Source of the DNA: Candidatus Iainarchaeum sp.
GTDB taxonomy: Archaea; Micrarchaeota; Micrarchaeia; Anstonellales; Bilamarchaeaceae
Direction of reading: 5' to 3'
Length of the DNA: 64,000 bases
NCBI GenBank assembly: GCA_028714535.1
Contig: JAQTME010000001.1
Location: 1,270-65,269, forward strand
Shown: piece by piece, positions 1 to 64,000 of the stretch
Layout: each line of letters begins with the position of its first letter
How positions within the stretch are numbered: the first letter of the stretch is position 1
Program-made: the position numbers and the translations under genes
The notes under the pieces: generated by a model
Told to the model about the DNA's origin: nothing
Seen by the model: the letters and a program-made list of their open reading frames with translations, nothing else
The model's database searches: none

Positions 1-288
1 TTCTTCGAGTCGCGCACATCATTGGCCTCAAGGACTTCCGGGCTTGTCTGCCAGTCCATCAGTTTCCTTGACGACGTGCCTGCCTTGGGAGCAGGGCCTG
101 AATCAAAAAGCGTAAGGTGGTCAGTGGACGGCCGGTGCACGCGGGCGCTCGCGTTGCCTGCGCCTGTGGCGCCTGCAGCAACGCCGGTAAGGGCTGGTAC
201 CATGAATTCCGGCAGCACGAAATCTTTCGCCCTGCGGAACATCTCTTTCGCCTGCGCCATGATGCGCGACTGGCGGTTCGGCATATAC
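1..288 (-). CDS. hypothetical protein, N-terminal 96 codons; the gene runs off the window start
   Basis: On the minus strand an ATG at 286-288 opens a stop-free frame to position 1 (MYMPNRQSRIMAQAKEMFRRAKDFVLPEF...), mostly GC-rich at third positions. A TATA-like tatatata lies 45-55 nt upstream. It is absent from the ORF track because no stop falls inside the window. Confidence 0.3.
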
Positions 289-329
289 ATTACAAAGGAC
301 ATTCTATCCCTCCCACCCGTTTGTACAGT

Positions 330-357
330 ATTATATATAGACAAAACCCCTTTAAAA
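330..357. promoter_or_regulatory. TATA-box-like elements (ttatatatag and ctttaaaaacc) that could serve both strands
   Basis: AT-rich TATA-like octamers in a GC-rich context. They sit about 45 nt upstream of the minus-strand ATG at 288 and about 25 nt upstream of the ORF-poor region that starts near 365 on the plus strand. Confidence 0.3.
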
Positions 358-752
358 ACCACCACATAACGCATTTTGCGGCTGGCCTAAGCGTTATTTA
401 ATCTGTTATGACAGATATTCCTTTATGGGAAACATGGGATTGCATGCGGGTGCGGAAAAGCAGTCCGGCGGCATCATCAGGAGAGCAGGCCGGAAACTGC
501 TGCTGATTTTAAAGCTGAAAAAGCCTGGGCCGGATTCAGTAACGGCGCAGAAGAGACACACAGTGGTTCCCGATGCTCCAAAAGAGAAAAAGCCGGACGG
601 CGGGACTGGAGAGGGCCCCTGGGCATCGAGTGGTGTCCCACCTGGCACCCTTGATGCCTCCGACAGCGCCTGGACATTTGAGATGAATCGGCGCCGCTGA
701 ATCGAACCGTGCCGCCCTAATCGTTAAAAACATCCATCGGCAATAGCATCCC

Positions 753-2288
753 GTGGAACTGATCCCGCGCGCCTATCAGCTGGCGATATACAACTCAATC
801 ATGCAGAAAGGCAATACCCTAGTGGTATTGCCGACCGGGCTGGGCAAGACGCTCATAGGACTGATGCTCATCAAGGAGCGCATGGCCAAGGGCAGGTGCC
901 TGTTCATGACGCCCACGAAACCGTTGGGCAAGCAGCACCGCGACACCGTAATCAGCACCCTGGCGCTGGAGCAGGAGGAGGTCGCGCTGGTTAACGGTGA
1001 GATAGCGCCGAACAAGAGGAAGGAACTGTACAAGGCCAAGGTCGTGATAAGCACGCCCCAGACCATACGCAACGATTTGATGACCGGGCTGCTGGAACCG
1101 TCATTCTCATTGGTCATTTTCGACGAATGCCACAGGGCTGTGGGTGACTACGCCTACACTTATGTGGCAGAGAAGCTGGCCGGCAAGGACACGCTGTTCG
1201 TGGGGCTGACCGCCTCCCCTGGAGGGCGCAGGGACCGCATAAAGGAGGTCATGGCAGCGCTCCGCATAGAGAACGTGGAGATACGCGGCCACGACGACGC
1301 CGACGTCTCGCCGTACGTGCAGAAGAGCACGATAACGTGGATTCCAGTGGACCTGTCAGAGCACTTCAAGGAGATAAAGAAGAACCTGGACTCGATGACC
1401 GGAAAATACGCCCAGCGGCTCGCAGGCATGGGATTCCCGCCGCCGCTGAAGCACAAGGGGAATTTCCTCGCGCTGGGCGAACGCATACGAAACATACCGC
1501 ACAACATCAAATTCCCTGCGCTGGTGCAGTATTACGCCCTGCTCCACCTGCTCCACATGACCGAGCTGCTGGAGACCCAGGGCATCTACCCGCTTAGGGG
1601 ATACCTGAAGAAGCTGGGCGAGAAGGACAGCAAGTCAGCGAAACTTTTGCTGCACGAGCCTGCCATGGCCAGCATAGAGAAGCTGTGCGAGAAGGACGAG
1701 GACCATCCCAAGATGAAGGTGCTTATAGACACAGTGAAGAAGCTGTCCGGAGAGGGCAAGAAGATGATGGTGTTCGTGCAATACCGGTCGCAGATCGCGC
1801 GCATCGAAGACGTGCTGAATGCGAACGGAATAAGCGCGAAGCGTTTCGTGGGCAAGAAGGAGGGCGTGACCAGAAAGATACAGGAGGAGACCATCGCCGA
1901 ATTCAGGGAGGGCAAGTTCGACGTCATGGTCGCGTCAAGCATCGGTGAGGAAGGCCTGGACATACCGGCGGTTGACGCGGTCATATTCTACGAGCCTGTC
2001 CCCAGCGAGATAAGGAGCATCCAGAGGCGAGGGCGCGCCGCCCGCCTGAAGGAAGGCGAGGTGATCGTGCTGATGACCAGGGGCACAAGGGACGAATATT
2101 ACCATTACGCGTCGCAGAACCGCGAGAAGAAGATGAAGAGCATACTGCACGGCATGAAACGCACTGGCGTCGGCGGCATGGGAACGGCCGGCAGGGTCAA
2201 GAAGCGCGACGATTCGTTTGTAGTCGCCGACGAGCTGAAGAAGACGGCGAAGCAGAAACCCGGGCAAACGAAGATGACGGATTTCTAA
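753..2288 (+). CDS. hef: Hef/FANCM-like superfamily 2 helicase with DEAH/DECH box, helicase domain only
   Basis: The translation has a Walker A (VLPTGLGKT), a DECH box (IFDECHRAV), motif III (TASPG) and a C-terminal helicase domain (QRRGRAAR). It starts with GTG and has a TATA-like cgttaaaaaca centred about 27 nt upstream, so it is probably leaderless. Confidence 0.75.
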   Translation: MELIPRAYQLAIYNSIMQKGNTLVVLPTGLGKTLIGLMLIKERMAKGRCLFMTPTKPLGKQHRDTVISTLALEQEEVALVNGEIAPNKRKELYKAKVVISTPQTIRNDLMTGLLEPSFSLVIFDECHRAVGDYAYTYVAEKLAGKDTLFVGLTASPGGRRDRIKEVMAALRIENVEIRGHDDADVSPYVQKSTITWIPVDLSEHFKEIKKNLDSMTGKYAQRLAGMGFPPPLKHKGNFLALGERIRNIPHNIKFPALVQYYALLHLLHMTELLETQGIYPLRGYLKKLGEKDSKSAKLLLHEPAMASIEKLCEKDEDHPKMKVLIDTVKKLSGEGKKMMVFVQYRSQIARIEDVLNANGISAKRFVGKKEGVTRKIQEETIAEFREGKFDVMVASSIGEEGLDIPAVDAVIFYEPVPSEIRSIQRRGRAARLKEGEVIVLMTRGTRDEYYHYASQNREKKMKSILHGMKRTGVGGMGTAGRVKKRDDSFVVADELKKTAKQKPGQTKMTDF

Positions 2289-3463
2289 TCCCGTTTTACC
2301 CTGCTGACGCTCGTCTCCATTATGAACGCGAACTGCTCCTCGTCAAGGCCGTAGAAGTCCATGACCGCCTCGGGCTGCGCCTTCCCGTATTCCTTGATGA
2401 GCGGCAGGTAGTAGAGCGCCGCCTTCCTTCCCGTGTGCAGCCTTGCGCCCAGTTTCGCACCGATGGCCTTGAGCATGGCCCTGCGCTCCATGCTCCTGGA
2501 CATGTTCCTGAGGTAGGATGGGAAATTGTACCTGGTGAACTTGTGGTACGGCCGCGCCTTCGCAAGCGCGACGCCCGCCGTCGCAAGGTCTATGGAATAT
2601 TTCAGCAGCTGCCATTTCTGCTTCTTTATCCTGCCGTCGAAGATATCAGCCTTGGAAAGCGAATCGTAGGCAGCCGCTATGTCCGCCACGGTCTCGTATT
2701 CGAGCGGGATGTTCTCGTCTATCCACAGCTTTATGAAATCATAATCTATGTCGCCGCGCACGGCTTCCTTGGCCGCCGCGTAGGTCTCCGCCTTGAGTAT
2801 GTCCCTGACGATGGTGAAGATGTCCTTTTCAGTGTCGCGCACGGTAGGCGTGAGCGCCTGGAGGTCGTTCAGCGCGGCGCGCACGTCGCCGTGGGAGTTG
2901 TCTGCCATGGCGCCTATGGCTTCGGCCGAGAGCCCGAGCTTCTCATTGGAAGATATGTGCGCCAGCAGCTTCCGTATGGAGACCTTGCTAACACGCTTCA
3001 ACTCGACGATTTCGCATTCGTTGCGTATGGGCGCCAGCTTCTTGTCCCAGACATCAGTGGCAGTGACTATGGTCGGGCAGGGCGATTCGCGCAGGAAGTC
3101 GGTGATGGCGCCTGAGCCGCCGCTGTCCGCGCGCCCGGCCAATACGTCCGCGTCGTCGATGAGCACGAGCCTGCCGCGGCCGAAAAGCCCGCCTGCCAGC
3201 GACGCGCCGTGCGTTATCCGTTCAACACGCTCGCGGTTGCGCAATTCGCTCGCATTGAGCTCCAGCAGGTCCAAATCGAACTCCTGCTTTATGGCATATG
3301 CCATGGTCGTCTTGCCTATGCCGGGGGGACCCCAGAGGAGGAGGGGCTTCCTTTTCTTGCCGCTGAGCCACTGGAGAACCCAGTTTTTTACATGGGCGAC
3401 CCGGTCCTCGTTGCCCAGCAGCTCATCGAGCTTTTTCGGCGCGTATTTGACAGTATAAAGCAT
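2285..3463 (-). CDS. rfcL: replication factor C large subunit
   Basis: N-terminal KYAPKKLDELLGNED followed by the AAA+ Walker A LLLWGPPGIGKTT and the LVLIDDAD box. The C-terminal region is typical of archaeal RFC-L. Its stop overlaps the hef stop by 4 nt. Confidence 0.85.
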   Translation of the reverse strand: MLYTVKYAPKKLDELLGNEDRVAHVKNWVLQWLSGKKRKPLLLWGPPGIGKTTMAYAIKQEFDLDLLELNASELRNRERVERITHGASLAGGLFGRGRLVLIDDADVLAGRADSGGSGAITDFLRESPCPTIVTATDVWDKKLAPIRNECEIVELKRVSKVSIRKLLAHISSNEKLGLSAEAIGAMADNSHGDVRAALNDLQALTPTVRDTEKDIFTIVRDILKAETYAAAKEAVRGDIDYDFIKLWIDENIPLEYETVADIAAAYDSLSKADIFDGRIKKQKWQLLKYSIDLATAGVALAKARPYHKFTRYNFPSYLRNMSRSMERRAMLKAIGAKLGARLHTGRKAALYYLPLIKEYGKAQPEAVMDFYGLDEEQFAFIMETSVSRVKRD

Positions 3464-5314
3464 CTACACCCTCGCTTTCACGGCTTCTTTCCAGAAGTCC
3501 CCGACCTCGTCTTCCGGACGTTCCGACACAACGGTTTTCTCGTCCTTGTTTAAAATCCATGAGTACTTGCCCCACTGGAAGCGCTCGTCCATGTAGACCA
3601 CGGCGACGCGGTCGCCGTCCTTCCTGCGGGCCCGGCCTGCGGCCTGGAGCGCCTTTATGGTGCCGGGGTAGAGGTAGCCGTAGTCCCAGCCCCTGCCGAA
3701 CTTCCCGTCGTAATAGTCTATGAGCGCGCGCTTTTCCACGTCCATCTCGTCTAGGGCGACGCCGACGATGACAACCGTCTTTATCTCGCCAGCGCAATAA
3801 TCAACGCCCTCTGCCAGGGAGCCGCCCTGCACCCCGCACAGCACCTGCCCGCCGTGCCTGAACTCCTTGAGCATCTGCCTGACCTCGTGCGGCTTCATGC
3901 CGCTCTTCTGCACCAGCATGCTGCGCGGGCGCATGAGCGGAAGCACAGCGTCCATGACGACGTAGGACGGGAAGAAGATGGCGGTGCCGCCAGGCGTCGC
4001 TTCTATCACAGAGTCGAGCTTGCCTGCTATGGCTGCATAGCCCTCATCGTCGCGCCTGGAATACTTGGTCGTCACATCAGGCGTCACGATGTTGACTATA
4101 CTCTCGGTATTGAACGGCGAAGGGTAGCTCTTCATGGTGGTCCGCTGCGGGTCGAGGCCGAGCACGTCCCTGTGCATCTGCAACGGCAGCAGCGTGCCGC
4201 TCATGAGCACGGACGACGCGCATGCGTTCAGCGCTTTTGTGGCCGGCGAAGGGTCCAGCAGCCGCTTGGACAGGTAGAAATTGCCGTTCTTCCTCTTGAG
4301 CACGCGCACGGATTCCTCCTCACCCTCGCCCCAGGCGGTGAGGAAGCCGGCGAGATTCAGGCAGGCGCTCTTCTTCCCTGTCTTCTCCACGATATCGAAG
4401 CCGGCCTCTGCCAGCTTCGGCACTATCTCGTCGACCGTCAGGCCGAAGCCTGCGATGAAATCGTGCAGCGAATACGGGGAGACCAGGCGCTCCTCGTCCC
4501 TGGCGAGTATCCGCTCTGCCCAGAGCGCGAACACCTCGTCCACGGGGCCTGCGTCCATGCCGAGGGAGCGCATCTCCTTCCTCACGCGCATGAACGTGAA
4601 GCCGTTCACGGAGCTGGACATGCTCTCGCGCACCCGGGAGGCAAGGTTGTGTGCCTCGTCTATTATCACGATTGAGTCCTCGAGCCGCTTTTTCACCTTG
4701 GCGAGGAACACGTCGCGTATTTTCGGCACCATGAGGTGGTAGTAATCCGCGATTATCACGTTGGACGACTCGCCAAGCTTCAGCAGCCATTCATATGGGC
4801 AGCAGCCGTGCTGCATGCCGAGTGCGATGAGCTCGTCGTGGCTCTTTGCTGCGCCATAGCCTCCCATGGCTTTCCTGAACACCAGCTCCGCCTTCAGCTC
4901 GCCAAGGCGGCCGTAGCCCCGCGCGTTGCCGTAGAACTGGCACTCCTGCTTCTTCCGCCTCCGCGCGCACGCGTTCTGGAAGCTTTCGTTGTCGAGCTGG
5001 GAGAGCGACCTGTCTATGCAGCAGTGGAACCTGCCCACCATGTCCACCGCGCGGAGCTGGAGCGAATGCCTTTCTGCGATGCCGCGCACCACGTCGAGCG
5101 CGATGCGATGCTGCGATATCTTGGGCGTGAGGAAGAAGACTGTCTGCTTCCGCTCCAGGGCGCTGGTCACCGCCGCTGAGAGGGCCGCATCCGACTTCCC
5201 GCTGCCTGTCGGGGCCTGGGCCATGAAGTTCCTGCCGTCGCATATGGCAGAGTATATGTCGTCCATCAGCGCCTTCTGGTGGGGGCGTACATGGTCATGG
5301 CGGAAGTAGGGCAT
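3464..5314 (-). CDS. xpd: XPD/Rad3-family 5'-3' DNA helicase with Fe-S cluster
   Basis: Walker A AQAPTGSGKS, a DEAH box (IIDEAHNL) and Fe-S domain cysteines (CC...C...CCPYEW). It is 616 aa and sits directly downstream of rfcL with no spacer. Confidence 0.85.
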   Translation of the reverse strand: MPYFRHDHVRPHQKALMDDIYSAICDGRNFMAQAPTGSGKSDAALSAAVTSALERKQTVFFLTPKISQHRIALDVVRGIAERHSLQLRAVDMVGRFHCCIDRSLSQLDNESFQNACARRRKKQECQFYGNARGYGRLGELKAELVFRKAMGGYGAAKSHDELIALGMQHGCCPYEWLLKLGESSNVIIADYYHLMVPKIRDVFLAKVKKRLEDSIVIIDEAHNLASRVRESMSSSVNGFTFMRVRKEMRSLGMDAGPVDEVFALWAERILARDEERLVSPYSLHDFIAGFGLTVDEIVPKLAEAGFDIVEKTGKKSACLNLAGFLTAWGEGEEESVRVLKRKNGNFYLSKRLLDPSPATKALNACASSVLMSGTLLPLQMHRDVLGLDPQRTTMKSYPSPFNTESIVNIVTPDVTTKYSRRDDEGYAAIAGKLDSVIEATPGGTAIFFPSYVVMDAVLPLMRPRSMLVQKSGMKPHEVRQMLKEFRHGGQVLCGVQGGSLAEGVDYCAGEIKTVVIVGVALDEMDVEKRALIDYYDGKFGRGWDYGYLYPGTIKALQAAGRARRKDGDRVAVVYMDERFQWGKYSWILNKDEKTVVSERPEDEVGDFWKEAVKARV

Positions 5315-5507
5315 AGAGAAGGATTTGCGGGGTGGTATTTAAGCGGGTTTTTCCGGCTCATTTCCGCAGGGAACGTCGCAACGTTCCCTGGGCCCCTTGT
5401 TCCGTGAACAAGTGGGCCGCAGGGGAAACGCAGGGAGGGGGCGCCCTCCCTTCATTTCCCTCTACGTTTCTGATTCCCTCCCCACGGAGTTGGAAATGAG
5501 GGGACGC

Positions 5508-5522
5508 GGGTGGTTTTTATTT
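5508..5522 (+). promoter_or_regulatory. TATA box for the transglutaminase-like gene
   Basis: tttttattttatta lies about 25-30 nt upstream of the ATG at 5543. Confidence 0.35.
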
Positions 5523-5542
5523 TATTATGCTGATGTTGTTCC

Positions 5543-6793
5543 GTGCGGACATTGATTCTAGCGCTCGCGTGCGCGTCCATGGTGCTGGCAGGCTGCTGCG
5601 ACATCCTCAACCCCACGACCTGCGACCCGCCGTACATGAAGAGCGGCGGCGCGTGCTGCCTCGACGAGAACTACAACTTCATGTGCGACAGCGAAGAGTA
5701 CGTGTGCGGCGACGGCTCCGTAGTCACGGACGAGAATGATTGCCCGGAGCCGGTCTTCTGCGATGACGGCAGCGTGGTATACGACATAGGGGACTGCCCG
5801 CCTGCGCAGCTTGGGCCTGGCCATTTCAGCTGCAACGAGCGGACCGAGCCGCCCTGCGACTTCTTCAAGGAGGCATACTGCCCGAAGTTCACGCCGACAG
5901 ACCTGGAGGTCAGGGTCGCGGCCGCAGAGGCCATAGCAGAGCATCCCGGCGCATATTCGCTGAACCAGCTGTTTGACATATACGACTGGATGAATAGCAA
6001 GGTATTCTACCAGAACGTGCCGCTGGACATGTCAGAGCCGTACTACCCGAACGAGACCCTGAGGACGCGCTCGGGCGACTGCAAGAACCAGGCCGTCCTC
6101 CTAGCATCCATGGTGGAGGCCATAGGCGGCAGGGCCAACGTGCGCCTCGTGCCCGAATGCCACCACGCGTTCCCGGTGGTCTACATAGGCAATGACACTG
6201 ACAGCCTGAACGCGACGTTCAGGGCGATACGGGCGCATTACAAGGACGCGGCAGACGCCACCCTCCACTACCGCTACTGGACAGAAGGCGGCCAGACGCT
6301 GTACTGGCTGATTTTCGATACCGCAGGCGCGCACTATCCAGGGACCACGCTGGACGACTGCCTTAACGCATCGCAGACGTTCGAGGTCTACGACTGCAAC
6401 TACACGGGCACGCTGAACGCGCCGCAGATAAGCGGGACAGAATACGGGCCATGGGGCATCATAGACGACACGAGGATAATACAGGCCGGATGGTCGAACT
6501 ACCAGGAGATCCTCGGGGAGCGGGTGAAGGACTATGCCTGGTGCCGCTATAACGTGTCCATACAGTCGCTGTCAGGCCCGATAGACTGGTTCGTCACCGA
6601 CTACAAGGGATACGTCGATTACAGGGCGGACAACGCGTTCAGCTATTACTGCGGCGGGAAATGGGTGCAGAACGGCGTGTGCGAGCTCAGCAGGGACACG
6701 ACGGACAGCATATACATACTGATCCATAACCCCAATGCCCGTTCGCAGGCGACTGTGGAGAGGAAAGTCACCGTCACGTGCTATGCGGAGTAG
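5543..6793 (+). CDS. secreted transglutaminase-like cysteine protease-fold protein, possibly a lipoprotein
   Basis: N-terminal signal with a lipobox-like LAGC. A Cys-rich N-domain is followed by a transglutaminase-like core (RSGDCKNQAVLLASMVEAIG). Confidence 0.65.
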   Translation: MRTLILALACASMVLAGCCDILNPTTCDPPYMKSGGACCLDENYNFMCDSEEYVCGDGSVVTDENDCPEPVFCDDGSVVYDIGDCPPAQLGPGHFSCNERTEPPCDFFKEAYCPKFTPTDLEVRVAAAEAIAEHPGAYSLNQLFDIYDWMNSKVFYQNVPLDMSEPYYPNETLRTRSGDCKNQAVLLASMVEAIGGRANVRLVPECHHAFPVVYIGNDTDSLNATFRAIRAHYKDAADATLHYRYWTEGGQTLYWLIFDTAGAHYPGTTLDDCLNASQTFEVYDCNYTGTLNAPQISGTEYGPWGIIDDTRIIQAGWSNYQEILGERVKDYAWCRYNVSIQSLSGPIDWFVTDYKGYVDYRADNAFSYYCGGKWVQNGVCELSRDTTDSIYILIHNPNARSQATVERKVTVTCYAE

Positions 6794-6801
6794 TTGTATG
6801 C

Positions 6802-7518
6802 ATGAAATTCCTCTATAACGCCCCGGCCATACTGCACAGGGGCGCCATAATAGTCGGCGACACCCATTTCGGCATGGAATCCAAGCTCCGCAGGAAGGGC
6901 ATATTCGACGAGCAGTTCAGCCTGCGGCTTTTCGAGAAGCTGAAGGGGCTGATAACGGCGCACAAGGCGAAGCGGCTCATACTCCTTGGCGATGTGAAGG
7001 AGGACATAACCATGCTGGACGCGATGACCGCGGACGTGCTCGCGCGGCTGTCGCTGCTTTGCGAAGTGACGGTAGTGCGCGGCAACCATGACGGCGGCAT
7101 CGAGCGCTGCGGCAGCGCCAGGATAGTGCCTTCTGCCGGCTTCGTATATGCCGGCCTGGGCCTGATGCACGGCCAGTCCTGGCCTGCGAAGGAGCTGATG
7201 GGGTGCGACTACCTGGTCAGCGGCCACCAGCACCCCCTCATCACCATGACGGACACGCTCGGCAGGCGGCACAGCGAGGCGGCATGGGTCATCGCGCCCG
7301 CAAACCATGAAAAAATCGCCGAAAAGTACGAAACCGCCAGCAAAAAGATAAAGCTCGTGCTCATGCCGGCCTTCAACCCGCTGGTCGGCTCGCCCATAAA
7401 TTTCACGTCGGAGGAGCATCTTGGCCCCGTTCTTAACAACAATCTATTTAAACTCAACGATGCATTAGTATTCCGTCTGGACGGGACGCGTCTGGGAAAA
7501 CTCCACAGCATAAAGTGA
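6802..7518 (+). CDS. calcineurin-like metallophosphoesterase
   Basis: Motifs GDTHFG, LGDV, GNHD and GHQH. The ORF as listed begins at a GTG upstream; I chose the ATG at 6802, after the stop of the preceding gene. Confidence 0.7.
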   Translation: MKFLYNAPAILHRGAIIVGDTHFGMESKLRRKGIFDEQFSLRLFEKLKGLITAHKAKRLILLGDVKEDITMLDAMTADVLARLSLLCEVTVVRGNHDGGIERCGSARIVPSAGFVYAGLGLMHGQSWPAKELMGCDYLVSGHQHPLITMTDTLGRRHSEAAWVIAPANHEKIAEKYETASKKIKLVLMPAFNPLVGSPINFTSEEHLGPVLNNNLFKLNDALVFRLDGTRLGKLHSIK

Positions 7519-7524
7519 TTTCAC

Positions 7525-7770
7525 ATGGGCACGCGACGGGGAAGGGAAAGGCTTGAAAGGTGCGTTTCGTGCGGCAGGGCCGTCCCGCGTGACAAGGCAG
7601 TCGAATATTCAACCAGGACTCATTTTACCACGGACCTGAAAGAGGACAACGTGACCTACACGAATTTCAGCGACTCCTACTATTGCATAAGCTGCGCGAA
7701 GCACAGGGGGATTTTCGAGAAGCTCAAGCAGCAGGCGCAGCGCAGAAGGGAGAGGGACTCGTATGGATGA
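7525..7770 (+). CDS. rps26e: 30S ribosomal protein S26e
   Basis: Matches the S26e signature: C-x2-C-G-R-x-VP-x-DKA near the N-terminus and YYC-x-SCA-x-H near the C-terminus. It is 81 aa and basic. Confidence 0.7.
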   Translation: MGTRRGRERLERCVSCGRAVPRDKAVEYSTRTHFTTDLKEDNVTYTNFSDSYYCISCAKHRGIFEKLKQQAQRRRERDSYG

Positions 7771-8053
7771 GGTATCCTTCGAAGGCAAGAGGTACATCGC
7801 GCTGAAGCAGGATATCGGAAACCTACCGCTCATTGTCGTGAAGGCGAAGAAAGGGTACATCGCCTGCAGCTACATAGACAAGGAAACCGCCGAGAAGGTC
7901 GGCGACATAGCCGCGTTCGTGTCCGGCGTCAAATGCCTGGACGACCTGAAAAAGGCGAAGATAAGGTACACGACCACCTGGGCCGAGGACCTCGGCATAA
8001 GGGAAGGGATGAGCGTAAAGAAGGCCCTCGAGATAATGGACGCCGAAGTGTGA
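7763..8053 (+). CDS. DUF1805 (YunC-like) domain protein
   Basis: 96 aa. The pattern IALKQDIGNLPLIVVKAKKGYIAC is typical of the small DUF1805 family common in archaea. It overlaps the rps26e stop. Confidence 0.55.
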   Translation: MDEVSFEGKRYIALKQDIGNLPLIVVKAKKGYIACSYIDKETAEKVGDIAAFVSGVKCLDDLKKAKIRYTTTWAEDLGIREGMSVKKALEIMDAEV

Positions 8054-8059
8054 AGGGCC

Positions 8060-8593
8060 CTAATTTTTGCGGAGCAGCGACCCCAGGAGCACCAGCGGGA
8101 GTATGAACAGCGCGTTGCACATGCTGTTCGGGTTGTTCTTGAAGAAGTTCTCCGGCTTGAGGTTGGCCAGGTTGCCTGCCAGCTCCTCGCACATCGCCTG
8201 GCTGGTGCTGGCGCCGAAAAGCCCGGTTGATGACGTCTGCTGGCTTATGTAGCCGCAGGCCTCCGGGTCCCGCGTTATCCTGGCCACGTCAAAGAAGCAG
8301 TCGTTCGCCTCGAGCTCGGCCCGCAGCGCCATGTCCTTGGTCGGCGCGTTGAGGCCGAAATTGAACCAGATGTTCTCGCATATGGCCTGGGCGGGACGGT
8401 TGCCGCCTGGCATGTGCGCCGTGGTGATGGCTGCGATGTGGTAGCATTCGATCCGCTCGGACATCCGCTCCAGCTGGTCACATTCGCCCGTGGTCTTCAT
8501 GCCCAGTGCAGTGGTCGGGGATGCGTCGCCATTCTGCGAGGTGCATCCCATCAGCATGAGAAAAAGGATTGTTGGGAAAATGGCCCGCTTCAC
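8060..8593 (-). CDS. Cys-rich putative lipoprotein with a C-terminal hydrophobic tail
   Basis: Lipobox LMLMGCTSQ after an N-terminal hydrophobic stretch. It has 8 Cys and a C-terminal ALFILPLVLLGSLLRKN segment. Confidence 0.45.
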   Translation of the reverse strand: MKRAIFPTILFLMLMGCTSQNGDASPTTALGMKTTGECDQLERMSERIECYHIAAITTAHMPGGNRPAQAICENIWFNFGLNAPTKDMALRAELEANDCFFDVARITRDPEACGYISQQTSSTGLFGASTSQAMCEELAGNLANLKPENFFKNNPNSMCNALFILPLVLLGSLLRKN

Positions 8594-8601
8594 GCTGACC
8601 C

Positions 8602-9162
8602 CTACCTTGGCTTCTCAGCATATGGCTTGAGGAGCTTCTTGGCCTTGTCAAGCACGATGCGGATCTCCTTCTCGTTCTTGGCGCCGGCGCAGATGACCTT
8701 GCCGTTCTTGAAGAGCAGCAGGGATGCCTTGGGCTCCTTGAACTTGAGGATGGCGCCTGGGAACTGCTCGGGCTCGTATTCCACGTCCTTGAGCTTGTAG
8801 GCTATCTTGTAGAGGTCGAGCTCCAGGCCGAGGTTGGCGGATGCCACGATGTTGGTTATGTCGATTTTCGGCTTCTTGGTGTTGAGTATCTTCTTGGCGT
8901 AGGGCGTGAGCATCTTTATGGTCTTGTCGATGGTCCTCTCGATGAGGATGCGCTGCTTGCAGCCGACGCAGACGACCTTGCCGTTCTTGAAGAGCAGGAG
9001 TGACGCCTTCGGGTCCTTGAACTTGAGGATGGCGCCTGGGAACTGCTCGGGCTCGTATTCTATCTCCTTTATCTTGTTGGCCAACGCGTAAAGGTCGAGC
9101 TCAAGGCCGAGAGATGCGGAGGCTACCATGTTGGTGATTACAAAATCCGGTTTCTTGGACAA
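8602..9162 (-). CDS. tbp: TATA-box binding protein
   Basis: Two tandem TBP repeats (ITNMVASASLGLELDL... and ITNIVASANLGLELDL...) and a TTG start codon. The two repeats are unusually similar at both nucleotide and amino-acid level. Confidence 0.95.
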   Translation of the reverse strand: MSKKPDFVITNMVASASLGLELDLYALANKIKEIEYEPEQFPGAILKFKDPKASLLLFKNGKVVCVGCKQRILIERTIDKTIKMLTPYAKKILNTKKPKIDITNIVASANLGLELDLYKIAYKLKDVEYEPEQFPGAILKFKEPKASLLLFKNGKVICAGAKNEKEIRIVLDKAKKLLKPYAEKPR

Positions 9163-9183
9163 AAGACCACCCTCTTTAAAAAG

Positions 9184-9221
9184 TATTTATATATACAACG
9201 GGAGATAGTGTTTAAAAAGAC
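9184..9221. promoter_or_regulatory. divergent promoter region for tbp (minus) and rpl21e (plus)
   Basis: tatttatatata at 9184-9195 lies about 25-30 nt upstream of the tbp start. A second gtttaaaaag at 9210-9220 lies upstream of rpl21e. Confidence 0.4.
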
Positions 9222-9258
9222 TTTCTCACAACGAAACGTCAGGAAAAACTAATGCTTT

Positions 9259-9546
9259 GTGATTCATATGGTTAGAGCTTCAAAGGGTCCGATGAACAGG
9301 CAGACCAGGCGCTTGAAGGGCAAGAGCGTGGTCACAGTCGCAGAATACGTCAAGACGTTCAAGGTCGGCGACAAGGTAGTCATAAGGCCGAAGGCCAAAT
9401 GGATAGGCCAGCCGCACCTCAGGTACTCAAACAGGCACGGCATAGTCGTCGAGAAGAGGGGCAAGAGCTATGTTGTCGAGGTCAGGGACTACAGCACCAC
9501 GAAAAAGGTAGTGGTGAGCCCGATACACCTGGTCCTCAGCGTATAG
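9259..9546 (+). CDS. rpl21e: 50S ribosomal protein L21e
   Basis: KGPMNRQTRRL... FKVGDKVVI... resembles L21e. It sits in the conserved archaeal neighbourhood with RpoF and DUF655. Confidence 0.85.
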   Translation: MIHMVRASKGPMNRQTRRLKGKSVVTVAEYVKTFKVGDKVVIRPKAKWIGQPHLRYSNRHGIVVEKRGKSYVVEVRDYSTTKKVVVSPIHLVLSV

Positions 9547-9873
9547 GTGATTCTGATGGACATGAAATCGTCTAAGGCAGTTACCGCAGCCGAAGCCAAG
9601 GCCATACTGGCCGCCAGGAAGGATGGCGGCGAGCTCGGCTACGAGCAGACGCAGGCCCTTGAGAACCTCGAGGTTACGGTAAAGATTGAGGCGAAGAAGG
9701 CCGCAAGCCTGAAGGAAAAGCTTATTGACATAGGCAAAATCAGCAAGGACCTGGCATCAAAGCTCATAGACGTGCGCCCGGACAACGCTGCGACCGTCAG
9801 GGCGGTCCTGTCCAAGGACAAGGTCGAACTCACCGAAGAGCAGATAAACGAGATAATCAAGGAACTCGCGTAG
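9547..9873 (+). CDS. rpoF: DNA-directed RNA polymerase subunit F (Rpo4)
   Basis: 108 aa, alpha-helical and Lys/Glu-rich, at the conserved position between L21e and DUF655. Confidence 0.65.
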   Translation: MILMDMKSSKAVTAAEAKAILAARKDGGELGYEQTQALENLEVTVKIEAKKAASLKEKLIDIGKISKDLASKLIDVRPDNAATVRAVLSKDKVELTEEQINEIIKELA

Positions 9874-9885
9874 AGGGGGATAGGG

Positions 9886-10470
9886 ATGGAAGACTATGCA
9901 TGGGTCATCGAGTATTTGCCATCAGGCCATGCCGAGGCGCTCCGGAGGGAGCCTGCGGTCCAGCTCCTGGGCACCCGCTTCTTCACGCTTCTCGAAGCCA
10001 CAGTCACCCCGGCATCCAGCATAATGCTCAGCCAGAAGGTCAATGTCGGCAAGGAGGGCAGGACCGAGATAGTCCACATAAAGGGCAGGATAACCTACGA
10101 GGACCTGACCAACGGCGCAAGGGAATTCCTGCCGAGCATGCTCAAGAAGGCCGTGGAGGAGAGGGAACCGGAATTCATCGCGTTCATAAACAACGCCAGG
10201 CCCATCTCCATACGCGTGCACACGCTCGACCTGCTGCCCGGCATCGGCAAGAAGACCATGGAGGCCATAATCCACGAGAGGGAGGCGAAGCCGTTCGAGT
10301 CGTTCGCCGACCTGCACAAGCGCGTCCCGACGCTGACCGACCCGGTGGGCATATTCGTGCACCGCATACTCAGCGAGCTGCAGGGCCACGAGAAATACTA
10401 CCTGTTCACCAAGCCGCTCACGCACTTCAGGCCCGATGCCCCGTCGTACTACAGGCCGGGCGCCAGATAG
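9886..10470 (+). CDS. DUF655 family protein, predicted RNA-binding
   Basis: The N-terminal pattern EDYAWVIEYLPSGH is the DUF655 hallmark. It is the third member of the conserved L21e-RpoF-DUF655 triad. Confidence 0.75.
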   Translation: MEDYAWVIEYLPSGHAEALRREPAVQLLGTRFFTLLEATVTPASSIMLSQKVNVGKEGRTEIVHIKGRITYEDLTNGAREFLPSMLKKAVEEREPEFIAFINNARPISIRVHTLDLLPGIGKKTMEAIIHEREAKPFESFADLHKRVPTLTDPVGIFVHRILSELQGHEKYYLFTKPLTHFRPDAPSYYRPGAR

Positions 10471-10500
10471 CTTGATAATCCTTTTTTTCGTTAAACCTGC

Positions 10501-10773
10501 ATGAGATACGCGATATTGTTATTCGGACTGATGCTTGTTGCGGGCGGGTTCGCCGCCAGCTCGGATGCGAGCGCGCAATTGGAGCAGTGCGTCAGGAACT
10601 GCTGCAGCCAGGCAGATGGCGCATGGACAGGCGACGACTGCGTAAACTCCGATGAGGAGCTGTACAACCAGTGCTCAACCAACTGCATCAGCAGCGCATT
10701 CGGAAGCGTGGGCTGCTGCGGCCCTGCGGTTTTGCTGGCAGGCGTTGCGGCGCTGGCAGTGCTCAGGAGATGA
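10501..10773 (+). CDS. small secreted Cys-rich protein with a C-terminal hydrophobic anchor
   Basis: 90 aa with a signal peptide, 8 Cys, and a C-terminal GPAVLLAGVAALAVLRR segment (hydrophobic helix plus basic tail). Confidence 0.4.
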   Translation: MRYAILLFGLMLVAGGFAASSDASAQLEQCVRNCCSQADGAWTGDDCVNSDEELYNQCSTNCISSAFGSVGCCGPAVLLAGVAALAVLRR

Positions 10774-10774
10774 A

Positions 10775-10928
10775 TGGGCCCACCCAGGATCGAACTGGGG
10801 ATCTTCGCTGTGTAAGAGCGACGTCTTAACCATTGTCCGGCCGTCCGACTTGTTCCGCCCTCATGGCTTTTTCCAGGGTTTTTGCCATGAGAGAAACAGA
10901 AGTCAAAAAGCCTCTCGACTATGGGCCC
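10775..10928 (-). tRNA. tRNA-Val (anticodon TAC) with a putative ~87-nt non-canonical intron in the D-arm
   Basis: On the minus strand: T-arm CCCAG-TTCGATC-CTGGG, 3' acceptor strand TGGGCCC plus discriminator A (no encoded CCA), anticodon stem TCGCT/AGCGA with loop CTTACAC, and D-loop/3' D-stem AATGGTTA-AGAC. The matching 5' acceptor strand GGGCCCA followed by TA and the 5' D-stem GTCG is found only at 10916-10928, about 87 nt upstream of the D-loop. Confidence 0.5.
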
Positions 10929-10938
10929 TGGGGATAGG

Positions 10939-11484
10939 TTAGCCTGATTTGGTTTTTATTTCCTTCTTACAGCGTTCGCAGAAGGCGCGCCCCTTGGCAT
11001 CCACCTCTTCCAGCGAATTTGAGAAGGACATCACGCAATTCTTATCATCGCAGTGCCCCAGGCCTGACGTGTGCCCGAGCTCATGCAGGGTCTCCTTCTG
11101 TATGCGTTCCTTGAAGATGGCATTGGCCTTTGCAGGGCTGGAAACTGGCCCGTAGAACCTCGGGTCAAGCCTGGCGAGCGAGACGATGCAGTTCCTGCCG
11201 CTGGCCAGCCCGAACACGAAGTTGAGCCCGCCTGCGAAAAGGTCCTCGCGCGTGATGAATGCCGTCATGTCGGCGTGGTGCGACACCATGGGCGCGAGCT
11301 CCTTCAGGAACACCTCTGCGTCGTACTGGCCGCGCTGGCTCCGGAACGAGCGCGTGATTGGCATGTCCAGGAATTCCGTCGTGACCGTCGCCCCGAACTC
11401 CTTGCCGATGAGGTCCAGCAGCGGATGGAAGCCTGGCATCGTGCGCCCGATAAGTGCGACAAGTATGCGCATGGAAATCAACAA
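10939..11484 (-). CDS. amzA: archaemetzincin (zinc metallopeptidase)
   Basis: HELGHTSGLGHCDDKNCVMS motif followed by a C-terminal CERC cysteine pair. Confidence 0.85.
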   Translation of the reverse strand: MLISMRILVALIGRTMPGFHPLLDLIGKEFGATVTTEFLDMPITRSFRSQRGQYDAEVFLKELAPMVSHHADMTAFITREDLFAGGLNFVFGLASGRNCIVSLARLDPRFYGPVSSPAKANAIFKERIQKETLHELGHTSGLGHCDDKNCVMSFSNSLEEVDAKGRAFCERCKKEIKTKSG

Positions 11485-11502
11485 AAGGAAATAATGGAAA
11501 AA

Positions 11503-12957
11503 TCAGACGTTGTAGTATTTCTGGAGCTCCAGCGAGGTCACGCCCTTCAGCGATTCCCTGTGCTGCCTCTCCTTGAGCTCTATGAAGTCCCCCATGAGCT
11601 CCACGGGGACGACGCCCTTCAGGAACTTCACGTCGCTCTGCAGCGCCGCCGAAGCCTCGTGCAGGCTCATGGGCAGCTCCTTCGCCACCCTGGCCTTCTT
11701 GCCTTCGACTTCCACAGGGTCCCCTGGGTCTATCTTGTTCTTTATGCCGTCGAGGCCTGCGGCGACCACGGCCGAGTATGCCAGGTATGGGTTTGCGGAC
11801 GGGTCTCCGCCGGCGTACACCACGCGCTTTGTCTCCTTGATGTTCTTCTTCGCGTGCGGGACGAATACCAGGCAGTCGTGCCTTGTCGCGCTCCATCCGA
11901 CCTTCTTGCTGTCGGCAGCGAGCCTGCGATATGAGTTGGGCGTCGGCGCTGTGAAGAGCGAGAGCGCCGCGGCGTGCTCAAGCAGGCCGCCTATGTAGTA
12001 CCTGCCTGTCTGGCTGAGCTGGCCGTATTCCTCCTTGCCCTCGTAGAACACGTTCTGGTCGCTCGTCTTCCAGAGGCTCACCGCCATGTTGAGCGCGTTG
12101 CCCCGCTCCCCGTCGACCGGGTATGGCATGAACGTCGCGGATGCGTTAACCGCGGTGGCGAGGTTCTTGGTGATGAATTTCAATGTGTTGACCGCGTCGG
12201 CTGCGGATTTCAGGCCGCGCTCCGCGAGTTCAAAAGTCTGCTGCGCCGTCGGCGACCTGCCGTGCTTGTGCGAATCCACGAGCATGCCGAAGCTGTCCTC
12301 CATGGTCTCTGAGATCTGCGTCCGTGCGGCGTACATGGAGTCGTACGGCGTGGCCACGTATGCGCCTCTGTTCTCGTTGGAAAGCGGCGACGGGCCCCAC
12401 TTGGCCTCGCGCGAGTCCATCATAAGGCCTGTGCCCCTGCCACGGGTGGTCTTGTCCGCGGTCGCGGTGTCGAAGAGGTAGCAGTCCACCTCGGTGCCTA
12501 TGAGCGCGTTCTTTATGCCGGCTGCGCTGAGGTTCGTTTCCATCCTTTCTGCGACGTATCTCGGGTCCTTGAGGAAGCGCTCCTTCTTTATGGCCACGAG
12601 TATGTCGCACACCAGGCGCACCGTGGCAGGCTCCCACGGCAGGCGCGCGAGCGTGTCGGGGTCAGGGAGCAGGACGAGCTCGCCCTGGTCGTTCGGCCCG
12701 AAAACCTCTGCCAGGTCGGCCGCGTACATGCCGTTGCCGAATGAGGCCTCCTCGATTTTCCGGTTGGAGACGCTCACCCGGTGCATAAGGCCCTTGACGT
12801 CGAAGAACTGGAAATCAATCCACCTTATCTCGTTCGTGGCTATGTATTTCAGGACATCATCTATAGCGGACAAAGTTACCACCTGTGCTGGCTTAACCAT
12901 AGAAGTAATAAATACGTTTCGAAACCTAGTTCTTTCCATGTTCGGCACCTCCGGCAT
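11503..12957 (-). CDS. glnA: glutamine synthetase type I
   Basis: 484 aa with the GS beta-grasp and catalytic domains (for example ...GPSPLSNENRGAY... and NSYRRL). The start is uncertain: the ATG at 12957 overlaps the divergent glmM start, and the ATGs at 12939 and 12900 are alternatives. Confidence 0.85.
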   Translation of the reverse strand: MPEVPNMERTRFRNVFITSMVKPAQVVTLSAIDDVLKYIATNEIRWIDFQFFDVKGLMHRVSVSNRKIEEASFGNGMYAADLAEVFGPNDQGELVLLPDPDTLARLPWEPATVRLVCDILVAIKKERFLKDPRYVAERMETNLSAAGIKNALIGTEVDCYLFDTATADKTTRGRGTGLMMDSREAKWGPSPLSNENRGAYVATPYDSMYAARTQISETMEDSFGMLVDSHKHGRSPTAQQTFELAERGLKSAADAVNTLKFITKNLATAVNASATFMPYPVDGERGNALNMAVSLWKTSDQNVFYEGKEEYGQLSQTGRYYIGGLLEHAAALSLFTAPTPNSYRRLAADSKKVGWSATRHDCLVFVPHAKKNIKETKRVVYAGGDPSANPYLAYSAVVAAGLDGIKNKIDPGDPVEVEGKKARVAKELPMSLHEASAALQSDVKFLKGVVPVELMGDFIELKERQHRESLKGVTSLELQKYYNV

Positions 12958-14236
12958 CAGAGGAATCTACGGCACAGACATAACCGAAGGTCTGGCGCTG
13001 AAGATAGCCAACATCTTCGCCATGGGCCGGCTCGCGGTGGGCCGGGACATAAGGGAGAGCGGCGTCCAGCTGCTCCAGGCTGTTTCGGCAGGGGCGGTCT
13101 CGGCTGGCGTGGACGTCGTGGATTTGGGCATAGTCCCGACTCCCACGGTGGCGCTGGCAGGGGGGCGGGGCATCATGATAACCGCATCCCACAACCCGCC
13201 CGAATACAACGGCCTCAAGCTCATGGAGAACGGCAAGGAGATAGGCAAGGGGCTTGAGAAGGAGGTCACGCAGGCGTACAGGGAAAGCACGCTCAGGATG
13301 GGCAAGAAGCCGGGCAGGGCCAGCAGGGACAGTGGAATCATAGCAAGGCACAAGGCGCTTGCCACGGGTATGGTGGACGCCCAGGCGATAGCGAAGGGGA
13401 AGCCGAAGGTCGTCGTGGACTGCAACGGCGCCGCCGCAGTGATAACGCCGTCATTGCTCACCGGCCTGGGGTGCGAGGTGGTCGGCGTCAACATGTCATT
13501 GGAAAGGTTCGCGCGTGCATCGGAGCCGAACGAGAAGAACCTGGCGCACCTCGGCGGCATCGTGAGGGCCGAGCGCGCTGATTTCGCAATCGCCCATGAC
13601 GGCGACGGCGACCGGTGCGTGGTTTTCGACGAGACAGGGACGATGCTGCCGCTGGATGCGCAGCTGGCCATCATGATCGAGCACGAGCTCGCTTCCTCGA
13701 AAAACAGGAAAATAGTTTCCACGGTGGAGGCGTCGCTGATCATACGCGGCGTGGTGGAGAGGGCCGGAGGCGAAATAGCCATAACCCCGGTGGGCAGCAC
13801 GTTCGTGGCCGACGAGCTTGAGCGCAGCGGCGCACTGTTCGGCGGCGAGCCATGCGGCGAATACGTATATTCAAAAGGCGTCCATGTGCCTGACGCGGTT
13901 GTTGCGGCCGCGAAGTTCGCCGAGATATTCTGCTCAAAAGGCGCATTCTCAAAGCTGAAGGCGCTCTATCCGCAGCACTTCATGGCCAGGGAGAGGTTCC
14001 AGGCGAAGGACAGGAAGGCGGCCATGGCAAGGGTGAAGAAGGCCGTCGATGCATCTGGCATACGTGGAGAGATGAGAAGCGACGACGGCGTGCGTGTTGA
14101 CGAAGAAGATGGCTGGTTCCTCATACGGGCGTCCGGCACCGAGCCGATCGTCCGGCTGACAATGGAATACAAGACGAAGGAAAGGCTGGAAGCGAGGAAG
14201 AAGGAACTGGCTGCGCTGATCCAAAAGAGCCTCTGA
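12938..14236 (+). CDS. glmM: phosphoglucosamine mutase / phosphomannomutase (alpha-D-phosphohexomutase)
   Basis: N-terminal MFGTSGIRG, the active-site loop TASHNPPEYNGLK, and the metal site DGDGDR. A TATA-like taataaata is centred about 26 nt upstream. The ORF-track start at 12494 is read-through. Confidence 0.85.
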   Translation: MFGTSGIRGIYGTDITEGLALKIANIFAMGRLAVGRDIRESGVQLLQAVSAGAVSAGVDVVDLGIVPTPTVALAGGRGIMITASHNPPEYNGLKLMENGKEIGKGLEKEVTQAYRESTLRMGKKPGRASRDSGIIARHKALATGMVDAQAIAKGKPKVVVDCNGAAAVITPSLLTGLGCEVVGVNMSLERFARASEPNEKNLAHLGGIVRAERADFAIAHDGDGDRCVVFDETGTMLPLDAQLAIMIEHELASSKNRKIVSTVEASLIIRGVVERAGGEIAITPVGSTFVADELERSGALFGGEPCGEYVYSKGVHVPDAVVAAAKFAEIFCSKGAFSKLKALYPQHFMARERFQAKDRKAAMARVKKAVDASGIRGEMRSDDGVRVDEEDGWFLIRASGTEPIVRLTMEYKTKERLEARKKELAALIQKSL

Positions 14237-14320
14237 AAGCCCATCCCCGATGCGCATCCAGGGACATGCACCCGGCACAGGCTACGGGTTAAATTCTTTT
14301 CCGTCCAAATAAGCCCTGGG

Positions 14321-15205
14321 GTGGGATGCATGCTGGTTGCCGTATTATCGGACAAGCCGGAACTGCGGGAGCAATTCTGCAGACTGGCCGGGAAGGAAGC
14401 TGCCAAGGGAGACATAACTTTTTATCCGTGCGAAGCCGGCATAACGCTGGTTGAGCCGACGAATTACCCCGATAAGATACAGCCGCTGCTCTATTCGCTG
14501 TCCATGGCAGACTACGCCGTACTCCTGGTCGACGGGCTCAGCCCGAAGGTTGGCGAGCTCATAATCGCGCTGAACAGCATCAGGCTCGACAGGGGCATGA
14601 TAGTGTCCAACGTCCCGCTGCCAATCAGTGGCACGGTGCTGGACAAGTACGAGAAGCTGCCTGACATGGCGGCTGCCGCGGCGAAAGTGAAGGCGCTGCA
14701 GCCGGAAGCGGCTGGCGAGCAGTCAATCGCGCTTATCCACAGGGCAGAGCAGGTGAAATCGCTCGGCCACGTGGCGCACGGCGTAATCAAGTCAGGGAAA
14801 ATCAGGAAGCACGACAGGATGTTCGCGCTGCCCGAGAAGAAGGAGATAGAGGTCAGGAGCCTGCAGGTCGGCGGGCAGGATGCCGACGAAGCCGTGGCAG
14901 GCGCGGAGGTCTCCCTTGTCTTCAGCGGCGAGCCGTTCGAAAAGGGCATCCTGGCGCCAATGCGCAACGACTACGAGATAAGCAACGTTGTCAACGGCAG
15001 GTTCGCGAAAAGCCCGTTCTTCAGGGACGAGCTGAAGGGCAAGATACATGCCTACGCCAACATGCAGTACGTGGAAGGCACGCTGAACGACAGCGACATA
15101 ACGCTGTCGCAGCCGATGGCGTTCGAGAAGGGCGAGCAGATAGTCATAGTCGACGCGAGCAACCAGAAGCTGCGCATCGCCGGAATCTTCCAGAGCAAAT
15201 GGTAA
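14321..15205 (+). CDS. EF-Tu domain II-like beta-barrel protein with a degenerate N-terminal G-like domain
   Basis: The central region VAHGVIKSGKIRKHDRMFALP...VAGAEVSLVFSG resembles the EF-Tu/aIF2-gamma domain II barrel. I see no GxxxxGK(S/T) P-loop. Confidence 0.45.
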   Translation: MGCMLVAVLSDKPELREQFCRLAGKEAAKGDITFYPCEAGITLVEPTNYPDKIQPLLYSLSMADYAVLLVDGLSPKVGELIIALNSIRLDRGMIVSNVPLPISGTVLDKYEKLPDMAAAAAKVKALQPEAAGEQSIALIHRAEQVKSLGHVAHGVIKSGKIRKHDRMFALPEKKEIEVRSLQVGGQDADEAVAGAEVSLVFSGEPFEKGILAPMRNDYEISNVVNGRFAKSPFFRDELKGKIHAYANMQYVEGTLNDSDITLSQPMAFEKGEQIVIVDASNQKLRIAGIFQSKW

Positions 15206-15826
15206 TTAGAGCAATTCGCCGCGCGCCTGCTCTATCTGCATGCGGCCCACGTCCTGCTTCCTGCGGAATTCGGGCAGAATCGCGTTGGAGAAGCGCAGTG
15301 GCAATAATTCGTCGTAAATCTCTTCCATCATCTTGAAGTATTCGCCTGCCTCGTGCCTGTTTCCCCTGCGCAGCGATTCGTACATCTCCCTTTTCAGCTC
15401 GCCTATGGCGTCCAGCAGCCCGTTGATATACGGGACTTCAGGCACCTTGAGCTCGCCTATGGACGGGATTTTCTTCAGCTCTATTGCCGACATGACTATG
15501 CGCGCCTCCGAGTATTCCTGGTAGACATGGTCGAGCTGGCCCGGGAAGTGGTCGCGGTATTTCGCTATCTTGGCGAGCCCCTTCTCCGCGTCCGCCAGTG
15601 ATTTTTTCGCCTCAACGAGGTTGTAGGCGTGCAGCGCCTTTATGGCGTTTGAGCATGAGCGGACAATGAGCCGGTTCTCGGCCAGCACGGCGTCAAGCTC
15701 CTTTTCCATCGCAAAAAGCTTCTTTTCTATCCGGTCTACGCCTATGTGGAGTGCCATGGCGGTAACAGGGCGCTGCAGGATTATATGCCTTTCCTCAGCC
15801 AGGGGCCTTTTCCCAGGAGAAGGCAA
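15206..15826 (-). CDS. translin-family protein (putative)
   Basis: All-helical, about 200 aa, with a C-terminal YINGLLDAIGELKRE signature that resembles translin. Confidence 0.4.
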   Translation of the reverse strand: MPSPGKRPLAEERHIILQRPVTAMALHIGVDRIEKKLFAMEKELDAVLAENRLIVRSCSNAIKALHAYNLVEAKKSLADAEKGLAKIAKYRDHFPGQLDHVYQEYSEARIVMSAIELKKIPSIGELKVPEVPYINGLLDAIGELKREMYESLRRGNRHEAGEYFKMMEEIYDELLPLRFSNAILPEFRRKQDVGRMQIEQARGELL

Positions 15827-16223
15827 GGCAGCGCTCGAACGGCCTGCATGAGAAATCCGCCTTGCCGGCGTATACGAACGTCTTGACTTCTGCTGCGCCT
15901 TCTGAAAGGAGAAGGGACTTCACCGCGGCGAGGGTCCTGCCGGTGTTGCTGACGTCGTCCACCAGCAGCACGCGCTTTTTCCTGACGCAGAGCTGGCCGC
16001 AGGTCACGAGCGGCACCGGGCGGAGGGCGCGGGCTGGCTTTGAATCGTCGTATAGCGAGGCGCGGAGCGTGAGCAGTTCTGCATTCAGGCGGAATGCCGC
16101 CAGCGCGGCAAGCACGATACCGCCGCGCTCCACGCCGACGATGACGTCGGGCGAGAACGAGGCGAGGCGCTTCCATGGTATCGATGCGTGCAGCTCGCCG
16201 AACGAGACCTTCACGGGCTTCAT
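15795..16223 (-). CDS. phosphoribosyltransferase domain protein (type I PRTase)
   Basis: PRPP-binding motif VLLVDDVSNTGRTL. I placed the start at the internal Met (MKPVKV) because the upstream part of the listed ORF is Arg/Ala-rich junk. Confidence 0.65.
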   Translation of the reverse strand: MKPVKVSFGELHASIPWKRLASFSPDVIVGVERGGIVLAALAAFRLNAELLTLRASLYDDSKPARALRPVPLVTCGQLCVRKKRVLLVDDVSNTGRTLAAVKSLLLSEGAAEVKTFVYAGKADFSCRPFERCLAFSWEKAPG

Positions 16224-16729
16224 GCTGCACCAAGCAGTGCCTTCAGCCTTGGCGCCACTGACATCGCTATTGCGCCGCAGAGGAGGTTTTCCGCAAGCAG
16301 AGTGAGCGCGATGCCTGCGACAACCATGCCTGGCATGCCAATGAGGAAGATGTCCGTGGCGGCGAGCCAGGGCAGCTGGACGGCATATGCGGCCACGGCA
16401 GCCTTGACAGGGTGCATCCGCGTGTAGAAATACGCAGCGGCGAATCCAAGTATCGCGTTGCCGGCGAGCACGTACGGGTTGTGGAGCACGATGAGCCCGG
16501 ACCAGGACGATGCGAGCGCGCCGACGGCGGCGCCGGCGAACGGCCCGAAGACGAACGAGGCGGTGAAGACCGCTGCCTGGAAGAAGTGCAGCCGCCATTC
16601 CATGAACGGCACGACCGCAAAGGCGAGCGCGAACGCCACCACCGCAAGCGAGACGAGCGCAGTCGCGCTGGCGAAAGAATTGACCGGCAGGAATTTATTG
16701 TCGTAGAATTCCATCTCCACACCTCTCAT
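16220..16729 (-). CDS. polytopic membrane protein, possibly a small substrate-capture or ECF-S-like component
   Basis: Five or six predicted TM helices. Its stop overlaps the PRTase start by 4 nt (ATGA). Confidence 0.5.
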   Translation of the reverse strand: MRGVEMEFYDNKFLPVNSFASATALVSLAVVAFALAFAVVPFMEWRLHFFQAAVFTASFVFGPFAGAAVGALASSWSGLIVLHNPYVLAGNAILGFAAAYFYTRMHPVKAAVAAYAVQLPWLAATDIFLIGMPGMVVAGIALTLLAENLLCGAIAMSVAPRLKALLGAA

Positions 16730-16777
16730 GGGATAAGGAGGGGCATTATTTTAAAAGTAGCCGCACAAGCTCTAACC

Positions 16778-17458
16778 ATGCGCGTCGTACTTTCAATAGG
16801 CGGAAGCACAATAAATCCCGAGGGCAAGCCATCGCTGGAGTTCCTGCGGGCCATCTCCAAGATGATAAAGGAGAGCAGGAGCGAGTTCGGCATACTGACA
16901 GGCGGCGGCTCCATAGCGCGCGTATATGCGAACGCTGCGCGGGAATTGGGCGCGAACGAATACGAGGCCGACGCAATCGGCATAACCTCAACGCGGCAGA
17001 ACGCGCAGCTGCTCGTAACCGCGCTCTCAGGCGCGGGCGTGGACGTGTACAGGCACGTCCTCACTGATTTCGAGGAGGCCAAAGGCAGGAGGAACAAGGT
17101 CGTGGTCATGGGCGGGACCATACCGGGCATAACCACTGACACTGACGCGGTCCTTCTCGCAGAGGCGATGGGGGCGACAAGGCTCGTGAACATCAGCAAC
17201 GTGGAAGGGATCTACGACACGAATCCGAAGAAGAACCCCAAGGCGAAGAAATTCGCGAAGATGACATACAACGAGCTGATAAAGCTCGCCGCGGAGAACG
17301 ACAGCAGGTCAGCTGGCACGCACTTCGTGTTCGACATGCTCGCATGCAAGCTCATCGCGCGTTCCAAGGTGGAGACGCACTTCGTCTCCGGCGACAGCCT
17401 GGAGAACATAAAGAACGCCATAGAGGGGAAGAAGCACAACGGCACCGTAGTCCGCTAG
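16778..17458 (+). CDS. pyrH: uridylate kinase, archaeal type
   Basis: MRVVLSIGGS... amino-acid kinase fold typical of archaeal UMP kinase. The listed ORF start at 16412 is upstream read-through. Confidence 0.85.
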   Translation: MRVVLSIGGSTINPEGKPSLEFLRAISKMIKESRSEFGILTGGGSIARVYANAARELGANEYEADAIGITSTRQNAQLLVTALSGAGVDVYRHVLTDFEEAKGRRNKVVVMGGTIPGITTDTDAVLLAEAMGATRLVNISNVEGIYDTNPKKNPKAKKFAKMTYNELIKLAAENDSRSAGTHFVFDMLACKLIARSKVETHFVSGDSLENIKNAIEGKKHNGTVVR

Positions 17459-17488
17459 AAAAGGGCAGGTGCCGGAAAATAGAAAGAA

Positions 17489-18214
17489 TCATGCGCCCTT
17501 CAGGTATTTGGCGACTTCCTTGTCCGAGAGGGTGAGCGCCTTCTTGCCCTTGAGCGGGATGTATGATATCTCCACGTTCTCGGCCTGGAGCTTCTCCTCC
17601 TGGGTCGTGCGGATGGATTCCAGGGCTATCTTTATGGCCTCTTCGACCGTGAGCGTGTCCCGGTAGTTCTTCTCGAGGATGTCGTCGACTTCCTTCTTGT
17701 TCGCGCCGATTGAATCGGCCTTGTAGGCCGTCATCGCGCCGCTGGGCTCTGCCTCGAAGAGCTTCGGGCCCTGGCTGTCCACGCCTGCGATGAGCAGCGA
17801 CACGCCGAACGGCCTGATTCCGCCGTATTGGGTGTATACCTGCATCAGGTCGCAGACGCTGCGCGCTATCGATTCCACGCTGGGCATCTCGCTGTAGGTT
17901 ATCCTGTGCCTCTGCGCGTCCACACGCGCCACGTCGACGAGCCTTCTGGCATCGGCGATGAGGCCGCTGGCCGTCACGCAGATGTGCGAGTCGACCTGGA
18001 ATATCTTCTTGAGCGACTCAGGGACGACGAGCTTGGTGTGGATGGATTTGAAGGCGACGAGCGCCACTCCGTCCTTGGCAGTTATGCCGACGGCGGTCGC
18101 GCCGCGCTTGACTGCCTCCTTGGCATATTCCACCTGGAAAAGCCTGCCGTCAGGGCTGAATACCGTAATCGCTCTGTCATACGCTTGGGGGGAAACACCG
18201 TACATATCTTGCAC
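17489..18214 (-). CDS. psmA: proteasome alpha subunit
   Basis: YDRAITVFSPDGRLFQVEYA N-terminal motif, 241 aa. Confidence 0.95.
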   Translation of the reverse strand: MQDMYGVSPQAYDRAITVFSPDGRLFQVEYAKEAVKRGATAVGITAKDGVALVAFKSIHTKLVVPESLKKIFQVDSHICVTASGLIADARRLVDVARVDAQRHRITYSEMPSVESIARSVCDLMQVYTQYGGIRPFGVSLLIAGVDSQGPKLFEAEPSGAMTAYKADSIGANKKEVDDILEKNYRDTLTVEEAIKIALESIRTTQEEKLQAENVEISYIPLKGKKALTLSDKEVAKYLKGA

Positions 18215-18277
18215 CTCTAATGAGAATGGATAGATTATTCAGGTTGGATTTAAATAGTTGCGCCGGGCGCTGAGGCA

Positions 18278-18727
18278 CTAGGGTCGGGCAGCAGTCGGAT
18301 CCTTTAGGAGTTGCCCGGCTCCTTCGGAGTCGTACCTGTAATAAATAACGAAAAATTCAAGCATGTTAAGCCGGGGGCTCAGCAAGGACTTCAGCACGGT
18401 GTCGTCATCCTGCTTGCAGCGCGTGCAAATCTTGATTTCCATCTTTCCCCGCCTGACAAGATAGGCGAGCGGCGCGTCCTTTCCCTTGCAGCTCCCGGGG
18501 CCGGCACGGCAGTCCTGGCATTGGCAGCCCCATTCAACCAGTTTGGATTTGCGGGCTGCGCGGCATGGCTCCATGCACGCCGGCTCGGCCATATTTTTTC
18601 CTGCGAAACATTTGGCCGAACACCTGAGACTGGGGACCCCTCTGCAGTTTTTTCTTTGATTTGGGAAATGCCTGGTGTTCATCCGATCAGTGTTGTTAAG
18701 CATGGCTGAAACGGTATTTAAACACAC
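18278..18727 (-). CDS. Cys-rich hypothetical protein
   Basis: At least 12 Cys, including C-x-C-x2-C clusters. The true start may be the internal Met at about 18592 (MAEPACMEPC...). Confidence 0.3.
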   Translation of the reverse strand: MCLNTVSAMLNNTDRMNTRHFPNQRKNCRGVPSLRCSAKCFAGKNMAEPACMEPCRAARKSKLVEWGCQCQDCRAGPGSCKGKDAPLAYLVRRGKMEIKICTRCKQDDDTVLKSLLSPRLNMLEFFVIYYRYDSEGAGQLLKDPTAARP

Positions 18728-18733
18728 GCCTCG

Positions 18734-19618
18734 CTACATCGCCTTGAGGCGCTTTATCCTGTCGTCTATGGGCGGGTGCGTCGCCAGCAGCAGGCTCATC
18801 TTGCCCGGGAAGGGATTGGCGAAATACAGCGACGCGGTTGTGTCGGTAGCCCCTTTTGTAGGGATGTTGGCAGCGCGTATCTTCTCCAGCGCGCTCGCAA
18901 GGCCTGGCGGATACCTTGTCAGCTTCGCGCCGCTGGCGTCGGCCAGGTATTCGCGCTCGCGCGATATCGCGAAGCGCACCAGCTCGGCGAATATGGGCGC
19001 GAGTATCATGAACACGAGCGCGACGAGGATGAGGGCTCCGCCTCCCTTGCGGTCGCTGCGCCCGCCGCCGAAGAACATGGAGCGCCAGGCGAACTCGCCC
19101 AGGAGGGCTATCGCGCCTGCGAACACGACTGCCATCATGGAGAAGCGGATGTCGAAATTGGCGACGTGCGACATCTCGTGCGCCACCACGCCCTCCAGCT
19201 CCTCTCGCTTCATCATTGAGAGCAGCCCTGTCGTGACCGCGACCGACGCGTGCTGCGGGTCGCGGCCGGTCGCGAACGCGTTCGGGCTGGGGTCTTCGAC
19301 TATGTATACCTTCGGCGTGGGTATGGACGACGCTATGGCCATGCCCTCCACTATGTTATAGAGGAACGGCTGCTCCTTGGCCGTGACCTCCTTTGCGCCG
19401 CTGAGCGCCAGGATGACCCTGTCGCCCTGGTAATACACGACCAACGTATAGAAGAGCAGGAAGCCGAATCCGAGCGCAGGGCCGCAGACGCCAAGGTCGA
19501 AGACGTATGAAAGGGCCGCCATCATGCCGATGAAAAGCGCGAACATGATGGCGATGAAGATGAACGTGTTGCGCTTGTTAGCCTCTGCGGCATCGAAGAA
19601 GCTTACGTGCTCAGGCAT
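18734..19618 (-). CDS. htpX: zinc metalloprotease HtpX
   Basis: N-terminal TM helices and HEMSHV zincin motif, peptidase M48 family. Confidence 0.9.
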   Translation of the reverse strand: MPEHVSFFDAAEANKRNTFIFIAIMFALFIGMMAALSYVFDLGVCGPALGFGFLLFYTLVVYYQGDRVILALSGAKEVTAKEQPFLYNIVEGMAIASSIPTPKVYIVEDPSPNAFATGRDPQHASVAVTTGLLSMMKREELEGVVAHEMSHVANFDIRFSMMAVVFAGAIALLGEFAWRSMFFGGGRSDRKGGGALILVALVFMILAPIFAELVRFAISREREYLADASGAKLTRYPPGLASALEKIRAANIPTKGATDTTASLYFANPFPGKMSLLLATHPPIDDRIKRLKAM

Positions 19619-19624
19619 GCGCCG

Positions 19625-20194
19625 TCACTCGAACTTGACCTTCACTGCCGCCTTCTCGGCCTGCGGGACCTCGAAATACGGCTTCACCTTGAAGCCGAGC
19701 ATGCCGGCGATGATGTTGCTCGGGAACATCTGGATGGCGTTGTCGAAGTCAAGCACCGAGTCGTTGTAGGCGGTGCGGACGTAGGATATCTTGTTCTCTG
19801 TGCCTGCCAGCTCGTCCTGGAGCATCTTGAAGTTCTCGTTGGCCTTGAGGTTCGGGTAGTTCTCAGCGACCGCGAATATGGACTTGAGCGCCTGGCTGAG
19901 CTTGTTGTTCGCCTGCGCCTTCTCCTCCACGCTGCCGCTCACGAGCTGGGCGCGGAGCTTTGTGATGTCGGTGAGCGTGCCCCTCTCGTGCTTCATGTAG
20001 CCCTTGACCGTCTCGATGAGGTTGGGGATGAGGTCGTACCTCCTCTTGAGCTGTACGTCTATCTGCGCCCACATGTTGTCCACGCGGTTCCTCAGCGTGA
20101 TGAGCCTGTTATAGGTAAGCGCCACGTATGCCAGCACGAGCAGCACCAGGCCGCCTATGCACAATCCAGCTACCAATGCGAGTTCAAGAGCCAT
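19625..20194 (-). CDS. lemA: LemA family protein
   Basis: N-terminal TM helix plus the conserved LemA region (LTYNRLITLRNRVDNMWAQIDVQLKRRYDLIPNL). Confidence 0.8.
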   Translation of the reverse strand: MALELALVAGLCIGGLVLLVLAYVALTYNRLITLRNRVDNMWAQIDVQLKRRYDLIPNLIETVKGYMKHERGTLTDITKLRAQLVSGSVEEKAQANNKLSQALKSIFAVAENYPNLKANENFKMLQDELAGTENKISYVRTAYNDSVLDFDNAIQMFPSNIIAGMLGFKVKPYFEVPQAEKAAVKVKFE

Positions 20195-20246
20195 CAGAAT
20201 TCACCGTCAGCAATAGCCCAGACAGAATTTTTAAGCCTATTCCCGC

Positions 20247-20495
20247 CTACCTGCGTGTTTCGAGGAAAGCCGCCCAGTCGGGCTCGCTGATGCCGATTTC
20301 GATGCGCTTGCGGCGGGATGTGAGGCCTGAGGCGATGCGCACGGGAGCGCCGAGCAGCTTGGAGAGCTCTTTCACGAGCTCCAGGTTCGCCTTGTTGCCC
20401 TCGGCTGCGCTCTTCAGGAAGATTTTCACCTTGCCGTCCTTGAAGGAAACGGAAAAACGCCCGGATTTGGGCACAGCGGTGACGTCTGCGATCAT
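20247..20495 (-). CDS. DUF167 (YggU-like) protein
   Basis: EGNKANLELVKELSKLLG... resembles DUF167. I chose the start that overlaps the upstream stop by 4 nt (ATGA). Confidence 0.55.
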   Translation of the reverse strand: MIADVTAVPKSGRFSVSFKDGKVKIFLKSAAEGNKANLELVKELSKLLGAPVRIASGLTSRRKRIEIGISEPDWAAFLETRR

Positions 20496-21358
20496 ATGAG
20501 GATGAGGCTCCTTGCGAAGAGCAGCGACAGCACCATGCCGACGAGTATGAAGGGCAGGAATGGGGGCAGCTTGGTGTATACCCACAGGTCCGTCACCTTC
20601 GTCCTCTTCAGGCGCTCAAGCTCTGACGCGGTCACCACGCGCTGTATCTTGTAGCGCTCGATGAGGTCCTTGTTCATTATCTCCATGGCCAGGACGTCCT
20701 CGGGCTGTATCTGCGCCAGCGGGAGCTCCTCTGCCAGGAGCATGTTGAGCGACTCCCTGAACATCAGGAAGAATATCGTGGCGAACAACAGCGCCGATAT
20801 GAACGCGAAATAGACCGGCGAGAATATGAACGAATTGACGTAGACGTAGGCGAACAGGAGGTAGGGGATGAACATGAGCCCGTAGAGCAGGTTCGGCTTC
20901 ACCTCGGGCTCCTGGCTGAGCCTCCATCCGAACCAGCCCATGACGTAGAGCGCGAACAGCACGCCCGAGAATATGAACACAGAGAACACGAACGGCATGT
21001 TGAACGGCATGCCGACGAACGAGGGGTGCACAGGCAGGAGCAGCATCACCGACGCCAGGACGAACACGTCTGCGCCGCCGAGCTGGCCGACGCGGTAGAA
21101 CACGTATCCGACGGCTGAGAAGAACACGGCCACGGCCAGAGAGAACCAGAACAGGTCCTGTTGGTAGAATATGATGTTGACGAGCAGTGCGAGCACCAGG
21201 AACGCATAGAGGAACTCGTTTGGCACGTTCTTCTTGTTGAACAGGTCGTAGTAGGCCGCCACGCCAGTGCCTACGAAGGCGATAATAAGGCGTATGAGTT
21301 CTCCGGGCATCACAAGCTTGCCGAATATGACTTCCTCTAACATAGGCCTATACCTCAA
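20492..21358 (-). CDS. A24-family aspartic peptidase (archaeal prepilin/preflagellin peptidase-like, PibD/FlaK)
   Basis: Polytopic membrane protein with a first Asp context (AAYYDL) and a second catalytic-type motif GGADVFV. Confidence 0.6.
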   Translation of the reverse strand: MRYRPMLEEVIFGKLVMPGELIRLIIAFVGTGVAAYYDLFNKKNVPNEFLYAFLVLALLVNIIFYQQDLFWFSLAVAVFFSAVGYVFYRVGQLGGADVFVLASVMLLLPVHPSFVGMPFNMPFVFSVFIFSGVLFALYVMGWFGWRLSQEPEVKPNLLYGLMFIPYLLFAYVYVNSFIFSPVYFAFISALLFATIFFLMFRESLNMLLAEELPLAQIQPEDVLAMEIMNKDLIERYKIQRVVTASELERLKRTKVTDLWVYTKLPPFLPFILVGMVLSLLFARSLILI

Positions 21359-21395
21359 ACCGAAAAATAGAATAATGGCAACTGTTTAAAAAGCG

Positions 21396-23057
21396 CTATT
21401 TCGGCGCTGCGACGCCATAGGAGGCGATACGGAGCGCCAACGCCGCCAGGGGCGGAGGCACCATGGCGCGGCGCAGGATTTTGCCCAGCAGCGACACGTC
21501 CTCGCGCCTGAGGCATTTCATCAGGAGCGCAAGCAGGAAAAAGACGCCTGCGACAAACGCTGCCAGGAGGGCCAGGAACGAGAGGTAGACCGCCTTGTCG
21601 GCGATGGAGAACTGGACGCTGTCGGAAGGCTGCCAGAATATGCCGAGGGCGGAGAATGCGTGCGCCTTCAGCAGGGCCATGACAATGAAGGCTGCCGCGG
21701 CAGCAGCAAGCAGCTTCAGCGTCTCCGCAGGGAACTTGAAGCCGTACAGGACCCGGCCGTAATGGCGGTAGAGCAGCAGGAGCAGCGTGAAGCTGAGCAG
21801 GGACGCCAGGGCCGCGCCCTCCATGCCGAAGCCGGGGATGAGCAGGATGCAGAGGATGACGTTGGCTACCGCAGCCGCGGCTGAAATCCTGAGCTCAAGG
21901 CCCACCTGCCTGAGGGCTGCCAGCGCCATGGAGACCAGGTAGGCGAAGCCGTTCATCATTATGCCTAGGGTGAATATGAACATCACGAGCCAGCCTGCCT
22001 GGTAGGCCTGGCCATAGAAGGCGCCGAGCAGCTCGGACGGGAGCGAGATCATGACAACGGTGACCGGAAGTATGATGAACAGGAGCCAGCGCTGGGCCGT
22101 GTCCATGGTGGAGCGCATCTGGTCCGTGTCGTCCTTGCCTGCCAGCCTCGACATCACAGGCAGGAACACGGAGCCTATGGCTGCGGGGAACATCACGAGC
22201 ACGGTGGCCAGCGTCGTCGATATCGAATAGACTGCGATGAGCTGGGTGGCCTGCGAAGGCGGGGCCAGGTAGCCCAGCAGGATGCGGTCCGAGGAGACCA
22301 GCAGCAGGTTCAGCGAGTAGATGGCGGTGAGCATGAGGCCGAACGGCACCACTTCGGTGAGCACGAAATGGAAGGACGGCATCGCCTCCTTCCCCACTGG
22401 CAGCGAACGCTCCTTGCGGGAGACTAGTAAGAAGCCCACGAGGACCACGAGCAGGTGGGTTATCAGGAAGGGCATCGCGATTGTCATGAAGGAAGCGCCG
22501 AAAAAGAAGAAGAATGCGATGGTGAGCACGAACTTGAGCAGGTTGTCCATGTTCAGGAGGAACTGCATCTGCTTTATGTCGCTGAGGCCGTTGAGGAACG
22601 AGTAGTTTATCCTGAATATGTTGTTCAGCAGCAGGAACAGAGAGACTATGCGCAGCGCGCCCGGCAGGAGCGGGTTCTGGTACATGGAGCCCAGCGTGTC
22701 GGCGCACAGCCAGATGGCGCCCACGAAAAGCACGCTCAGGAGCGTAACGGTGAGGTAGGCGTACTTGAGCAGGGCCCGGACCTTCCCGTGCTCGCCCCTG
22801 CCCTCGTAATAAGGCGTATACCTTATGAGCGAGGCCGGCAGCCCGAGGTCGCTGATTACTATGAAGGTGGTGACGACTGCCAATGACAGGTAGAACAGCC
22901 CGATGTCGTCCTGGGACGCCATCCTGGCTATGATTACGACGTAGAGGAAGGAGATGAACTTGTAGAACAGCCCGCCGAAAAGGCTCCAGAAGCTGCCCCT
23001 TGCCACTTCCTTGGAATGGGCGGACACGTCTTCCGCAACCATGTCTTCGCCGTCCAT
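21396..23057 (-). CDS. MOP-superfamily oligosaccharide flippase (Wzx-like polysaccharide biosynthesis protein)
   Basis: About 12-14 TM helices, which is typical Wzx/MATE-like topology. It is the first gene of the glycosylation island. I took the ATG at 23057 as the start. Confidence 0.7.
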   Translation of the reverse strand: MDGEDMVAEDVSAHSKEVARGSFWSLFGGLFYKFISFLYVVIIARMASQDDIGLFYLSLAVVTTFIVISDLGLPASLIRYTPYYEGRGEHGKVRALLKYAYLTVTLLSVLFVGAIWLCADTLGSMYQNPLLPGALRIVSLFLLLNNIFRINYSFLNGLSDIKQMQFLLNMDNLLKFVLTIAFFFFFGASFMTIAMPFLITHLLVVLVGFLLVSRKERSLPVGKEAMPSFHFVLTEVVPFGLMLTAIYSLNLLLVSSDRILLGYLAPPSQATQLIAVYSISTTLATVLVMFPAAIGSVFLPVMSRLAGKDDTDQMRSTMDTAQRWLLFIILPVTVVMISLPSELLGAFYGQAYQAGWLVMFIFTLGIMMNGFAYLVSMALAALRQVGLELRISAAAAVANVILCILLIPGFGMEGAALASLLSFTLLLLLYRHYGRVLYGFKFPAETLKLLAAAAAAFIVMALLKAHAFSALGIFWQPSDSVQFSIADKAVYLSFLALLAAFVAGVFFLLALLMKCLRREDVSLLGKILRRAMVPPPLAALALRIASYGVAAPK

Positions 23058-23058
23058 G

Positions 23059-23967
23059 TCAGCCGGCCCTCCTGCGCTCGGACGCCACAAGGCGCCTGAC
23101 GCCGTCCTCAAGGGATACCGATGAGCGGAAGCCCAGCCGCCTTTCCGCCAGGGACGTGTCCGCCAGCGTGTGGGCGACATAGTTCCTTATCCGGTTCGGC
23201 TGGTACACCGGCCTTATGGACGTGCCCAGCTCCGCGTTGAGCAGCCCGACCACGCGGTTGAACGTGGCCGCCTTACCTGTGCCGATGTTGAATATGCCGT
23301 GCTCCATGCATCCCAGCGCGAGCGTGTTCGCCTTCACCACGTCGTCCACGTGGATGAAGTCGCGCGTCTGCATGCCGTCGCCGAACAGCACCGGGCTCTC
23401 CCCGGCCTCCATGGCCCACATGAACTGGCTGATGGGATTCGCATACCTGCCCTTGGGGCGCTCGCCGGGGCCGTAGACGCTGAAATAGCGCAGGCCTGCC
23501 GAAGGGAGCGAGTAGAGGGAGTGATAGAGCTCTGCCAGCCGCTCCATCGCATAGCGCGCCTCTGTGTAGAAATCCGTTACCGCGATTGGCATGCCCTCGC
23601 GGTGCGGAGGCTCATTGCCGTTGTAGAGGGAGCTGGATGACGCAAAAACCAGGCGGCTGTCGTTCCTGCGCGCGTAGTCGAGGACCGCGAGCCAGTCTGC
23701 CAGCGCCCTGGCGACGAGCTGCGGGTTTTCCAGGTACATCGGCGACGAGGAATAGGTGCCGAGATGGAGCACCGCCTCGAATTTCCCCTTCATGCCTGCG
23801 ATTTTGCCTGCATCGCCTTCAATGGCCTTCACCTTTGCCGCTGCGATGCTGCTGCGGCTGCCGGTGTGCAGGTTGTCAAGCACACTGACATCATGCCCTT
23901 CGGCGACAAGGCGCGCGGCCGTGTGTGAGCCGATGAAGCCGAGGCCGCCGGTAACGAGTATCTTCAT
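23059..23967 (-). CDS. NAD-dependent sugar epimerase/dehydratase (extended SDR family)
   Basis: TGGLGFIGSH Rossmann motif and a YxxxK catalytic motif. Confidence 0.8.
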   Translation of the reverse strand: MKILVTGGLGFIGSHTAARLVAEGHDVSVLDNLHTGSRSSIAAAKVKAIEGDAGKIAGMKGKFEAVLHLGTYSSSPMYLENPQLVARALADWLAVLDYARRNDSRLVFASSSSLYNGNEPPHREGMPIAVTDFYTEARYAMERLAELYHSLYSLPSAGLRYFSVYGPGERPKGRYANPISQFMWAMEAGESPVLFGDGMQTRDFIHVDDVVKANTLALGCMEHGIFNIGTGKAATFNRVVGLLNAELGTSIRPVYQPNRIRNYVAHTLADTSLAERRLGFRSSVSLEDGVRRLVASERRRAG

Positions 23968-24003
23968 GAGAATTCAAGTGAGTTTGGGGCTCGCATAATT
24001 AAA

Positions 24004-24990
24004 TCATTTGCCCCTGTGGAGCTCAAGCAGCTCCTCAGCGAGCCTGAAGCGGCCCATGCCGTCCACCAGCTCGCTCAGCCTCGCAGACATGCGGTCGCGG
24101 GCCTGCTTGTCAGAGAGGAGCGCTTCGAGGGACATGGCGCCCTGCGGATCAAGGCCGCCTGCTGCGCCCAGCGAGAGCGCAAGGCCGTTCTTGGCCGCGT
24201 AATCTGACGCTGGCGATTCGCCTATGAGCGCGGTGGGCAGCGCGAAAAGCGCCGGCTCGCAGAGGGACTCCGGGCCTGTGATTGCGAAATCGCAGGCCGC
24301 AAGGCGCCTGGCGAGGTTGCCCTCGTTACGCATTGAATTGAAGCGCGGGTCCAGCCCTATCTCGCGGGCCAGCTCCTCGCCATCGCTCAGGACCGTCGCT
24401 GAGAACTGGCCAGGGAGCGACTTGAGCAGGCGCACCGCATCAAGGGCATGGTCCTGCCCGCTGAAGTATACGAGCAGGCGCCTAGCTTTTTCAGGATTGG
24501 CGCAGCGGAACTCCTGGAATTCGTCGAATTCTGGGGGGAGCAGGGCGAACTCGGTGCCCAGGAACAGCGCGCCGTCGCATGGGTATTCGGCCAGGTGCGC
24601 GTGGATGCTTGGGTCTATGAGCGCATGGGCGGCGTAGGATTTGAGGCGCACCGAATCGCCGAAGGCCGCGAGCGTCTTCACCTTCCCTGCGAGGGAGCTG
24701 AGGAAACCCTCGTCGGCGGCAGGCCTGTCCACCACGAGCATGTCTGCGCCTAGCTCGCCCACCTTCTCCGCCGTCGCATCAAGGTCCCAGGATGTCAGGG
24801 TGAGGTCGCCGAGCTGGGCGTGGGCGAAGCCGCAGCGCGCTATGGCCTGCGCGTCGCGGGCGTGCGAAAGGAACGTGATTTCGCAGGACGGGTCGCTTTC
24901 CTTCAGGCCTGATGCGAGCGCGAGGCAGCGCTGCAGGCGCCACGCGCCGGTTTTCGGGTCTGATTCTGCACGGAAGGCGATTTTCGGCAT
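24004..24990 (-). CDS. pseG: PseG-like UDP-sugar hydrolase (GT28 C-terminal-like fold)
   Basis: N-terminal MPKIAFRAESDPKTGAWRLQRCLALA resembles PseG (MKI.FRAD.S..IG.GHVMRCL.LA). It lies in the nonulosonate gene neighbourhood. Confidence 0.55.
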   Translation of the reverse strand: MPKIAFRAESDPKTGAWRLQRCLALASGLKESDPSCEITFLSHARDAQAIARCGFAHAQLGDLTLTSWDLDATAEKVGELGADMLVVDRPAADEGFLSSLAGKVKTLAAFGDSVRLKSYAAHALIDPSIHAHLAEYPCDGALFLGTEFALLPPEFDEFQEFRCANPEKARRLLVYFSGQDHALDAVRLLKSLPGQFSATVLSDGEELAREIGLDPRFNSMRNEGNLARRLAACDFAITGPESLCEPALFALPTALIGESPASDYAAKNGLALSLGAAGGLDPQGAMSLEALLSDKQARDRMSARLSELVDGMGRFRLAEELLELHRGK

Positions 24991-25000
24991 GGGAAGCGCC

Positions 25001-26134
25001 TCAGTATGTCTTTCTCCTGCCCAGGACGCTGTCCGCGGCGGCAAAGACCTCGTCCACGGTTATCAGCTTCATGCACTCGCCGTCGCACGGCCTGAACTCG
25101 TTGATGTGGACGTTTATCACAGGATGGCCGGGCGTCGGATGGTATATTGCGGTGTTGCGCCCCGGTGGGAACGGGCCGAAGCGCTCGGGCGTGTTCGGGC
25201 CGAAAAGGCCGATGGCCGGCACGCCCTGGGCCGCTGCGATGTGCATCGGGCCGGTGTCGTTGGACACCATAAGGTCGTACTGGCTTATCAGGTAGAAGAG
25301 CGTCGATGCTGCCATGTCAGGGAAATTGTACACGCCCCCCTTCCGTTTCAGCATCGATATTATCTCCTCGTTGCCTGCCGCCTCTGCGCCTGAGCCCGTG
25401 AGTATCACCGTGCAGTCGTACCTCGCGGTTATCCGGTCTATCAGCTCCGCGAACCGTTCCTTGGGCCACGCGCGCCACGGGGCGGTCGGGCCGCAGAACG
25501 CATGGATGCCGATGATGGGCTTGCCTCCCTTGGGCCTGATATTGTTTGCCTCGAAACGGAGGTCGGCGGCCTTGCGCGCTGCCTCGCCGTACCTCAGCCT
25601 GACCAGCTCCGCAGGCCTTGCCGCGATGCCCAGCGGCGAGAGCAGGTCGCAGAACGTGTAGACCACGTGCTGGCGGTCGTTGTAATGGACGTTGGCATCG
25701 TACAGCTTCGCGCGCTCGCCGTAATCGAAGCCGATTGAGCGCTTCCCCATGAAGAACGCGAGGATTGCGGAAATCGCGAAGTGCGGCTCGGTGTCCATGG
25801 CCAGGTCGTACCTCCACAAGCTGGCCAGCACAATGATCGGAAGCTGCCAGGTCCACACCGTCCTGCACTCGTCTATGAACGGCTGGGCGAAGAACACGTC
25901 GTAGTTGCGCCGGGTGCACAGGACGGTTATTTTAGCGTCCGGCCTCGCGTCCTTGAGCGCCTTGAGCAGGGGTAATGTGAGTATGGTCTCGCCGAGGCCC
26001 CAGAAGCGCAGGACAAGGATGCTTTTCGGCTGCTGGTCGAGCGGCTTTTTTTTCTTGAATACTGAAAGCAGCCTGCAGAAGAATGGCAGGATATTTTTCT
26101 CGACAAAGCGCTCTGCGCCGTAGAACAGGCTCAC
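25001..26134 (-). CDS. glycosyltransferase family 9 (ADP-heptose:acceptor heptosyltransferase-like)
   Basis: N-terminal ILVLRFWGLGETILTLPLLKAL is the GT9 hallmark. Its start overlaps the stop of the downstream hldE-like genes. Confidence 0.7.
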   Translation of the reverse strand: MSLFYGAERFVEKNILPFFCRLLSVFKKKKPLDQQPKSILVLRFWGLGETILTLPLLKALKDARPDAKITVLCTRRNYDVFFAQPFIDECRTVWTWQLPIIVLASLWRYDLAMDTEPHFAISAILAFFMGKRSIGFDYGERAKLYDANVHYNDRQHVVYTFCDLLSPLGIAARPAELVRLRYGEAARKAADLRFEANNIRPKGGKPIIGIHAFCGPTAPWRAWPKERFAELIDRITARYDCTVILTGSGAEAAGNEEIISMLKRKGGVYNFPDMAASTLFYLISQYDLMVSNDTGPMHIAAAQGVPAIGLFGPNTPERFGPFPPGRNTAIYHPTPGHPVINVHINEFRPCDGECMKLITVDEVFAAADSVLGRRKTY

Positions 26135-26634
26135 CGCCTCCCGCCAGAGTAGGCCTCGATTATCTTCTTTATGAGCGACGTGGTGGTTATCTCTGACCCG
26201 GAGTCCTCTATGACCACCTTGCCGCCGTATGAGCGCACGAGCCCGGTCTCGGGCATCCTGTCAGCCTTCCAGTCGCCGCCCTTCACGTGGACGTCTGGCT
26301 GGAGCGCCTCGATAGTCTTTTCAGGGGTGCTTTCCTCGAAAATGACCACGTAATCAACGCACGGGAGCGCGCACAGCATCTCGGCGCGGTATTTCTGCGC
26401 GACGATAGGCCGCAGCGGGCCTTTTATCTTCCTGACGGACTCGTCGGAGTTGATGCCGACTATGAGCACGTCGCCGTGGGACTTGGCCTTGTTCAGGAAG
26501 CGCACGTGGCCCACGTGCATCAGGTCGAACACGCCGTTGGTGAAGACGAACTTCACCTTCTTGTCCTGGTCCCTGAGCTTCTGCCGAATGGATGCAAGCT
26601 TTTCAACCGTGATTAGTTCCCCCATGTCAATCAA
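26131..26634 (-). CDS. D-beta-D-heptose 1-phosphate adenylyltransferase (HldE domain II, stand-alone)
   Basis: FTNGVFDLMHVGHVRFLNKAKSHGDVLIVGINSD...VKGGDWK matches the RfaE/HldE C-terminal cytidylyltransferase-like domain. Confidence 0.85.
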   Translation of the reverse strand: MIDMGELITVEKLASIRQKLRDQDKKVKFVFTNGVFDLMHVGHVRFLNKAKSHGDVLIVGINSDESVRKIKGPLRPIVAQKYRAEMLCALPCVDYVVIFEESTPEKTIEALQPDVHVKGGDWKADRMPETGLVRSYGGKVVIEDSGSEITTTSLIKKIIEAYSGGRR

Positions 26635-27565
26635 GCCCCGGCAGCTCGGCCAGTGTTATCGCCGGATGCGGCTTTGCGATGGCCTTCGCGCAGCCGGCGT
26701 TGGCGAGCTTCACCGCATCGTCCATGCTTTTCCCCGATGCCAGCGCAAGCGTGAATATCGCGACGAAGATGTCGCCGGCGCCGGAGACGTTGACCACTTC
26801 TTTAGCCATGGACGGCCAGGTGCGGAACGCATTGGCTTTCGCATCTGCTATTGATGCGCCCTTCCCGCTCCGTTTCACGACCACCACGCTGCCGCTCGAT
26901 TTGGACAGTGCAAGCGCGCAGGCGCGGACTTCAGCCTCTTCATTTTTCATGCCGTCCTTGCCTGACGCTGCGCCGAGCTCGTGCAGGTTCGGCACGAGTA
27001 TGACGTTGCCGCCCCTGTAGGCGCCGATGTCGCCCTTGGTGTCCACGACGACCTTCTTTCCCTTCGCACGGGCGAATGCGAGCGCGCCTTCAATGAGTTT
27101 TTTGGTTAGCATGCCCTTCGCGTAATCGGAGATGATGATGAAGTCGGCGTCTTTCGCTGCGCTTTCAAGCCTTTCAAGCACCGCGCGCTCGGCAGCCGCG
27201 CTTATGGGCCGGCGCGTTTCGCTGTCAGCGCGCAGGAGCATCTGGAACAGCGGCTTTGTTTTCACGAAGCGCGTTTTCAGCGTGGTTTTCCTGTCCTCTT
27301 CGACCGGAAGGAAGTTTACGCCTGCCTCGGACAGCAGCTTCATGATGCCTGCTGCCGGCACGTCCATGCCGACGACAGAAAGGAAATGGACGTGGACGCC
27401 CAGGCCGGCCAGCGTCGATGCCACTATGCCTGCGCCGCCTGGGAAAAACTCCTCCCTTTCAACGTCAAGCACAGGCACGGGCGCCTCAGGCGACATCCGG
27501 TTCACCGAGCCGTAAACGTAATGGTCGAGCATCACGTCGCCGATGACAAGTATTTTCTTTGGCAT
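26627..27565 (-). CDS. D-beta-D-heptose 7-phosphate kinase (HldE domain I, stand-alone ribokinase-fold)
   Basis: ILVIGDVMLDHYVYGSVNRMSPEAPVPVL matches the HldE N-terminus, and a C-terminal GAGD motif is present. Confidence 0.85.
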   Translation of the reverse strand: MPKKILVIGDVMLDHYVYGSVNRMSPEAPVPVLDVEREEFFPGGAGIVASTLAGLGVHVHFLSVVGMDVPAAGIMKLLSEAGVNFLPVEEDRKTTLKTRFVKTKPLFQMLLRADSETRRPISAAAERAVLERLESAAKDADFIIISDYAKGMLTKKLIEGALAFARAKGKKVVVDTKGDIGAYRGGNVILVPNLHELGAASGKDGMKNEEAEVRACALALSKSSGSVVVVKRSGKGASIADAKANAFRTWPSMAKEVVNVSGAGDIFVAIFTLALASGKSMDDAVKLANAGCAKAIAKPHPAITLAELPGLD

Positions 27566-27572
27566 AGAACCG

Positions 27573-28163
27573 CTACCCGCTCCTGTGTGGCACTGGCCTG
27601 ATGGAGAACGCGTCGTCCACCAGCCCGCAGATGCAGTGGATTATGAGTATGTGCATCTCCTGTATCGTGGGCGTGCTGTCCGAGGCGACCACGAGCGATT
27701 TGTCGCACATCGGCTTCAGCCTTCCGCCGCCCTTGCCGAGCAGCGCGACCGTCTGGATGCCGATTGCCCTGGCTGCCTTCGCGGCCTCCAGCAGGTTCTC
27801 TGAGTCGCCGCTGGTGCTCAGGAGCACGAGCACGTCGCCCCTTTTCCCGAGCGCCTCGACCTGGCGCGCGAACACGCGCCCGAAGCCGTAGTCGTTTGAA
27901 ATCGCAGTGAGCGCGGATGTATCAGTCGTGAGCGCGATGCCGGGCAGCGCCTTCCTCTCCTTGATGTACCTGCCGCTGAGCTCTGCTGCGAAATGCTGGG
28001 CGTCGGCGGCGCTGCCGCCGTTGCCGCAGATGAGGACCTTGCCGCCTGCCTTGAGGGAAGCCAGGATTGGCGATGCCAATGCCTCTATGTCTGCCGCCTT
28101 GAGGCCCTGGCAGACTTTCGCATGCTCCAACAGCAAATCGGACGGTTTCATCACTCCCATCAT
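27573..28163 (-). CDS. gmhA: phosphoheptose (sedoheptulose-7-phosphate) isomerase, SIS domain
   Basis: [17 protein letters not shown] motif. Confidence 0.85.
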
Positions 28164-28219
28164 ATCGGGGACGGTTTTTATTCTTTTTTATCCCTAATAG
28201 GATATCTTCTGGTGTGTTT

Positions 28220-29206
28220 ATGGATGACGTTTTAGACGGCAAAGTGGTCCTGGTGACCGGTGGCACCGGCTCATTCGGCACGAAGTTCGCCGAGGTCCTG
28301 CTCAAGAGCCACAATCCCAAGTCCATAAGGGTCTATTCAAGGGGCGAGCTCAAGCAGGTCGAGATGGAGCGCAAGCTGGGCCAGCCGAAGGTCCGCTTCC
28401 TCGTCGGCGACGTGCGCGACAGGGAGCGGTTGTACCGCGCCATGAACGGCGTGGACATAGTGGTCCACGCGGCGGCGCTCAAGCACGTTCCGGTATGCGA
28501 GTACAATCCCATGGAGGCGGTGAAGACCAACGTCCATGGCGCGGAGAACGTCATCGACGCGGCCATAGACAACGGCGTGGAGAAGGTCATAGCGCTGAGC
28601 ACCGATAAGGCGGTCCAGCCGGTCAACCTTTATGGCGCTACGAAGCTCGTCGCTGAGAAGATGTTCGTCCAGGCGAATGCGTACGTGGGCATGAGGAAGA
28701 CGAGGTTCAGTTGCGTGCGCTACGGCAACGTCATCGGCAGCAGCGGCAGCGTGGTCCCGCTTTTCGCAAAGCAGAAGGAGAAGGGCGAGGTCACCATAAC
28801 CGACGAGCGCATGACAAGGTTCTGGATAACGCTTGAGGAAGGCGTGGCGCTGGTCCTCAAGTCCATAGAGCTCATGAAGGGTGGCGAGATATTCGTGCCG
28901 AGGATACCGAGCACTAAAATCACTGAGCTGGCGGACGTGATGGCGCCCGGCGCGAAAAAGAAGGTCATAGGCATAAGGCCTGGCGAGAAGCTCCACGAGG
29001 TGCTCATAACCCAGGACGAGGCACGCCACGCGAAGAAGGTGGATGGGACATTCATAATCGAGCCCGAGCATGCGTTCTGGGACGTGAAGAACCATGTGAA
29101 GGGGGTGCCGCTGCCCGAGGGATTCTCATATTCAAGCGACAACAACGACTGGTGGCTGGCCAAAGACGAATTGAAGAAGGTCCTCAAGAAAGAGGGGTGG
29201 CTCTAA
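28220..29206 (+). CDS. pseB: UDP-N-acetylglucosamine 4,6-dehydratase (inverting), PseB/FlmA/CapD-like
   Basis: VLVTGGTGSFG and the YGATK catalytic motif. I chose the ATG at 28220; the track lists a GTG at 28214. Confidence 0.8.
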   Translation: MDDVLDGKVVLVTGGTGSFGTKFAEVLLKSHNPKSIRVYSRGELKQVEMERKLGQPKVRFLVGDVRDRERLYRAMNGVDIVVHAAALKHVPVCEYNPMEAVKTNVHGAENVIDAAIDNGVEKVIALSTDKAVQPVNLYGATKLVAEKMFVQANAYVGMRKTRFSCVRYGNVIGSSGSVVPLFAKQKEKGEVTITDERMTRFWITLEEGVALVLKSIELMKGGEIFVPRIPSTKITELADVMAPGAKKKVIGIRPGEKLHEVLITQDEARHAKKVDGTFIIEPEHAFWDVKNHVKGVPLPEGFSYSSDNNDWWLAKDELKKVLKKEGWL

Positions 29207-29253
29207 CGGCTGACGGAGGCCGCCTTGCGGCCGAACGTCCTCGTGGTGGTTAT

Positions 29254-30414
29254 ATGGAGGAGAAGAAAGGCGTGAAGCAGCTTCCGTATGGCCGCCAGTT
29301 CATAGACGATGACGACATCAACGCGGTCATAGCAACCCTGAAAAGCGACTGGCTCACGACCGGTCCGAAGGTGGATGAGTTCGAGAAGGCGATATGCGAT
29401 TATACAGGGGCGAAATACGCGGTGGCGGTGAATTCAGGCACGAGCGCGCTTGACATCGCAGTGGCCGCGTTCGGCCTGCCTGCTGGAAGCGAAATCATAA
29501 CGACGCCGTTCTCATTCGCCGCATCGGCGAACTGCATCGCGTACAACGGCTGCAGGCCGGTTTTCGCGGACATCGACCCGAAAACCTACAATATAGACCC
29601 GGAGCAGGTGCGGAAAAAGATAACGAAGAAAACAAAGGCGATAATCTACGTCGATTACGCAGGCCAGCCCTGCGACATAAAGGCGCTGCAGGAGATAGCA
29701 GAAGAAAAAAACCTGTTCCTGATTGAGGACGCTGCGCACGCGCTTGGCGCGAAATACAATGGCAAAAAAATCGGCACGTTCGCCCATATGACCGAGTTCT
29801 CGTTCCATCCTGTCAAGCACATAACTACCGGCGAGGGCGGCGCGATAACAACGGACGACGGCGCACTGGCCGACAAGCTGCGCATGCTGCGCAACCACGG
29901 CCTGGACAAAAGCGCGCGGGAGCGGTTCGGGCCCGACGCGGGCTACGCATACGACATGAGGATGCTCGGGCGCAACTATCGCATAACGGACATGCAGTGC
30001 GCGCTCGGGATATCGCAGATGAAAAAGCTCGACAGGTTCATAAAAGGCAGGAGGGAGCTCGTTGCGGCATACGGCAGGGAACTCGCAACCCTGCCGCTGG
30101 CCATGCCATACGTCGCGCCGAACGTGGAAAGCGCCTGGCACCTGTATACGGTCCAGCTCGGCAGGGGCATAAGCAGGGATAAGGTGTTCGCGGCCATGCG
30201 CAAGAGAGGCGTAGGCGTCAACGTCCACTACATACCCACTTACAAATTCACATACTACAAGAAGAATTTCCCGGCTAACGATTCGGACTATCCAGCTACT
30301 GAGGACGTGTTCTCGCACATACTCACCCTCCCGCTTTTCTACGGCATGAAGGAGGCAGACGTGCAGTGGGTGGCGAAGGAGCTCAGCGAAAGCATCAGGG
30401 AGGCAGGGCAATGA
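29254..30414 (+). CDS. pseC: DegT/DnrJ/EryC1-family PLP aminotransferase (PseC-like)
   Basis: Pyridoxal-lysine context FSFHPVKHITTGEGG. I chose the ATG at 29254, downstream of the pseB stop. Confidence 0.8.
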   Translation: MEEKKGVKQLPYGRQFIDDDDINAVIATLKSDWLTTGPKVDEFEKAICDYTGAKYAVAVNSGTSALDIAVAAFGLPAGSEIITTPFSFAASANCIAYNGCRPVFADIDPKTYNIDPEQVRKKITKKTKAIIYVDYAGQPCDIKALQEIAEEKNLFLIEDAAHALGAKYNGKKIGTFAHMTEFSFHPVKHITTGEGGAITTDDGALADKLRMLRNHGLDKSARERFGPDAGYAYDMRMLGRNYRITDMQCALGISQMKKLDRFIKGRRELVAAYGRELATLPLAMPYVAPNVESAWHLYTVQLGRGISRDKVFAAMRKRGVGVNVHYIPTYKFTYYKKNFPANDSDYPATEDVFSHILTLPLFYGMKEADVQWVAKELSESIREAGQ

Positions 30415-31457
30415 GAACGGTTTCCATCGGCGGCAGGAAGGTCGGCGGCGACGCGCCGTGCCTCATCGTGGCGGAAATCTCATGCAACCACCTGCAGAAG
30501 AAGGAATACGCGCTCAGGCTCATAGACGAGGCGAAAAAGGCAGGTGCGGACGCGGTCAAGTTCCAGACCTACACGCCTGACACGATAACAATGAAATCGG
30601 ACAACGAATACTTCAGGATAAAGGGCACATTGTGGGCAGGAAAAACTCTCTATGACCTTTATCAGGAGGCGTACACGCCCTGGGACTGGTTTCCTGAGCT
30701 GAAGAAAAGGGCTGAAAAGCAGGGGCTCGTTTTCTTCTCATCGCCGTTTGACGAGAGCGCGGTCGATTTCCTTGAGAAGCTGGGCGTCCCTGCGTACAAG
30801 ATCGCCTCGTTCGAGATCAACCACATCCCGCTGCTGAAATACGTGGCCGCGAAAAAGAAGCCGGTCATCATATCGAGCGGCGTCGCTACACTGGAAGACC
30901 TGGAACTGGCCGTGAAGACCATCCGCGGCCAGGGCAACGATGAGATAATAATCCTTAAATGCACCAGTGCATACCCTGCGCCGCCCAACGAGATGAACCT
31001 GCGGACCATACCTGACATCGCCGAGCGGTTCGGCGTGGTGGCAGGGCTCTCTGACCACTCCACGGGCATCGCCGCGCCTGCCGCGGCCGTCGCGCTGGGC
31101 GCGAAACTGATAGAGAAGCACATCACGCTTGACAGGAAGCTTGGCGGGCCGGACGCCGAGTTCTCGCTGGAGCCCGCGGAGTTCGCAGCCATGGTAACGG
31201 CGGTCAGGGAAACCGAGCAGGCGCTGGGAAAAGTGACATACGAGGCCGGGAAGAAGACGAAGGAGCACCTGTTCGCCATGCGTTCCATCTTCGTGACCGA
31301 GGACATACCAAAGGGCGAGGCGCTCACCAGGAATAACGTACGGGTGATACGGCCCGGCTATGGCCTCCATCCGAAGCACTACGAAGAGGTTCTCGGCAGG
31401 AAGGCGAAGAAAGCGCTCAAGAAAGGCACTCCGCTTGGCCTGGACATGATAGAATAG
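30411..31457 (+). CDS. pseI: nonulosonic acid synthase (NeuB/PseI family)
   Basis: TIM-barrel NeuB signatures (GADAVKFQT and HITLD). Its start overlaps the pseC stop (ATGA). Confidence 0.8.
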   Translation: MRTVSIGGRKVGGDAPCLIVAEISCNHLQKKEYALRLIDEAKKAGADAVKFQTYTPDTITMKSDNEYFRIKGTLWAGKTLYDLYQEAYTPWDWFPELKKRAEKQGLVFFSSPFDESAVDFLEKLGVPAYKIASFEINHIPLLKYVAAKKKPVIISSGVATLEDLELAVKTIRGQGNDEIIILKCTSAYPAPPNEMNLRTIPDIAERFGVVAGLSDHSTGIAAPAAAVALGAKLIEKHITLDRKLGGPDAEFSLEPAEFAAMVTAVRETEQALGKVTYEAGKKTKEHLFAMRSIFVTEDIPKGEALTRNNVRVIRPGYGLHPKHYEEVLGRKAKKALKKGTPLGLDMIE

Positions 31458-31467
31458 GGTCGGTTTC

Positions 31468-31899
31468 ATGGACATCACGCTGAGGCCCGTGGAAAAGGGC
31501 GACATAGGGAAGATATTCGAATGGCGGAACCACCCTGCGGTGAGGAAGAACATGTTCAGCACCGCACCCATAACGAAAGAGGAGAACGCCGCATTCTGGG
31601 AGAAACGGCTCGCTGACCGGTCTGCGTTCTCGTTCATCGTAAGCGCAGGCGGCGCTGATGCGGGCATGGTCAGGCTGGACAGGCGGGAGGGCTCCTACGA
31701 GGTTGGCGTGCTCATAGACCCGAAGATGCAGGGGAAGGGGATTGGCAGCGGTGCACTGGCGCTCACAATCATACTGGCAAGGGGGAATGGCATGAAGAAG
31801 CTGACCGCCAGGATAAAAGAGGGGAACGAGGCGTCCATGCAGGCGTTCGAGAAAAACGGGTTCGTGAAGAAAGGCCAGCACTACGAGCTTGACCTGTAG
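31468..31899 (+). CDS. pseH: GNAT N-acetyltransferase (PseH-like)
   Basis: GNAT motif QGKGIGSGAL. It sits immediately after pseI. Confidence 0.5.
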   Translation: MDITLRPVEKGDIGKIFEWRNHPAVRKNMFSTAPITKEENAAFWEKRLADRSAFSFIVSAGGADAGMVRLDRREGSYEVGVLIDPKMQGKGIGSGALALTIILARGNGMKKLTARIKEGNEASMQAFEKNGFVKKGQHYELDL

Positions 31900-32666
31900 C
31901 GCTGCAGGAATCCCATCGTGTCGAAATGATACCAGAGATAGCGCAGGATTTTGCCCAGCGGCGGCTTCTTTATCCATCTGTCCTCGATAGGGGAAAGCTT
32001 CACGGCCGCCATCTTCTCGCCTGATTTTCTTGCGAGCGCGAGCAATGCCACGTCCATGGTCACCATGTCCTTTTTCGTCTTGTGCCTGAAGCCGGCCATC
32101 TCGGCCTCAAGTCGCGGCAGGAGCTTCCTGAGAAGGCCTGCCCGCACAGCGTGGAAGCCAGGGCAGAACTGAGGCATCGCAACGCCTGCGAACGCCCTTC
32201 CTTCGGCTTTTCCGGCCAATTCGTTGAACAGCCGGAAAATGAGGCCGTTGCGGTTGTCATACTCTATATAGCCCACTGAAATCCTGGCCTTGCCTGCCAC
32301 GAGCGGGCCTATCACCCTTTCTAGGTCCTCGGGCTGGTGCTCAAGGTCAGCGTCCATGCGGATTAGTATCGCATCCTCGTCGCCGGCTGCGCGCAGGGCA
32401 GAGTGCATGCCGTCCAGGAGCGCGGTGACCACGCCCTCGTTGTTTTTCTTGTGCACGACGCGCAGGAAAGGCGTCTTGCGGGCTTCTGCGTCCAAGAGCG
32501 CGGCGGTGCCATCTGTGCTGCCATCCTCCATCATGATGAACTGGTCGATGGTGATGCCCTTTTTGGCGAGGCCGGCTGCTGCCTGCCTCACTCTGGAGAA
32601 CAGCTCCGGGACAGATGAGGCGGCATTGTAGGCCGGTGAGTAGATTATAAGTCGGCATTTCCCCAT
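31881..32666 (-). CDS. family 2 glycosyltransferase
   Basis: GT2 fold with a DxD-type motif (IRMDADLEH). The real start is an internal Met; the upstream part of the listed ORF is noise. Confidence 0.7.
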   Translation of the reverse strand: MGKCRLIIYSPAYNAASSVPELFSRVRQAAAGLAKKGITIDQFIMMEDGSTDGTAALLDAEARKTPFLRVVHKKNNEGVVTALLDGMHSALRAAGDEDAILIRMDADLEHQPEDLERVIGPLVAGKARISVGYIEYDNRNGLIFRLFNELAGKAEGRAFAGVAMPQFCPGFHAVRAGLLRKLLPRLEAEMAGFRHKTKKDMVTMDVALLALARKSGEKMAAVKLSPIEDRWIKKPPLGKILRYLWYHFDTMGFLQRYRSSS

Positions 32667-32732
32667 GGATAACGCTCGGGAGAAAAATTTATAACACCGG
32701 ACAGGCAAAGGGATAGTACTTCTGGTGTGCAA

Positions 32733-33743
32733 ATGGATTTGCTCGTTATAGGCTGCGGCTCGATAGGCAGGAGGCATATCAAGAACCTGCTGGGGCTGGG
32801 CCACAAGGTCACTGCCACGGACGTCAGTGCCGATAGCAGGAAGGCTGCAGGGGCTGCGCTGGGCGTTGCTGTCGTGGAAACCACAGAGGCAGGGCTCGCG
32901 CTTAAGCCGCAGGCCGTGCTCGTCTGCACCCCGCCAAGCACGCATCTTGAGCTTGCTGCCAAGGCGATAAACGCAGGCGCGCACGTGTTCATAGAAAAGC
33001 CGGTCTCTGACACGCCCGACGGCATAGGCAGCCTGGAAAAACTGGCCGCCGGGAAGGGGAAGATGGTGCAGGTCGGCTACAATCTCAGGTACATACCTGC
33101 GCTTGCGAAGCTCAAGCAGGTGCTGGGCGCAGGAACGTATGGGAAGGCACTGTCTGCGCGCGTCATATTCGCGCAATACCTGCCCTACTGGAGGCCCGGC
33201 ACCGATTACAGGCAGGGCTACACGGGCAAGAAGAAGTTCGGCGGCGGCATAATACTTGAGGCGTCGCACGAGCTTGATTACATCTGCTGGCTCCTTGGAA
33301 AGCCTGTGAAGCTGTCGTGCGCAGCCAGGAAGGTCAGCTCGCTTGATGTCGACACAGAGGACACGGCCGACGTGCTTGTCGATTTTGAAGGCGGTGCGCT
33401 GGCGAACGTGCACCTGGATTTCGTGCGCCAGGAATACGAGCGCGGCTGCGAGATAGAATGCGAAAAGGCCACGCTCGTATGGAAGCTGGGGTGGCGCTCC
33501 GGAAGGAGCACGCTCGAGGCGCGCAGCTTCAATCCTGCGCATCCTGAAGCCATAAAATCAGAGACGCTGCTCGACGTACCCTGGGACACCAATGACATGT
33601 ATGTTGAAGAGATGAAATCCTTCATCAGCGCCATAGGCGCGGGCAGGAAGCCGTCGCCCGGCCTGCAGGAAGGCGGGCTTGCGCTCAGGCTCGCGCTGAA
33701 GGCGCTCGAATCCTCTGAAAAGGGCAAGGCGGTGAAGGTATGA
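32733..33743 (+). CDS. Gfo/Idh/MocA-family NAD(P)-dependent oxidoreductase
   Basis: N-terminal Rossmann VIGCGSIGRRH. I chose the ATG at 32733; the track lists a GTG at 32727. Confidence 0.75.
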   Translation: MDLLVIGCGSIGRRHIKNLLGLGHKVTATDVSADSRKAAGAALGVAVVETTEAGLALKPQAVLVCTPPSTHLELAAKAINAGAHVFIEKPVSDTPDGIGSLEKLAAGKGKMVQVGYNLRYIPALAKLKQVLGAGTYGKALSARVIFAQYLPYWRPGTDYRQGYTGKKKFGGGIILEASHELDYICWLLGKPVKLSCAARKVSSLDVDTEDTADVLVDFEGGALANVHLDFVRQEYERGCEIECEKATLVWKLGWRSGRSTLEARSFNPAHPEAIKSETLLDVPWDTNDMYVEEMKSFISAIGAGRKPSPGLQEGGLALRLALKALESSEKGKAVKV

Positions 33744-34507
33744 TAACCGCCATACTCCAGGCGCGCATGGGCTCCACAAGGCTCCCTGGAAAAAGCGCAA
33801 GGGAGATAGCCGGCAGGCCGATGCTGTGGCACGTCCTCCAGCAGCTGAAGAGGTCCATGATGGTGGAAACCATAGTGGTCGCCACGACAACCAACGCGGC
33901 GGATGACGAGATAGAGAAGCTGGCAAATGCCAGCGGGGTGAAATGCTTCAGGGGGAGCGAGGAGGACGTGCTTGGGCGCTACATAGGCGCGGTGCAGAAA
34001 TTCGGCGGCGACATAGTCGTCCGCGTGACAGCCGACTGCCCGCTGATGGACGCCGGGGTCATAGACAGGGTGATAGCCGATTTCAAGAAGGGGGGCGCTG
34101 ACTACGTGTCCAACGTGCATCCGCCGACATTCCCGGACGGGCTCGATGTCGAGGTGTTCTCGCGGGACGCGCTCATGCGCGCCGGGCTCGAGGCGAAACT
34201 GGGGTCAGAGCGCGAGCATGTCACACCGTACATCTGGAAAAACACTGGATTGTTCAGGCAGAGGAACGTGGCCAACGGCAAGGACCTTTCAGCGCTGAGA
34301 TGGACCGTGGACACGCCGGAAGGCCTGGAATTCGTTGAGTCTGCTTACCGCGCCCTGGGCAAAAAAGGCTCGGCGCACAGCTTCGGCATGCAGGACGTGC
34401 TTGAGGTGCTGGCCAAAAACCCGAAAATCGCTGAAATAAACAAGAAATCAGGCAGAAATGAAGGCTATGCCAAGTCGCTGAAGGAAGACAAGGAGGAAGG
34501 AGCATGA
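33740..34507 (+). CDS. pseF: acylneuraminate cytidylyltransferase-family CMP-nonulosonate synthetase (PseF/NeuA-like)
   Basis: MITAILQARMGSTRLPGK N-terminal motif. It overlaps the upstream stop (ATGA). Confidence 0.75.
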   Translation: MITAILQARMGSTRLPGKSAREIAGRPMLWHVLQQLKRSMMVETIVVATTTNAADDEIEKLANASGVKCFRGSEEDVLGRYIGAVQKFGGDIVVRVTADCPLMDAGVIDRVIADFKKGGADYVSNVHPPTFPDGLDVEVFSRDALMRAGLEAKLGSEREHVTPYIWKNTGLFRQRNVANGKDLSALRWTVDTPEGLEFVESAYRALGKKGSAHSFGMQDVLEVLAKNPKIAEINKKSGRNEGYAKSLKEDKEEGA

Positions 34508-35820
34508 ACAAGGGAGTGGAACTGTGGAACAGGGCGAAGAAGATCATGCCGGGCGGCAGCCAGCTGCTTTCAAAGCGCTCGGAGATGCTGCTTCCGGGCC
34601 AATGGCCGTCTTACTATTCCAGGGCCAAGGGCATAGAGGTCTGGGGCGTCGACGGGAAGAGATACACTGACATGACGACCATGAGCGTTGGCGCATGCAT
34701 ACTTGGCTATGCGGACGACGATGTCAACGCGGCTGTCATCAACGCGGTCAGGAACGGCAGCATATCCACGCTGAACTGCCCTGAGGAAGTTGAACTCGCT
34801 GAGAAACTGCTGAAGATTAATCCATGGGCCGGAGGCGTGAGATACGCACGCACCGCTGGCGAGGCGCTCACGGTCGCTGTGAGGATCGCGAGGGCGCACA
34901 CGAAAAAGGACAAGGTCGCTTTTTGCGGCTATCACGGCTGGCACGACTGGTATCTTGCAGCCAACCTCGCGGACGAGAAGGGCCTGGACGGCCACCTGCT
35001 GCCCGGGCTGCACCCGCTCGGCGTGCCGCGCGGCCTGAAAGGGACGTCGATACCTTTCGAATACGACAAGGCAGAACAATTGGAAGCGATAATGCAGAAG
35101 AACAAGGACGTGGGGACCATAGTCCTAGAGCCAATGCGCCACAATTTCCCGAAAAAAGGCTTCGTTGAGAAGGTCCAGAAGATAGCCGCTGACAATGGCG
35201 CTGTCCTGCTCATCGATGAGGTCACATCAGGCTGGAGGATGAGGGTGGGCGGCGTCTACGAGCTGGTCGGGATAACGCCTGACCTAGCGGTATACGGCAA
35301 GGCCATGAGCAATGGCTACCCGATGGCTGCCATTGTCGGCAAGGCAGAGGTCATGGACGCGGCGCAGGTGTCCTTCATAAGCAGCACGTACTGGACAGAG
35401 CGCGTCGGGCCGACCGCAGCGCTAGCCACCATAGCCAAGCTGGAGAAGGAGAACGTGCCCGCACACCTGCGCAGGATAGGCAGGAAGATAGGCGACGGCT
35501 GGGCAAGGCTGGCGAAGGAGAAGGAGCTTGACATAGAGGTGCTGTTCGACTTCGAACCGCTCATCACGTTCAACCTGGACTACAAGGAGAAATCCCAGGC
35601 GATATCAACACTCTTCACCCAGGAGATGCTTGAACGCGGATACCTGGCGTCAAAGAGTGTCTATGTGTCATACAGCCACAAGGACGCTGACGTGGAGAAG
35701 TACCTTGGGCATGCGGGCGAAGTGTTCGGCATCCTGAAAAAGGCCATAGACGAAAATAGCGTGGAAAAAAGGCTGAAGGGACCTGTGGCGCACGTGGGCT
35801 TCAAAAGGCTTACGGCGTGA
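34504..35820 (+). CDS. class III PLP aminotransferase (glutamate-1-semialdehyde aminomutase-like)
   Basis: Full-length HemL-like fold. It overlaps the pseF stop (ATGA). Confidence 0.75.
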   Translation: MNKGVELWNRAKKIMPGGSQLLSKRSEMLLPGQWPSYYSRAKGIEVWGVDGKRYTDMTTMSVGACILGYADDDVNAAVINAVRNGSISTLNCPEEVELAEKLLKINPWAGGVRYARTAGEALTVAVRIARAHTKKDKVAFCGYHGWHDWYLAANLADEKGLDGHLLPGLHPLGVPRGLKGTSIPFEYDKAEQLEAIMQKNKDVGTIVLEPMRHNFPKKGFVEKVQKIAADNGAVLLIDEVTSGWRMRVGGVYELVGITPDLAVYGKAMSNGYPMAAIVGKAEVMDAAQVSFISSTYWTERVGPTAALATIAKLEKENVPAHLRRIGRKIGDGWARLAKEKELDIEVLFDFEPLITFNLDYKEKSQAISTLFTQEMLERGYLASKSVYVSYSHKDADVEKYLGHAGEVFGILKKAIDENSVEKRLKGPVAHVGFKRLTA

Positions 35821-36500
35821 TTGGCATGAAAGACGCCTATTTCAACACCAAGGAAGGTATAGATGCCTACGAGGCCAGCGAGCCTGTCAACGCGCAGTAC
35901 AACCTTGACCTGCTCGCGCTTGGCGGAATCAGCCTGCAGGATGTGAGGGGCGTCAGGGTGCTCGACCTGGGCTGTGGTTGGGGGCTTCTCCTGAAGAAAT
36001 TCCATGATGCAGGCGCATCATGCTTCGGCACTGACATATCTGCGCTGTCTGTATCAAAATGTAGGGAAAGGTTCCCTGGCATAAGCGTGGAGCAGGCTGA
36101 CTGCACCAAGAACCCGTTCAGGGAAAAATTCTCGCTTGTCATGTCGTTCGGGGTGCTGGGGCTGGTAACCAAGAACAGGCACGCGCTTTTCCTGCAGAAT
36201 GCGGCCGGGGCGCTTGAGGACGGCGGGGTGCTTGTCGCTTCAGCGCCAAACGCAGCGCGCTCCGGCCTGATGGACGCCCTATCAGGCAGGAAGCGCTCGG
36301 CATCATACGGCAACGCGCGGACAGTGGCCGAGTGGAAGGACATGCTGGAAAAGGCAGGCTTCGCAGACATCTGCGTGGAGTCGGTGCTGAGGGTTCCAAA
36401 TGCCGAGAAGCTGCTGGGGCGCAACATCTTCCTGGCGGCCGGGGGAAGCGGCGACCCGATAGTCATTTTCGCGAGGAGGCAAGCTCTGAAACAGTCCTGA
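35817..36500 (+). CDS. class I SAM-dependent methyltransferase
   Basis: VLDLGCGWG motif I. It overlaps the upstream stop. Confidence 0.7.
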   Translation: MIGMKDAYFNTKEGIDAYEASEPVNAQYNLDLLALGGISLQDVRGVRVLDLGCGWGLLLKKFHDAGASCFGTDISALSVSKCRERFPGISVEQADCTKNPFREKFSLVMSFGVLGLVTKNRHALFLQNAAGALEDGGVLVASAPNAARSGLMDALSGRKRSASYGNARTVAEWKDMLEKAGFADICVESVLRVPNAEKLLGRNIFLAAGGSGDPIVIFARRQALKQS

Positions 36501-37413
36501 ACCTGAGCCTGAAAGATTTTTTGAGTTCTGCTATCGCATCTGCAAGCACGCTGAAGTTTTTCTCTGAGGAATAGCCGAAAAACTCGTTGTCAAAGCCGGG
36601 TTCTGGCGTGAAGAACTCCCATGGATGGCTAAGGAAGACGATGAACGGCTTCTGCCCCGCAGATGCCTGCGCCTTAGCCACGCGCATGGCCGCATCGGCG
36701 AAACTGTCCCTGAATTCGCGCCTGGCGAGGTTGTGCGTGTTGAAAACCAGGTAGCGCGCCATGAGGAACCTGCCGAACAGCGGCTTCGGGTCGAAGGAGA
36801 CCGGCAGCTCTGTAATGCCATCGCGCATCTGCATGAGCGGAAGCCCGCCGGCATAGGACGGGAACGACGAGTCGGCGGCGAAGCCGCTCTCTTTCAGCAG
36901 TTTCAGCGATGCGCTGTCTATGACCAGGTTGGGGGCGCGGAATGACCTTGGCCGTGGGAAGCCGGCACGTTCAAAAGCAGCGACAGATCTCACAAGCAGC
37001 TGCATGCGCTCCTCCTGCGAAGGCATAGGCTCGTCGATGAACCATGATGAGCCCCAGGGCTCGTGCGCGTAGCCATGAAGGCCGATGTCGTGGCCAAGGC
37101 CGAGCGTCCTCAGGCCATCGGCACACTTGCTGATGAGGTCGCCCTGCACGAAAAACGTCGCTCGTATGCCGTGCTCCCTGAAAAACGGCCCGGCTTTTTT
37201 CATGAACGGCAGCAGGAAGTTTGTGCCGCCAGAACCGCCTGAGCCATAGTCGTATTCCACATCGAACGTGAAAAGCACGTCGAGTTCCGGCAGGCTGCCC
37301 AACTCCACTGCGTCCATCCTCCGGCTGAGCGAGCTCCACCTGCCGCGGTTCAGAGGATAGAAGACTGGGAGGCGCGGGTCGGTCACCAGTGAGATGCCAC
37401 GGTCTAGGAGCAT
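36463..37413 (-). CDS. polysaccharide deacetylase (CE4-like)
   Basis: NodB-like motifs (TFDVEYDYG and HGYAHEPW). Confidence 0.6.
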   Translation of the reverse strand: MLLDRGISLVTDPRLPVFYPLNRGRWSSLSRRMDAVELGSLPELDVLFTFDVEYDYGSGGSGGTNFLLPFMKKAGPFFREHGIRATFFVQGDLISKCADGLRTLGLGHDIGLHGYAHEPWGSSWFIDEPMPSQEERMQLLVRSVAAFERAGFPRPRSFRAPNLVIDSASLKLLKESGFAADSSFPSYAGGLPLMQMRDGITELPVSFDPKPLFGRFLMARYLVFNTHNLARREFRDSFADAAMRVAKAQASAGQKPFIVFLSHPWEFFTPEPGFDNEFFGYSSEKNFSVLADAIAELKKSFRLRFRTVSELASSRK

Positions 37414-37466
37414 GAGGGTGATAAGGCAGTGGGATGATTTAAAAGAATGCCGGGGTTTTCCCTGAC

Positions 37467-38555
37467 ATGGGCAGAAGCGTATACCTGGTCGCGACGCAGT
37501 ATCATTTTCTGCTTGCCAGCGCCATAGCCGCTTACCTGGACAAATCAGCGGAAAAGCACCTGCTCATATCATCGCATTTCAACGATACCGACAGGCTCAT
37601 CAGGGCGCTCAACGGATGGAAAAAGAACCCGTTCGCCACCATAAAGGTCGTCAATAAACGCTGGAGGAGAGGAGGAGTCATCGACAAGATAACCACCATC
37701 TGGAGCGGGTTTCACAACATACGCAAATTCCTGGAGCGGCTGCCTGACGGTGGATTCGACGCATACATATTCAACATAGAGCAGCCCGAAGGTCAGTTTG
37801 TTGCTTATGCCAACCACGTCCGCAAAGGGAAAAACATATACGGCGAGGACGGCATAGGAGCCTACACCCAAAGGAGGTTCGGCGACTCCTTCCCGGTTAA
37901 ACTGATAAAAAAACGGCTCTACGGCGACTGGTACAGGAGAGTGGACACACAGATAAGCTATCCTTATTTCGACGAGATAATGGTCCTGAGGCCTGAGCTG
38001 ATAGAACGGAAGCCCGCTAAAACCGCGCTGAAACGGATACCTGCGGATGTTTTCGCCAGGCTTGACCGGGACGGCCTCATAGGGCGCATGCTTGCGGAGT
38101 ACGGCATAAAGAAGCTGGAGTGCGAGGCCATAGTACTCGTCCCGAATTCAAAACAGGCGGAAGCCATGGGTTACGGGCGGACGGTGGGCGCATATTCCCA
38201 GCTGCTTGACGCGCTCGTAAGGAAGAGGGTAAAGACCATAGTCAAGTACCATCCACGCGAGGAGAAGGGGGATTTCCTGGGCGCTGCCCACAGGAAACTG
38301 GAGATGATAGACCCGTTAGTCAGCTCTGAGATGCTGTTCCTGCGCTGGAAAGGTAGGAAGCGCATTGCGATAGGAGATGCGACCACCGCGCTGTGCAGCT
38401 GCAAGCTCATAGTGCCGGATTCCACGGCGCTCAGCATCATGGAGGCCATAGGATACAAGGGCGACGAAGGGCTGAAGAAAGTGTTCCGCAAATGGGGCGT
38501 GCTCTGCCCTAAAACCATAGAAGAAGCTGTAGGGCTCATCCGCGGTCGCGGCTGA
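37467..38555 (+). CDS. hypothetical protein, possibly a GT52-like nonulosonate transferase
   Basis: 362 aa and soluble. The N-terminal VYLVATQYHFLLASAIAAY resembles the start of GT52 sialyltransferases, but I cannot confirm this by eye. Confidence 0.4.
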   Translation: MGRSVYLVATQYHFLLASAIAAYLDKSAEKHLLISSHFNDTDRLIRALNGWKKNPFATIKVVNKRWRRGGVIDKITTIWSGFHNIRKFLERLPDGGFDAYIFNIEQPEGQFVAYANHVRKGKNIYGEDGIGAYTQRRFGDSFPVKLIKKRLYGDWYRRVDTQISYPYFDEIMVLRPELIERKPAKTALKRIPADVFARLDRDGLIGRMLAEYGIKKLECEAIVLVPNSKQAEAMGYGRTVGAYSQLLDALVRKRVKTIVKYHPREEKGDFLGAAHRKLEMIDPLVSSEMLFLRWKGRKRIAIGDATTALCSCKLIVPDSTALSIMEAIGYKGDEGLKKVFRKWGVLCPKTIEEAVGLIRGRG

Positions 38556-39093
38556 CTGGATTTACCTTCCCGAAAATGAGCGCATCCACGTATTTTCCGT
38601 CGCACAAATACTGGCTTTTCCTCACGCCTTCCTGCACGAATCCTGCGGCGAGGAATGCCTTGGCCGAGCCGACGTTGCCTGCATAGCAGCCTGCGGTAAT
38701 CTTGTGGAGCTTGAGCTTACCGAACGCGTAATCGGAGAGCAGCTTCAGCGCCTCGGTGGCGTAGCCCTTGCCCCAGCAGGCCTTCTCGCCGATGAGTATG
38801 CCGACTTCGCCGTAGCCGTGCTGGCGGTTTATCGGCCCTAGCTTGATGTTGCCTATGTGCCGGTCGCCATCCTTCAGGACTATGGCGAGGAAGACGACAT
38901 CCTTGTTTATCAGGGCGTCTTGCACGAATTTCTTCATGGACGCCTTGTCGTTCTTTGAGAAGCGCGCCTCAAGGAAGCGCGTCACCTCGTTGTCGTTCAT
39001 CCAGCCGTAGTACGGGCCGTCAACGTCTGAAACCGTGATTGGCCGCAGGAATATGCGCTCGCCTTCAATCCGCAGTTTCTCCATGGAAAACAC
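38536..39093 (-). CDS. GNAT family N-acetyltransferase (RimL-like)
   Basis: GNAT motifs (CWGKGYATEALKLL). Confidence 0.75.
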   Translation of the reverse strand: MFSMEKLRIEGERIFLRPITVSDVDGPYYGWMNDNEVTRFLEARFSKNDKASMKKFVQDALINKDVVFLAIVLKDGDRHIGNIKLGPINRQHGYGEVGILIGEKACWGKGYATEALKLLSDYAFGKLKLHKITAGCYAGNVGSAKAFLAAGFVQEGVRKSQYLCDGKYVDALIFGKVNPVSRDRG

Positions 39094-39137
39094 TTGCCCG
39101 CTCGCTGTTTTAAATACTAACGAGGATAGTAGAAACC

Positions 39138-40130
39138 ATGAACTGGAAATCCAGAAAGGTCCTGGTCACCGGCTCAGGCGGGTTCATAGGAAGCCACCTC
39201 ACAGAGGAGCTGGTGGCGCTGGGCGCTGACGTGCGGGCCATGGTGCACTACAACTCAGGCAACCACTGGGGCAACCTTGAGCTCCTGCCGAAGGAAACGC
39301 GCGATGCGCTGGACATCACCGCAGGCGACGTCCGCGACCCGTTTTTCGTGCGCCGCGCGGTGAAGGGCTGCGACACGGTGTTCCACCTGGCAGCGCTCAT
39401 AGCCATACCGTATTCATACATGGCACCAAGGGACTTCGTAGACACGAACGTCAACGGCACGCTCAATGTCATGCAGGCATGCCGCGACGAAAACGTGTCA
39501 AAGGTCGTGCACACGTCCACAAGTGAGGTCTATGGCACTGCGAAATACGTGCCGATAGACGAGAACCATCCGCTCCAGGGCCAGTCGCCCTATTCCGCAA
39601 GCAAAATCGGCGCGGACATGGTCGCCGAGAGCTTCTACAACTCATTCGACCTGCCCGTGGCTACGCTCAGGCCGTTCAACACGTTCGGCCCGCGGCAGTC
39701 CGCGCGCGCGGTTATTCCGGCGATAATAACGCAGATGGTCGCAGGAAAGAAAGAGATTTCACTCGGCTCGCTCGACCCGGTAAGGGACTTTACATACGTC
39801 AAGGACACCGTACGGGCGTTCATCAAAGTGGCCGAATCGCAGAAGACGGTCGGCACGGTGGTCAACTCAGGCACGGGCCAGGGCAGGGCCATAGGCGAGG
39901 TCGTGGAGCTGGCGAAAAGGCTCACCGGCAGCAAGGCGGCCATCGTGAAGGAGAAGGAGCGCGTGAGACCTGGCAAGAGCGAGGTCATGAGGCTCGTCTG
40001 CGGCAACAAGAAGATAGCTGAGCTCGCAGGCTGGAAGCCCGAGTACACGTTCGAGAAAGGGGTGGCGGAGACCGTGGAGCACATAAAGGCGAACCTGGCC
40101 CGCTACAAGCCGGACATATACAACATCTGA
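39138..40130 (+). CDS. NDP-sugar 4,6-dehydratase/epimerase (extended SDR)
   Basis: VLVTGSGGFIGSH and the YSASK catalytic motif. GGATAGTAG lies upstream of the ATG. Confidence 0.8.
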   Translation: MNWKSRKVLVTGSGGFIGSHLTEELVALGADVRAMVHYNSGNHWGNLELLPKETRDALDITAGDVRDPFFVRRAVKGCDTVFHLAALIAIPYSYMAPRDFVDTNVNGTLNVMQACRDENVSKVVHTSTSEVYGTAKYVPIDENHPLQGQSPYSASKIGADMVAESFYNSFDLPVATLRPFNTFGPRQSARAVIPAIITQMVAGKKEISLGSLDPVRDFTYVKDTVRAFIKVAESQKTVGTVVNSGTGQGRAIGEVVELAKRLTGSKAAIVKEKERVRPGKSEVMRLVCGNKKIAELAGWKPEYTFEKGVAETVEHIKANLARYKPDIYNI

Positions 40131-40138
40131 GTGGTATC

Positions 40139-40846
40139 ATGCAGGCAATACTTCTGGCAGGCGGAAAGGGCACCAGGCTCAGGCCCTATACCGCCGCATT
40201 CCCGAAGCCGCTCGTCCCGCTGGGCGAGAGGCCCATACTTGAAATCGTCATCCGCCAGCTGAAGAAGGCGGGATTCGACGACATCGTGATATCGACAGGC
40301 CACCTGGCTGAGCTCATAAGGACGTATTTCGGCAGTGGCGAAAAACTGGGCGTGAAGATACGCTACGTGCATGAGGAGAAGCCGCTCAGCACCGCCGGAC
40401 CGCTGGCGCTCATAGACGGCCTCGATGAGGACTTCCTTGTCATGAACGGTGACATACTCACAACGCTGGACTACAGGAAAATCATGAAGTTCCATAAGGA
40501 AAAGAAGGCTGCGGCCACCATAAGCGTGTGCGAACGCGTGCAGAAGGTGGATTACGGCGTCATAACCGCAGGCAGCGATTCGGCGCTGCAGGACTACGTG
40601 GAGAAGCCGGCCCTGCCGTTCCTTGTCAGCATGGGCGTGAACGTGCTCAACAGGCGGGCTGTGGCCCACATAAGGAAGGGCGAGGCGCTGGGCATGCCTG
40701 ACCTGATGATGAGGCTCAAGAAGAAGGGCGAGAGCGTGATGTGCTACAAGGAAAAATGCGAATGGCTCGACATAGGCAGGCCGGACGACTACGAACTGGC
40801 GCAGAAGGAGATGGCGGAACACCCGGAGAAGTATCTCGATGGCTGA
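40139..40846 (+). CDS. sugar-phosphate nucleotidyltransferase (glucose-1-phosphate cytidylyl/thymidylyltransferase-like)
   Basis: ILLAGGKGTRLRPYT N-terminal motif. Confidence 0.8.
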   Translation: MQAILLAGGKGTRLRPYTAAFPKPLVPLGERPILEIVIRQLKKAGFDDIVISTGHLAELIRTYFGSGEKLGVKIRYVHEEKPLSTAGPLALIDGLDEDFLVMNGDILTTLDYRKIMKFHKEKKAAATISVCERVQKVDYGVITAGSDSALQDYVEKPALPFLVSMGVNVLNRRAVAHIRKGEALGMPDLMMRLKKKGESVMCYKEKCEWLDIGRPDDYELAQKEMAEHPEKYLDG

Positions 40847-41747
40847 TTATCTTGTCACCGGCGCATGCGGATTCGTCGGCAGGAATTTCGTGGAGCTGCT
40901 AGCGAAGGAAAGGCCTGGCTCGCGCATAGTCGGCGCAGGGCTTGGCGACTGCACGCTTGGCGCACCTGGATTCGAATACAGGAAGGCGGATCTTTCCGAC
41001 TTCGCAGCCGCGGCGGCGCTCATTAGTGACGTCAGGCCTGATTTCATATTCCACTTCGCAGGCGCGCCAGGCGCTTCAGACTGGAACGACCTGCTGAAGG
41101 CGAACATCCATACCACGGTGGCAGTGCTAGAGGCTGCGCTGAAACTGGATAAGAAGCCGAAGGTCTTCGTGGTCGGCTCTGCCGCGGAATACGGCGCTGT
41201 TGGCACGAAGGAACTGCCGCTAAGGGAAACCAAGGCGCCCAGGCCGGTGACGCCATACGGGATATCGATGGCAGCGCGGACTGCCATAGCCACGGGCTAC
41301 GCGCAGCTCGGCTGCCACGTTACGGTCGGTCGGCTGTTCAACCCGCTCGGCCGCGGCGTGTCAGAGGCCATGGCGCCGGGCTCGTTCGCAAAACAGGTGG
41401 CTGAGATAGCGAATGGGAAGCGGCAGGGCCCGATTCTCGTTGGCAACCTTGACACGAAACGCGATTTCGTAGACATCGAGGACGCCTCGCGCGCCTTCCT
41501 TGCGATAGCGGAGAAGGGCAAGCCTGGCGAGATATACAACGTGTGCTCAGGCAAATCGCACAGGCTGGGCGAGCTGCTGGAACTCATGATGAAGCAGGCG
41601 TCAGTGCGCGCGGAGATAAGCGTGGACCAGTCGCGCATAAGGAAAAACGAGGTGCCTGACGTCTATGGGAGCACCTCCAAGATAGCGAAGGACATAGGAT
41701 GGAAGCCGAGGATAAGCTTTGCCGAGAGCATCGGGCAGATGCTCTAG
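40839..41747 (+). CDS. NAD-dependent sugar epimerase/reductase (GDP-6-deoxy-4-keto-hexose reductase-like)
   Basis: VTGACGFVGRN Rossmann motif. It overlaps the upstream stop. Confidence 0.7.
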   Translation: MADYLVTGACGFVGRNFVELLAKERPGSRIVGAGLGDCTLGAPGFEYRKADLSDFAAAAALISDVRPDFIFHFAGAPGASDWNDLLKANIHTTVAVLEAALKLDKKPKVFVVGSAAEYGAVGTKELPLRETKAPRPVTPYGISMAARTAIATGYAQLGCHVTVGRLFNPLGRGVSEAMAPGSFAKQVAEIANGKRQGPILVGNLDTKRDFVDIEDASRAFLAIAEKGKPGEIYNVCSGKSHRLGELLELMMKQASVRAEISVDQSRIRKNEVPDVYGSTSKIAKDIGWKPRISFAESIGQML

Positions 41748-42757
41748 ACGCGCTTTTCAAGCGCGGAGAGCTCTTTTTTGAACAGCGCGACCATGTCTTT
41801 CTCGTTGAAGAACGCCGCTGCCTTGCGCGAACGGTCCGACAGCGCCTTCTTTTCCTTCTGCGGCCTGTCGAAATACCCGATGATAGCGTCGGCGAGCCGG
41901 TCAGAGTCCACAGGCACGACCATGTCCTTGTCTATCTTCCCTGTGAACTCCTTCATGCCGTTCTCTTCAGAAACTATGCATGGCACGCCCGCGGCCATGG
42001 CCTCGATGCATGCCACAGGGAACATGTCGCCCCTTGTCGGCTGGACGTAAAGGGCCGCCTTCCTGAAAACGTCTGATATCGCAGGCACGTTGCGCTGGAC
42101 GCTCATGTAACCAGGCTCGAAACCAGCCACGCCCTCTATAACCCCTGGCTCCAGCCGGGTGATTATGCTGAGCGTCGCATCATCGAAATGCTCGCGAACC
42201 GTTTCCATCGCTGAGAAGAGCGCGTCAAGCCCCTTGTTGTACGGGTCGCTGGTCGCGATGATGGCTATCGAATGCGACTGTAGGGCGGGCTTCGACTTGG
42301 ACAGCGCTGCCATGGGGGCATCGCCCACGAATGGGTAGATTATGCCTGAAGGCTTCTTCTCGCCGAGGCGTGCGAGAAGCTCCATGCCGTAGGTGCCATA
42401 GACGAGATGGCCGTCCACGTCCTTCAGCAGGCTGAGCAGCATCTTCTTTTCAAGGCCGGATATGCGGCCGCTGAGCAGATGGTAGAGCAGGGGCCCGCAG
42501 CTCATGTTGATTATCTTCGCCTTTCCGAGCATGCCCATGCGCCTTTTCAGCGCAGGGTAGTAGTAGCAGGACTCGCACACGACGTAGTCGTAGCCGGCTG
42601 GCACTGAAAGCGACGAGCGCAGGAGGTTCAGGGCCTTGAGCGGCGCCAGCTGGCCCTTGGCAGCCAGGTCCCTGAGCCTGTAGCTCGCGTTGCACGACTC
42701 ACCGAAACGGCGGTGCACAGGGTGCGCGCCGGTCAGAAGCATGAGGTCCTTAGCCAT
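41744..42757 (-). CDS. glycosyltransferase family 4 (GT1/GT4 fold)
   Basis: C-terminal E-x7-E-like GT4 region (EAMAAGVPCIVSE). Confidence 0.8.
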   Translation of the reverse strand: MAKDLMLLTGAHPVHRRFGESCNASYRLRDLAAKGQLAPLKALNLLRSSLSVPAGYDYVVCESCYYYPALKRRMGMLGKAKIINMSCGPLLYHLLSGRISGLEKKMLLSLLKDVDGHLVYGTYGMELLARLGEKKPSGIIYPFVGDAPMAALSKSKPALQSHSIAIIATSDPYNKGLDALFSAMETVREHFDDATLSIITRLEPGVIEGVAGFEPGYMSVQRNVPAISDVFRKAALYVQPTRGDMFPVACIEAMAAGVPCIVSEENGMKEFTGKIDKDMVVPVDSDRLADAIIGYFDRPQKEKKALSDRSRKAAAFFNEKDMVALFKKELSALEKRV

Positions 42758-43661
42758 TCTTCTCCAACCACGCCAGGTATTTTTTCACGCCTTCTTCAAA
42801 CGAAACCTGTTCCTTCCAGCCCAGCCGCCCTATCTTTTCCGTGCTGAGGAGCATCACACGGACGTCGCCCGCCCACCCGCGCGGCGTGCCCGTGTATGAG
42901 AACTTCGGCCTCACCCTCATCAGCCGGCACATCAGCCCTGCGATTTCATCGACGCGGGCCTTGCCCCGGCTGCCCACGTTGAAGGCGTCATATGCGGCCT
43001 TCTGCTTTTTCCATGCTGTGAGCGTCGCTGATACGCAGTCGGAAACATGGAGGTAGGACTTGTCCTGCCTGCCGTCGCCCAAAATCTCCATCTCCTTCGG
43101 GTTGGCCCTGAGCTTGCGGTAGAAGTCAAGCATGACGCCGTGCGTGCTCCGCTCGCCGAAGATGTTCGCGAAGCGGAGCGACGTTCCTTTGATGCCATAG
43201 GAGCCTGAATACGCTGAAAGATACGCCTCGCAGGCGAGCTTGGACGCCCCGTAATTGCTTATGGGCGCGCACGGATACGTTTCCGGCGTGGGAATGACGT
43301 CGGCCTCGCCATAGACCGTGGATGTGGAGGCGAAAACGACGCGCTTCACGTCGGCCTTCCTGCATGATTCGAGCACTGCGAACGTCCCTGCGACGTTCTG
43401 CTCGAAGCTCTTGGTCGGGTTGGCCGCGCTGGAGCGGACGTCCGGGTCGGCGGCGAGATGGAAAACGGCGTCAGCGCCGCGCAGCTCTGCAGAAAGGTCC
43501 TGTCTGATGTCCTTGCGCACTAACGCAGCCCCAGGGCTGATGTTCTCCTTCTTCCCGCAGGACAGGTCGTCGATTACTGTTATGCCGGCGCCTTCGGAAA
43601 CGAGTCTATCCACCAGGTGGGAGCCTATAAATCCGGCTCCGCCTGTGACCGCGATCCTCAT
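42750..43661 (-). CDS. NAD-dependent epimerase/dehydratase (UDP-glucose 4-epimerase-like)
   Basis: VTGGAGFIGSH and the YGASK catalytic motif. Confidence 0.8.
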   Translation of the reverse strand: MRIAVTGGAGFIGSHLVDRLVSEGAGITVIDDLSCGKKENISPGAALVRKDIRQDLSAELRGADAVFHLAADPDVRSSAANPTKSFEQNVAGTFAVLESCRKADVKRVVFASTSTVYGEADVIPTPETYPCAPISNYGASKLACEAYLSAYSGSYGIKGTSLRFANIFGERSTHGVMLDFYRKLRANPKEMEILGDGRQDKSYLHVSDCVSATLTAWKKQKAAYDAFNVGSRGKARVDEIAGLMCRLMRVRPKFSYTGTPRGWAGDVRVMLLSTEKIGRLGWKEQVSFEEGVKKYLAWLEKNG

Positions 43662-43771
43662 CAGGAAACAATTGCTGTGCTATGTTTAAATATCCTGAAG
43701 ACGACAGATAAATGGAGTGAAGTGGAGGGGCGCAGGAAGGCGAATTTGCATGAATACCCGGTCATGAGCGA

Positions 43772-44815
43772 GTGATACCGGGGATTGCCAGGAGCATCGT
43801 GATAGGCATGAACATTTTCGACAGGTTGGGGGAAACGCGGGCGAACATAGCATTTGCAAGAGAATACACGCTGGAGCTGCAAGAGCAGGGCAGACGCCTC
43901 ATGAAGACGGGTAAGACAATAAGCCGGATTTGCGAGGTTTGCGGCTCGCCGCAACAAGAAGATAGGTTCATGGCCCCGGTATATGATTTTGTTGCATGCA
44001 GAAACTGCGGTTTCGTGTATGCGAAGAGCATACTTGGCGAGGAGGCCATGGATAAATTTTACAGGCATGATGAGGTAGCACAGCGTTCATGGAGCAAACA
44101 GCTTGAGAGGCTTGAGGCCAATCCGAATACGACCCAGTATCCCGGGCTCGTCACGAGGATAATGAAGAATGTCCGGGGCAGGGAAAGGGCGCTGGATTTC
44201 GGCTGTGGCCAGGGGGAGTTTTTGTACGAACTCAAAGGGCACTTTCGGAAGGTCATTGGCGTGGAACTCGGCAAGGAGCAAGCCGAAACCGCCAGGAGAA
44301 AATTCGGGGTGGAAGTGCTCGAGGGCGATATAGGCAGCCTTGGACTGCAAAAGGAGTCGTTTGACCTGATATGCATGAACCAGGTGATTGAGCACCTGCC
44401 GCGTGTGAATGATGTGCTGAAGAAACTTGTGCAGCTCCTCAAGCCAGAGGGAGTCCTGGCAATCACTTGCCCGAACCTCGATTCCTGGAGCATGCGGATA
44501 TTCAGGGAAAAACACTCGCACGTCAATACACAGGTTCACGTCAATATGTTCAGCCCAAAAACCATCGAAAAGCTTGCGCTAAGGCACGGCCTGAAAAAAA
44601 GGCAGGTTGGAACGTATATGCTCGATACGACGCTAATCGACCTTGCTTATCTCATATTCGCGAAAAAGAGCTTCATGCACCGGTGCAATTTCAACATTCT
44701 CCTCTATCCGCCTTCATGGCTGCTGGAGAAGGCAGTGAATAAGGCGAACGAGATTTCCAATAACGTCCTCATGGGCAGCTCAGGCTCGTATATAGAAGCG
44801 ATTTTCATGAAATGA
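43772..44815 (+). CDS. SAM-dependent methyltransferase with an N-terminal zinc-ribbon
   Basis: CEVCGS...CRNCGF zinc ribbon followed by methyltransferase motif I LDFGCGQG. The start is uncertain; Met residues lie at about 43772, 43808 and 43903. Confidence 0.65.
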   Translation: MIPGIARSIVIGMNIFDRLGETRANIAFAREYTLELQEQGRRLMKTGKTISRICEVCGSPQQEDRFMAPVYDFVACRNCGFVYAKSILGEEAMDKFYRHDEVAQRSWSKQLERLEANPNTTQYPGLVTRIMKNVRGRERALDFGCGQGEFLYELKGHFRKVIGVELGKEQAETARRKFGVEVLEGDIGSLGLQKESFDLICMNQVIEHLPRVNDVLKKLVQLLKPEGVLAITCPNLDSWSMRIFREKHSHVNTQVHVNMFSPKTIEKLALRHGLKKRQVGTYMLDTTLIDLAYLIFAKKSFMHRCNFNILLYPPSWLLEKAVNKANEISNNVLMGSSGSYIEAIFMK

Positions 44816-44877
44816 ACTGCTGGATTGTCAGGCGGTAGGGTTAAACTGCACGACCGCTAGAAGTTCACAAATTTACT

Positions 44878-44933
44878 GAAGTTCTGTTTTAACTAGAAAT
44901 TATGTCTCTTGAAAAATAAGGAAACAGAACTTT
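44878..44933. terminator. 12-bp stem / 32-nt loop hairpin in the AT-rich region between two convergent genes
   Basis: gaagttctgttt at 44878-44889 pairs with aaacagaacttt at 44922-44933 (11 Watson-Crick pairs plus one G-U). T-runs are nearby. Confidence 0.3.
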
Positions 44934-45036
44934 GGTAGAGATGTTGGTGTGGACCCTATTTGTTTCATCTGTGGGGTTTTCACACTGAGCAAGTGAGTTC
45001 CGCTTGGATCTCAAACTCATTGCCAATGGCCATTCT

Positions 45037-48000
45037 TTATGTATTTTGATAATAGAGTTTGTAGTTGAACGCGCTGATGGAACTGATCCAGCTACTCCGG
45101 TCCGTTCTATAAACATTGGTTCCGTCACGTTGCCAATAGACGCCAACATTGTTTCCTGAAGGCTCGTTGGTATTCAACACAATCCAATAAGTTCCTGCAT
45201 TCAGAGAGAAAGGCGTGAAGTTGAAATCAGCATATGCAACTGAATCGGGAACTGATGAGGTCGTTATGTTGGCGTACGCACTCTCGTTCACAAGAGTTCC
45301 TGAAGGAGCGCCGCTTGCATCTGTTTCTATTCTCAGGTTGAGGTTGCCTGAAGGCGAACCTACTTTCTGGAGGGCCAGTTGAACTCGTGTTATGTTGTTT
45401 GTTCCACTGGTCGTTATCTGAGTGGCCCGTTCAGCCAGAGCACCTTCAGACCAACGCCCGATTATTGCGTCAAGTATTGTTCCTGTAGTATAGCTCAGGC
45501 CAATATAATCAGTGGAGGCAGTGTAGTTCACTTCCGGCCCGAGGGCTACTGATTGTGTCTGATTGAGCGCATGGCCGCATTTGAGCTGCCCTAACGCAAG
45601 TTTATCCACCCCTTTGCCGTATTCTCCTACTGAAAAGCCGAAAGCAGTAATGTTTGCGAGAGAGTAGGACTGGTTGGCACCTCGTTCCGTGCCATTAACC
45701 AGCAGGAGTTCCGTGCGGTTGTTTATGTAGATTGCCTGGACTATCGTCAGATTTCCCTGCGCCATAGTCACGCCGGTATAAGGGTGATAAGAACCGCCAG
45801 TGTTTATGCTCCAACTCATTGCTCCGGTAGTGTATTGATTCTGCCCGTCGAGCATATTGTAGAAACCAAGTGGATAGTTGCCGCAGATGCCATTGGTGAC
45901 GTTTCCTATTCCATAACTCGCTCCGCAGAACTGGGCATAGTATGGATTGGACATCGGTATTATCGCCGCCTCGCATTCCCAGGTGGTCTTGTTGTTCGAA
46001 GGGAGCGCATAGCCGAGGTCTGCGGAAGTTGGGTAAGTGCTGGAGGTTGTATCGTTCAGGTAGAATAGGGTGTCTCCAAGGAAGGAGTATGGATACGTAT
46101 TCGTCATCACTCCAGCTTGCTGATTTGCAAAAGCGCCGTTAATTCCATTCGAACTGTTCTGATAGACTTCATATACCTGTGTCGGATCGGATACGTAGGG
46201 AGCGCCCGGATTTCGGTAGCAAAGTCTTGCCTGGAGTGCGCCATCAGTCATGTTTGCACAGATAAGGGAGGAGTTGTTGTCCGCAAGCGGATAGAGGTCG
46301 GTAAGGTTGGCATGGCAGTATTGAACGAAGCTCGGGTAGGCCGAGGAGTTGTCTGATTTGACTATGCGAAGGTCAGTACAATTGAGGTTGTGATGGACGG
46401 ACGAATTGGCGATGGCACAAAGAGCGTATGACGCATTGCCTAGGTTTGTGGCGCCAGTTGTATTTAAATCTCTGCAACTCAGCCAATTTTCACCCAACCA
46501 CAAAGATGAGTTGGGGTTATATTGAAGGATACCGAAGTTGCTGAACGAGGCGAGATTTGAAAGCGAGAGAGTATTTCCTACCGTATCGGGCGTGCTGTTC
46601 AAATCGGTCCAAGTTCCATTGTATTTGAAAAGGCGGAATTGGGATTCGTTATAACTGGATAAATCGCTGTCAACCCAGTTAAAAGACACATGGTCTATAG
46701 AGGGAGAACCGGTGGTGGTTGAGACATAGATGAAATTCTGGTTGAATGAAGTAGACCCAGAGGGTAAAGCTGAGGCATTGGCTGCCCAGTTTATTGAATA
46801 CGATTCGCTTGTTGCACTATCATTTACCGAAAGGTTGGTGAAATTCTGGTAGTTGCCCGCGGGATTGTCAAAAATGATAGCGGAAAGGTTGATGGTTATT
46901 GGGGAAGCATTGGCATTTATCTGGAAGTCGGCGGTGTTATTGTAGTAGTGGTCACTAATAAAGTAGTTATTGCCATCGCCAATCAAAACCCCTGCTTTGT
47001 GATTATTGTATAACGTATTGCCGATGAGAATATTGCCAGAGCTAGGCCCGACTTCATAGCTATTACTGGTAACAAAATAGATTCCATCGAGATTATCGTA
47101 TAGGGTGTTATTTTGGATAGTACTATTGAAAACAGAATCGAGCCAGATGCTTCCATTATCCCAATGATAACCGGGGTTGGCAGTATTGTTGTAGGCAATA
47201 TTGTCAATGATACTGATGTTGTAATTGTTGTAGAAATAAAACCCCCACCAGCAGTTGAAGACGGTGTTATTTATGAACGAGTTGTTATACCCCTGATTGG
47301 AGTTTATACCAACGGTGTGGACGCACTCGGTACCACTAGCATAGTTGGGGCAGGTGGTATTAGGCTTGGAGTTATTCGTGTCATAAATCACACAATTTTT
47401 GATTGTAACATTACTAAATAGACTGCCGCGATGAAATTGAATGCCCCACGCATCAATGTCATTATAGCTAGGGGGTGTCGAAACACCGCTGAGACTTATA
47501 TTGTGGCCATTACAATCAAGCACAAGATTGGAGGAGTTAATCAGAAAACAGGCAAATCCCCAATCCGTTGCCGGTGCTCCAATGTCCCATAATGGCGCTC
47601 CTGTGACATTGCCCAGAAGCATTGCATTTCCATTCACATATCCGCATCCGTAATAAGGAATCGAACGATTGGTCTCATTGGTAACTAAGTAACCGATACC
47701 AGAAATGTTTGCATAGCCTTTGATTGAATAAGTATGATTGAGGACAGTCAGGCTATCTGGGATCGAATAGTTGCATGATAGATTGTCCGGGGCAAGTGAA
47801 CACGAATAGTTCACACCGTCTACCTCGATTTGACTGCCAATGCTCAGGGCTACGCTCGCACCCATGTTGATGTTTATTGGGAAGGTGAAGTAGTTGGTAT
47901 CGTTGAGGGGGGTTGGGGAAATGAAATAAACGTTTGGGGAAGATATGACCGTGAACGTCACCAGCGACGAATTTTGGTAAGTTCCATTCCAGCAGGTTGC

Positions 48001-49272
48001 ATTGAGGACGTATACATCAGGGGAGAAGGTCGTATTAGAAAAGGAAAAGAGGGTGTTGTTAGTTACATCTTGATTCGCAAGTATAAGTCCGGCTCCGGTC
48101 GAAACGTTCAGGAAGTAACTGAGGTTGTCACCACTACAAGTCACGTTTATGTCTAGGGGGGTTATTGCGTAGGTAGAATTGGTTGGACTTGAAGTGTAAA
48201 CATTTAGGGTACCAGCTACGTCAGGGATTGTATAGTTCACCTCAACTCCGAGCGTCACGTTGAAGCTCTGATTGAGTGTATTGAAGCACTTGACCTGTCC
48301 AACTGCCATTCTGTCCACATTTGTTCCAGACGAACCAGCGCTGAACCCCACTGCGGTTATGTTGGCGGGGGAGTATGCAGTGATGTTGTATCCAACTTCA
48401 GAACCATTTATCAGCTCGTTGTGGGTGCGATTGAGCATAAAGGTGGTCTGAACAATTGTAAGGTTGCCGATGTAGAATTTCGGGTTGAGTCTTGAGTATG
48501 TAACGTACGAACCGCCCGGGTTGTAGAGCCAGCTCATAACTCCTTTTCCAATTTGGTTTTGCCCATCAAGGAAACCAAAAAAGCCCACGGGGTAGTTGCC
48601 GCACACACCGTTGGTGACATTTCCAGTAGCGTAGCTAGCTCCACAGAATTGGAAGTAGTAGGGCTGGGTGATTGGAATGACCGCGACCTCGCATCCTATC
48701 GTACTCTTGTTGTCGGTGTTCAGCTTCCAGCCGAGCGATGCTTGTGAAGCACCGGTGTCATTCAGATAGAACAATTTCGCGCCAAGGAAGGAGTATTGTG
48801 GGTATGCGTTCGTCATGGTACCGCTCATGAAATTTGCAAAGGCACCCTGGGTGGTCCCATCTGCTGCGTCCTTGTAGATCATGAACACTGTGCCATTATC
48901 TGATACGTTTGCTGCGTCAAGGTTGCGGTAGCACAGTCTTGCCTGGAGCGCACCGTCGGTCATGTTCGCGCAAATGAGGGACGAGTTGCTGTCCGCTAGT
49001 GGATAAAGGTTGGTTAGATTGGCATGGCAGTATTGGACGAAGCTCGGGTAGGCCGAGGAATTGTCCGATTTTATGATACGGAGGTCTGAGCAGTTGAGAT
49101 TGTACTGGACGGACGAGTTGATGATGGCACACAGAGTGTAGGGTGCATTGCCACTATTTGATGCTCCAGACGTGTTCAAGTCACGACAGGAAGTCCAGCT
49201 GGGGCCATACCAGTCTGCAGAAGCAAAAGTCATCATAAAAAGGATGATAATGAGACCGAGTTTGTTTCGCAT
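45037..49272 (-). CDS. giant secreted surface protein (1411 aa from the signal-peptide Met): two copies of a ~330-aa Cys-containing domain, a central right-handed parallel beta-helix (PbH1-like) region, and very many N-x-S/T sequons
   Basis: Signal peptide MRNKLGLIIILFMMTFASA. Beta-helix repeats such as NNTLYDNLDGIYF and GNTLYNNHKAGVLIG. More than 100 N-x-S/T sequons. GC content is about 40-45% against about 60% for the rest of the window, with AAT/TAT/ATT-type codons. Confidence 0.8.
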   Translation of the reverse strand: MRNKLGLIIILFMMTFASADWYGPSWTSCRDLNTSGASNSGNAPYTLCAIINSSVQYNLNCSDLRIIKSDNSSAYPSFVQYCHANLTNLYPLADSNSSLICANMTDGALQARLCYRNLDAANVSDNGTVFMIYKDAADGTTQGAFANFMSGTMTNAYPQYSFLGAKLFYLNDTGASQASLGWKLNTDNKSTIGCEVAVIPITQPYYFQFCGASYATGNVTNGVCGNYPVGFFGFLDGQNQIGKGVMSWLYNPGGSYVTYSRLNPKFYIGNLTIVQTTFMLNRTHNELINGSEVGYNITAYSPANITAVGFSAGSSGTNVDRMAVGQVKCFNTLNQSFNVTLGVEVNYTIPDVAGTLNVYTSSPTNSTYAITPLDINVTCSGDNLSYFLNVSTGAGLILANQDVTNNTLFSFSNTTFSPDVYVLNATCWNGTYQNSSLVTFTVISSPNVYFISPTPLNDTNYFTFPININMGASVALSIGSQIEVDGVNYSCSLAPDNLSCNYSIPDSLTVLNHTYSIKGYANISGIGYLVTNETNRSIPYYGCGYVNGNAMLLGNVTGAPLWDIGAPATDWGFACFLINSSNLVLDCNGHNISLSGVSTPPSYNDIDAWGIQFHRGSLFSNVTIKNCVIYDTNNSKPNTTCPNYASGTECVHTVGINSNQGYNNSFINNTVFNCWWGFYFYNNYNISIIDNIAYNNTANPGYHWDNGSIWLDSVFNSTIQNNTLYDNLDGIYFVTSNSYEVGPSSGNILIGNTLYNNHKAGVLIGDGNNYFISDHYYNNTADFQINANASPITINLSAIIFDNPAGNYQNFTNLSVNDSATSESYSINWAANASALPSGSTSFNQNFIYVSTTTGSPSIDHVSFNWVDSDLSSYNESQFRLFKYNGTWTDLNSTPDTVGNTLSLSNLASFSNFGILQYNPNSSLWLGENWLSCRDLNTTGATNLGNASYALCAIANSSVHHNLNCTDLRIVKSDNSSAYPSFVQYCHANLTDLYPLADNNSSLICANMTDGALQARLCYRNPGAPYVSDPTQVYEVYQNSSNGINGAFANQQAGVMTNTYPYSFLGDTLFYLNDTTSSTYPTSADLGYALPSNNKTTWECEAAIIPMSNPYYAQFCGASYGIGNVTNGICGNYPLGFYNMLDGQNQYTTGAMSWSINTGGSYHPYTGVTMAQGNLTIVQAIYINNRTELLLVNGTERGANQSYSLANITAFGFSVGEYGKGVDKLALGQLKCGHALNQTQSVALGPEVNYTASTDYIGLSYTTGTILDAIIGRWSEGALAERATQITTSGTNNITRVQLALQKVGSPSGNLNLRIETDASGAPSGTLVNESAYANITTSSVPDSVAYADFNFTPFSLNAGTYWIVLNTNEPSGNNVGVYWQRDGTNVYRTDRSSWISSISAFNYKLYYQNT
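45520..46503 (-). repeat. intragenic tandem duplication, copy 2 (aa ~933-1260 of the giant protein)
   Basis: SCRDLNTTGATN...ICANMTDGALQARLCYRN...EVNYT is repeated near the N-terminus. Nucleotide stretches of 100-150 nt are roughly 85-90% identical between copies (for example 46340-46440 against 49040-49150). Confidence 0.75.
48229..49212 (-). repeat. intragenic tandem duplication, copy 1 (aa ~30-357)
   Basis: See copy 2. The two copies are direct repeats separated by about 2.7 kb. Confidence 0.75.
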
Positions 49273-49300
49273 TGCCCGCACCTCCGAACAAAACCACATG

Positions 49301-49323
49301 GTGAGGGTCTAGTTTGTCCTCAC
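49301..49323. promoter_or_regulatory. inverted repeat GTGAGG-N11-CCTCAC in the 5' leader of the giant gene, next to a shared divergent TATA box
   Basis: A perfect 6-bp inverted repeat at 49301-49306 and 49318-49323. The TATA box gtatataatt lies at about 49346-49355, between the divergent genes. Confidence 0.3.
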
Positions 49324-49411
49324 ATGCATTCAACAGGCCTGCACAGTATATAATTCTTGCCTTACAGGAATCAAAAGAGAAACTTGTTACTGGCGGGAGT
49401 TGTAGATTGCC

Positions 49412-51259
49412 ATGATAGTGATGCTCGCGTATTTTCTTGTTGTGATGCTCGCCATGGGATTCGCAGCCTGGCGGCTTCTCGGCGCTCAAGAGGATGACGA
49501 CTGCACGAAGGCATTCATCTGGCTGGCGACAGGCATCGTGCTTTTTGTGATGGCGACCGCCGTTCTCGGATTCATCGGTCAGGCGAACTGGGCCGCATAC
49601 CTCGTTATCGCCGCTGCGCTTCTTGGCGCCGCATACTGGAAAGACAGCAAGGCCGGCATCAGATACAATCTAAGGCTGCCTGTGCTGGGCCTGGAATGGA
49701 AGCTGGTCTGCCTCATCTTTCTTGTCCATCTCTATGTGTACGCGAGCGGTGCGTTCTCCTACCCATGGCTCGAGGACGACGACCCGTGGGAGCATGCCGC
49801 GGCAGCGCATTACGTGTCGCTGTACGGCAGCTACATCCAGCCCACTGGCCTGCCCCTCCACTACCTCGTGCCATACACGCCATTCTACGACGTGCTCCTG
49901 GGAGTGCTTTTCCAGCTCGACAATTCATCGATGCAGGCTGTGCTGAAATTCTTCAATGCCCTGCTGGTCAGCCTCGCCATACCGTTGTTCTTCTGCTGGG
50001 CGAAGGAAAGGCTCGGCGGCCGCACGGCCCTCTGGGCCACGTTCGCGCTCGCTGTGCTGCCCTGCTTCATGAGCCATTTCATATGGTCGCAGACGCTCGC
50101 GCTCATGCTCGTGTTCCCTGCATTATATTTCATCGAGAAGTTCTCCAAGGCTGATGCCCACAAGAAGGCTTTCGGGGTTCTAGCGGCCTTTGCGGTCGCA
50201 TCCGTATTCATGACGCAACCCTCCACCGGAGCCATGTTCGGCGGCCTGGCGGTTGTCTACATAGCCGCGCTCGCGCTACCGGACATCATTACATCGCGCA
50301 CGCTCATTCTCTCTAAGCTGAAGCCGCCCGCAATCGCGCTCGGCGCAGGCCTCCTCATCTCAATCGTGCTTTTCTGGGGCCCGGTTTTCGCCATGTATCC
50401 TGTCGAGCAGGTGTTCGCGCAGAACAGCCTGAGCGCAAAATTGCTCACAGACGTCCAGGGGGATACGGGCGGCGGGCTTGTTTACAGCATAAGCGACTTC
50501 ATCGACGCACCGTCCTCATCAAAGATGGACCAGCCGATAGGCTTCGGCCCGGCGATGGCCCTGTTGATGATTATCGGTGTGATTGCGGCCATATACGCGC
50601 TGCGTTCCCAGGAAAACAGGGATTCCGCAGCCGTCATGCTGCTGTGGCTTGCCTACGGCCTCATCGGCACAGAAGGCAACCTGCTGCCTGTGAAGCTCGT
50701 GCCCCACCGCTTCTGGGTTTTCCTTGCCATACCGGTCGCGATCCTGGCCGGATACGGCGCAGTCAAGGCGCTGGAGTACATAGAGAAGAACCGCAAGGGC
50801 ATGGAACTGATAGCCAAGGCGCTTATAGTGGCTGCGCTGCTGTTCACGTCAGCGTATCCGAAGGGCGTGGTGGAGACGTCCCAATGGCCGCCGGGCGCCA
50901 AGTGGGTTTCAGATGCGCAGATTTCAGGCTACGTCGGCCTCAAGGGCCTGCCGGCGAACACGCCGGTATTCGGCTTCTGTTTCGGCGAGGAGTTCGCAGA
51001 CGGCATGGACAAGGCGGGCTACGCCTGGATAAAGGAAGTGCGCGATTACAAAACGCGCTCCATCACCGACAGCATGGACGGCAACTACGCATTCCTGAAA
51101 AAATACGGCTACCAATACGCTGTGATCGACCAGAGCTGCCTGAATGCATTCACCGCAGACCAGATAAACGCCAAGCTCAACGGATTGGGCGGCGACGGCA
51201 GATTCACTGTGGCGGAGCAATATTCGAACCAGGCGTTCATCACGCTCAAGGTGAATTAG
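49412..51259 (+). CDS. GT-C-fold polytopic membrane glycosyltransferase-like protein (not a canonical AglB/STT3)
   Basis: About 13 TM helices plus a C-terminal soluble domain of about 150 aa. An acidic first-loop motif YPWLEDDDPWEH resembles the GT-C catalytic loop. No WWDYG motif is present. Confidence 0.55.
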   Translation: MIVMLAYFLVVMLAMGFAAWRLLGAQEDDDCTKAFIWLATGIVLFVMATAVLGFIGQANWAAYLVIAAALLGAAYWKDSKAGIRYNLRLPVLGLEWKLVCLIFLVHLYVYASGAFSYPWLEDDDPWEHAAAAHYVSLYGSYIQPTGLPLHYLVPYTPFYDVLLGVLFQLDNSSMQAVLKFFNALLVSLAIPLFFCWAKERLGGRTALWATFALAVLPCFMSHFIWSQTLALMLVFPALYFIEKFSKADAHKKAFGVLAAFAVASVFMTQPSTGAMFGGLAVVYIAALALPDIITSRTLILSKLKPPAIALGAGLLISIVLFWGPVFAMYPVEQVFAQNSLSAKLLTDVQGDTGGGLVYSISDFIDAPSSSKMDQPIGFGPAMALLMIIGVIAAIYALRSQENRDSAAVMLLWLAYGLIGTEGNLLPVKLVPHRFWVFLAIPVAILAGYGAVKALEYIEKNRKGMELIAKALIVAALLFTSAYPKGVVETSQWPPGAKWVSDAQISGYVGLKGLPANTPVFGFCFGEEFADGMDKAGYAWIKEVRDYKTRSITDSMDGNYAFLKKYGYQYAVIDQSCLNAFTADQINAKLNGLGGDGRFTVAEQYSNQAFITLKVN

Positions 51260-52202
51260 TTTCGATGAGGTAGCGTATCGTCCTTCTGACGCCGTCTTCT
51301 ATGCTGACCTTCGGCTTCCAGCCGAGCGCCTCCATGCGCTTCGTGGAAAGCAGGACGACCGGCTGGTCCCCGACCCATCCGCCTGCGCCGCCCGTATGAC
51401 GGTATTCTACGTCATTAAGACGCATCTCCTGCACTATCATGTCAGCGACAGTGTCCACGCCGATGGTGTAGCCCTGCCCGAGATTGTAGATTGAAGTGGC
51501 ACCTGCTTTCGCTGCCCTGGCCCCTGCCATCATCCCCGCCACGCAGTCCTTGACATAAAGGTAGGACTTCTTCTGCTTCCCGTCGCCGAGGATTTCCAGC
51601 CGCCGGGGATTTTTTTTCAGCTTGCGGTAGAAGTCTATCACAACGCCGTGCGGATAGCGCTCGCCGACTATGGAGACGAACCTGTAGATGGAATTCGCTA
51701 TGCCGTAATACTCTGAATAGGCCTCGATGAGCGCCTCCCCTGCGAGTTTGGACGCGCCGTAGAGCGAGTTCTGTATCATCGGCGCATCCTCTGGCACAGG
51801 GAAAGCCTTCTGGATGCCATAGACGGCCCCTGACGAGCTGAATGCGATGCCCTTTATGTCGTTGAGCCGCATCGCCTCGAGCACGTTGTGCGTCGCGATG
51901 GTATTCTGCTCCAGGTCTATTGAGGTATTTGCCATTCCGCCGCGGATGTCTGCATTGGCGGCCAGGTGGAATATGAACTCGGCGCCTGCGCATGCCTTGA
52001 TGAGTGCGTCCTTCTTCAGCAGGTCGAGCTTCTGGAACGAGTAGTTCTTTGCCTTTTTGTGCGCTTCGACAATTTTTGGCTGGCCTGTGCGCATGCTGTC
52101 CAGGACGAGCACGTTCGCGCCCTGCAACAGGAGCTCGTCGACCACATGGGAGCCTATGAATCCTGCGCCACCAGTGACAACAACGCTCTTTCCGGAGAAC
52201 AT
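51246..52202 (-). CDS. NAD-dependent epimerase/dehydratase
   Basis: VVVTGGAGFIGSH and the YGASK catalytic motif. Confidence 0.8.
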   Translation of the reverse strand: MFSGKSVVVTGGAGFIGSHVVDELLLQGANVLVLDSMRTGQPKIVEAHKKAKNYSFQKLDLLKKDALIKACAGAEFIFHLAANADIRGGMANTSIDLEQNTIATHNVLEAMRLNDIKGIAFSSSGAVYGIQKAFPVPEDAPMIQNSLYGASKLAGEALIEAYSEYYGIANSIYRFVSIVGERYPHGVVIDFYRKLKKNPRRLEILGDGKQKKSYLYVKDCVAGMMAGARAAKAGATSIYNLGQGYTIGVDTVADMIVQEMRLNDVEYRHTGGAGGWVGDQPVVLLSTKRMEALGWKPKVSIEDGVRRTIRYLIETNSP

Positions 52203-53185
52203 CAGCGCACCGCCCTGTCGTTGAAGACGATGCGCGAGCCCTCGCTCGGGAAGCCGAACTTCACCTCGCGCATTGGGGCGAGCGCCTTGCGCACCGCGGC
52301 CTGCTTCTCCTCTTCGCAGTAGAACATGAAGAACCCGCCGCCGCCTGCGCCAAGGACCTTGCCGCCGGTTGCGCCCGCCTCCTTAGCCGCCGAGTAGTAG
52401 TTGTCTATGAGCTCTGTGCTGACGCCGGAAGCGAACGTGCGCTTCATCTGCCAGGACTCGTCGAGCATCTCGCCGAACGAGCTGAGGTCCCCTTTCTCCA
52501 GCTTGGACTTCGCCTGCTCTGCCATGGAACGGAGGCGGTTGAGGTATTCGGTCTTGTCGCCTATCTTCTCCTTCTGCTCCTTGAGCACCCTCCCTGAGCT
52601 CCTGCTCACGCCGGTGTGGAAGAACAATAGTTTTTTCCTGAAGGCTGCCAGCGTGCTCGGCTTTATCTTAACCGGCTCAACTGAAACCGTGTCGTCCTTG
52701 TTGAAGCGTATGAGGTTGAAGCCGCCGAAGGCCGCGATGTACTGGTCCTGCTTGCCTATGGGCTCGCTGAGCACGCCTATCTCTATCCTGCAGGCCGCCT
52801 TGGCCAGTTTGTCAGCATCAGCAGGCTCGCCGCGGAATGCGTAGAGCGCGTTTAATACGCCGACAAGGAAGCTGCTGGAAGAGCCGAGGCCGGTGCCGTG
52901 GGAAGGGAAATCGGCGAGGGCGCTGAGCTCTATGGCATGGTCCACGCCGGTGAAGCGCAGGGCCTCGCGCAGCGTGGGATGGAGTATCTGGTCCACAGAC
53001 TCGACTATCTCGGTGAGCCGGTAGTTGAGCTGGATGGCATTGTCGAACTTGGGGTTGGCCATTATGTAGACGTACTTGTCTATGGCCGCGCTGAGGACGC
53101 AACCGTGGTCCAGCTCGTAATATTTCCTGAAGTCGGTCCCCCCTCCGAAGAAGGATATGCGGAACGGCGTCCTTGATGTAAGCAT
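52202..53185 (-). CDS. hddA: GHMP-family sugar kinase, D-glycero-alpha-D-manno-heptose 7-phosphate kinase-like (HddA)
   Basis: GHMP motif PSHGTGLGSSSSF. It sits with gmhA, hddC and gmhB. Confidence 0.7.
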   Translation of the reverse strand: MLTSRTPFRISFFGGGTDFRKYYELDHGCVLSAAIDKYVYIMANPKFDNAIQLNYRLTEIVESVDQILHPTLREALRFTGVDHAIELSALADFPSHGTGLGSSSSFLVGVLNALYAFRGEPADADKLAKAACRIEIGVLSEPIGKQDQYIAAFGGFNLIRFNKDDTVSVEPVKIKPSTLAAFRKKLLFFHTGVSRSSGRVLKEQKEKIGDKTEYLNRLRSMAEQAKSKLEKGDLSSFGEMLDESWQMKRTFASGVSTELIDNYYSAAKEAGATGGKVLGAGGGGFFMFYCEEEKQAAVRKALAPMREVKFGFPSEGSRIVFNDRAVR

Positions 53186-53189
53186 GGCA

Positions 53190-53762
53190 TCAGGCCTCTC
53201 CCATTTGTTTTCTCACAATGTGTATCTTGAGCAGGTGGCCGATGACGAAATGCACGTCCTCGGCAATCTCCACGTTGTCTGTCTTGGCTATTATGCAGTG
53301 TTTCGCGGTGCTGGCGAGCTTTCCGCCCTTGAAAGCGGCCAGGCCGGCTGTGTGCGCCCCTGCGCCGTTAGCATATTCGATGGCGCGCAGGACGTTGGGT
53401 GAATTCCCGCTGGTGCTTATGCCGATTGCCAGGTCGCCCGGCCTCAGCAGGTTCTCCAGCTGCTCCTTGAATATCATGTCGTATGACGTGTCGTTGCCCC
53501 AGGCCGTCATCAGCGGCACGTTCTCGTTGAGGCAGATGATCCTGAGGCGCTTCTTGCCAGGGACTATCGTGCCCTTTGACAGGTCGGCTGCGAAATGGAC
53601 CGCGTTAGTGGCGCTGTCGCCGTTGCCGAAAACATATATCGTGCCGCCGCGCGCGTTCGTTTCAAGCAGGAGATTTGCGAGGGACGCCACGTCCTCCTCG
53701 TCTATGGCGTCTAGGCATTGTTTCAGCATTTTCACGTAGGAATTCAAATCAGGCACGTTCAT
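53190..53762 (-). CDS. gmhA: phosphoheptose isomerase, second paralog
   Basis: SIS motif VFGNGDSATNAVHFAADL. Confidence 0.85.
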   Translation of the reverse strand: MNVPDLNSYVKMLKQCLDAIDEEDVASLANLLLETNARGGTIYVFGNGDSATNAVHFAADLSKGTIVPGKKRLRIICLNENVPLMTAWGNDTSYDMIFKEQLENLLRPGDLAIGISTSGNSPNVLRAIEYANGAGAHTAGLAAFKGGKLASTAKHCIIAKTDNVEIAEDVHFVIGHLLKIHIVRKQMGEA

Positions 53763-54457
53763 GCTATCCCCCCGCCGAGCGATTTTTTCAGGCGCTCTGG
53801 CGTGCCGATGTCAAGTATGTTCTCCCGGGTCATGTAAGCGTAAAGCTTCCCGCCTTTCCTGAGGATCCCGGGCAGGGCGTCCTTGTCCAGCATAGATTTA
53901 CCATCAGGAAAATACTTTAAGATTGCCTTCTCGAAGCAGTAGACCCCCGCATTGGATATGTTGTCGAATTTGTCGCCTGGCTTCGGCTTCCCCAGGAACC
54001 TGACGACCTCCCAATCCGGCGTGACCTCTAGTATGTCTGAGTCGTAGGGATGGTCGCTCTCATGCACAGTGAGCGTGCCCAGCCCGCCCTTTGCGGTGTG
54101 GAACCCGACCAGCTTGCGGAGGTCCATGCCGCCGAGCAGGTCGCCATACATCATGACGAACCTGTCGCTGAGCAGGGGCGCTGCCTTTTTCAGTGCGCCG
54201 CCTGTGCCGAGAAGCTCCGTCTCTATGGAATATTCGATGTGCACGCCGAGCCCGCTGCCGTCGCCGAAATGCGCCTGCACCAGCTCCGCCAGGTGGCCTG
54301 CGCAGATGACGATGTCCTTCATGCCATAGCGCGCCAGCCAGAGTATCTGATGCTCCAGCACGGGTTTTCCGTTCACCATGACAAGGCCTTTCGGCAGGGC
54401 TTTTGTCAGCTTGCCGAGCCTGGTGCCAAGGCCGCCTGCGACTATGACGCCCTTCAT
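53759..54457 (-). CDS. hddC: heptose 1-phosphate guanylyltransferase-like nucleotidyltransferase (HddC)
   Basis: KGVIVAGGLGTRLGKLT and 232 aa. It overlaps the flanking genes by 4 nt. Confidence 0.7.
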   Translation of the reverse strand: MKGVIVAGGLGTRLGKLTKALPKGLVMVNGKPVLEHQILWLARYGMKDIVICAGHLAELVQAHFGDGSGLGVHIEYSIETELLGTGGALKKAAPLLSDRFVMMYGDLLGGMDLRKLVGFHTAKGGLGTLTVHESDHPYDSDILEVTPDWEVVRFLGKPKPGDKFDNISNAGVYCFEKAILKYFPDGKSMLDKDALPGILRKGGKLYAYMTRENILDIGTPERLKKSLGGGIA

Positions 54458-55023
54458 ATCCTGCCCACCACCAGCTTCGCTGCTTCGTAGAGGCTGCCGC
54501 AGGTGTGGTCAGGGGCTGCCTCGTACCTTCCGTCCTTTCCGCCGTATCCTGTCCTGACGAGGATCGTAGTGCAGCCGAAGCTTTTTCCGGCGGCCACGTC
54601 CCTTGTGCTGTCGCCTATCATGAAGCACCGTTCCGGCGGCACGTTGAACTTTTTCGACGCCTCCTCCAGCATGCCTGTCTTCGGCTTCCTGCAGTAGCAG
54701 TCCACGCGGTATTTGGGGTCGCCTTCGGGGTGCTGCTCGGGATGGTGCGGGCAGTAGTAGATGGCATCCACGTGCGCGCCTTCCCTGGCCAGGAGCTCCT
54801 CCAGCTTCCTGTTGATCTGTTGGACGTCCTCCTCTGTGCACAGGCCGCGCGCCACAACCGGCTGGTTGGTGACCACCGCCACCTTGACGCCATGCGAGTT
54901 GAGCAGCTTTATGCCTTTGGCAGCACCTGGGATGAGGGCAAGCCTGCTTTCGTGGTGGAGAAGGTCTACCTCCTCGTTTATGGTGCCGTCTCTGTCAACC
55001 AGCGCCAGAAAACCAGGTTTCAT
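54454..55023 (-). CDS. gmhB: D,D-heptose 1,7-bisphosphate phosphatase (HAD IIIA)
   Basis: ALVDRDGTIN HAD motif I followed by VVTNQ. Confidence 0.8.
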   Translation of the reverse strand: MKPGFLALVDRDGTINEEVDLLHHESRLALIPGAAKGIKLLNSHGVKVAVVTNQPVVARGLCTEEDVQQINRKLEELLAREGAHVDAIYYCPHHPEQHPEGDPKYRVDCYCRKPKTGMLEEASKKFNVPPERCFMIGDSTRDVAAGKSFGCTTILVRTGYGGKDGRYEAAPDHTCGSLYEAAKLVVGRI

Positions 55024-55066
55024 ACGTGTATAATCTGTCTTGCGCGGCTTAAAAACAGTGCGGAAA

Positions 55067-55729
55067 CTAAGGCCTGAACCGTTCCTTGAGCAGGAATATG
55101 CAGTCCTTCACGCCGTCCATGAGCTGGACCTTTGATGTGCCGCCCCTGCGCGCGTAATCGATGGGCACCTCGGTCATCCTGAGCCCCTTCTTCACGGACT
55201 GGGCGAAGAGGTTGCACTCAAGCTCGAATGTGTGCGCCGTGACATCTATGGCCTTGTAGGCGTTTTTCCTGAACGCCCACATGCCCGTGCACACGTCGCT
55301 GACCGGCTTCAGGTAAAGCACGGTCGCCACCAGGGAGATCATCTGGTTGCCAAAGCCGTTTATGGGAGGCATCGCGCCCTCCTCGAAATGGCCCTTGAAG
55401 CGCGAACCGAGCACGACGTCGTAATCCTTGAGCAGGGAGAGGAATTTCTGTATGTCCTTGACCGGGTAGGTCAGGTCTGCGTCAATCATGACGGCATAAT
55501 CAGAGTCTATCTCCCTGAAGGCTGCCTTTATGGCGAACGCCTTGCCCTTCCTTTTCTCAAGCAGGATGCGCGCACCGAGCGATTTGGCGATCTCCACGGT
55601 CCTGTCAGTGCTCAGGCCGTCTATGACGACTATTTCCGCCTGTGGCACGGCTGCCCGGACCTCCGTTATGGTCCTGCCGATGCTCTCAGCCTCGTTGAGC
55701 GTGGGGAGTAGTATGGAAACAGAAGGCAT
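55067..55729 (-). CDS. dolichol-phosphate hexosyltransferase-like GT2 (Dpm1-like)
   Basis: VSILLPTLNEAESI...VIDGLSTD...IDADLTYP DxD region. It is short and soluble, like Dpm1. Confidence 0.75.
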   Translation of the reverse strand: MPSVSILLPTLNEAESIGRTITEVRAAVPQAEIVVIDGLSTDRTVEIAKSLGARILLEKRKGKAFAIKAAFREIDSDYAVMIDADLTYPVKDIQKFLSLLKDYDVVLGSRFKGHFEEGAMPPINGFGNQMISLVATVLYLKPVSDVCTGMWAFRKNAYKAIDVTAHTFELECNLFAQSVKKGLRMTEVPIDYARRGGTSKVQLMDGVKDCIFLLKERFRP

Positions 55730-55775
55730 AGGAAGACAGTTGGGCGGAAAACATTATTAATGAAGTGCCCGGGGC

Positions 55776-56780
55776 CTAGCTTTCCATCCCTGATATGCGT
55801 TTCAGGACGCTCTCCAGGCTGTGCTTATGGAGGTAGGCGGCTATCACCGGCACGGAGAATGAATCCACAACAATCATGCTGACGCGGGTAAGGAAGCCGA
55901 ACGCAACGCTGGACTCGAAAGGCACGCCGAAGGGCAGCAGCACGGCGGCAAAGGCCGCTTCGCTTGCGCCGGCTCCGGCCAGTGTCGGGGTGGGAACGAA
56001 TTGTATTATGGTTATGGCGGCCTGGAACACCATCATGAAAAGCAGGTCGGTGGTGATGGCGCCGGTGACGGATATGCCAAGGGCGTAGGAGATGCACAGC
56101 CATTCCACGGCTTTCAGGAACCAGGTGACCGTCGTGATCCCCATGACTCCCCATTTCAGTGTCAGTATCTTGCCTGAATGCGCGTGCATGCGCCGCAGGA
56201 AGGAGAATATGGTCGGGGCGAGAGGCAGTCTCTCTGCGAATGAGAAATGCTTCAGGAACGGCGGGTGGAAAACCAGCAGGCCTGCGAACAGAACTGCGGC
56301 AAGGGCGGCACAGACAACCACTGCGTTAATCGCCATGCCTCCAGCTCCCACCTTGGATATTATCAGGAGGGTAAGCACGATGGCTGAAAGGGCCTTTATC
56401 AGGAAATCGAAAAGCTGCGGGCCGAATATGGCTGTAAGCGTCTTGTCCGTGCTTATGCCGAATTTGGAGGAAAGCGAGAATGCGGTGAAGAAATAGCCTG
56501 CCCGCGCTGGCGTGAAGTCAGAGGCCAGGAGCCCGGCCAGGTTGGATGGGGCGACCTGCATGACGCTGAGGCGCTCCCCCATGCCGGCAAGGACGAAGTT
56601 TATCCTGTAGGCCATCACGAACGTGACTGCGGCGTATGCGATGAGCGCCAGCGCAAGAAGCTCCGGCCTGGCGCCGAGCAGCGTGCCGTATATCCGGCCA
56701 GCCCCGACCAGACAGAACACCGCCACGAAAATGGCGAGCGATATCAGGAGGTTGAGCAGGAGCTGCATGCGTTTGTCCAA
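55776..56780 (-). CDS. UPF0104 / lysylphosphatidylglycerol-synthase-TM-region-like polytopic membrane protein
   Basis: About 8 TM helices. This family is frequently found with GT2 polyprenol-phosphate glycosyltransferases. Confidence 0.55.
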   Translation of the reverse strand: MDKRMQLLLNLLISLAIFVAVFCLVGAGRIYGTLLGARPELLALALIAYAAVTFVMAYRINFVLAGMGERLSVMQVAPSNLAGLLASDFTPARAGYFFTAFSLSSKFGISTDKTLTAIFGPQLFDFLIKALSAIVLTLLIISKVGAGGMAINAVVVCAALAAVLFAGLLVFHPPFLKHFSFAERLPLAPTIFSFLRRMHAHSGKILTLKWGVMGITTVTWFLKAVEWLCISYALGISVTGAITTDLLFMMVFQAAITIIQFVPTPTLAGAGASEAAFAAVLLPFGVPFESSVAFGFLTRVSMIVVDSFSVPVIAAYLHKHSLESVLKRISGMES

Positions 56781-56851
56781 GGGAACACCAGGGCTGCCGT
56801 ACGGCTGCCGTTCGACTTATTCTGCCCGGCAACCGAATAAAAAGATATTGC

Positions 56852-57397
56852 ATGGCCCTGCGCATTCCATTTTATATGTTTAACACAGAGAATCCACTGA
56901 TGGACACGATTGCAGCCCTTGCGCTTTCCATAGACAACCCCATAGTGAAAGCTGTTGGGGAGATCATAGCCAACGAATTCATCTACGTGGGGATAATCAT
57001 AGCGCTGACTGTGCTCGGCGAAAGCAGGAACGAGAAGAGGCTCAAGATACTGGTGACGTTCGTTGCTGTCATGGTGGTGTGCGCGGCCATAAAGCAGGGC
57101 CTGGCGTACCCCAGGCCGTGCGCAGGCGAGGACTGGTGCCCAACGGACTATGCCTTCCCGAGCATGCATGCCGCGGCAGCGTTCACGCTGATGATAGCGT
57201 TCCTGGACAGCGGGGCCTATCCGCTCTACCTGCTTTTCGCGCTGTTTGTGTCTTTCACCAGGCTGAACCTGGGGGTGCATGCGTTCGCTGACGTGGCAGC
57301 CGCGCTGCCCATCGCGGCGATAGGCTACTACGCGGTCGATATGGCATGGAATGCGGGGAAAAGGAAGGGAGGGAAAAGGCATGGACCACGAGGTTGA
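56852..57397 (+). CDS. PAP2-family phosphatase (candidate polyprenyl/dolichyl diphosphate phosphatase)
   Basis: PAP2 motifs K-x6-RP (KQGLAYPRP), PSMH, and TRLNLGVHAFAD. The start may instead be the Met at 56900. Confidence 0.7.
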   Translation: MALRIPFYMFNTENPLMDTIAALALSIDNPIVKAVGEIIANEFIYVGIIIALTVLGESRNEKRLKILVTFVAVMVVCAAIKQGLAYPRPCAGEDWCPTDYAFPSMHAAAAFTLMIAFLDSGAYPLYLLFALFVSFTRLNLGVHAFADVAAALPIAAIGYYAVDMAWNAGKRKGGKRHGPRG

Positions 57398-57932
57398 ACG
57401 CCAGCTCTTCCATTTCCTGCTGGGCGTGGCAGCCCTGCTGCTCCTGCTGCAGTTCGGCAGGGGCTTCATGATAGCCCTTGTCTTCTTCATAACGATAATT
57501 GGCACCCTGCTGATGAACATAAGGCTCCGTGGCGGGAAGATATTCTTCGTCCAGTGGTTCGAGAAGAGGCTTGAGCGGCCTGACGCACCGCTTCCGGGCT
57601 GGGGCTCGGCCTGCTACGCCGTCGGCGTGCTCCTGCTGCTCACGTTCCTCACAAACACAAACGAGATAGCCGCGTCGCTTGTGGCGCTGGGCCTGGCAGA
57701 CGCCCTTTCCACAGTAATCGGCAGGAAAGGGAAGGTGAAACTGCCGCATAACAGGAACAAGACCGTCGAGGGCGCTGCTGTGTTTTTCCTATCGTCGCTG
57801 GCTGGATGGTATTTCATAGGGCCTGCGACGCTCCCGCTCGCCTTCGTCGCAACCATCGCAGAGAGCCTGCCCATCCTTGAGGACAACCTGACGATACCGA
57901 TTGCCTGCGTGCTGTTTTTCCTGGTCGTGTGA
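57381..57932 (+). CDS. dolichol kinase / polyprenol kinase-family membrane protein
   Basis: Four to five TM helices and a C-terminal GRKGKVKLPHNRNKTVEGAAVFF matching the CTP-dependent polyprenol kinase motif (KT-x-EG). Confidence 0.55.
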   Translation: MDHEVERQLFHFLLGVAALLLLLQFGRGFMIALVFFITIIGTLLMNIRLRGGKIFFVQWFEKRLERPDAPLPGWGSACYAVGVLLLLTFLTNTNEIAASLVALGLADALSTVIGRKGKVKLPHNRNKTVEGAAVFFLSSLAGWYFIGPATLPLAFVATIAESLPILEDNLTIPIACVLFFLVV

Positions 57933-57935
57933 GCT

Positions 57936-58715
57936 ATGATGCTGCTTTTCACGTCTCAAAACCCTGCGAGTGTGAACATAGCCAGGAGGCTGGTCGCCGG
58001 CCATGGGTTCATCAAGGCCGGGGACGGATGGGAACGCAAAGGCGTGCGGCTCATCGACACTAAAGCACCGACGGTGCTGGACGTACCGACGGATTTCGAA
58101 ACTGACTGCCTTCTGGTGCTGAGCACGCACCGGAGCAAGGTGCCTGGCAAAATGCTCACAGCACACGTGCCGGGCAACTGGGGCGGCGCTGAGATGGGAG
58201 GTCAGCCGCGCACGCTGAACATCGCGGCCGCGAGCACGCTGAAAATCCTGCTGCAGGAGCTGAAAGGGGCGGGCGACCACATCGGGTGGCCGGTCTCGCT
58301 TGAGGCGGACCACCACGGCCCCACCTGCAAAACGCCCATCCTGTTCGTGGAGATAGGCAACGGCGAGGCTGAGTGGGCTGATGAAAAGGCAGCGGAGGCT
58401 GTCGCAGGCGCGGTTGCGGCTGCCCTGGACAGGATGGCGAAGCATGAAACGTTCGAAACTGTGTTCGGCGTCGGGGGCGGCCACTACTCCAAAACATTCA
58501 CGCACATCGTGCTTGAAACGCCGCTGGCTGTCGGACATATACTCCCGAAATACGCCATAGAGCAGCTTGATGAGGATACGTTCCGCCAGGCAATAGAGAA
58601 GAACGTGGAAAAAGTGGCGAAGGTGCTCGTGGCCAAGGACGAGACAAATGCCGCGCAGCGGGAGAGGGTTGGCGCCCTTGCTGCAAAGTTTGGAATTCCT
58701 GTTGAAAGGGCCTAG
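57936..58715 (+). CDS. dtdA: D-aminoacyl-tRNA deacylase, archaeal type
   Basis: Conserved blocks HVPGNWGG, ADHHGPT, GVGGGHY and GHILPKYA. Confidence 0.85.
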   Translation: MMLLFTSQNPASVNIARRLVAGHGFIKAGDGWERKGVRLIDTKAPTVLDVPTDFETDCLLVLSTHRSKVPGKMLTAHVPGNWGGAEMGGQPRTLNIAAASTLKILLQELKGAGDHIGWPVSLEADHHGPTCKTPILFVEIGNGEAEWADEKAAEAVAGAVAAALDRMAKHETFETVFGVGGGHYSKTFTHIVLETPLAVGHILPKYAIEQLDEDTFRQAIEKNVEKVAKVLVAKDETNAAQRERVGALAAKFGIPVERA

Positions 58716-59068
58716 GCGAGCTTCTCCAAGTATTTGGTTATGGACCTGCTTCCGATAAATGCGCTGGGGAGCTTGTCCACAACTGCTATGGAAGCAGACG
58801 CGCTGGGCGCGGTGTCTCTGTTGAGCAGCACGTTGCTCGTGGTGGCGCGGGTATTCTCCACGGCCTGTTTCAGGATGTTGAACTTGTTCTCGTCAGGCTT
58901 CTCATTCCTGAGCCGGACGTATTCCTGGGCCAGCTCGGTCATGAAGTTGCCCACGTAGACCCCTGCAACAGGGAGTTTGATGAATCCCTGGTTGACAAGT
59001 TCGGTCAATGTCGCCTTGGTGCTCTCGAGTCCGGTTGTTTCAGGTTTTTCTCCAAATTTCTGGGCCAT
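58712..59068 (-). CDS. hypothetical protein
   Basis: 118 aa, acidic, with no motif I can recognise. Its stop overlaps the dtdA end. Confidence 0.4.
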   Translation of the reverse strand: MAQKFGEKPETTGLESTKATLTELVNQGFIKLPVAGVYVGNFMTELAQEYVRLRNEKPDENKFNILKQAVENTRATTSNVLLNRDTAPSASASIAVVDKLPSAFIGSRSITKYLEKLA

Positions 59069-59104
59069 GAGATCATCCTGGATAATAGATGCTGCAGAGA
59101 GGAT

Positions 59105-59704
59105 TTATTCCTTTCGGGAAGGGAGCAGCAGTCCCCTCAGTTTCCGTATGTCGCCTTCGTCGTTAGGCCGCACATGGAAATGCGCCATGCCTGCTGCTTT
59201 CGCAGCGCCGGCGTCATTGATGGAATCGCCCACGAATATGGCATCCTTGGCGCCCAGGCCGGCCTTTCCAAGTATGACGAGGAGCTGGTCCGGGGCTGGT
59301 TTGTTGTGCGCAACCATGTCCCTGCCGCACACGAACTCGAAAAGCCCGGCTTCGTTCAGCTCTGCCAGTATGCGCCGTATGTTGTCCGTGTGGTTGCCAC
59401 TGGCCATGCCCAGCCTGAAGCCATTGGCCTTCAGGTCCTTGGCCAGCGCGAGCATCTGTGGGAACACCACGTAGTTCGCCTTTGCGATGCAGTCGGCCTC
59501 ATGCCTGAGGTATATGGCGTCAATCGCCTTCTTGCGCGCAGGCGCATTGGAAAGCAGGTTGCCCATGGGCACCAGGTGCTGTTTGGGGTCCACTGCCACG
59601 CCCTCCTTCCGTGCCAGCGCGATAACGTCGTTCCTTACCGCATCCCATCGCACATTGAGGTGCAGCAGCGTGTCGTCGAAATCGAAAATCACCAGTTTTG
59701 GCAT
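59105..59704 (-). CDS. HAD-superfamily hydrolase
   Basis: LVIFDFDDTL motif I and a C-terminal VGDSINDAGAAKAAG motif. Confidence 0.7.
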   Translation of the reverse strand: MPKLVIFDFDDTLLHLNVRWDAVRNDVIALARKEGVAVDPKQHLVPMGNLLSNAPARKKAIDAIYLRHEADCIAKANYVVFPQMLALAKDLKANGFRLGMASGNHTDNIRRILAELNEAGLFEFVCGRDMVAHNKPAPDQLLVILGKAGLGAKDAIFVGDSINDAGAAKAAGMAHFHVRPNDEGDIRKLRGLLLPSRKE

Positions 59705-59850
59705 GGATGCACTTCGCTGCGCTATATTTTTAATCCTGCAATGGGTTATTTCCACATGGAAGAGATCGGGAGGACTCCGGAGATACTTGGCGTGGTGGTT
59801 GCCAGGGGGCAGCTCGCCAGGGACAGCGCGGATTCTGTGTAGGTGGAAGC

Positions 59851-60069
59851 ATGGAAGGGGAAAGGGCGAAAAGGTTCGATGTGCCTAAGCCGGTCGCCGT
59901 GGGGGACACGGTGGACGTGGTCGTGGAGAGCCAGGGCGGCCAGGGTGACGGCATAGCCAAGGTCGGCGGCTTCGTCGTATTCGTCAAAGGGGCGAAGAAG
60001 GGGGACAACTGCAAGGTCAGGATAACAGATGTCAAGAGGACCTATGCGGTTGGCGAACGGCAGCAGTGA
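59851..60069 (+). CDS. TRAM domain protein
   Basis: 72-aa OB-fold TRAM signature (GDTVDVVVESQGGQGDGIAKVGGFVVFVKGAKKGDNCKVRI). Confidence 0.7.
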   Translation: MEGERAKRFDVPKPVAVGDTVDVVVESQGGQGDGIAKVGGFVVFVKGAKKGDNCKVRITDVKRTYAVGERQQ

Positions 60070-61353
60070 CTATTTCAGCAGCCAAAGGTTCACGAATGAA
60101 AGGAGGAAGAGCAGCGCGAGAAGCCCCAGGACCAGTTCCATGGACGCCATATAGTCCTGCTGGAAGGCAGCGCTCGGCCTGGACGGCACCGATGATGCGG
60201 GTTCGCCGGTCTCTGCTGTAGCCCCGTTGTAGGAAAGCGCCCGGCTCAATATGACCTCGTCGTGGCGTTCGTCGTCCAGCGCGGGGCCCTTGACGGCTAT
60301 TGAGAGCACGTTCTGGCCCAGCCCTTCATAGCCGTAACTGAACTCGTACGTGTAGGCGAACGAGTAGTTCCGGCTTTCCAGTTGCGTCGGCGTGGCGAGG
60401 CCGATGCGCTCGGACCAGCCATCAGGGCTTGCCGGGTATGAGATTATCTCCTGGATACCGTAGGGGCCTGTGCGCGTGTCGAACGTGCGCAATGTGAGGT
60501 TGCGTGTGCGGTTGCCATTGAGGTATATGTCGGCATGGTAGAGCGGGCCCTGGGAGAGGATGATGGTGTCGAAGCGGTTGTCGCGGAACCACTGCTCGCG
60601 CAGCACTGGCGCGCGCAGGAAGTAGAGCTTGTTGGCGCCGAAGACGGTGAAGTCTCGGCTCGTGGAAAACGAGACGTTCTTGGTGAAATAGTGGTAGTTG
60701 TCGGCGCAGCCGGCGTCCTCGCGGTCGTTGATGTAATAGATGAAACGCATCGTGCCCACGATGCTTGCGTTCAGCAGGTCAGCGCCCGATGAGGTTTTCA
60801 TCTGGGCCAGTATTCCAGGCGGCGTGCTCATACTCAGCGGCAGGATGCTGGAAGTGAACGGCGTGGAATATGTGGCATTCTTGAATGTGAATGCCACGGT
60901 GCCTGTATAGAGCACCTGGGCCAGGAGCTCGTATTCCACGCAGCCGTCCTGGTCGAAATCGCAGCGCTGGGCGCGCGTTGTATCAAGGGAGCCGTCAGGG
61001 TAGAGCGACGAGTAGTTGCAGATGAATTCCGGGCTGCCTGGACTCGCCCACATGTGCCCCTGGCGGGCCCCTTTGGCCACGAGCAGGGAGAGGCCGCTGG
61101 CCGGATACGTCGCATTGTCCAGCATGAGCGACATACCAGCCACGTTCACGCTGGCGTCTACGGGCAGCGGAAGCAAACGGCCATTATTGAACTGAATTTG
61201 GACAGTGGAATGGAGCGCCGTGGCGTCGTCATATCGGTTGTCCAGGAACTGGCCGAGCGCCCCATTGTAATCCATCACGCTTTCGACAGGCGGTTCATAG
61301 AGCTGCGCGGCTGCGAGGCCGATGAGAAGGGCCAGAAGAAGCATCTGCCTCAT
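60070..61353 (-). CDS. secreted protein with signal peptide, C-terminal TM anchor and many sequons
   Basis: N-terminal MRQMLLLALLIGLAAAQ and C-terminal MELVLGLLALLFLLSFVNLWLLK, with about 14 N-x-S/T sites. Confidence 0.55.
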   Translation of the reverse strand: MRQMLLLALLIGLAAAQLYEPPVESVMDYNGALGQFLDNRYDDATALHSTVQIQFNNGRLLPLPVDASVNVAGMSLMLDNATYPASGLSLLVAKGARQGHMWASPGSPEFICNYSSLYPDGSLDTTRAQRCDFDQDGCVEYELLAQVLYTGTVAFTFKNATYSTPFTSSILPLSMSTPPGILAQMKTSSGADLLNASIVGTMRFIYYINDREDAGCADNYHYFTKNVSFSTSRDFTVFGANKLYFLRAPVLREQWFRDNRFDTIILSQGPLYHADIYLNGNRTRNLTLRTFDTRTGPYGIQEIISYPASPDGWSERIGLATPTQLESRNYSFAYTYEFSYGYEGLGQNVLSIAVKGPALDDERHDEVILSRALSYNGATAETGEPASSVPSRPSAAFQQDYMASMELVLGLLALLFLLSFVNLWLLK

Positions 61354-63275
61354 AATGCACCGCCAAGCCGGTCGATGGGGACGAAGACGAGCAGGTCATT
61401 GGCCTGCCTTATCCTGAGCACCGCCCTCTCCGAATCGCTCAGGCGGGCGAGGAGCTGCTTTATTTCGCTCTCGTTGTCCACAACGATTATTGCCTTCTTG
61501 GTGAAATTGTCGCCGAAGAACCCTATCTCGTAATCCTTGGTCACGAACTTGCGGCCAGCCTCCCTGAACTGGACGCCGTTCTCTATGAGCCTTTCCTTTA
61601 TCATGCGCCTGAGGGTGTTCAGCTTCACGTCGCCCTCGCCCTTGGGCTGGTAATATTCGCGGTGCGTCTCGAGCCTGCCGGCCGTGACAAGGCTCTTGAG
61701 TATGCCTTCGACGTTCCCTTCGGTCACATCCGCGCCGTTGGTGATGCGGCGCTTGAGCTCGACCCCGAACTCATGCGGGGTTATGGGCTCGTTTGACAGG
61801 TGGAGGTCCTCCCTGGCGTTTTTGAACGTCTCGAGGGCTTCTGCGGTCGGCACGCGGACCTCCTCGCGTATGTAGGTTGCGCTGTCGCCGACCCTGAGCG
61901 TATACATGGGCTTCTTTGATACGCGCATGCTGAAGTACACCAGGAGCACGATGCCGAGGCCTGGGATGCCGAATTTTATGTAGAAGTCAAGCAGCGGGTC
62001 GGAATTGTTCTCCACTGGGATCTGTATCACTGTTCCGAACAGGTCCATGTTGAACACGTTGGTCCCACGGTCCAGCTTGGCGTTGACTGTCAGCAGCCCG
62101 TCGCTCACGTAGAATTTCCTCTTGGTTGACGAATTGCCCAGCCAAACCAGGGCCTCGGTATCGCTGAGCGGTGCGCCGTCCACGATGACCGAGAAGACAA
62201 AAGTCGTGCCCCTGCGCTCCTGCAGCGCCACCTGCAGGTCGCTCACATGCAGCATGCCGCTGGCGATGGTGCCGGAATTGTCGCTCACGTCGAGCACGTA
62301 TTCGCCGGGCTCGGAGAACTGGAGCTTCTGCAGGAAGACGTTCTCGTCGGTCACCCTCCGCAGCATGTCGCGGCGGACCTCCTTGCCGTCCTTGTTTATT
62401 GAGATGAATGCCGTGCCGTTGGTGCGCTTGAGCGAGAACTCCAGGGTGGATTTCTCCCATGGGAACACGGATGCCGGCTTCGGCGCGAGGACCTTGCGGG
62501 TGGCCGGCACGGGCAGGGTTTGCAGCGGCGCCGAATCGTAGATGCCGTAAAGGCCGTCGAACTCCGCTATGAGGCGCAGGCGCGTGGCATTTGACATGTC
62601 TATGGTTGCGGTCTTCAGGCTGCTGCCGGAAACATGGATCGTGGCGTTGCGTTGCCTGCTGGCCGTATTGAACAGAATGTCCAGGGGTATGGAACGGTCG
62701 CCCTTGTCCAGGAATTCGTCCAGCGTGCTGTTGTAGACCATGATGTGCATGCGCTGGGGCTGCGTGAGCGCGCCGTACCAGTCGTTCTTCTTCATGCCGC
62801 TGCTGAGCAGGAGGTCTGTGGACCCCACGTATACCAGGGTGACGTTGGGATTGTTCTGGTAGAGGTTGAAAAGGACGTAGGAGGGCATGGCGCCTGAAGG
62901 CAGCACATAGATGCCGTTGCTCATCTTCGTGCTGTTGCTCATGGAGACAGTGTAGCCGTATTTCTCCAGCGTCTTCAGCTGGGCGATGAGCTCGGGGAGG
63001 CGCGTGGCCTCGATGGCCTGGCTGTCGTTTATGATGTATATGTCCTTGGATGGCTCTGAATTGTAGCTGAGTATGGTGATGTTGCCGGTGCCGCGGTAGT
63101 TGAAGATAGCGTAGCCGTTGTTGCCTGCCATCCCGGTCTGGAGGACCTGGAACAGGGGCTGGACGCGCTCTTTCTGGGCCTCTGGCACCTGCATCAGAAG
63201 CGCGGCTATGAGCGACACCAGGGCTATGACCAGCAGCACCGCAAACACGCCGAGCAGTATGTATCTCCGTCTCAT
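61350..63275 (-). CDS. bitopic membrane protein with an extracellular sequon-rich domain and a ~190-aa cytoplasmic C-terminal domain
   Basis: TM helices at aa ~7-27 and ~430-450. Its stop overlaps the downstream gene by 4 nt. Confidence 0.55.
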   Translation of the reverse strand: MRRRYILLGVFAVLLVIALVSLIAALLMQVPEAQKERVQPLFQVLQTGMAGNNGYAIFNYRGTGNITILSYNSEPSKDIYIINDSQAIEATRLPELIAQLKTLEKYGYTVSMSNSTKMSNGIYVLPSGAMPSYVLFNLYQNNPNVTLVYVGSTDLLLSSGMKKNDWYGALTQPQRMHIMVYNSTLDEFLDKGDRSIPLDILFNTASRQRNATIHVSGSSLKTATIDMSNATRLRLIAEFDGLYGIYDSAPLQTLPVPATRKVLAPKPASVFPWEKSTLEFSLKRTNGTAFISINKDGKEVRRDMLRRVTDENVFLQKLQFSEPGEYVLDVSDNSGTIASGMLHVSDLQVALQERRGTTFVFSVIVDGAPLSDTEALVWLGNSSTKRKFYVSDGLLTVNAKLDRGTNVFNMDLFGTVIQIPVENNSDPLLDFYIKFGIPGLGIVLLVYFSMRVSKKPMYTLRVGDSATYIREEVRVPTAEALETFKNAREDLHLSNEPITPHEFGVELKRRITNGADVTEGNVEGILKSLVTAGRLETHREYYQPKGEGDVKLNTLRRMIKERLIENGVQFREAGRKFVTKDYEIGFFGDNFTKKAIIVVDNESEIKQLLARLSDSERAVLRIRQANDLLVFVPIDRLGGAL

Positions 63276-63281
63276 CGCATC

Positions 63282-64000
63282 TCACATCTGTACGCGCGCC
63301 GATTTCAGGAAGTCCACGTCGTTCCTGTAAGGCGTCCTTATGTCCTCTATGCCCATGTTGAGCATGAGCGGCCGCTCCAGGCTGAGGCCCCACGCCAGGA
63401 CAGGATAGACTCCTGCCAGCGGGATGCTGACCTCGGGCCTGAATATGCCTGCCCCGCCGAGCTCCAGCCACTGCTTCCTCTTCTCGAAATAAACCTCAAT
63501 CTCCAGGCTCGGCTCCGTGTACGGGAAGAAGCTCGGGCGGAAACGGATCTTTTCGAAGCCGAGCTTCCTGTAGAACTCCTTCAGAATGCCGAGCAGGTCC
63601 GTGAATTTCGCGCCTTCCCAGACTATTATGCCTTCGACCTGGTGGAACTCCGCGAGGTGCTTGTAGTCCGTGGCCTCGTTGCGGAACACGCGGCCTATGG
63701 CGAAATATTTCCTTGGCCTCTTGTCCTTTATGGATGCCACGTAGCGGGCCGAGAGCGCCGTCGTGTGCGTGCGGAGGACGGCCCTGGACGCCTCCTTCGG
63801 ATCCCAGGCGTATTTCCAACCGGCCTCGTGCGCCTTCTTCACCCGCTCAACCAGCTGCTTGTCGGCTGGAAGCGGCGCGCCTTCCTTGAGATAGAACGTG
63901 TCCGCCAGCTCCCTTGCCGGGTGGTCCTGGGGCTGGAAAAGGGCGTCGAAGTTCCAGAACGAGCTTTCGATGATGCCGCCTTCCATCTCCTCGAAACCGA
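63282..64000 (-). CDS. pheS: phenylalanine--tRNA ligase alpha subunit, C-terminal catalytic part; the gene continues beyond the window end
   Basis: Class II aaRS motifs (FQPQDHPARE, and FRPSFFPYTEPS...). The open frame continues to position 64000. Confidence 0.85.
   Translation of the reverse strand, partial: GFEEMEGGIIESSFWNFDALFQPQDHPARELADTFYLKEGAPLPADKQLVERVKKAHEAGWKYAWDPKEASRAVLRTHTTALSARYVASIKDKRPRKYFAIGRVFRNEATDYKHLAEFHQVEGIIVWEGAKFTDLLGILKEFYRKLGFEKIRFRPSFFPYTEPSLEIEVYFEKRKQWLELGGAGIFRPEVSIPLAGVYPVLAWGLSLERPLMLNMGIEDIRTPYRNDVDFLKSARVQM

Follow-up and report, generated by a model that had tools for sequence, protein, structure and literature searches.

In a DPANN archaeon, the region from position 28220 onward belongs to a surface-glycan island of ~25 kb. 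Based on its gene content, we propose, with a probability of about 0.68, that this island encodes the synthesis and activation, and probably also the transfer, of a nonulosonic acid of the pseudaminic-acid type (Pse) by a non-textbook enzyme set. The window, i.e., the whole stretch of DNA analyzed here, covers 64 kb of a 148-kb contig. It encodes Hef nuclease, RFC large subunit, XPD/Rad3 helicase, and archaeal-type GlmM, and the closest relatives are labelled Micrarchaeota, in agreement with the archaeal host proposed in an earlier note on this DNA, all of whose ORFs were found in place. The genes considered below include two operons with TATA-like boxes and translational coupling by ATGA/GTGA overlaps:

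24004..24990, minus strand: GT-B protein of the PseG/SpsG family, PseG active site degenerate (ATG 24990; TIGR03590, E=5e-18)
28220..29206, plus strand: pseB, inverting UDP-GlcNAc 4,6-dehydratase/5-epimerase (ATG 28220; TIGR03589, 495.7 bits, cut-off 407.75)
29254..30414, plus strand: pseC, DegT-family UDP-4-amino-4,6-dideoxy-L-AltNAc aminotransferase (TIGR03588, 467.5 bits, cut-off 423.5)
30411..31457, plus strand: pseI, pseudaminic acid synthase, NeuB family with SAF domain (TIGR03586, 483 bits, cut-off 340)
31468..31899, plus strand: PseH-like GNAT N-acetyltransferase, beginning 10 bp past pseI (TIGR03585, E=1e-13)
31881..32666, minus strand: GT2 glycosyltransferase (ATG 32666; PF00535, E=6e-18)
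32727..33743, plus strand: NAD(P)-dependent sugar oxidoreductase of the GFO/IDH/MocA family, first gene in the second operon (PF01408, PF22725, PF02894)
33740..34507, plus strand: SpsF/COG1861-type cytidylyltransferase (CTP_transf_3), second gene (PF02348, E=4e-30)
34504..35820, plus strand: class-III (GSA-aminomutase-like) PLP aminotransferase, third gene (PF00202, E=3e-39)
35817..36500, plus strand: class-I SAM methyltransferase, last gene (PF13649, PF08241)
36463..37413, minus strand: polysaccharide-deacetylase-family protein (PF01522, E=7.6e-13)
37467..38555, plus strand: polysialyltransferase-family (GT38-like) GT-B protein, earlier unannotated (PF07388 family)

Core Enzymes of Pse Synthesis

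The core genes were assessed by the curated equivalog cut-offs of NCBIfam, which PseB, PseC, and PseI each exceed, with family matches far beyond chance (E=4.7e-149, 2.9e-140, and 4.3e-145, respectively). The rival models score lower, namely LegC (243.6 bits) and ArnB (307 bits) for PseC, and NeuB (331 bits, under its cut-off of 399.65) for PseI. The best PDB match of PseB is H. pylori FlaA1/PseB (2GN4, E=7e-115, 387 bits), with which its STDKA and YGATK motifs align, as compared with 234 bits for CapE/FnlA and 149 bits for the retaining PglF (WlaL); the best match of PseI is the pseudaminic acid synthase 8H2C (329 bits), followed by SpsE (238 bits) and NeuB (174 bits). Thus, the earlier identification of these three genes, including the inverting type of PseB, is upheld, and the matches support the predicted orthology of their products with the characterized enzymes. 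An AT-rich, TATA-like stretch (28170–28200) lies upstream of pseB. The most likely start of pseC is ATG 29254, as the profile aligns with the long ORF from residue 44 on, and the reported overlap of pseC and pseI is confirmed, the pseI ATG 30411 overlapping the pseC stop by ATGA (GGCAATGAGAACG). PseB and PseC would convert UDP-GlcNAc to UDP-4-amino-4,6-dideoxy-beta-L-AltNAc, and PseI would condense the released 6-deoxy-AltdiNAc with PEP.

The intervening N-acetylation is tentatively attributed to the GNAT adjoining pseI. The assignments of PseH, of the SpsF-type enzyme, and of the transferase described below are based on sub-threshold or family-level similarity together with gene context. The PseH model TIGR03585 is the best NCBIfam match of the GNAT, and the best PDB matches are the GNAT MJ1062 (3EO4, 8.5e-9) and C. 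jejuni PseH (4XPK, 1.3e-4). A GNAT gene is located beside or near pseI in six of the compared loci. A GNAT gene after pseI, as described earlier, is thus present, and its product is PseH-like; however, the score of 51.5 bits is below the TIGR03585 cut-off of 93.1.

The GNAT and cytidylyltransferase genes are separated by the GT2 and GFO/IDH/MocA genes, both absent from the earlier note. The GT2 gene is convergent with the GNAT gene and divergent from the GFO operon, and its product has weak ArnC- and AglJ-like matches; homologues with 38–66% identity occur alongside Pse genes in four DPANN loci.

A PseG-Like Protein With a Degenerate Active Site

The PseG-like protein encoded 3 kb from pseB had been described as a hydrolase. 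It is indeed homologous to PseG and has a GT-B fold: its family profile matches C. jejuni PseG (3HBM, E=6e-34, residues 1–269), and its AF2 model (pLDDT 94) adopts this fold with a TM of 0.75 to 3HBN. However, its TIGR03590 score of 65.6 bits is below the cut-off of 153.55, and the equivalents of His17 and Tyr78 are replaced by Arg and Pro, respectively, while Asn255 falls in a gap. These residues, whose roles in the C. jejuni enzyme we take as given, the conservation pattern being what was computed here, are kept in 18/18, 17/18, and 15/18 canonical PseG homologues, respectively, and are lost across the subclade of the window's protein. The gene, whose homologues carry the JGI name SpsG, belongs to a conserved block GT9 / PseG-like / epimerase / Wzx / A24-like, and in two relatives no recognizable Pse genes were seen within the ~10-kb flank of this block. 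A role of this protein in the Pse pathway is thus doubtful; more probably, it serves the glycan-assembly block, acting either as a glycosyltransferase, masked or reverted, or as a hydrolase whose catalytic site is arranged differently. Since it is well folded, conserved, and encoded near pseB, and since a His-less orthologue adjoins PseB, PseC, and NeuB in another locus (L018), it may still hydrolyze the UDP-sugar with other residues. No canonical PseG for this step was found in the 64-kb window; the rest of the contig and genome could encode a canonical PseG or PseF.

The GFO/SpsF/Aminotransferase Operon

The second operon, which the earlier note does not describe, starts at GTG 32727 or ATG 32733, downstream of a TTTATAA box in the GT2/GFO intergenic region, and its genes are joined by ATGA overlaps at 33740 (GFO/cytidylyltransferase) and 34504 (cytidylyltransferase/aminotransferase) and by a GTGA overlap of the methyltransferase with the aminotransferase stop (alternative start ATG 35826). 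The best NCBIfam matches of the GFO protein, inositol 2-dehydrogenase and archaeal UDP-GlcNAc 3-dehydrogenase, are both far under their cut-offs. The aminotransferase matches best PRK06209 (247 bits, below the cut-off of 486), and its PDB relatives include GSA aminomutases and aminoglycoside C-6' aminotransferases, e.g., 7LLD.

The cytidylyltransferase had been proposed as a PseF-like CMP-nonulosonate synthetase. A linked CTP_transf_3 enzyme is indeed present, but it is of the SpsF/COG1861 type, scoring 29 bits on the PseF model TIGR03584 against a cut-off of 206. Its best PDB match is 6OEW (E=1.7e-44, full length), whereas the KdsB structures cover the N-terminal 115 aa only, and the JGI name of its homologues is SpsF. 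Judging from family and context, it is probably a CMP-nonulosonate synthetase standing in functionally for PseF, whose usual job of CMP activation it would perform.

The content of this operon is conserved in Pse clusters. In four DPANN loci, PseB, PseC, and PseI are accompanied by GT2, GFO, and CTP_transf_3 in every case, and in three loci also by GNAT and class-III aminotransferase genes; one of the four loci also has a methyltransferase homologue (48% identity). Five other contexts were sampled, namely a Maf-containing flagellin island from Deltaproteobacteria, loci from Hadarchaeales and Chloroflexi, and two metagenome contigs, of which one encodes a PseG-PseH fusion. In all five, the GFO/CTP_transf_3/Aminotran_3 triad has a fixed order and lies directly beside PseB-like and DegT (PseC-like) genes, a NeuB gene is present within the stretch read in 4/5, and no second CTP_transf_3 gene was seen. 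The triad cytidylyltransferases, from bacterial flagellin/O-antigen-type cassettes, share 52–57% identity with that of the window. A literature search for the triad returned no paper with biochemical characterization; GFO, class-III aminotransferase, and methyltransferase are extra, widely conserved, and apparently uncharacterized enzymes.

The GFO protein would most likely oxidize a secondary hydroxyl of (CMP-)Pse, the class-III aminotransferase would transaminate the ketone, and the methyltransferase would then tailor the product. Alternatively, the GFO/aminotransferase pair could act on another glycan sugar or an N-acyl substituent. The conservation of these three enzymes makes plain Pse5Ac7Ac an unlikely product; if the proposed steps are true, the end product is a modified Pse. 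The deacetylase-family protein encoded downstream has a possible role in N-acyl editing; its part in the system is uncertain, and the related Pse loci showed no homologue of it.

Completeness of the Pathway

The region had been interpreted as a complete Pse pathway. PseB, PseC, and PseI bear this out in part; however, the GNAT is below its cut-off, and a complete pathway is unproven due to the lost PseG residues, the lack of a PseF-type enzyme, and the extra conserved enzymes. The remark that the gene order differs from that of Campylobacter and Helicobacter carries little weight, since pse genes are dispersed in these genera as well.

A canonical CMP-Pse5Ac7Ac pathway, in which 24004–24990 is PseG, 33740–34507 is PseF, and GFO, aminotransferase, and methyltransferase serve other island sugars, would agree with the occurrence of homologues for all six roles within 11 kb, with PseG 3HBM as the best PDB-profile match of the PseG-like protein, and with the proximity of the latter to Pse genes in the window and L018. 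We consider it unlikely, as this protein lacks the His17, Tyr78, and Asn255 of canonical homologues and has orthologues encoded without PseB/C/I within 10 kb. Moreover, GFO and the aminotransferase show translational coupling to the cytidylyltransferase gene and are kept with it in Pse clusters (5/5 sampled and the DPANN relatives), and thus are unlikely to be unrelated.

A Candidate CMP-Pse Transferase

In the proposed non-textbook Pse pathway, the CMP-sugar would be passed to the glycan by the polysialyltransferase-family protein, a candidate CMP-Pse transferase. PF07388 matches 9/10 members of its family (best E=1.6e-15), and NCBI gives one homologue the name polysialyltransferase-family glycosyltransferase; the window protein itself covers profile positions 3–311 of 316 with E=0.0025 and 17.8 bits, below the threshold of 23.3. 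The EDG (127–129) and HP (262–263) motifs, typical of bacterial sialyltransferases, are invariant across the family, and the top Foldseek match of its AF2 model (pLDDT 87.6) is the bacterial polysialyltransferase 5WCN (E=1e-9).

The GT-B fold also resembles hydrolyzing UDP-GlcNAc 2-epimerases, with the UDP-sugar 2-epimerases 8SYA, 4NEQ, and NeuC 5XVS just under 5WCN in Foldseek, and a homologue shares a contig with the L018 Pse locus; nevertheless, the suggestion that this protein, rather than the PseG-like one, is the missing UDP-sugar hydrolase is very improbable given its PF07388 membership, its EDG and HP motifs, and the lack of an Epimerase_2 match. Still less probable is a legionaminic or sialic acid product, for which speak an ORF at 39138–40130 that just meets the LegB-type TIGR04180 (475.7 vs. 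475) and is followed by an NTP_transferase, and the service of SpsF- and SpsG-type enzymes in B. subtilis legionaminic acid synthesis (PMC7439481), but which is not supported by the synthase (483 bits for PseI vs. 331 for NeuB/NnaB, sub-cut-off; best PDB match PseI), the aminotransferase (468 for PseC vs. 244 for LegC), the PseB-type dehydratase at 28220 (2GN4, 387 bits), or the ORFs examined, among which no NeuC/LegG-like hydrolyzing epimerase was seen.

Comparison With Known Systems

The CMP-Pse pathway of H. pylori and C. jejuni (PseB, PseC, PseH, PseG, PseI, PseF) shares with the window orthologous PseB, PseC, and PseI, here with a GNAT after the synthase, and the overall logic from UDP-GlcNAc via 6-deoxy-diacetamido-L-altrose and the nonulosonate to the CMP-sugar. 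In contrast to these bacteria, the host is a DPANN archaeon, the PseF role would fall to an SpsF/COG1861-type CTP_transf_3 enzyme to which GFO, class-III aminotransferase, and methyltransferase are coupled, and the sole PseG homologue of the window, unlike that of C. jejuni, lacks His17, Tyr78, and Asn255. For the candidate transferase, the counterparts are the bacterial polysialyltransferases (GT38, PF07388; 5WCN), which share its fold and its EDG and HP motifs; they use CMP-Neu5Ac, whereas the donor of the window protein would be a CMP-Pse derivative, and polymerizing activity is not implied.

The B. subtilis sps genes (SpsM, C, D, G, E, F) provide legionaminic acid via SpsF- and SpsG-type enzymes (PMC7439481). 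They resemble the window in combining an SpsF-type cytidylyltransferase and SpsG (PseG family) with DegT, acetyltransferase, and NeuB-family enzymes, and differ in having a retaining dehydratase and the SpsE synthase in place of the window's enzymes of PseB and PseI type. To our knowledge, the sps operon has no GFO/class-III aminotransferase pair. A bacterial locus with Maf (L015) and the Hadarchaeales locus (L016) keep a His-bearing PseG homologue, and a further bacterial locus (L021) has a PseG-PseH fusion, as judged from Pfam domains, neither of which occurs in the window. A published gene table for the O-antigen of L. pneumophila Sg6/Sg12 (Lp6_762-765; PMC3694923) has an 'acylneuraminate cytidylyltransferase' next to PseG, a GNAT, and an aminotransferase resembling GSA aminomutase. 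Finally, the uncharacterized PseB/PseC/GFO/SpsF/class-III aminotransferase/(PseG/H)/NeuB cassette of bacterial flagellin and O-antigen loci, exemplified by L015 and the L. pneumophila genes, has the triad genes in the same order as the window.

Gene Cluster and Host

The open reading frames named in the earlier note are all present in the window, and its attribution to an archaeal host is borne out by genes for Hef nuclease, the RFC large subunit, XPD/Rad3 helicase and an archaeal-type GlmM. MAGs that carry the nearest related loci are labelled Micrarchaeota; this label and Iainarchaeum both denote DPANN archaea (kingdom Nanobdellati). A tRNA is placed by Rfam at 10775-10839 on the minus strand (30.3 bits against a gathering score of 29) and is not called by ARAGORN; it could represent an unusual archaeal tRNA or simply a borderline match. 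The genes assigned to the first steps of pseudaminic acid (Pse) synthesis are the following.

Genes of the pseudaminic acid operon
28220-29206, forward strand: pseB, starting at ATG 28220
29254-30414, forward strand: pseC, with ATG 29254 as the most plausible start
30411-31457, forward strand: pseI, starting with ATG
31468-31899, forward strand: GNAT acetyltransferase gene (143 aa), beginning 10 bp past pseI

The overlap reported between pseC and pseI was recovered, the pseI ATG and the pseC TGA stop having three bases in common (GGCAATGAGAACG).

Pseudaminic Acid Core

The core enzymes were scored against NCBIfam equivalog models and matched to solved structures (PDB), and the proposed identities of PseB, PseC and PseI held for all three, each scoring above its curated cut-off. 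The dehydratase reaches 495.7 bits with TIGR03589, the model of the inverting UDP-GlcNAc 4,6-dehydratase PseB (cut-off 407.75), whereas the rival FnlA and LegB models give 255 and 69 bits, respectively. Its best match in the PDB is H. pylori FlaA1/PseB 2GN4 (387 bits, E=7e-115), with which its STDKA and YGATK catalytic stretches, holding the Asp-Lys and YxxxK residues, line up; a CapE/FnlA-type enzyme follows far behind at 234 bits and PglF at 149 bits. The aminotransferase scores 467.5 bits with TIGR03588, the model of the UDP-4-keto-6-deoxy-L-AltNAc aminotransferase PseC (cut-off 423.5), and the synthase 483 bits with the PseI model TIGR03586 (cut-off 340.25); the structure closest to the latter is pseudaminic acid synthase 8H2C (329 bits, E=3e-97), ahead of SpsE (238 bits) and NeuB (174 bits). 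As judged from sequence, the PseB/PseC/PseI core is a genuine pseudaminic-type pathway.

The earlier note had held that a legionaminic or sialic acid specificity would overturn this assignment, and neither pathway is supported by the model and structure scores. On the legionaminic side, the LegC model gives 243.6 bits against a cut-off of 420 and the NeuB/NnaB model 331 bits against 399.65, and no LegG-like product was seen among the open reading frames scanned; on the sialic side, the NeuB model TIGR03569 stays below its cut-off and 152 bits under the PseI score. A legionaminic pathway, considered on account of a LegB-type match at 39138-40130, was rejected, as all three operon enzymes (synthase, aminotransferase and dehydratase) are of Pse type and the open reading frames scanned showed no LegC, LegG or LegI.

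The dehydratase encoded at 39138-40130 barely reaches the LegB model TIGR04180 (475.7 bits, cut-off 475). It is followed, up to 41747, by genes for an NTP_transferase and another SDR epimerase/reductase, and this group, which lacks LegC, LegG and LegI, is probably a separate NDP-6-deoxyhexose branch. Genes for a GT4, a further epimerase and a methyltransferase extend downstream to 44815.

The acetyltransferase matches the PseH model TIGR03585 best of all NCBIfam models (E=1e-13), but its 51.5 bits lie under the cut-off of 93.1. Its sequence matches in the PDB are the GNAT MJ1062 (3EO4, E=8.5e-9) and, more weakly, C. jejuni PseH (E=1.3e-4), and its gene adjoins the synthase gene in most related loci. 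A PseH function is plausible for this protein.

PseG-Like Protein

The PseG-like protein (24004-24990, minus strand; MDD5339644.1) aligns with positions 2-267 of the 280 in the PseG model TIGR03590 (E=5e-18), scoring 65.6 bits against a cut-off of 153.55. A phmmer search of the PDB with the single sequence gave no match, and a family profile was required; it matches C. jejuni PseG 3HBM over the whole length (E=6e-34), whereas its matches to MurG-type enzymes are confined to the C-terminal domain, and distant homologues include PseG-PseH fusions. The AlphaFold model (pLDDT 94) has a GT-B fold with a TM score of 0.75 to 3HBN (target-normalised). Foldseek confirmed GT-B and did not separate PseG, MurG and other GT-B proteins, all with E values of 1e-9 to 1e-11.

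We aligned the protein with C. jejuni PseG and with PseG homologues whose genes neighbour pseI in bacteria and archaea, focusing on His17, Tyr78 and Asn255, which we take to be functional residues of the C. jejuni enzyme. The canonical set keeps His17, within the GxGH motif, in 18/18 sequences, Tyr78 in 17/18 and Asn255 in 15/18. The window protein has Arg at His17, Pro at Tyr78 and a gap at Asn255, and throughout its subclade of ten sequences the His is replaced by Arg or Gln and the Tyr by Pro, Gln or His; the alignment is secure here because the flanking RCLALA motif is invariant. Thus, the PseG-like hydrolase of the earlier note survives as a true PseG-family homologue with the expected GT-B fold, but falls outside PseG proper by both its model score and the three residues.

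For the PseG step, three explanations may be considered. The degenerate protein is possibly a UDP-sugar hydrolase that has come to work in another way, or it has possibly turned into a transferase of the assembly block in which its gene lies (described below). Possibly, too, a canonical PseG is located outside the 64 kb. The lineage also has orthologues that keep the His; P0015 (locus L013) is encoded a single gene away from a pseB-pseC-pseI-GNAT-CTP_transf_3 row. No other PseG homologue was found in the 64-kb window or, in four DPANN relatives, in the 10 kb around their Pse genes. "PseG" calls made from family similarity can mislead, as a whole subclade is without the presumed catalytic residues. 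The public name of the window protein is "hypothetical protein" (NCBI), and orthologues elsewhere are called PseG hydrolase or MurG.

Glycan-Assembly Block and Sugar Cassettes

The PseG-like gene is part of a conserved DPANN block (20492-25044 in the window; also at loci L011-L014, L018 and L019), in which a GT9 or GT4 gene is followed by the PseG-like gene, an epimerase, a Wzx flippase and a Peptidase_A24-like membrane protein and, further on, by LemA, an M48 peptidase and a proteasome alpha subunit. The A24-like and LemA genes are usually separated by a Glyco_transf_21-type GT2 and a PF1765-like gene; the window is without the 393-aa GT2 and two small genes in this interval. The block is preceded upstream by differing sugar cassettes.

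Sugar cassettes upstream of the assembly block
Heptose and Pse: window and L018
Heptose and branched-sugar: L011
Rhamnose/UDP-GlcA: L019, with no Pse genes within 10 kb

An ADP-heptose-type set in this archaeon occupies 25001-28163 (minus strand) and 23059-23967. It comprises GmhA (TIGR00441, 213.7 bits against a cut-off of 209.45), HldE kinase and adenylyltransferase domains that are separate from each other (259 bits, under the cut-off, and 182.9 against 181.5, respectively), a GT9 heptosyltransferase-family gene and an HldD-like epimerase (under the cut-off), and it recurs in the relatives L011 and L018 and on the P0013 contig. GT9 enzymes are best known from bacterial LPS cores. A GDP-heptose-like route is encoded at 51246-55023 (minus strand) by an epimerase/dehydratase, a GHMP kinase, a SIS isomerase, an NTP_transferase and a GmhB-like HAD phosphatase, after which a GT2 and an LPG_synthase_TM-family membrane protein lie at 55067-56780. 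The window thus seems to carry two heptose-activation routes. Between 44000 and 50000, G+C content falls from about 0.59 to 0.45-0.51; the open reading frame at 45037-49299 (minus strand; 1420 aa), with weak beta-helix and DUF2341 matches, could either specify a large surface protein that serves as a target for glycosylation or be foreign DNA.

Cytidylyltransferase Operon and Candidate Transferase

The CMP-nonulosonate synthetase of the cluster had been described as PseF-like, an assignment that has to be given up. The protein (MDD5339655.1) scores 29.3 bits with the PseF model TIGR03584, whose cut-off is 205.7, and matches it over residues 4-68 alone; it is instead a CTP_transf_3 protein (PF02348, E=4e-30), apparently of SpsF type. 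Its sole full-length solved relative is 6OEW (E=1.7e-44, residues 4-232), while KdsB structures cover just the N-terminal nucleotide-binding part. SpsF/COG1861 proteins are recognised by full-length similarity to SpsF-type CTP_transf_3 and by an N-terminal RxGSxRLPGK nucleotide loop; the label is used here on the strength of the PF02348 and 6OEW matches and the JGI names of homologues. Homologues with more than 50% identity number in the thousands and are named SpsF by JGI and, misleadingly, "glycosyltransferase family protein" by NCBI; annotation of the SpsF-type and PseG-like families is inconsistent. The enzyme probably acts like PseF without belonging to the PseF family. It is encoded within a row of four genes, whose successive overlaps (ATGA, ATGA and GTGA) indicate translational coupling.

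Genes of the cytidylyltransferase operon
32727-33743, forward strand: GFO/IDH/MocA oxidoreductase (GFO)
33740-34507, forward strand: cytidylyltransferase
34504-35820, forward strand: class-III aminotransferase
35817-36500, forward strand: SAM methyltransferase

A GT2 gene (31881-32666, minus strand) is divergent from this operon, and the spacer holds a TTTATAA sequence. Reading 31881-33542 on the minus strand as one gene of 553 aa was rejected, since it would overlap the GFO gene and the GT2 domain begins after the internal ATG at 32666. The PDB relatives of the class-III aminotransferase include aminoglycoside C-6' aminotransferases and GSA aminomutases.

Beyond the operon, the open reading frame at 37467-38555 encodes a 362-aa protein with no Pfam match above threshold, the alpha-2,8-polysialyltransferase family PF07388 (GT38) reaching 17.8 bits against a gathering score of 23.3. 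The same family is matched by 9/10 of its homologues (best E=1.6e-15), one of which NCBI names a polysialyltransferase-family glycosyltransferase, and the top Foldseek match of its model is the bacterial polysialyltransferase 5WCN. Invariant in the family are EDG (127-129) and HP (262-263), which we equate with the D/E-D/E-G and HP signatures of sialyltransferases from bacteria. A homologue with 69% identity is apparently encoded on the contig of the L018 Pse locus. We regard the protein as a good CMP-Pse transferase candidate, which strengthens the case for a pathway yielding a transferred nonulosonate.

Distribution of the Triad and Proposed Tailoring

Four related DPANN loci (L002, L003, L004 and L010) have PseB, PseC and PseI together with GT2, GFO and CTP_transf_3; the GNAT and the class-III aminotransferase are each present in three of the four, though not in the same three, and gene order is shuffled. 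Outside these loci, we sampled the contexts of five cytidylyltransferase homologues of 52-57% identity on long contigs; statements on prevalence refer to these five and the DPANN loci. All five show the order GFO, CTP_transf_3, Aminotran_3 (the triad) directly adjoining PseB-like and DegT genes, 4/5 have a NeuB gene within the stretch read, and no second cytidylyltransferase was found in any of them.

Sampled contexts of cytidylyltransferase homologues
L015: deltaproteobacterial flagellin island with a Maf glycosyltransferase
L016: Hadarchaeales archaeon
L017: Chloroflexi, seven genes in a row (PseB, PseC, GFO, SpsF, aminotransferase, NeuB, GNAT)
L020: metagenome contig, no NeuB within the stretch read
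L021: metagenome contig with a PseG-PseH fusion and a NeuB gene

The window cluster belongs to a widespread and apparently uncharacterised variant of Pse clusters that carries the GFO/SpsF/class-III aminotransferase triad. In the mechanism that we propose, the SpsF-type enzyme would provide the PseF function, and the GFO and aminotransferase, a classic oxidise-then-transaminate couple, would tailor the sugar. The nonulosonate takes its ring oxygen from the C3 hydroxyl of the hexose, and its C9 is a methyl carbon, so the free secondary hydroxyls are those at C4 and C8; this points to a further aminated Pse, in the window methylated as well, as the putative product. Taken in full, the proposal is that the triad is an undescribed module that acts on CMP-pseudaminic acid and exchanges its C8 or C4 hydroxyl for an amino group to give an unreported triamino nonulosonic acid (methylated in this archaeon), while the PseG homologue, having lost His, Tyr and Asn, is repurposed and a non-canonical enzyme sets the sugar free from UDP. 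We regard this combined reading as tentative, with roughly one chance in five of being correct.

The Pse clusters of relatives (L002, L003, L004, L010, L013, L016, L020 and L021) contain variable N-acyl editing genes, including a PIG-L deacetylase with formyltransferases, PylC-like ATP-grasp ligases, and HisH/HisF-like and WbpG-like amidotransferases (acetamidino type); L010 additionally has a metallophosphoesterase and an IS91-family transposase. This variability implies many Pse derivatives in these lineages.

Comparison with Known Systems

Demonstrations of nonulosonic acids in archaea are few, in line with the earlier note: pseudaminic acid was found in an extract of Methanobrevibacter smithii and N-formyl-legionaminic acid in Halorubrum, and complete pathways were predicted for only six species among 122 archaeal genomes surveyed (PMC6137143). 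As Pse-type genes have been predicted in archaea before, the present cluster is rare and not new in kind; new are the DPANN host, the degenerate PseG subclade and the recognition of the triad-bearing variant. No paper tying DPANN archaea to nonulosonic acids was found. DPANN cells live attached to hosts, and a sialic-acid-like surface sugar could therefore bear on cell-cell recognition. Solving the chemistry of the triad, apparently undescribed, would better annotate flagellin and O-antigen loci of bacteria and glycan loci of archaea by the thousand and might uncover a new nonulosonate.

The GFO/aminotransferase pair presumably resembles GenD2/GenS2/GenN of gentamicin biosynthesis. Text searches on the triad found no paper characterising it, only a Legionella comparative-genomics table. 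The nonulosonate cluster of L. interrogans has an unexplained extra aminotransferase (PMC3438082). The same neighbours are tabulated for the O-antigen of L. pneumophila Sg6/Sg12, where an "acylneuraminate cytidylyltransferase" is accompanied by a GSA-aminomutase-like aminotransferase, PseG and a GNAT (PMC3694923).

Follow-up and report, generated by a model that had tools for sequence, protein, structure and literature searches.

A glycan-biosynthesis island in an archaeal genome carries one long gene whose base composition differs from that of its surroundings, raising the question of what the encoded protein does and how the gene came to be there. The gene lies in the window, the 64,000-nucleotide stretch of DNA analyzed here. 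The taxon label Iainarchaeota (DPANN) rests on the NCBI MAG name 'Candidatus ainarchaeum sp.', which resolves to Iainarchaeota, kingdom Nanobdellati; the RFC, XPD helicase, and methyltransferase proteins of the window are identical to NCBI entries MDD5339617/618/666. As an earlier note had proposed, positions 45037 to 49299 hold a real, single frame on the minus strand (1,420 codons and a stop). Translation likely starts at nt 49272 (Met10), judging from a Shine-Dalgarno-like GGAGGTG (49279..49285, minus strand) read 6 nt 5′ of this ATG. A TATA-box-like TTATATA (49347..49353, minus strand) was also read 5′ of the gene and may function as a promoter, and BLASTN showed the upstream region (to 49371) to be ∼70% conserved with that of the homologue in a related lineage (L001). 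Around the gene are PseB/DegT/NeuB/PseG-type nonulosonic-acid genes, a flippase, GT2, GT4, and GT9 genes, and heptose genes. This complete-looking glycan toolkit supports the proposed setting of an exported, sequon-rich, adhesin-like beta-helix protein inside a glycan-biosynthesis island.

The gene proved compositionally distinct in GC, GC3, codon usage, and dinucleotide signature, as had been claimed. Its GC content was 0.470 (0.588 for the remaining window) and its GC3 0.536, against ∼0.78 across 50+ other ORFs of the window. Scored against the codon usage of the window itself, its log-likelihood gave a z score of −6.8, the least host-adapted value in the window, and the dinucleotide signature peaked at 44 to 48 kb (142 versus a median of 42). 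Two details of the earlier description required correction. The measured GC of 47.0% lies above the ∼40 to 45% suggested, with values of ≤45% in just 32% of 500-bp segments, and AAT, TAT, and ATT had risen to 47, 44, and 28% (24, 26, and 5% in reference genes) rather than replacing AAC, TAC, and ATC. From the gene's own amino acids and host codon usage, a GC of 0.557 was predicted, and codon choice made up ∼8.6 of the 11.8-point GC deficit; the atypical composition is owed mostly to codon choice, not to amino acid content. Nor is the oddity confined to one gene. The low-GC block is sharply bounded, at ∼43.6 and ∼49.4 kb, and also takes in a gene for a class I SAM methyltransferase whose N terminus carries a CxxC...CxxC motif (43808..44815, plus strand), convergent with the sequon-rich gene, with a GC of 0.509, a GC3 of 0.646, and a codon z score of −3.6. 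Intergenic DNA in the block is AT rich too (GC, 0.416).

The encoded protein (∼151 kDa before glycans; pI 4.5) is modular, and all its features lie on the minus strand. The signal peptide noted earlier is present but begins at Met10: a Sec-type sequence, MRNKLGLIIILFMMTFASA, spans aa 10 to 28 (49216..49272), with cleavage predicted after ASA, and is equivalent to the N termini of two relatives (P0001 and P0019). It is followed by D1a, a divergent DUF2341 plus LamG-like module containing 10 cysteines and 20 sequons (aa 29 to 357; 48229..49215), two Ig-like domains of low AF2 confidence (aa 358 to 560; 47620..48228), and a right-handed parallel beta-helix with a pectin-lyase fold (aa 561 to 800; 46900..47619) ending in a conserved cap, H784-x-Y-N-N-x-x-D791. 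A post-helix beta-sandwich (FDNPxG...KYNGTWTDLNSTPDT; aa 801 to 930; 46510..46899) is the most conserved part, with 38 conserved columns, and the signature of the family. A second DUF2341/LamG-like module, D1b (aa 931 to 1260; 45520..46509), precedes a C-terminal jelly-roll beta-sandwich (aa 1261 to 1420; 45040..45519) weakly similar to CBM or galactose-binding-like domains. The two ∼330-aa Cys-containing domains recognized earlier correspond to an internal duplication (aa 27 to 357 and 931 to 1260; 63% identity). Pfam likewise bore out the central beta-helix, with Beta_helix and NosD above gathering scores and DUF2341 weak, below threshold. An AF2 model of aa 455 to 935 reached a pLDDT of 78 and a pTM of 0.77; D1 was modeled poorly (pLDDT, 20 to 35), and the model of the C-terminal domain was likewise not confident. 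A 19-residue hydropathy scan beyond the signal peptide peaked at 1.06, and neither a C-terminal TM helix nor a PGF-CTERM was found, in line with the earlier reading.

Sequon saturation, also claimed earlier, exceeds what composition would give: 85 sequons were counted against 32.7 ± 4.9 in shuffled sequences (z = 10.7; 2.6-fold enrichment), and the reversed control motif [ST]-x-N occurred 31 times in the same protein. The total was 85 by every definition tried, short of the >100 first estimated. Across three D1 copies just ∼64% identical, 16 of 23 sequon columns were kept. Two further exported proteins of the window were also ∼2.5-fold enriched. Because no AglB/STT3 gene was found within the window, use of these sequons is presented here as a prediction.

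Searches with the beta-helix core identified at least 811 relatives at an E value of ≤1e−3 and 141 at ≤1e−30, mostly giant proteins, with matches concentrated on aa 560 to 930. Named relatives are "right-handed parallel beta-helix repeat-containing proteins" of Micrarchaeota or Thermoplasmata. The best 150 of the at least 811 relatives were as sequon rich as the window protein (median, 5.1 per 100 aa; 2.07-fold more than in shuffled sequences), and ∼5 to 15 of these 150 shared the Ig-like pair. Giant members (MFH2101157.1, MBU0532898.1, and MEM3335955.1) are homologous over aa ∼560 to 930 (E values down to 1e−279) and resemble the window protein in sequon saturation and Asn/Ser/Thr-rich composition, but contain many beta-helix units and reach 2 to 5 times its length. 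In about half of the giant relatives, the C terminus bears a TM anchor or a conserved "...ETYYFYANL" ending; the window protein has neither, and the giant relative checked (L005) has native GC in its own genome, unlike the window gene. P0019, a 1,455-aa protein of a close Iainarchaeota relative (Logan SRR22234379_5555), lies between rhomboid and ftsZ genes, and its FtsZ neighbor clusters at 90% with the FtsZ encoded by the window's MAG. It is 38% identical to the window protein over 654 aa (45% in the Ig-like pair), with the same order of signal peptide, DUF2341/LamG, Ig, Ig, beta-helix, sandwich, and DUF2341/LamG. It differs in its canonical DUF2341 domains (E value, 2e−18; two stretches), C terminus, fewer sequons (3.4 per 100 aa), native composition (GC3 of 0.744 versus 0.791 for its neighbors), and position outside any glycan island. 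The window protein is thus no isolated oddity and belongs to a large, already recognized class of beta-helix/lectin-like surface proteins.

We think it probable, if well short of certain, that the product is a heavily N-glycosylated, glycan-binding surface adhesin of DPANN type, encoded in an old low-GC cassette. It would be exported by Sec, with removal of the signal peptide, and the cell's oligosaccharyltransferase would N-glycosylate many of the 85 sequons. The attached glycan, plausibly the nonulosonic-acid/heptose product of the surrounding island, would coat and stabilize the protein. Non-covalent lectin-like or protein contacts may retain it at the cell surface; having no anchor, it could also simply be secreted. 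With a core of two Ig-like domains, beta-helix, and conserved beta-sandwich flanked by two DUF2341/LamG-like lectin-type modules, the groove of the helix and the jelly-roll modules could bind glycans at the surface of a host cell or in the cell's own envelope, so that the protein would serve in adhesion or cell contact and not as part of an S-layer lattice. Comparable proteins have been described. Nanobdella aerobiophila encodes pectin-lyase-like proteins of 908 to 1,320 aa with Ig folds and 36 to 52 predicted N-glycosylation sites, for which a role in host contact was proposed (bioRxiv 10.1101/2023.10.27.564410). Likened by features and not by sequence, MJ1_0451, MJ1_0701, and MJ1_0776 of that organism share with the window protein a DPANN origin, a signal peptide, a length of ∼0.9 to 1.4 k aa, tens of sequons, and a parallel beta-helix combined with Ig-like folds; the window protein additionally has the two DUF2341/LamG-like modules flanking its core and the C-terminal jelly-roll, and, unlike the trio, is the product of a low-GC cassette lying within a glycan island. 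The Micrarchaeote Mia14 has an expanded, island-borne set of LamG-like proteins (PMC5498576), and DUF2341 proteins are proposed archaeal pilus-tip adhesins (PMC4858521).

The same fold could instead belong to an extracellular enzyme that acts on polysaccharides (depolymerase, lyase, or C5-epimerase) and whose groove cuts or remodels glycans of the host envelope or the cell's own capsule, the LamG-like, Ig-like, and jelly-roll domains then being carbohydrate-binding modules. Host cell-wall degradation was proposed for the analogous N. aerobiophila proteins (bioRxiv 10.1101/2023.10.27.564410), and the weak CBM-like resemblance of the C-terminal domain would suit such a role. We nevertheless regard an enzyme as unlikely. 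In an alignment of 26 family sequences, the conserved columns of the beta-helix were Asn/Gly ladder positions, no conserved Asp/Glu/Lys/Arg cluster was found except the cap HxYNNxxD at the helix end, and identity to any enzyme was 10 to 18%. Phage tailspike depolymerases and AlgE-type mannuronan C5-epimerases share the pectin-lyase fold at 9 to 18% identity, but no conserved catalytic residues, virion-attachment domain, or viral context was found for the window protein. The ladder-type columns, the lack of an acidic cluster, and a conserved core that lies in the post-helix sandwich would favor an adhesin over an enzyme. Among its closest folds are many genuine polysaccharide depolymerases and epimerases, so an enzymatic role retains some probability.

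The S-layer association suggested earlier found no support. A SlaA-like main lattice glycoprotein, without its own anchor and held by a partner protein, would be large, acidic, exported, and sequon rich, as this protein is, which also lacks a TM anchor and is encoded in a glycosylation island. Some DPANN candidate S-layer proteins likewise lack a C-terminal TM helix (bioRxiv 10.1101/2023.10.27.564410), and cell-wall islands of Haloquadratum include the S-layer gene (PMC4535781). Against this, the gene has the poorest codon adaptation in the window. The most highly expressed genes usually show the opposite, a codon usage well adapted to the host. Moreover, the family consists of very many giant paralogues and no single conserved lattice protein, its genes come and go at the rhomboid/ftsZ slot between close relatives, the closest relative (P0001) has lost the entire Ig/beta-helix core, and the sequon-rich protein and methyltransferase were absent among 185,579 GTDB species representatives. 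A lattice protein therefore appears quite improbable.

The origin of the low-GC cassette was addressed by comparison with L001, which carries the same adjoining methyltransferase/glycoprotein pair, also low in GC (GC3 of 0.584 versus 0.739 ± 0.052), at another position and orientation in an island of different gene content. Synonymous differences between the window and L001 were 27% for the methyltransferase, 39 to 43% for the glycoprotein, and 22 to 40% for the flanks. Since a related lineage also has the pair, and its synonymous divergence is at or above the level of the flanking genes, its acquisition was old, and the horizontal transfer proposed earlier is plausible in that form and not as a recent event. 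We infer from these sequences that the recipient may have been a common ancestor of two or more related lineages and that the cassette has since moved about within the glycan island. Across the native/low-GC junction, a contig from a separate assembly (L003) was 99.985% identical. Alternatively, selection could have kept GC3 low in the two lineages without any foreign origin.

A composition that is not foreign at all, produced by selection (for example, for slow translation favoring co-translational glycosylation and folding) or by local mutation or recombination bias on the gene pair, would account for low GC3 persisting despite changes in 27 to 43% of synonymous codons. It is nonetheless extremely improbable, as the methyltransferase, an ordinary cytoplasmic enzyme, has the same bias, the intergenic DNA of the block shares it, and genes of the same architecture or family in L004 and L005 have native GC3. 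The earlier note had allowed that native Asn/Tyr-rich secreted genes might share this composition; within the window, the other exported, sequon-enriched proteins have native GC3, so no such sharing was seen.

The low GC and sharp borders would fit a tailspike-like receptor-binding protein gained recently from a virus or mobile element, and the fold is tailspike-like. A distant homologue (P0002) also lies on a contig of ∼46 to 47% GC that is rich in orphans, transcribed from one strand, and bears HNH endonucleases. We judge this very improbable given the flank-level divergence from L001. No integrase, tRNA target, or terminal repeat was found at the cassette borders, IMG/VR scans with the glycoprotein, P0002, and an L002 neighbor returned no relative, and PHROGs recognized only the HNH protein of L002. 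Family members in cellular genomes lie among tRNA synthetase, ftsZ, and polD genes.

The island resembles Haloquadratum walsbyi GI1, a hypervariable island combining a surface glycoprotein with glycan and envelope biosynthesis genes; the content of archaeal cell-wall islands varies between lineages via recombination and mobile elements (PMC4535781). The window and L001 islands similarly vary in content and cassette position, but belong to another phylum and involve other protein families, and no mobile-element genes were seen at the window's cassette. Just beyond the block, a gene of native GC transcribed divergently from the sequon-rich gene (49412..51259, plus strand) encodes a polytopic membrane protein of 615 aa that weakly matches PMT_2 (GT-C-like), a possible outer-face glycosyltransferase that may be functionally linked to the glycoprotein.

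The sequon-rich surface glycoprotein gene (45037..49299, minus strand) is an uninterrupted ORF of 1420 codons, and the sharply distinct GC content and codon choice ascribed to it in the earlier note were borne out. Its GC content was 0.470 compared with 0.588 in the remaining window, with values of 0.431, 0.445, and 0.536 at codon positions 1, 2, and 3, respectively; GC3 was ~0.78 in more than 50 other ORFs of the window. Codon log-likelihood under window usage fell 6.8 standard deviations below that of the other genes (z = −6.8), and the dinucleotide signature of the window peaked exactly at this gene. The initial estimate of ~40 to 45% GC was too low, as only a third of the 500-bp windows were at ≤45%, the lowest of which (0.394) lay within the beta-helix segment. 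Similarly, AAT, TAT, and ATT were used more often (47%, 44%, and 28% versus 24%, 26%, and 5% in reference genes), although they did not replace AAC, TAC, and ATC as first claimed, and codon shifts were also found for Gly, Val, Ala, Ser, and Thr. Re-encoding the amino acids of the glycoprotein with the synonymous codon usage of the window gave an expected GC content of 0.557. Thus, of the 11.8 GC points by which the gene falls short, ~3 reflect a composition rich in Asn, Tyr, Ile, Ser, and Thr, and ~8.6 reflect codon choice. The compositional anomaly is real, driven by codon choice, and exceeds what amino acid content explains.

The low-GC block is wider than the glycoprotein gene, reaching from ~43.6 kb to a sharp edge on the right at 49.4 kb. 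It takes in a convergent class I SAM-dependent methyltransferase gene (43808..44815, plus strand; GC, 0.509; GC3, 0.646; codon z = −3.6) and the intervening AT-rich spacer. Low GC did not extend to other exported, sequon-enriched proteins in the window, contrary to what would be expected if it were native to such genes. Those encoded at 60070-61353 and 61350-63275 (both minus strand) carried 8 and 12 sequons versus 3.1 and 4.7 expected (~2.5-fold), and both genes had native GC3. Sequon enrichment is therefore a property of exported proteins in this organism, and low GC is not. These two genes adjoin each other and lack Pfam or NCBIfam matches; one product has a signal peptide and a C-terminal transmembrane (TM) segment and the other an N-terminal anchor, so that both are candidates for a role in the envelope or as anchoring partners. 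Elsewhere, a 258-codon ORF at 56744-57520 (minus strand; codon z = −4.0; GC3, 0.61; no Pfam match) overlaps the end of an LPG_synthase_TM gene and may be either spurious or a further atypical gene.

Assembly chimerism was ruled out at the left junction by a separately assembled contig, L003, which was 99.985% identical to positions 40523-47150 and confirmed the transition from native to low GC. The L003 match ends before the right junction (49.3 to 49.4 kb); a homologous arrangement in L001, a locus from a related organism, makes chimerism unlikely overall. The flanking genes in L001 were 80 to 90% identical to those of the window at the nucleotide level, and its methyltransferase shared 85% amino acid identity. 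GC3 of the L001 methyltransferase and glycoprotein (P0001) genes was 0.63 and 0.58, respectively, versus 0.739 ± 0.052. In L001 the two genes are in tandem and lie 16 kb from their position in the window, where they are convergent; their neighbors on either side correspond to window genes 27573-28163 and 28220-29206. At identical residues, codons differed between the window and L001 at 27% for the methyltransferase and 39 to 43% for the glycoprotein, compared with 22 to 40% across eight flanking orthologues. Synonymous divergence was thus no lower than in the flanks, and the pair was not confined to one strain, which places the methyltransferase/glycoprotein cassette before the split of the two lineages. 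Horizontal acquisition, one of two explanations proposed earlier, keeps the support of the atypical composition, but recent arrival is not supported: the anomaly is old and common to the neighboring gene, with no sign of recent transfer. A search for mobility signatures at the cassette found no nearby tRNA, integrase, or border repeats, and its neighbors are sugar-pathway genes. This old low-GC cassette, shuffled within a glycan island, is one of the two most distinctive features of the locus, and it serves as a caution that genuinely low GC need not mean recent transfer.

P0001 is shorter than the glycoprotein, consisting of one D1 module (the duplicated module flanking the core of the window protein) followed by two Ig/jelly-roll pairs, and it lacks the beta-helix core. 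The D1 module of P0001 (L001:10001-12727) is a mosaic; its first ~50 residues are nearer to the N-side copy, D1a (79.6% nucleotide identity), and the rest is nearer to the C-side copy, D1b (72 to 86%). From the sequences, this pattern is consistent with loss of the core by recombination between D1 copies within an invariant block.

Membership in the family (relatives of the glycoprotein core) does not itself impose low GC, since the gene for P0019, from contig L004, had a native-like GC3 (0.744 versus 0.791 ± 0.074) and a family gene on a Micrarchaeota contig showed no GC contrast with its neighbors. L004 comes from a close relative, its FtsZ falling in the same 90% cluster as that of the metagenome-assembled genome (MAG) from which the window derives. 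P0019 (L004:10001-14368) occupies a rhomboid/ftsZ slot that in three other relatives holds an unrelated 486-aa cytoplasmic-type protein (e.g., L006:8364-9824). This slot is thus variable among close Iainarchaeota relatives, and family genes belong to the flexible gene pool.

A more distant homologue, P0002 (1825 aa, 126 sequons, C-terminal TM), was found on a contig of 47.7 kb and about 46 to 47% GC, L002 (Logan SRR33452760_9698). P0002 is followed by a 521-aa NosD-like protein, and the other L002 genes are nearly all orphans on the same strand; in addition, there are two or three genes for HNH endonucleases and one weak match to Fic. L002 may represent a new mobile element or virus of archaea. 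Identification as a virus became a low-probability idea once PHROGs searches with ten L002 proteins matched HNH only, and IMG/VR lent no support: scans with the glycoprotein, P0002, and an L002 neighbor returned no relatives. Neither database tied the family or L002 to known viruses, and a recent viral origin of the glycoprotein is disfavored. It is improbable that the low GC of the cassette is actively maintained, with Iainarchaeota repeatedly recombining a "surface-identity cassette" with a lower-GC external gene pool, which would consist of other DPANN lineages or unrecognized viruses such as the ~47% GC contig encoding P0002. If so, adhesins and their glycan decoration would be swapped as units, changing host range or escaping viruses.

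Translation of the glycoprotein probably begins at the second ATG (49272), which is preceded 6 nt upstream by GGAGGTG; a TTATATA element lies upstream of the gene at 49347-49353. This ATG opens MRNKLGLIIILFMMTFASA↓DW, a predicted Sec-type signal peptide in agreement with the earlier note, and the homologues P0001 and P0019 start alike at the N terminus. Inspection by eye excluded a class III (pilin-type) signal, as position −2 is Leu rather than Lys or Arg and a classic ASA↓D cleavage site is present. Outside the signal peptide no hydrophobic segment was found in the glycoprotein (maximum hydropathy, 1.06), and the protein ends in FNYKLYYQNT, confirming the reported absence of a C-terminal TM helix or PGF-CTERM anchor. 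The predicted mature protein is ~151 kDa with a pI of 4.5.

The two ~330-aa Cys-containing domains described previously correspond to aa 27-357 (D1a) and 931-1260 (D1b), which are 63% identical with every Cys conserved. Matches to DUF2341 (PF10102) were below threshold (14.2 bits for D1a, 13.0 for D1b, and 21 for the whole glycoprotein; cutoff, 23.4). However, P0019 (1455 aa) carries two DUF2341 stretches (E value, 2e−18) at the same two positions flanking its Ig/beta-helix core, shares 38% identity with the glycoprotein over 654 aa of the core, and matches its W..W/K..C...C...CSDLR Cys pattern; P0002 also matched DUF2341 (E value, 7.5e−10). By transitivity and conserved architectural position, the Cys-containing domains can be assigned as diverged DUF2341/LamG-like modules, and their placement on both sides of the core is ancestral. 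A 50-residue block is nearly invariant in D1a, D1b, and P0001. Gene conversion was rejected as the cause, as 38 to 40% of the identical residues in the block use different codons, which points to purifying selection. A jelly-roll/concanavalin-like fold for the second half of the module was tested with AF2 on aa 931-1260, which gave a pLDDT of 20 to 35 from only four sequences.

Between D1a and D1b lie two Ig-like domains (by homology), a parallel beta-helix, and a beta-sandwich. The central right-handed parallel beta-helix of the earlier note was recovered at aa 561-800 by Beta_helix (PF13229; 37.0 bits; cutoff, 25.9) and NosD (PF05048; 24.1 bits; cutoff, 23.6), together with TIGR03804 (19.7 versus 19.45 bits). 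AF2 modeling of aa 455-935 from a 26-sequence alignment (pLDDT, 78; pTM, 0.77) produced the stacked three-strand coils of a pectin-lyase fold in three dimensions, with most 10-residue helix blocks at a pLDDT of 90 to 98 and the sandwich at 81 to 91. An enzymatic role for the beta-helix is the main rival to a contact function. In the 26-sequence family alignment, the helix carried a conserved Asn/Gly ladder and an HxYNNxxD cap without an acidic cluster; the repeat alignment is imperfect, and residues of the groove that determine specificity may vary. The post-helix sandwich held 38 conserved columns in this alignment, forming a family signature. The C-terminal 160 aa were modeled as a jelly-roll (pLDDT, 70 to 85) with weak galactose-binding/CBM-like similarity. 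Foldseek with the aa 931-1420 model gave weak matches to CBM and phage-fiber jelly-rolls, a hint for the C-terminal domain only, and the glycoprotein sequence matched nothing in the PDB.

When 1.84 billion representatives were searched exhaustively with phmmer, 811 relatives emerged at an E value of ≤1e−3 (412 at ≤1e−10 and 141 at ≤1e−30), mostly 1,000 to 6,700 aa in length. This overturned an orphan reading drawn from a word-indexed search with the full protein, which had found two relatives; the same type of search with the D1 alignment and the C-terminal domain gave no matches and missed even the known relative P0001. Named members were "right-handed parallel beta-helix repeat-containing proteins" from Micrarchaeota and Thermoplasmata MAGs. 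Among the best 150 of the 811 relatives, 70 to 147 covered positions within aa 560-930 and 5 to 15 covered the Ig region, while only P0001 aligned to D1 and the C-terminal domain. Lineage-specific divergence of the DUF2341/LamG modules and C-terminal domain is the other most distinctive feature. About half of these 150 carried a C-terminal TM-like segment, 18 had a conserved end motif, and 56 had neither, so an anchorless member is not unusual. GTDB genome scans with the glycoprotein and the methyltransferase alignment yielded no relatives, nor did metagenome contigs when scanned with the D1 alignment.

The glycoprotein contains 85 N-x-S/T sequons, none with Pro at x, rather than the more than 100 first counted by eye. 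Saturation was nevertheless clear, as composition-preserving shuffles yielded 32.7 ± 4.9 sequons (maximum, 51; z = 10.7), and the reversed motif [ST]-x-N occurred 31 times, matching chance expectation. Sequons were evenly spaced (4 to 9 per 100 aa), and 16 of 23 sequon columns were conserved across three copies of the duplicated domain (~64% overall identity), a conservation that supports N-glycosylation indirectly. The best 150 of the 811 relatives had a median of 5.1 sequons per 100 aa, 2.07-fold over shuffles, with 12.5% Asn; saturation at about 5 to 6 per 100 aa and ~2-fold over composition is thus general across these best-matching relatives.

DPANN archaea are believed to rely on physically contacting other cells, and the proteins that make this contact are almost uncharacterized. 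The best-supported reading is that the glycoprotein is a lectin-rich DPANN-type adhesin or contact protein, predicted to be Sec-exported, heavily N-glycosylated, and retained at the surface without a membrane anchor of its own, where it would bind ligands. The protein class is already known. Pectin-lyase-like and Ig-fold proteins with 36 to 52 predicted N-glycosylation sites have been described in Nanobdella aerobiophila (bioRxiv 10.1101/2023.10.27.564410), and the glycoprotein resembles them in its DPANN assignment (by NCBI name), signal peptide, beta-helix, Ig-like domains (by homology), and 85 sequons. The adhesin reading also matches the island-borne LamG-like proteins of Micrarchaeote Mia14 (PMC5498576), the proposal that DUF2341 proteins are pilus-tip adhesins (PMC4858521), and the variable cell wall islands of Haloquadratum (PMC4535781). 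The adhesin half of the earlier proposal was thereby retained, and the alternative of an S-layer role is disfavored: the protein lacks a C-terminal anchor, and a dedicated anchoring partner was not identified. An S-layer protein would also be expected from a single conserved, highly expressed, host-adapted gene, whereas this family is multi-paralogous and flexible and the gene sits at a codon z of −6.8. Overall, the glycoprotein is a real finding, partly as first described.

The RFC-large, XPD-type helicase, and methyltransferase proteins of the window were identical to MDD5339617.1, MDD5339618.1, and MDD5339666.1 ("Candidatus ainarchaeum sp."), and by NCBI name the taxon is Iainarchaeota, in the DPANN kingdom Nanobdellati. 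The stretch from 20 to 57 kb around the glycoprotein gene is a glycan island. It encodes PseB, DegT, NeuB, and PseG-like nonulosonic acid enzymes, a cytidylyltransferase, a flippase of the Wzx/MurJ type, glycan enzymes of the GT2, GT4, and GT9 types, a deacetylase, and acetyl- and methyltransferases, and it carries two sets of heptose/NDP-sugar genes. No STT3/AglB gene was found within the 64-kb window. The sugar-nucleotide sets lie at 25001-28163 (GT9, PfkB, SIS) and 51246-55023 (epimerase, GHMP kinase, SIS, NTP-transferase, HAD phosphatase). As only the first is common to L001, the 36- to 57-kb part of the island appears lineage specific. Divergent from the glycoprotein gene across a 112-bp spacer, 49412-51259 (plus strand) encodes a polytopic membrane protein of 615 aa that matches PMT_2 and LIC_10190 only weakly (GT-C-like) and has no relative in the PDB by sequence search; it is possibly an outer-face glycosyltransferase whose substrate is the glycoprotein or its glycan. 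Exact-protein look-up returned no record for this neighbor, for the glycoprotein with either start, or for the FtsZ of the MAG that includes the window, which would have linked it to a P0019 orthologue.

At ~1.4 k aa the glycoprotein is a compact example beside giant relatives of mostly 2 to 7 k aa. Its size, well-modeled core, family signature in the post-helix beta-sandwich, and linkage to a nonulosonic acid/heptose island and a GT-C-like membrane enzyme recommend it as a practical target for studies of expression, glycan binding, and glycoproteomics.

Two further features were also noted. The Aminotran_3 sugar aminotransferase of L001 (773 aa, with a faint LAGLIDADG_3 match) contains a ~1-kb stretch (L001:738-1741; GC, 0.458) without a counterpart in its 438-aa window orthologue (34504-35820), which looks like an intein or homing endonuclease insertion into an enzyme of the glycan pathway. 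At 10775-10839 (minus strand), an Rfam tRNA match of 30.3 bits (gathering score, 29) that was not called by ARAGORN may represent an archaeal tRNA that is degenerate, atypical, or interrupted by an intron.

Follow-up and report, generated by a model that had tools for sequence, protein, structure and literature searches.

Background

In Haloferax volcanii, surface glycans are extended by a lipid-dependent relay. On the inner side a GT2 enzyme (AglD) attaches one sugar to dolichol phosphate, the lipid-linked sugar goes outside in a step with which the flippase-associated AglR is connected, and the multispanning protein AglS, acting besides AglB, adds the sugar to a glycan that is already N-linked (PMC3871713, PMC5867893). 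A dolichol-phosphate monosaccharide is also used by the tryptophan C-mannosyltransferase DPY19, a GT-C enzyme that combines an oligosaccharyltransferase (OST)-like variable module with a luminal dome (PMC10154233).

Here we set beside these systems a locus from Candidatus Iainarchaeum sp., encoded in a stretch of 64,000 nucleotides of contig JAQTME010000001.1 that was analysed as a whole and is called the window. DPANN archaea are tiny, mostly symbiotic cells whose surfaces mediate attachment to the host, and to our knowledge their glycosylation machinery is almost unstudied. We propose, as a reasonably likely reading, that a 615-aa membrane protein of this locus is an extracytoplasmic glycosyltransferase of the GT-C_A class, serving as the third component of a lipid-phosphate-sugar relay for the general tailoring of surface glycans beside AglB.

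Results

Fold and topology

The gene and the conserved parts of its predicted product are:

49412..51259, plus strand: predicted GT-C glycosyltransferase gene, an ORF of 615 aa with 14 predicted TM helices and a C-terminal external alpha/beta domain
49772..49783, plus strand: E121-D122-D123-D124, acidic motif of the EL1-equivalent loop, predicted outside; D124 invariant, E121/D122/D123 at least 94% conserved in 70 homologs
50060..50086, plus strand: P217-x-F-M-S-H222-F-I-W225, conserved short external loop; P217, H222, F223 and W225 invariant
50396..50548, plus strand: large EL5-like external loop, residues 329-379, with conserved Y358, D362 and K371-M-D373-Q374-P-x-G377-x-G379
50693..50716, plus strand: K428-L-V-P431-H432-R433-F-W435 at the outer end of a TM helix; P431, R433 and W435 invariant, K428 and H432 at least 90% conserved
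50876..51256, plus strand: C-terminal external domain, residues 489-615, opening with invariant W492-P-P-G495; two cysteines at least 90% conserved

The ORF begins with an ATG that is kept in homologs (consensus MIxxI...). The AF2 model of the GT-C protein (pLDDT 94.3, pTM 0.94) has 14 membrane helices and places the N-terminus outside. When this model was compared with the PDB by Foldseek, the top 31 matches were all GT-C enzymes (probability 1.00, E 2.5e-11 to 2e-2). STT3 ranked first (2.5e-11), followed by AglB (1.3e-9), DPY19 (1.1e-8), AftA (1.7e-8), PglB (2.2e-8) and ArnT (5f15; 2.1e-6, TM 0.48/0.54), with ALG9, Emb, AftD and PMT also among the matches. The TM-scores are about equal (0.45-0.50) for OST, AftA and ArnT, and PMT1/2 are weak matches (2e-2, 295 aligned columns). 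On the evidence of the model the protein belongs to the GT-C fold superfamily, GT-C_A class. This bears out the fold assigned by a first-pass annotation made from the DNA sequence alone. A transporter or other non-GT fold, the outcome it had named as incompatible with that assignment, did not appear and is ruled out, transporters being found only at Foldseek probability <0.3.

Conserved acidic residues in a long extracytoplasmic loop, a trait of the GT-C_A class, are present, here after TM4 and not after TM1. Because K+R in the short loops is 7.9 on the inside vs 1.2 on the outside, the positive-inside rule predicts that the acidic loop, the 329-379 loop and the C-terminal domain are all extracellular. 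The first-pass annotation had described about 13 TM helices and an acidic first extracytoplasmic loop. The multispanning character and the external position of the loop both stand, but the model has 14 helices, and the loop is the first large external loop and not the first external segment. The C-terminal periplasmic-type domain that it had recognized is likewise real, an alpha/beta domain of 127 residues that the same rule places outside.

Modelled alone (pLDDT 87.8), the C-terminal domain finds the C-terminal domain of AfAglB-S2 as its best Foldseek match (3vu0, TM 0.61), then STT3 and DPY19 (TM 0.58-0.61 for the latter), and AftD is also ranked; the E-values are weak (about 1e-2) and the ranking is consistent. 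As modelled, this domain matches the GT-C 'luminal dome'. Since the dome core is common to many GT-Cs, including Emb and AftD, which do not act on proteins, it is not specific to OSTs, and the AglB-S2 match was downgraded as a sign of OST identity (PMC10154233). The AF2 model has no beta-rich insertion that could be the MIR (beta-trefoil) domain of true PMTs; the C-terminal alpha/beta domain is its sole external domain.

Conserved residues

Conservation was scored across 70 homologs. The acidic loop, YPWLEDDDPWEH (residues 117-128), was correctly picked out by the first-pass annotation; within it E121, D122, D123, W126 and H128 are at least 90% conserved and D124 is invariant, and the E121-D124 motif is a candidate catalytic base or metal site. 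The annotation was equally right that WWDYG is missing, as no WWDxG-like motif occurs in the GT-C protein, in any of the 70 family members (0/70) or in any frame of the window. The P217-W225 loop contains no K, R, D or E family-wide. For the segment K428-W435 a phosphate-binding role is a candidate function by analogy, because other GT-Cs have cationic phosphate-binding residues (PMC10154233).

In hhalign comparisons the acidic motif lines up with the AglB EL1 sequence 'GDIDSYYW'. The stretch S-I-S-D362-F, whose aspartate is 97% conserved in the 70 homologs, pairs with the T-V-A-E-F (TIXE) motif of AglB, a tentative pairing with a different helix count between the motifs. AglB 'SDNDPQN' pairs with a non-acidic 'SQTLAL' that has the invariant H222 four residues upstream, in a part where the alignment is uncertain.

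A compact and unnamed family

The GT-C family is compact, found mainly in DPANN archaea, unnamed and uncharacterised. Its profile retrieves 437 representatives at E<=1e-30 (~440 clusters at 50% identity), and only 831 proteins at E<=1e-3 among 1.84 billion, so the family does not merge with the large PMT_2 and DUF6541 families. Database labels of its members are inconsistent, ranging over Stt3, GT39, EpsG, DUF6541 and hypothetical.

The sequence-profile matches are to PMT_2 (PF13231) and DUF6541 (PF20176), both of the GT-C clan. The GT-C protein scores 18.4 bits against PMT_2 (E 0.0027), below the gathering score of 26.1, and reaches the gathering threshold of neither PF02366 nor PF13231. PMT_2 is matched at E<=0.01 by 12/70 family members (best 9.9e-9) and PMT by 3/70. 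The GT-C protein has no match to DUF6541 at E<=0.1, while 17/70 relatives match it at E<=0.01 (best 1.6e-12), and most members match neither PMT_2 nor DUF6541. Judged by these profiles, the family is related to DUF6541 and not contained in it. A literature search for DUF6541 returned nothing, and sequence searches of the PDB, with the GT-C protein alone and with the family profile, gave nothing useful and no ArnT match.

Stray Pfam matches (EpsG in 4/70 members, Wzy_C in 1/70) and the NCBI name 'EpsG family protein' of one member would fit a Wzy/EpsG-type polymerase, an O-antigen-ligase-like enzyme or a transporter in place of a single-sugar glycosyltransferase. No such structure is found among the significant Foldseek matches, however. 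The protein is like the GT-C_A transferases in its external acidic EL1 motif and its C-terminal dome, and the gene linkage described below, to a synthase of monosaccharide-lipids, fits them too. This reading is disfavoured, and we find it scarcely credible.

The sequon-rich neighbour is not a conserved partner

The first-pass annotation had drawn attention to a giant gene divergent from the GT-C gene:

45037..49299, minus strand: secreted sequon-rich beta-helix protein of 1420 aa, with a signal-peptide-like N-terminus, no TM anchor and an internal duplication

This neighbour is as described, with 112 bp between the two start codons. It carries 84-85 N-X-S/T sequons vs 33 expected from its own composition, a density of 5.9 per 100 aa vs about 0.3 for the other genes of the window. 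Its GC content is anomalous (47% vs 58-60%), pointing to an insertion, specific to this lineage, at a variable position.

The annotation had gone on to suggest that the GT-C protein is dedicated to this neighbour, which in its strongest form would make it a specific modifier of the 1420-aa glycoprotein, under joint control from the 112-bp promoter region that the two divergent genes share. The divergent arrangement, the short intergenic region and the excess of sequons (85 vs 33) all speak for such a partnership; its conservation does not. We compared 78 GTDB loci, covering up to 10 kb on each side of the family gene and less where contigs end. A sequon-rich protein adjoins the family gene at 0/78 of them and lies anywhere in these flanks at 4/78, and a homolog of the giant protein is found in none. 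In relatives at 87%, 77% and 68% identity the position upstream of the GT-C gene is taken by an SDR or radical-SAM gene, and the downstream operon is kept. Together with the anomalous GC, these comparisons largely refute the dedicated-modifier reading, which we consider very improbable, and the idea that the family is always found beside giant sequon-rich proteins was rejected. The giant protein is probably glycosylated by the machinery of the cell, but it is no conserved partner of the GT-C protein.

Not a canonical oligosaccharyltransferase

The Pfam profiles STT3 (PF02516) and STT3-PglB core (PF21436) have no match at E<=0.01 in any of the 70 family members, whereas true AglBs that neighbour family members match STT3 at 2e-6 to 8e-50, and those of the same lineages carry WWDYG or WWDFG. 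The same MAG encodes a canonical AglB of 1055 aa with SWWDYGHW (PHV13_00790, assigned to this MAG by the PHV13_ prefix common to the locus tags and by a contig equal in length to that of the GT-C gene), and at 6/78 related loci a family member has AglB no more than 10 kb away. Because AglB is thus present in the MAG and at six related loci, we rejected the reading of the GT-C protein as an OST substitute; most likely it works alongside canonical AglB and not as its replacement. The view of the first-pass annotation that this is not a canonical oligosaccharyltransferase agrees with these results.

Another reading would still have the protein act on proteins, as a WWDYG-independent glycosyltransferase that takes a mono- or oligosaccharide from dolichol phosphate and attaches it straight to unfolded surface proteins, at Asn, Ser/Thr or some other residue. 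It would amount to a second, non-canonical route of protein glycosylation in DPANN archaea, analogous to DPY19 or PMT, and we think it unlikely. Several observations are in its favour: the best full-length structural matches are STT3, AglB and then DPY19; hhalign gives a probability of 93.6% for DPANN AglBs and pairs both the EL1 Asp and the acidic residue at the TIXE position; the domains most similar to the C-terminal domain, those of AfAglB-S2 and DPY19, form peptide grooves; the invariant W492-P-P-G495 directly follows the last TM helix, roughly where WWDYG stands in OSTs; and the gene belongs to a glycosylation island, next to one for an extremely sequon-rich protein. Against this, the dome core and the near-equal TM-scores extend to enzymes such as Emb, AftD, AftA and ArnT, sequence profiles match PMT_2 and DUF6541 but never STT3, the AglB DxD region is not aligned to acidic residues, the genome also encodes a canonical AglB, and the family has no conserved linkage to any candidate substrate protein.

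A convergent operon, probably for a lipid-linked sugar

On its other side the GT-C gene faces the following genes:

51246..52202, minus strand: SDR epimerase/dehydratase, last gene of the convergent operon (Pfam Epimerase 9.5e-46)
52202..53185, minus strand: HddA-like heptose-7-phosphate kinase (GHMP); best NCBIfam match NF049969 HddA 9.2e-45, below the curated cutoff
53190..53762, minus strand: GmhA-like sedoheptulose-7-P isomerase with SIS_2 domain; TIGR00441 5.8e-30, below cutoff
53759..54457, minus strand: sugar-1-phosphate nucleotidyltransferase, HddC or ManC-like guanylyltransferase (NTP_transferase 1.1e-29)
54454..55023, minus strand: GmhB-like heptose-1,7-bisphosphate phosphatase (HAD-IIIA); PRK08942 6.1e-47, passes TIGR01662 and TIGR01656
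55067..55729, minus strand: soluble GT2 of 220 aa without TM segment, predicted dolichol-phosphate sugar synthase (donor maker)
55776..56780, minus strand: LPG_synthase_TM/flippase-like membrane protein, candidate Dol-P-sugar translocator (Pfam PF03706 2.8e-24; passes TIGR00374 'flippase-like domain')

The 3' ends of the SDR and GT-C genes overlap by 14 bp. The order GT-C, SDR, GHMP, SIS, NTP-transferase, HAD, GT2, LPG_synthase_TM persists among relatives whose identity ranges from 87% to about 50%, with the SDR syntenic at loci L001-L005 and L081-L083. In the closest of them, what comes after the GT-C gene reads as a GDP-heptose operon, then the GT2 and the flippase-like protein. Most of the heptose-operon genes fall below curated NCBIfam cutoffs; for the nucleotidyltransferase, mannose-1-P guanylyltransferase (2e-41) precedes HddC (9.5e-25), both below cutoff. 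The GT2 keeps its DAD and S-R motifs and finds the P. furiosus Dol-P-Man synthase as its best PDB match (5mlz, 2.7e-15), then ArnC. Its NCBIfam matches are AglJ (5.4e-48), Dol-P hexose transferase (9.2e-37), PpgS and ArnC, all below cutoffs. A PDB sequence search with the flippase-like protein found nothing.

The linkage that the family conserves, often though not at every locus, is to a small GT2 of the dolichol-phosphate-sugar-synthase type. Such a GT2 adjoins the family gene at 28/78 loci and lies within 3 genes at 50/78, and such genes make up 45 of 285 (15.8%) within +-2 positions vs 17 of 593 (2.9%) at >=5 positions. At 19/78 loci no GT2 is found within up to 10 kb on each side, or less at contig ends. 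The LPG_synthase_TM protein is syntenic with the family gene at 8/78 loci and at L081/L082; most loci from Woesearchaeota do not have it, and there the GT2, at ~293 aa, is longer and can be aligned with ArnC almost from end to end. The gene context, in which a GT2 of the Dol-P-sugar-synthase type and a flippase-like protein recur as neighbours, supports the dependence on a polyprenol-phosphate sugar that had been suggested for this protein. Only 7/78 GTDB loci, together with three additional contigs from close relatives, have heptose genes beside the family gene, which rules heptose out as a donor for the whole family; at one Woesearchaeota locus (L025) a GT2 is embedded inside a heptose operon.

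The same context allows for an ArnT-/Emb-like enzyme whose acceptor is a membrane lipid, a glycolipid or a lipoglycan instead of a glycoprotein glycan. The significant structural matches include ArnT, AftA, AftD and Emb, the ArnC-like GT2 partners of Woesearchaeota match ArnC over their own full length at 4.9e-21, and the three-gene logic is identical to that of ArnC/ArnEF/ArnT. Yet nothing in the window points to a lipid-A-like or lipoglycan pathway, the surroundings are those typical of an archaeal agl-type protein-glycosylation island with a Wzx/MurJ-type flippase, and AglB adjoins family members at 6 loci. We regard a lipid acceptor as quite unlikely.

Discussion

The reading that we prefer, surface-glycan tailoring from a lipid-linked sugar, can be laid out in three steps. 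Homology and operon structure suggest that GmhA, HddA, GmhB, the guanylyltransferase and the tailoring SDR would make an NDP-heptose, and that the 220-aa GT2 would join this sugar to dolichol phosphate on the cytoplasmic side of the membrane. The LPG_synthase_TM/flippase-like protein may then carry the Dol-P-sugar to the outer leaflet. Outside, conserved K428, H432, R433 and K484 of the GT-C protein would bind the lipid phosphate, and the acidic loop E121-D124, with H222 and D362 nearby, would activate an acceptor hydroxyl or bind a metal. A single sugar would thereby pass to an extracellular acceptor, a chemistry that we infer for a protein whose fold and topology come from the model.

Going by the operon, the donor in this genome is probably lipid-phosphate-heptose, of which we found no description in the searchable literature. 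By analogy with AglS of Haloferax, the acceptor would most likely be a glycan already present on surface glycoproteins. The closest structural and profile relatives, the OSTs and DPY19, act on peptides, which leaves some likelihood for a direct protein acceptor. We also advance, as a tentative and rather doubtful proposal, that the GT-C protein, outside the cell, transfers heptose from the dolichol-P-heptose that the operon supplies and, in the boldest form of this proposal, does so directly onto surface proteins, WWDYG-independently and beside AglB.

Our analysis gives an unnamed GT-C family a testable role, the outside-acting addition of a sugar fed by a dedicated lipid-sugar synthase. It also corrects a tempting misreading, in which the GT-C protein would serve the giant sequon-rich protein alone or take the place of AglB. 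Should the donor prove to be lipid-phosphate-heptose, a new sugar would join the short list of polyprenol-monophosphate donors, and the way in which heptose reaches archaeal surface glycans would be explained.

Comparison with known systems

STT3, AglB and PglB (GT66) are the best structural matches of the GT-C protein (E 2.5e-11 to 2e-8). They share with it an hhalign-detectable profile (probability 93.6% for DPANN AglBs, EL1 Asp aligned) and an arrangement in which four TM helices and a C-terminal alpha/beta domain follow a long external loop; the C-terminal domain of the short A. fulgidus AglB resembles its own. Unlike these enzymes, it lacks WWDYG and a DK/MI-type motif, its DxD region appears not to be conserved, it has 14 helices, an external N-terminus and an acidic loop that follows TM4, and it coexists with a true AglB and is linked to a monosaccharide-lipid synthase. 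DPY19 is similar in structure over the full length (1.1e-8) and in the C-terminal domain (TM 0.58-0.61), but is eukaryotic, and the GT-C protein has neither sequence-level similarity to it nor a Dpy19 Pfam match.

The bacterial systems ArnC/ArnE-F/ArnT (GT83) and GtrB/GtrA/Gtr(type) offer the same triad of a polyprenol-phosphate GT2, a small flippase and an outside-acting GT-C. ArnT is a structural match (2e-6), and the partner GT2s of the family match ArnC and GtrB. These systems differ in their acceptors (lipid A or O-antigen) and in the family of their flippase, and ArnT has no detectable sequence similarity to the GT-C protein. AglD/AglR/AglS resembles the present locus in that the GT-C gene is linked to a GT2 of the same type and to a flippase-like protein, a likeness of pathway logic only and not of AglS sequence (PMC3871713). 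The differences are that the candidate flippase here is an LPG_synthase_TM/TIGR00374 protein whereas AglR is Wzx-like, and that the sugar is probably heptose vs mannose, in a DPANN archaeon and not a haloarchaeon.

A GT-C fold with conserved residues predicted outside the cell

GT-C gene: 49412-51259, plus strand, ATG start, 615 aa

The product of this gene is identical to the NCBI entry hypothetical protein PHV13_00280, from a Candidatus Ainarchaeum MAG (DPANN, Micrarchaeota). It carries YPWLEDDDPWEH at residues 117-128, and no WWDYG-like motif is found in its 615 aa. An AlphaFold2 model built on the family alignment A1 (70 sequences) has a mean pLDDT of 94.3 and a pTM of 0.94, and the top 31 Foldseek matches of this model in the PDB are all GT-C glycosyltransferases, each at probability 1.00. 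Transporters appear only at noise level; the reading as a transporter or other non-glycosyltransferase fold therefore fails, and the GT-C fold proposed by the first-pass annotation is established.

Foldseek matches of the target model, with E-values
STT3, human and yeast: 2.5e-11 to 1e-9
A. fulgidus AglB: 1.3e-9
C. elegans DPY19: 1.1e-8
AftA: 1.7e-8
PglB: 2.2e-8
ArnT: 2.1e-6
Further GT-C enzymes: AftD, ALG9, EmbB, ALG3, PMT1/2

TM-scores are alike (0.45-0.50) for oligosaccharyltransferases (OSTs), AftA and ArnT; the fold class is secure and the nearest GT-C subfamily only weakly indicated. The acidic loop is placed outside the membrane as first described, but it follows the fourth helix, as the first large external loop rather than the first external segment, and the model has 14 membrane helices instead of about 13. 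An N-terminus-outside topology is indicated by the family mean of K+R in short loops (7.9 predicted inside versus 1.2 outside), a bias that places three regions outside the cell:

residues 115-173: acidic loop
residues 329-379: long loop
residues 489-615: C-terminal domain

Counted from the acidic loop, the model seems to have three more N-terminal helices than a canonical 13-TM GT-C. The first four helices together (residues 2-116, window 49412-49759) show a weak resemblance to NCBIfam's LIC_10190 family membrane protein, with an E-value of 3.8e-6 and a score far under the cutoff.

The C-terminal domain, correctly recognized as periplasmic in type, was also modelled alone (pLDDT 87.8). Its best match is the globular C-terminal domain of the short A. 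fulgidus AglB (3vu0, TM 0.61), followed by STT3, DPY19 and AftD with weak E-values of ~1e-2. Because a "luminal dome" core is common to OSTs, DPY19, Emb and Aft enzymes (PMC10154233, the DPY19 structure paper), this match is read as a GT-C_A hallmark and not as a sign of OST identity.

Residues invariant or at least 90 % conserved among 70 homologs (down to ~30 % identity)
E121-D-D-D124-P-W126-x-H128
P217-x-F-M-S-H222-F-I-W225
Y358, D362
K371-M-D373-Q374-P-x-G377-x-G379
K428-x-x-P431-H432-R433-F-W435
K484
W492-P-P-G495
two cysteines in the C-terminal domain

All of these map to predicted external loops or outer helix ends, a layout that, by analogy with PMC10154233, would be expected of a GT-C active site combining an acidic base/metal site with cationic holders of the lipid phosphate. 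As a GT-C the target follows a familiar logic; its 14-helix, N-out layout is unusual, and its C-terminal half is OST-like while lacking OST motifs.

A compact family, distinct from AglB

Searching 1.84 billion entries with the family profile yielded 437 cluster representatives at E<=1e-30, a number that rises to only 831 at E<=1e-3; the family is thus compact, with a sharp boundary. Most members belong to Micrarchaeota, Aenigmatarchaeota, Woesearchaeota and Nanoarchaeota, and the matches listed include one from Candidatus Margulisbacteria. Many co-assembly ("binchicken") MAGs carrying the family are titled "uncultured Methanosarcinales archaeon" (loci L016, L019, L020, L028, L033, L039, L043 and others), a label that looks doubtful for an otherwise DPANN-restricted family. 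Member annotations are inconsistent (Stt3, GT39, EpsG, DUF6541, hypothetical), the target stays below every curated threshold in Pfam and NCBIfam (18.4 bits for PMT_2, versus a cutoff of 26.1), and literature searches returned nothing on DUF6541, the family or any lipid-phosphate-heptose.

When the family profile was compared with a profile of six DPANN AglBs, the match had 93.6 % probability (E 2e-7), aligning the family LEDDDPW with the AglB EL1 "LGDIDSYYW" and, tentatively, S-I-S-D362-F with the "T-V-A-E-F" (TIXE) motif. The evidence against OST identity is stronger. In the same alignment the counterpart of the AglB DxD region is non-acidic and the WWDYG region of the AglB C-terminus has no counterpart; WWDxG occurs in 0/70 family members, and no member matches Pfam STT3. 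Moreover, six loci have a canonical AglB (991-1113 aa, with WWDYG or WWDFG and a Pfam STT3 match) no more than 10 kb from a family member, and the MAG of the window encodes its own: PHV13_00790, 1055 aa, with SWWDYGHW, 66 % identical to the Micrarchaeota AglB of locus L007. PHV13_00790 and the target share the PHV13 prefix and are each listed on a 148,033-bp contig; the close relative P0007 and AglB P0254 are both listed on a 354,775-bp contig. The absence of OST motifs together with this co-occurrence rejects replacement of AglB, so the family is an additional GT-C beside it, which bears out the original statement that the target is not a canonical OST.

AglB, small GT2s and the family GT-C form one neighbourhood in several DPANN genomes. 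At L043 (12573-16488), L045 (12528-16261) and L059 (13068-16722), a Dol-P-sugar-synthase-type GT2 of 220-224 aa sits directly beside a canonical AglB, 0.7-1.4 kb from the family GT-C. DPANN AglBs are long, about 990-1113 aa (L007 4572-7913, L043 13252-16488, P0251); in Woesearchaeota-type AglBs the first catalytic Asp motif is only ~200 residues from the start, and several go undetected by Pfam STT3 where annotation was precomputed.

A linked GT2 and a putative heptose operon

GT2: 55067-55729, minus strand, 220 aa, no TM segment
LPG_synthase_TM protein: 55776-56780, minus strand, passes NCBIfam TIGR00374 ("flippase-like domain")

What is conserved beside the family gene is a small GT2: the two adjoin in 28/78 loci, are at most three genes apart in 50/78 and share a locus in 59/78, all lower bounds because many loci are on truncated contigs. 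Small GT2s account for 45 of 285 genes within two positions on either side, versus 17 of 593 at five or more. The best solved relative of the window GT2 is the P. furiosus Dol-P-mannose synthase (2.7e-15), then ArnC; DAD and S-R motifs (as defined in PMC12992685) are retained, and its best NCBIfam matches (AglJ, haloarchaeal dolichyl-phosphate hexose transferase, PpgS, ArnC) are all below family cutoffs. The Woesearchaeota-type GT2 (~293 aa) matches ArnC (4.9e-21, nearly full length), DPMS and GtrB. Dependence on a polyprenol-linked sugar, raised initially as a possibility, is thus supported by context through the Dol-P-sugar-synthase-type GT2.

The window GT2 is part of an operon of closely spaced minus-strand genes, convergent with the GT-C gene; the two 3' ends overlap by 14 bp. 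Its order, with names mostly from best matches under curated cutoffs, is LPG_synthase_TM, GT2, GmhB-like phosphatase, sugar-1-P guanylyltransferase, GmhA-like isomerase, HddA-like kinase and SDR, and is preserved in L001-L005 and in the Pfam-annotated contigs of the close relatives P0007 and P0004. At L025 (Woesearchaeota), a 240-aa GT2 lies inside a heptose operon, ~4 kb from the GT-C. Some genomes hold two family paralogs (L005 and L007 in MAG CAZBAM01; L051 and L052 in MAG JAGVXR01). Of the CAZBAM01 pair, one accompanies the heptose operon; the second, called at 770 aa, lies beside AglB and a GT2. This suggests different donor sugars.

In Woesearchaeota/Nanoarchaeota-type loci, a class-I SAM methyltransferase (~236-246 aa) stands between the ~293-aa ArnC-like GT2 and the GT-C. 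Loci L019, L020, L023, L025, L035, L051, L052, L072 and others carry this methyltransferase immediately ahead of the GT-C ORF; it adjoins that ORF in 11/78 loci, and makes up 16/285 near versus 11/593 far genes. The window methyltransferase (43772-44815, plus strand) would be the immediate co-directional upstream neighbour of the GT-C if the giant gene were removed.

The giant sequon-rich neighbour is not a conserved partner

Giant protein gene: 45037-49299, minus strand, 1420 aa, divergent from the GT-C gene

The start codons of the two genes are 112 bp apart. The giant protein has 84-85 N-X-S/T sequons (5.9 per 100 aa, versus ~0.3 for other window genes), where its own composition predicts 33; its gene has 47 % GC versus 58-60 % for the window. 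Residues 27-357 and 931-1260 are an internal duplication (63 % identity), and the protein has a central right-handed beta-helix. It also matches DUF2341 weakly, contains 32 cysteines, lacks a membrane anchor and has a signal-peptide-like start at M10.

The target had been suggested as a possible modifier of this protein, to be checked by looking for the pairing in related genomes. We compared 80 loci of GTDB species representatives, calling all ORFs with the same program and searching with phmmer. Each locus reached at most 10 kb to either side, or to the contig end where that came sooner, and a protein of at least 300 aa with at least 3 sequons per 100 aa counted as sequon-rich. Among the 78 loci with a callable family ORF, a sequon-rich protein never adjoins the family gene (0/78) and occurs anywhere in only 4/78; no homolog of the giant protein is found (0/78). 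The upstream divergent gene is an SDR in L001 (87 % identity) and a radical-SAM enzyme in P0004 (77 %) and P0007 (68 %), and the downstream genes are kept despite this difference. A conserved pairing is rejected for these loci, and a dedicated partnership is very unlikely. The giant gene looks like a lineage-specific insertion in a variable slot of a glycosylation island; its absence from related loci suggests recent acquisition or rapid turnover, and the cell's glycosylation systems in general probably act on its product.

Other glycan genes in the window

25001-28163, minus strand: ADP-heptose-type route; GmhA (passes TIGR00441), split HldE (kinase and adenylyltransferase, the latter passing TIGR02199), then a GT9 heptosyltransferase
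51246-55023, minus strand: GDP-heptose-type route; HddA-, GmhA-, HddC- and GmhB-like genes and an SDR
28214-31457 and 33740-34507, plus strand: PseB-like dehydratase, DegT aminotransferase, NeuB synthase, CMP-sugar cytidylyltransferase
60070-61353, minus strand: ORF, 427 aa
61350-63275, minus strand: ORF, 641 aa

With two separate heptose-nucleotide routes, heptose would be added to glycans by the GT9 within the cell and probably also by the GT-C on the outside. The PseB-to-cytidylyltransferase set makes up a nonulosonic-acid pathway of pseudaminic or legionaminic type in a DPANN genome. Whereas Ca. Micrarchaeum harzensis is reported to be unable to make activated sugars (preprint 10.1101/2021.04.28.441871), the relative studied here encodes many such pathways. 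The two adjacent ORFs have no Pfam match; their N-terminal and near-C-terminal hydrophobic segments and raised sequon density (1.9 per 100 aa) make them candidate membrane-anchored surface glycoproteins. At the corresponding place, the P0007 contig (L081) has ORFs of similar size with no assigned function.

A putative lipid-sugar relay

Fold, topology, external conserved motifs, GT2 type and conserved linkage fit a three-component lipid-sugar relay. A cytoplasmic GT2 would load one sugar onto dolichol phosphate, a small membrane protein would carry the lipid-sugar outward, and the GT-C would pass the sugar to an external acceptor. We infer that the LPG_synthase_TM protein serves as flippase and that the donor in the target's lineage, possibly a new one, may be a D-glycero-D-manno-heptose, perhaps tailored by the SDR, with other sugars elsewhere in the family. 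As to the acceptor, direct transfer to protein in the manner of OSTs, DPY19 or PMT is unlikely, and an ArnT-like lipid acceptor somewhat less probable still. Glycans already present on surface glycoproteins are favoured, by analogy with AglS. Transfer to such glycans would resemble, in pathway logic, the known three-component relay AglD-AglR-AglS of Haloferax (PMC3871713, PMC5867893), and the locus may likewise parallel the bacterial ArnC/ArnEF/ArnT and GtrB/GtrA/GtrX systems.
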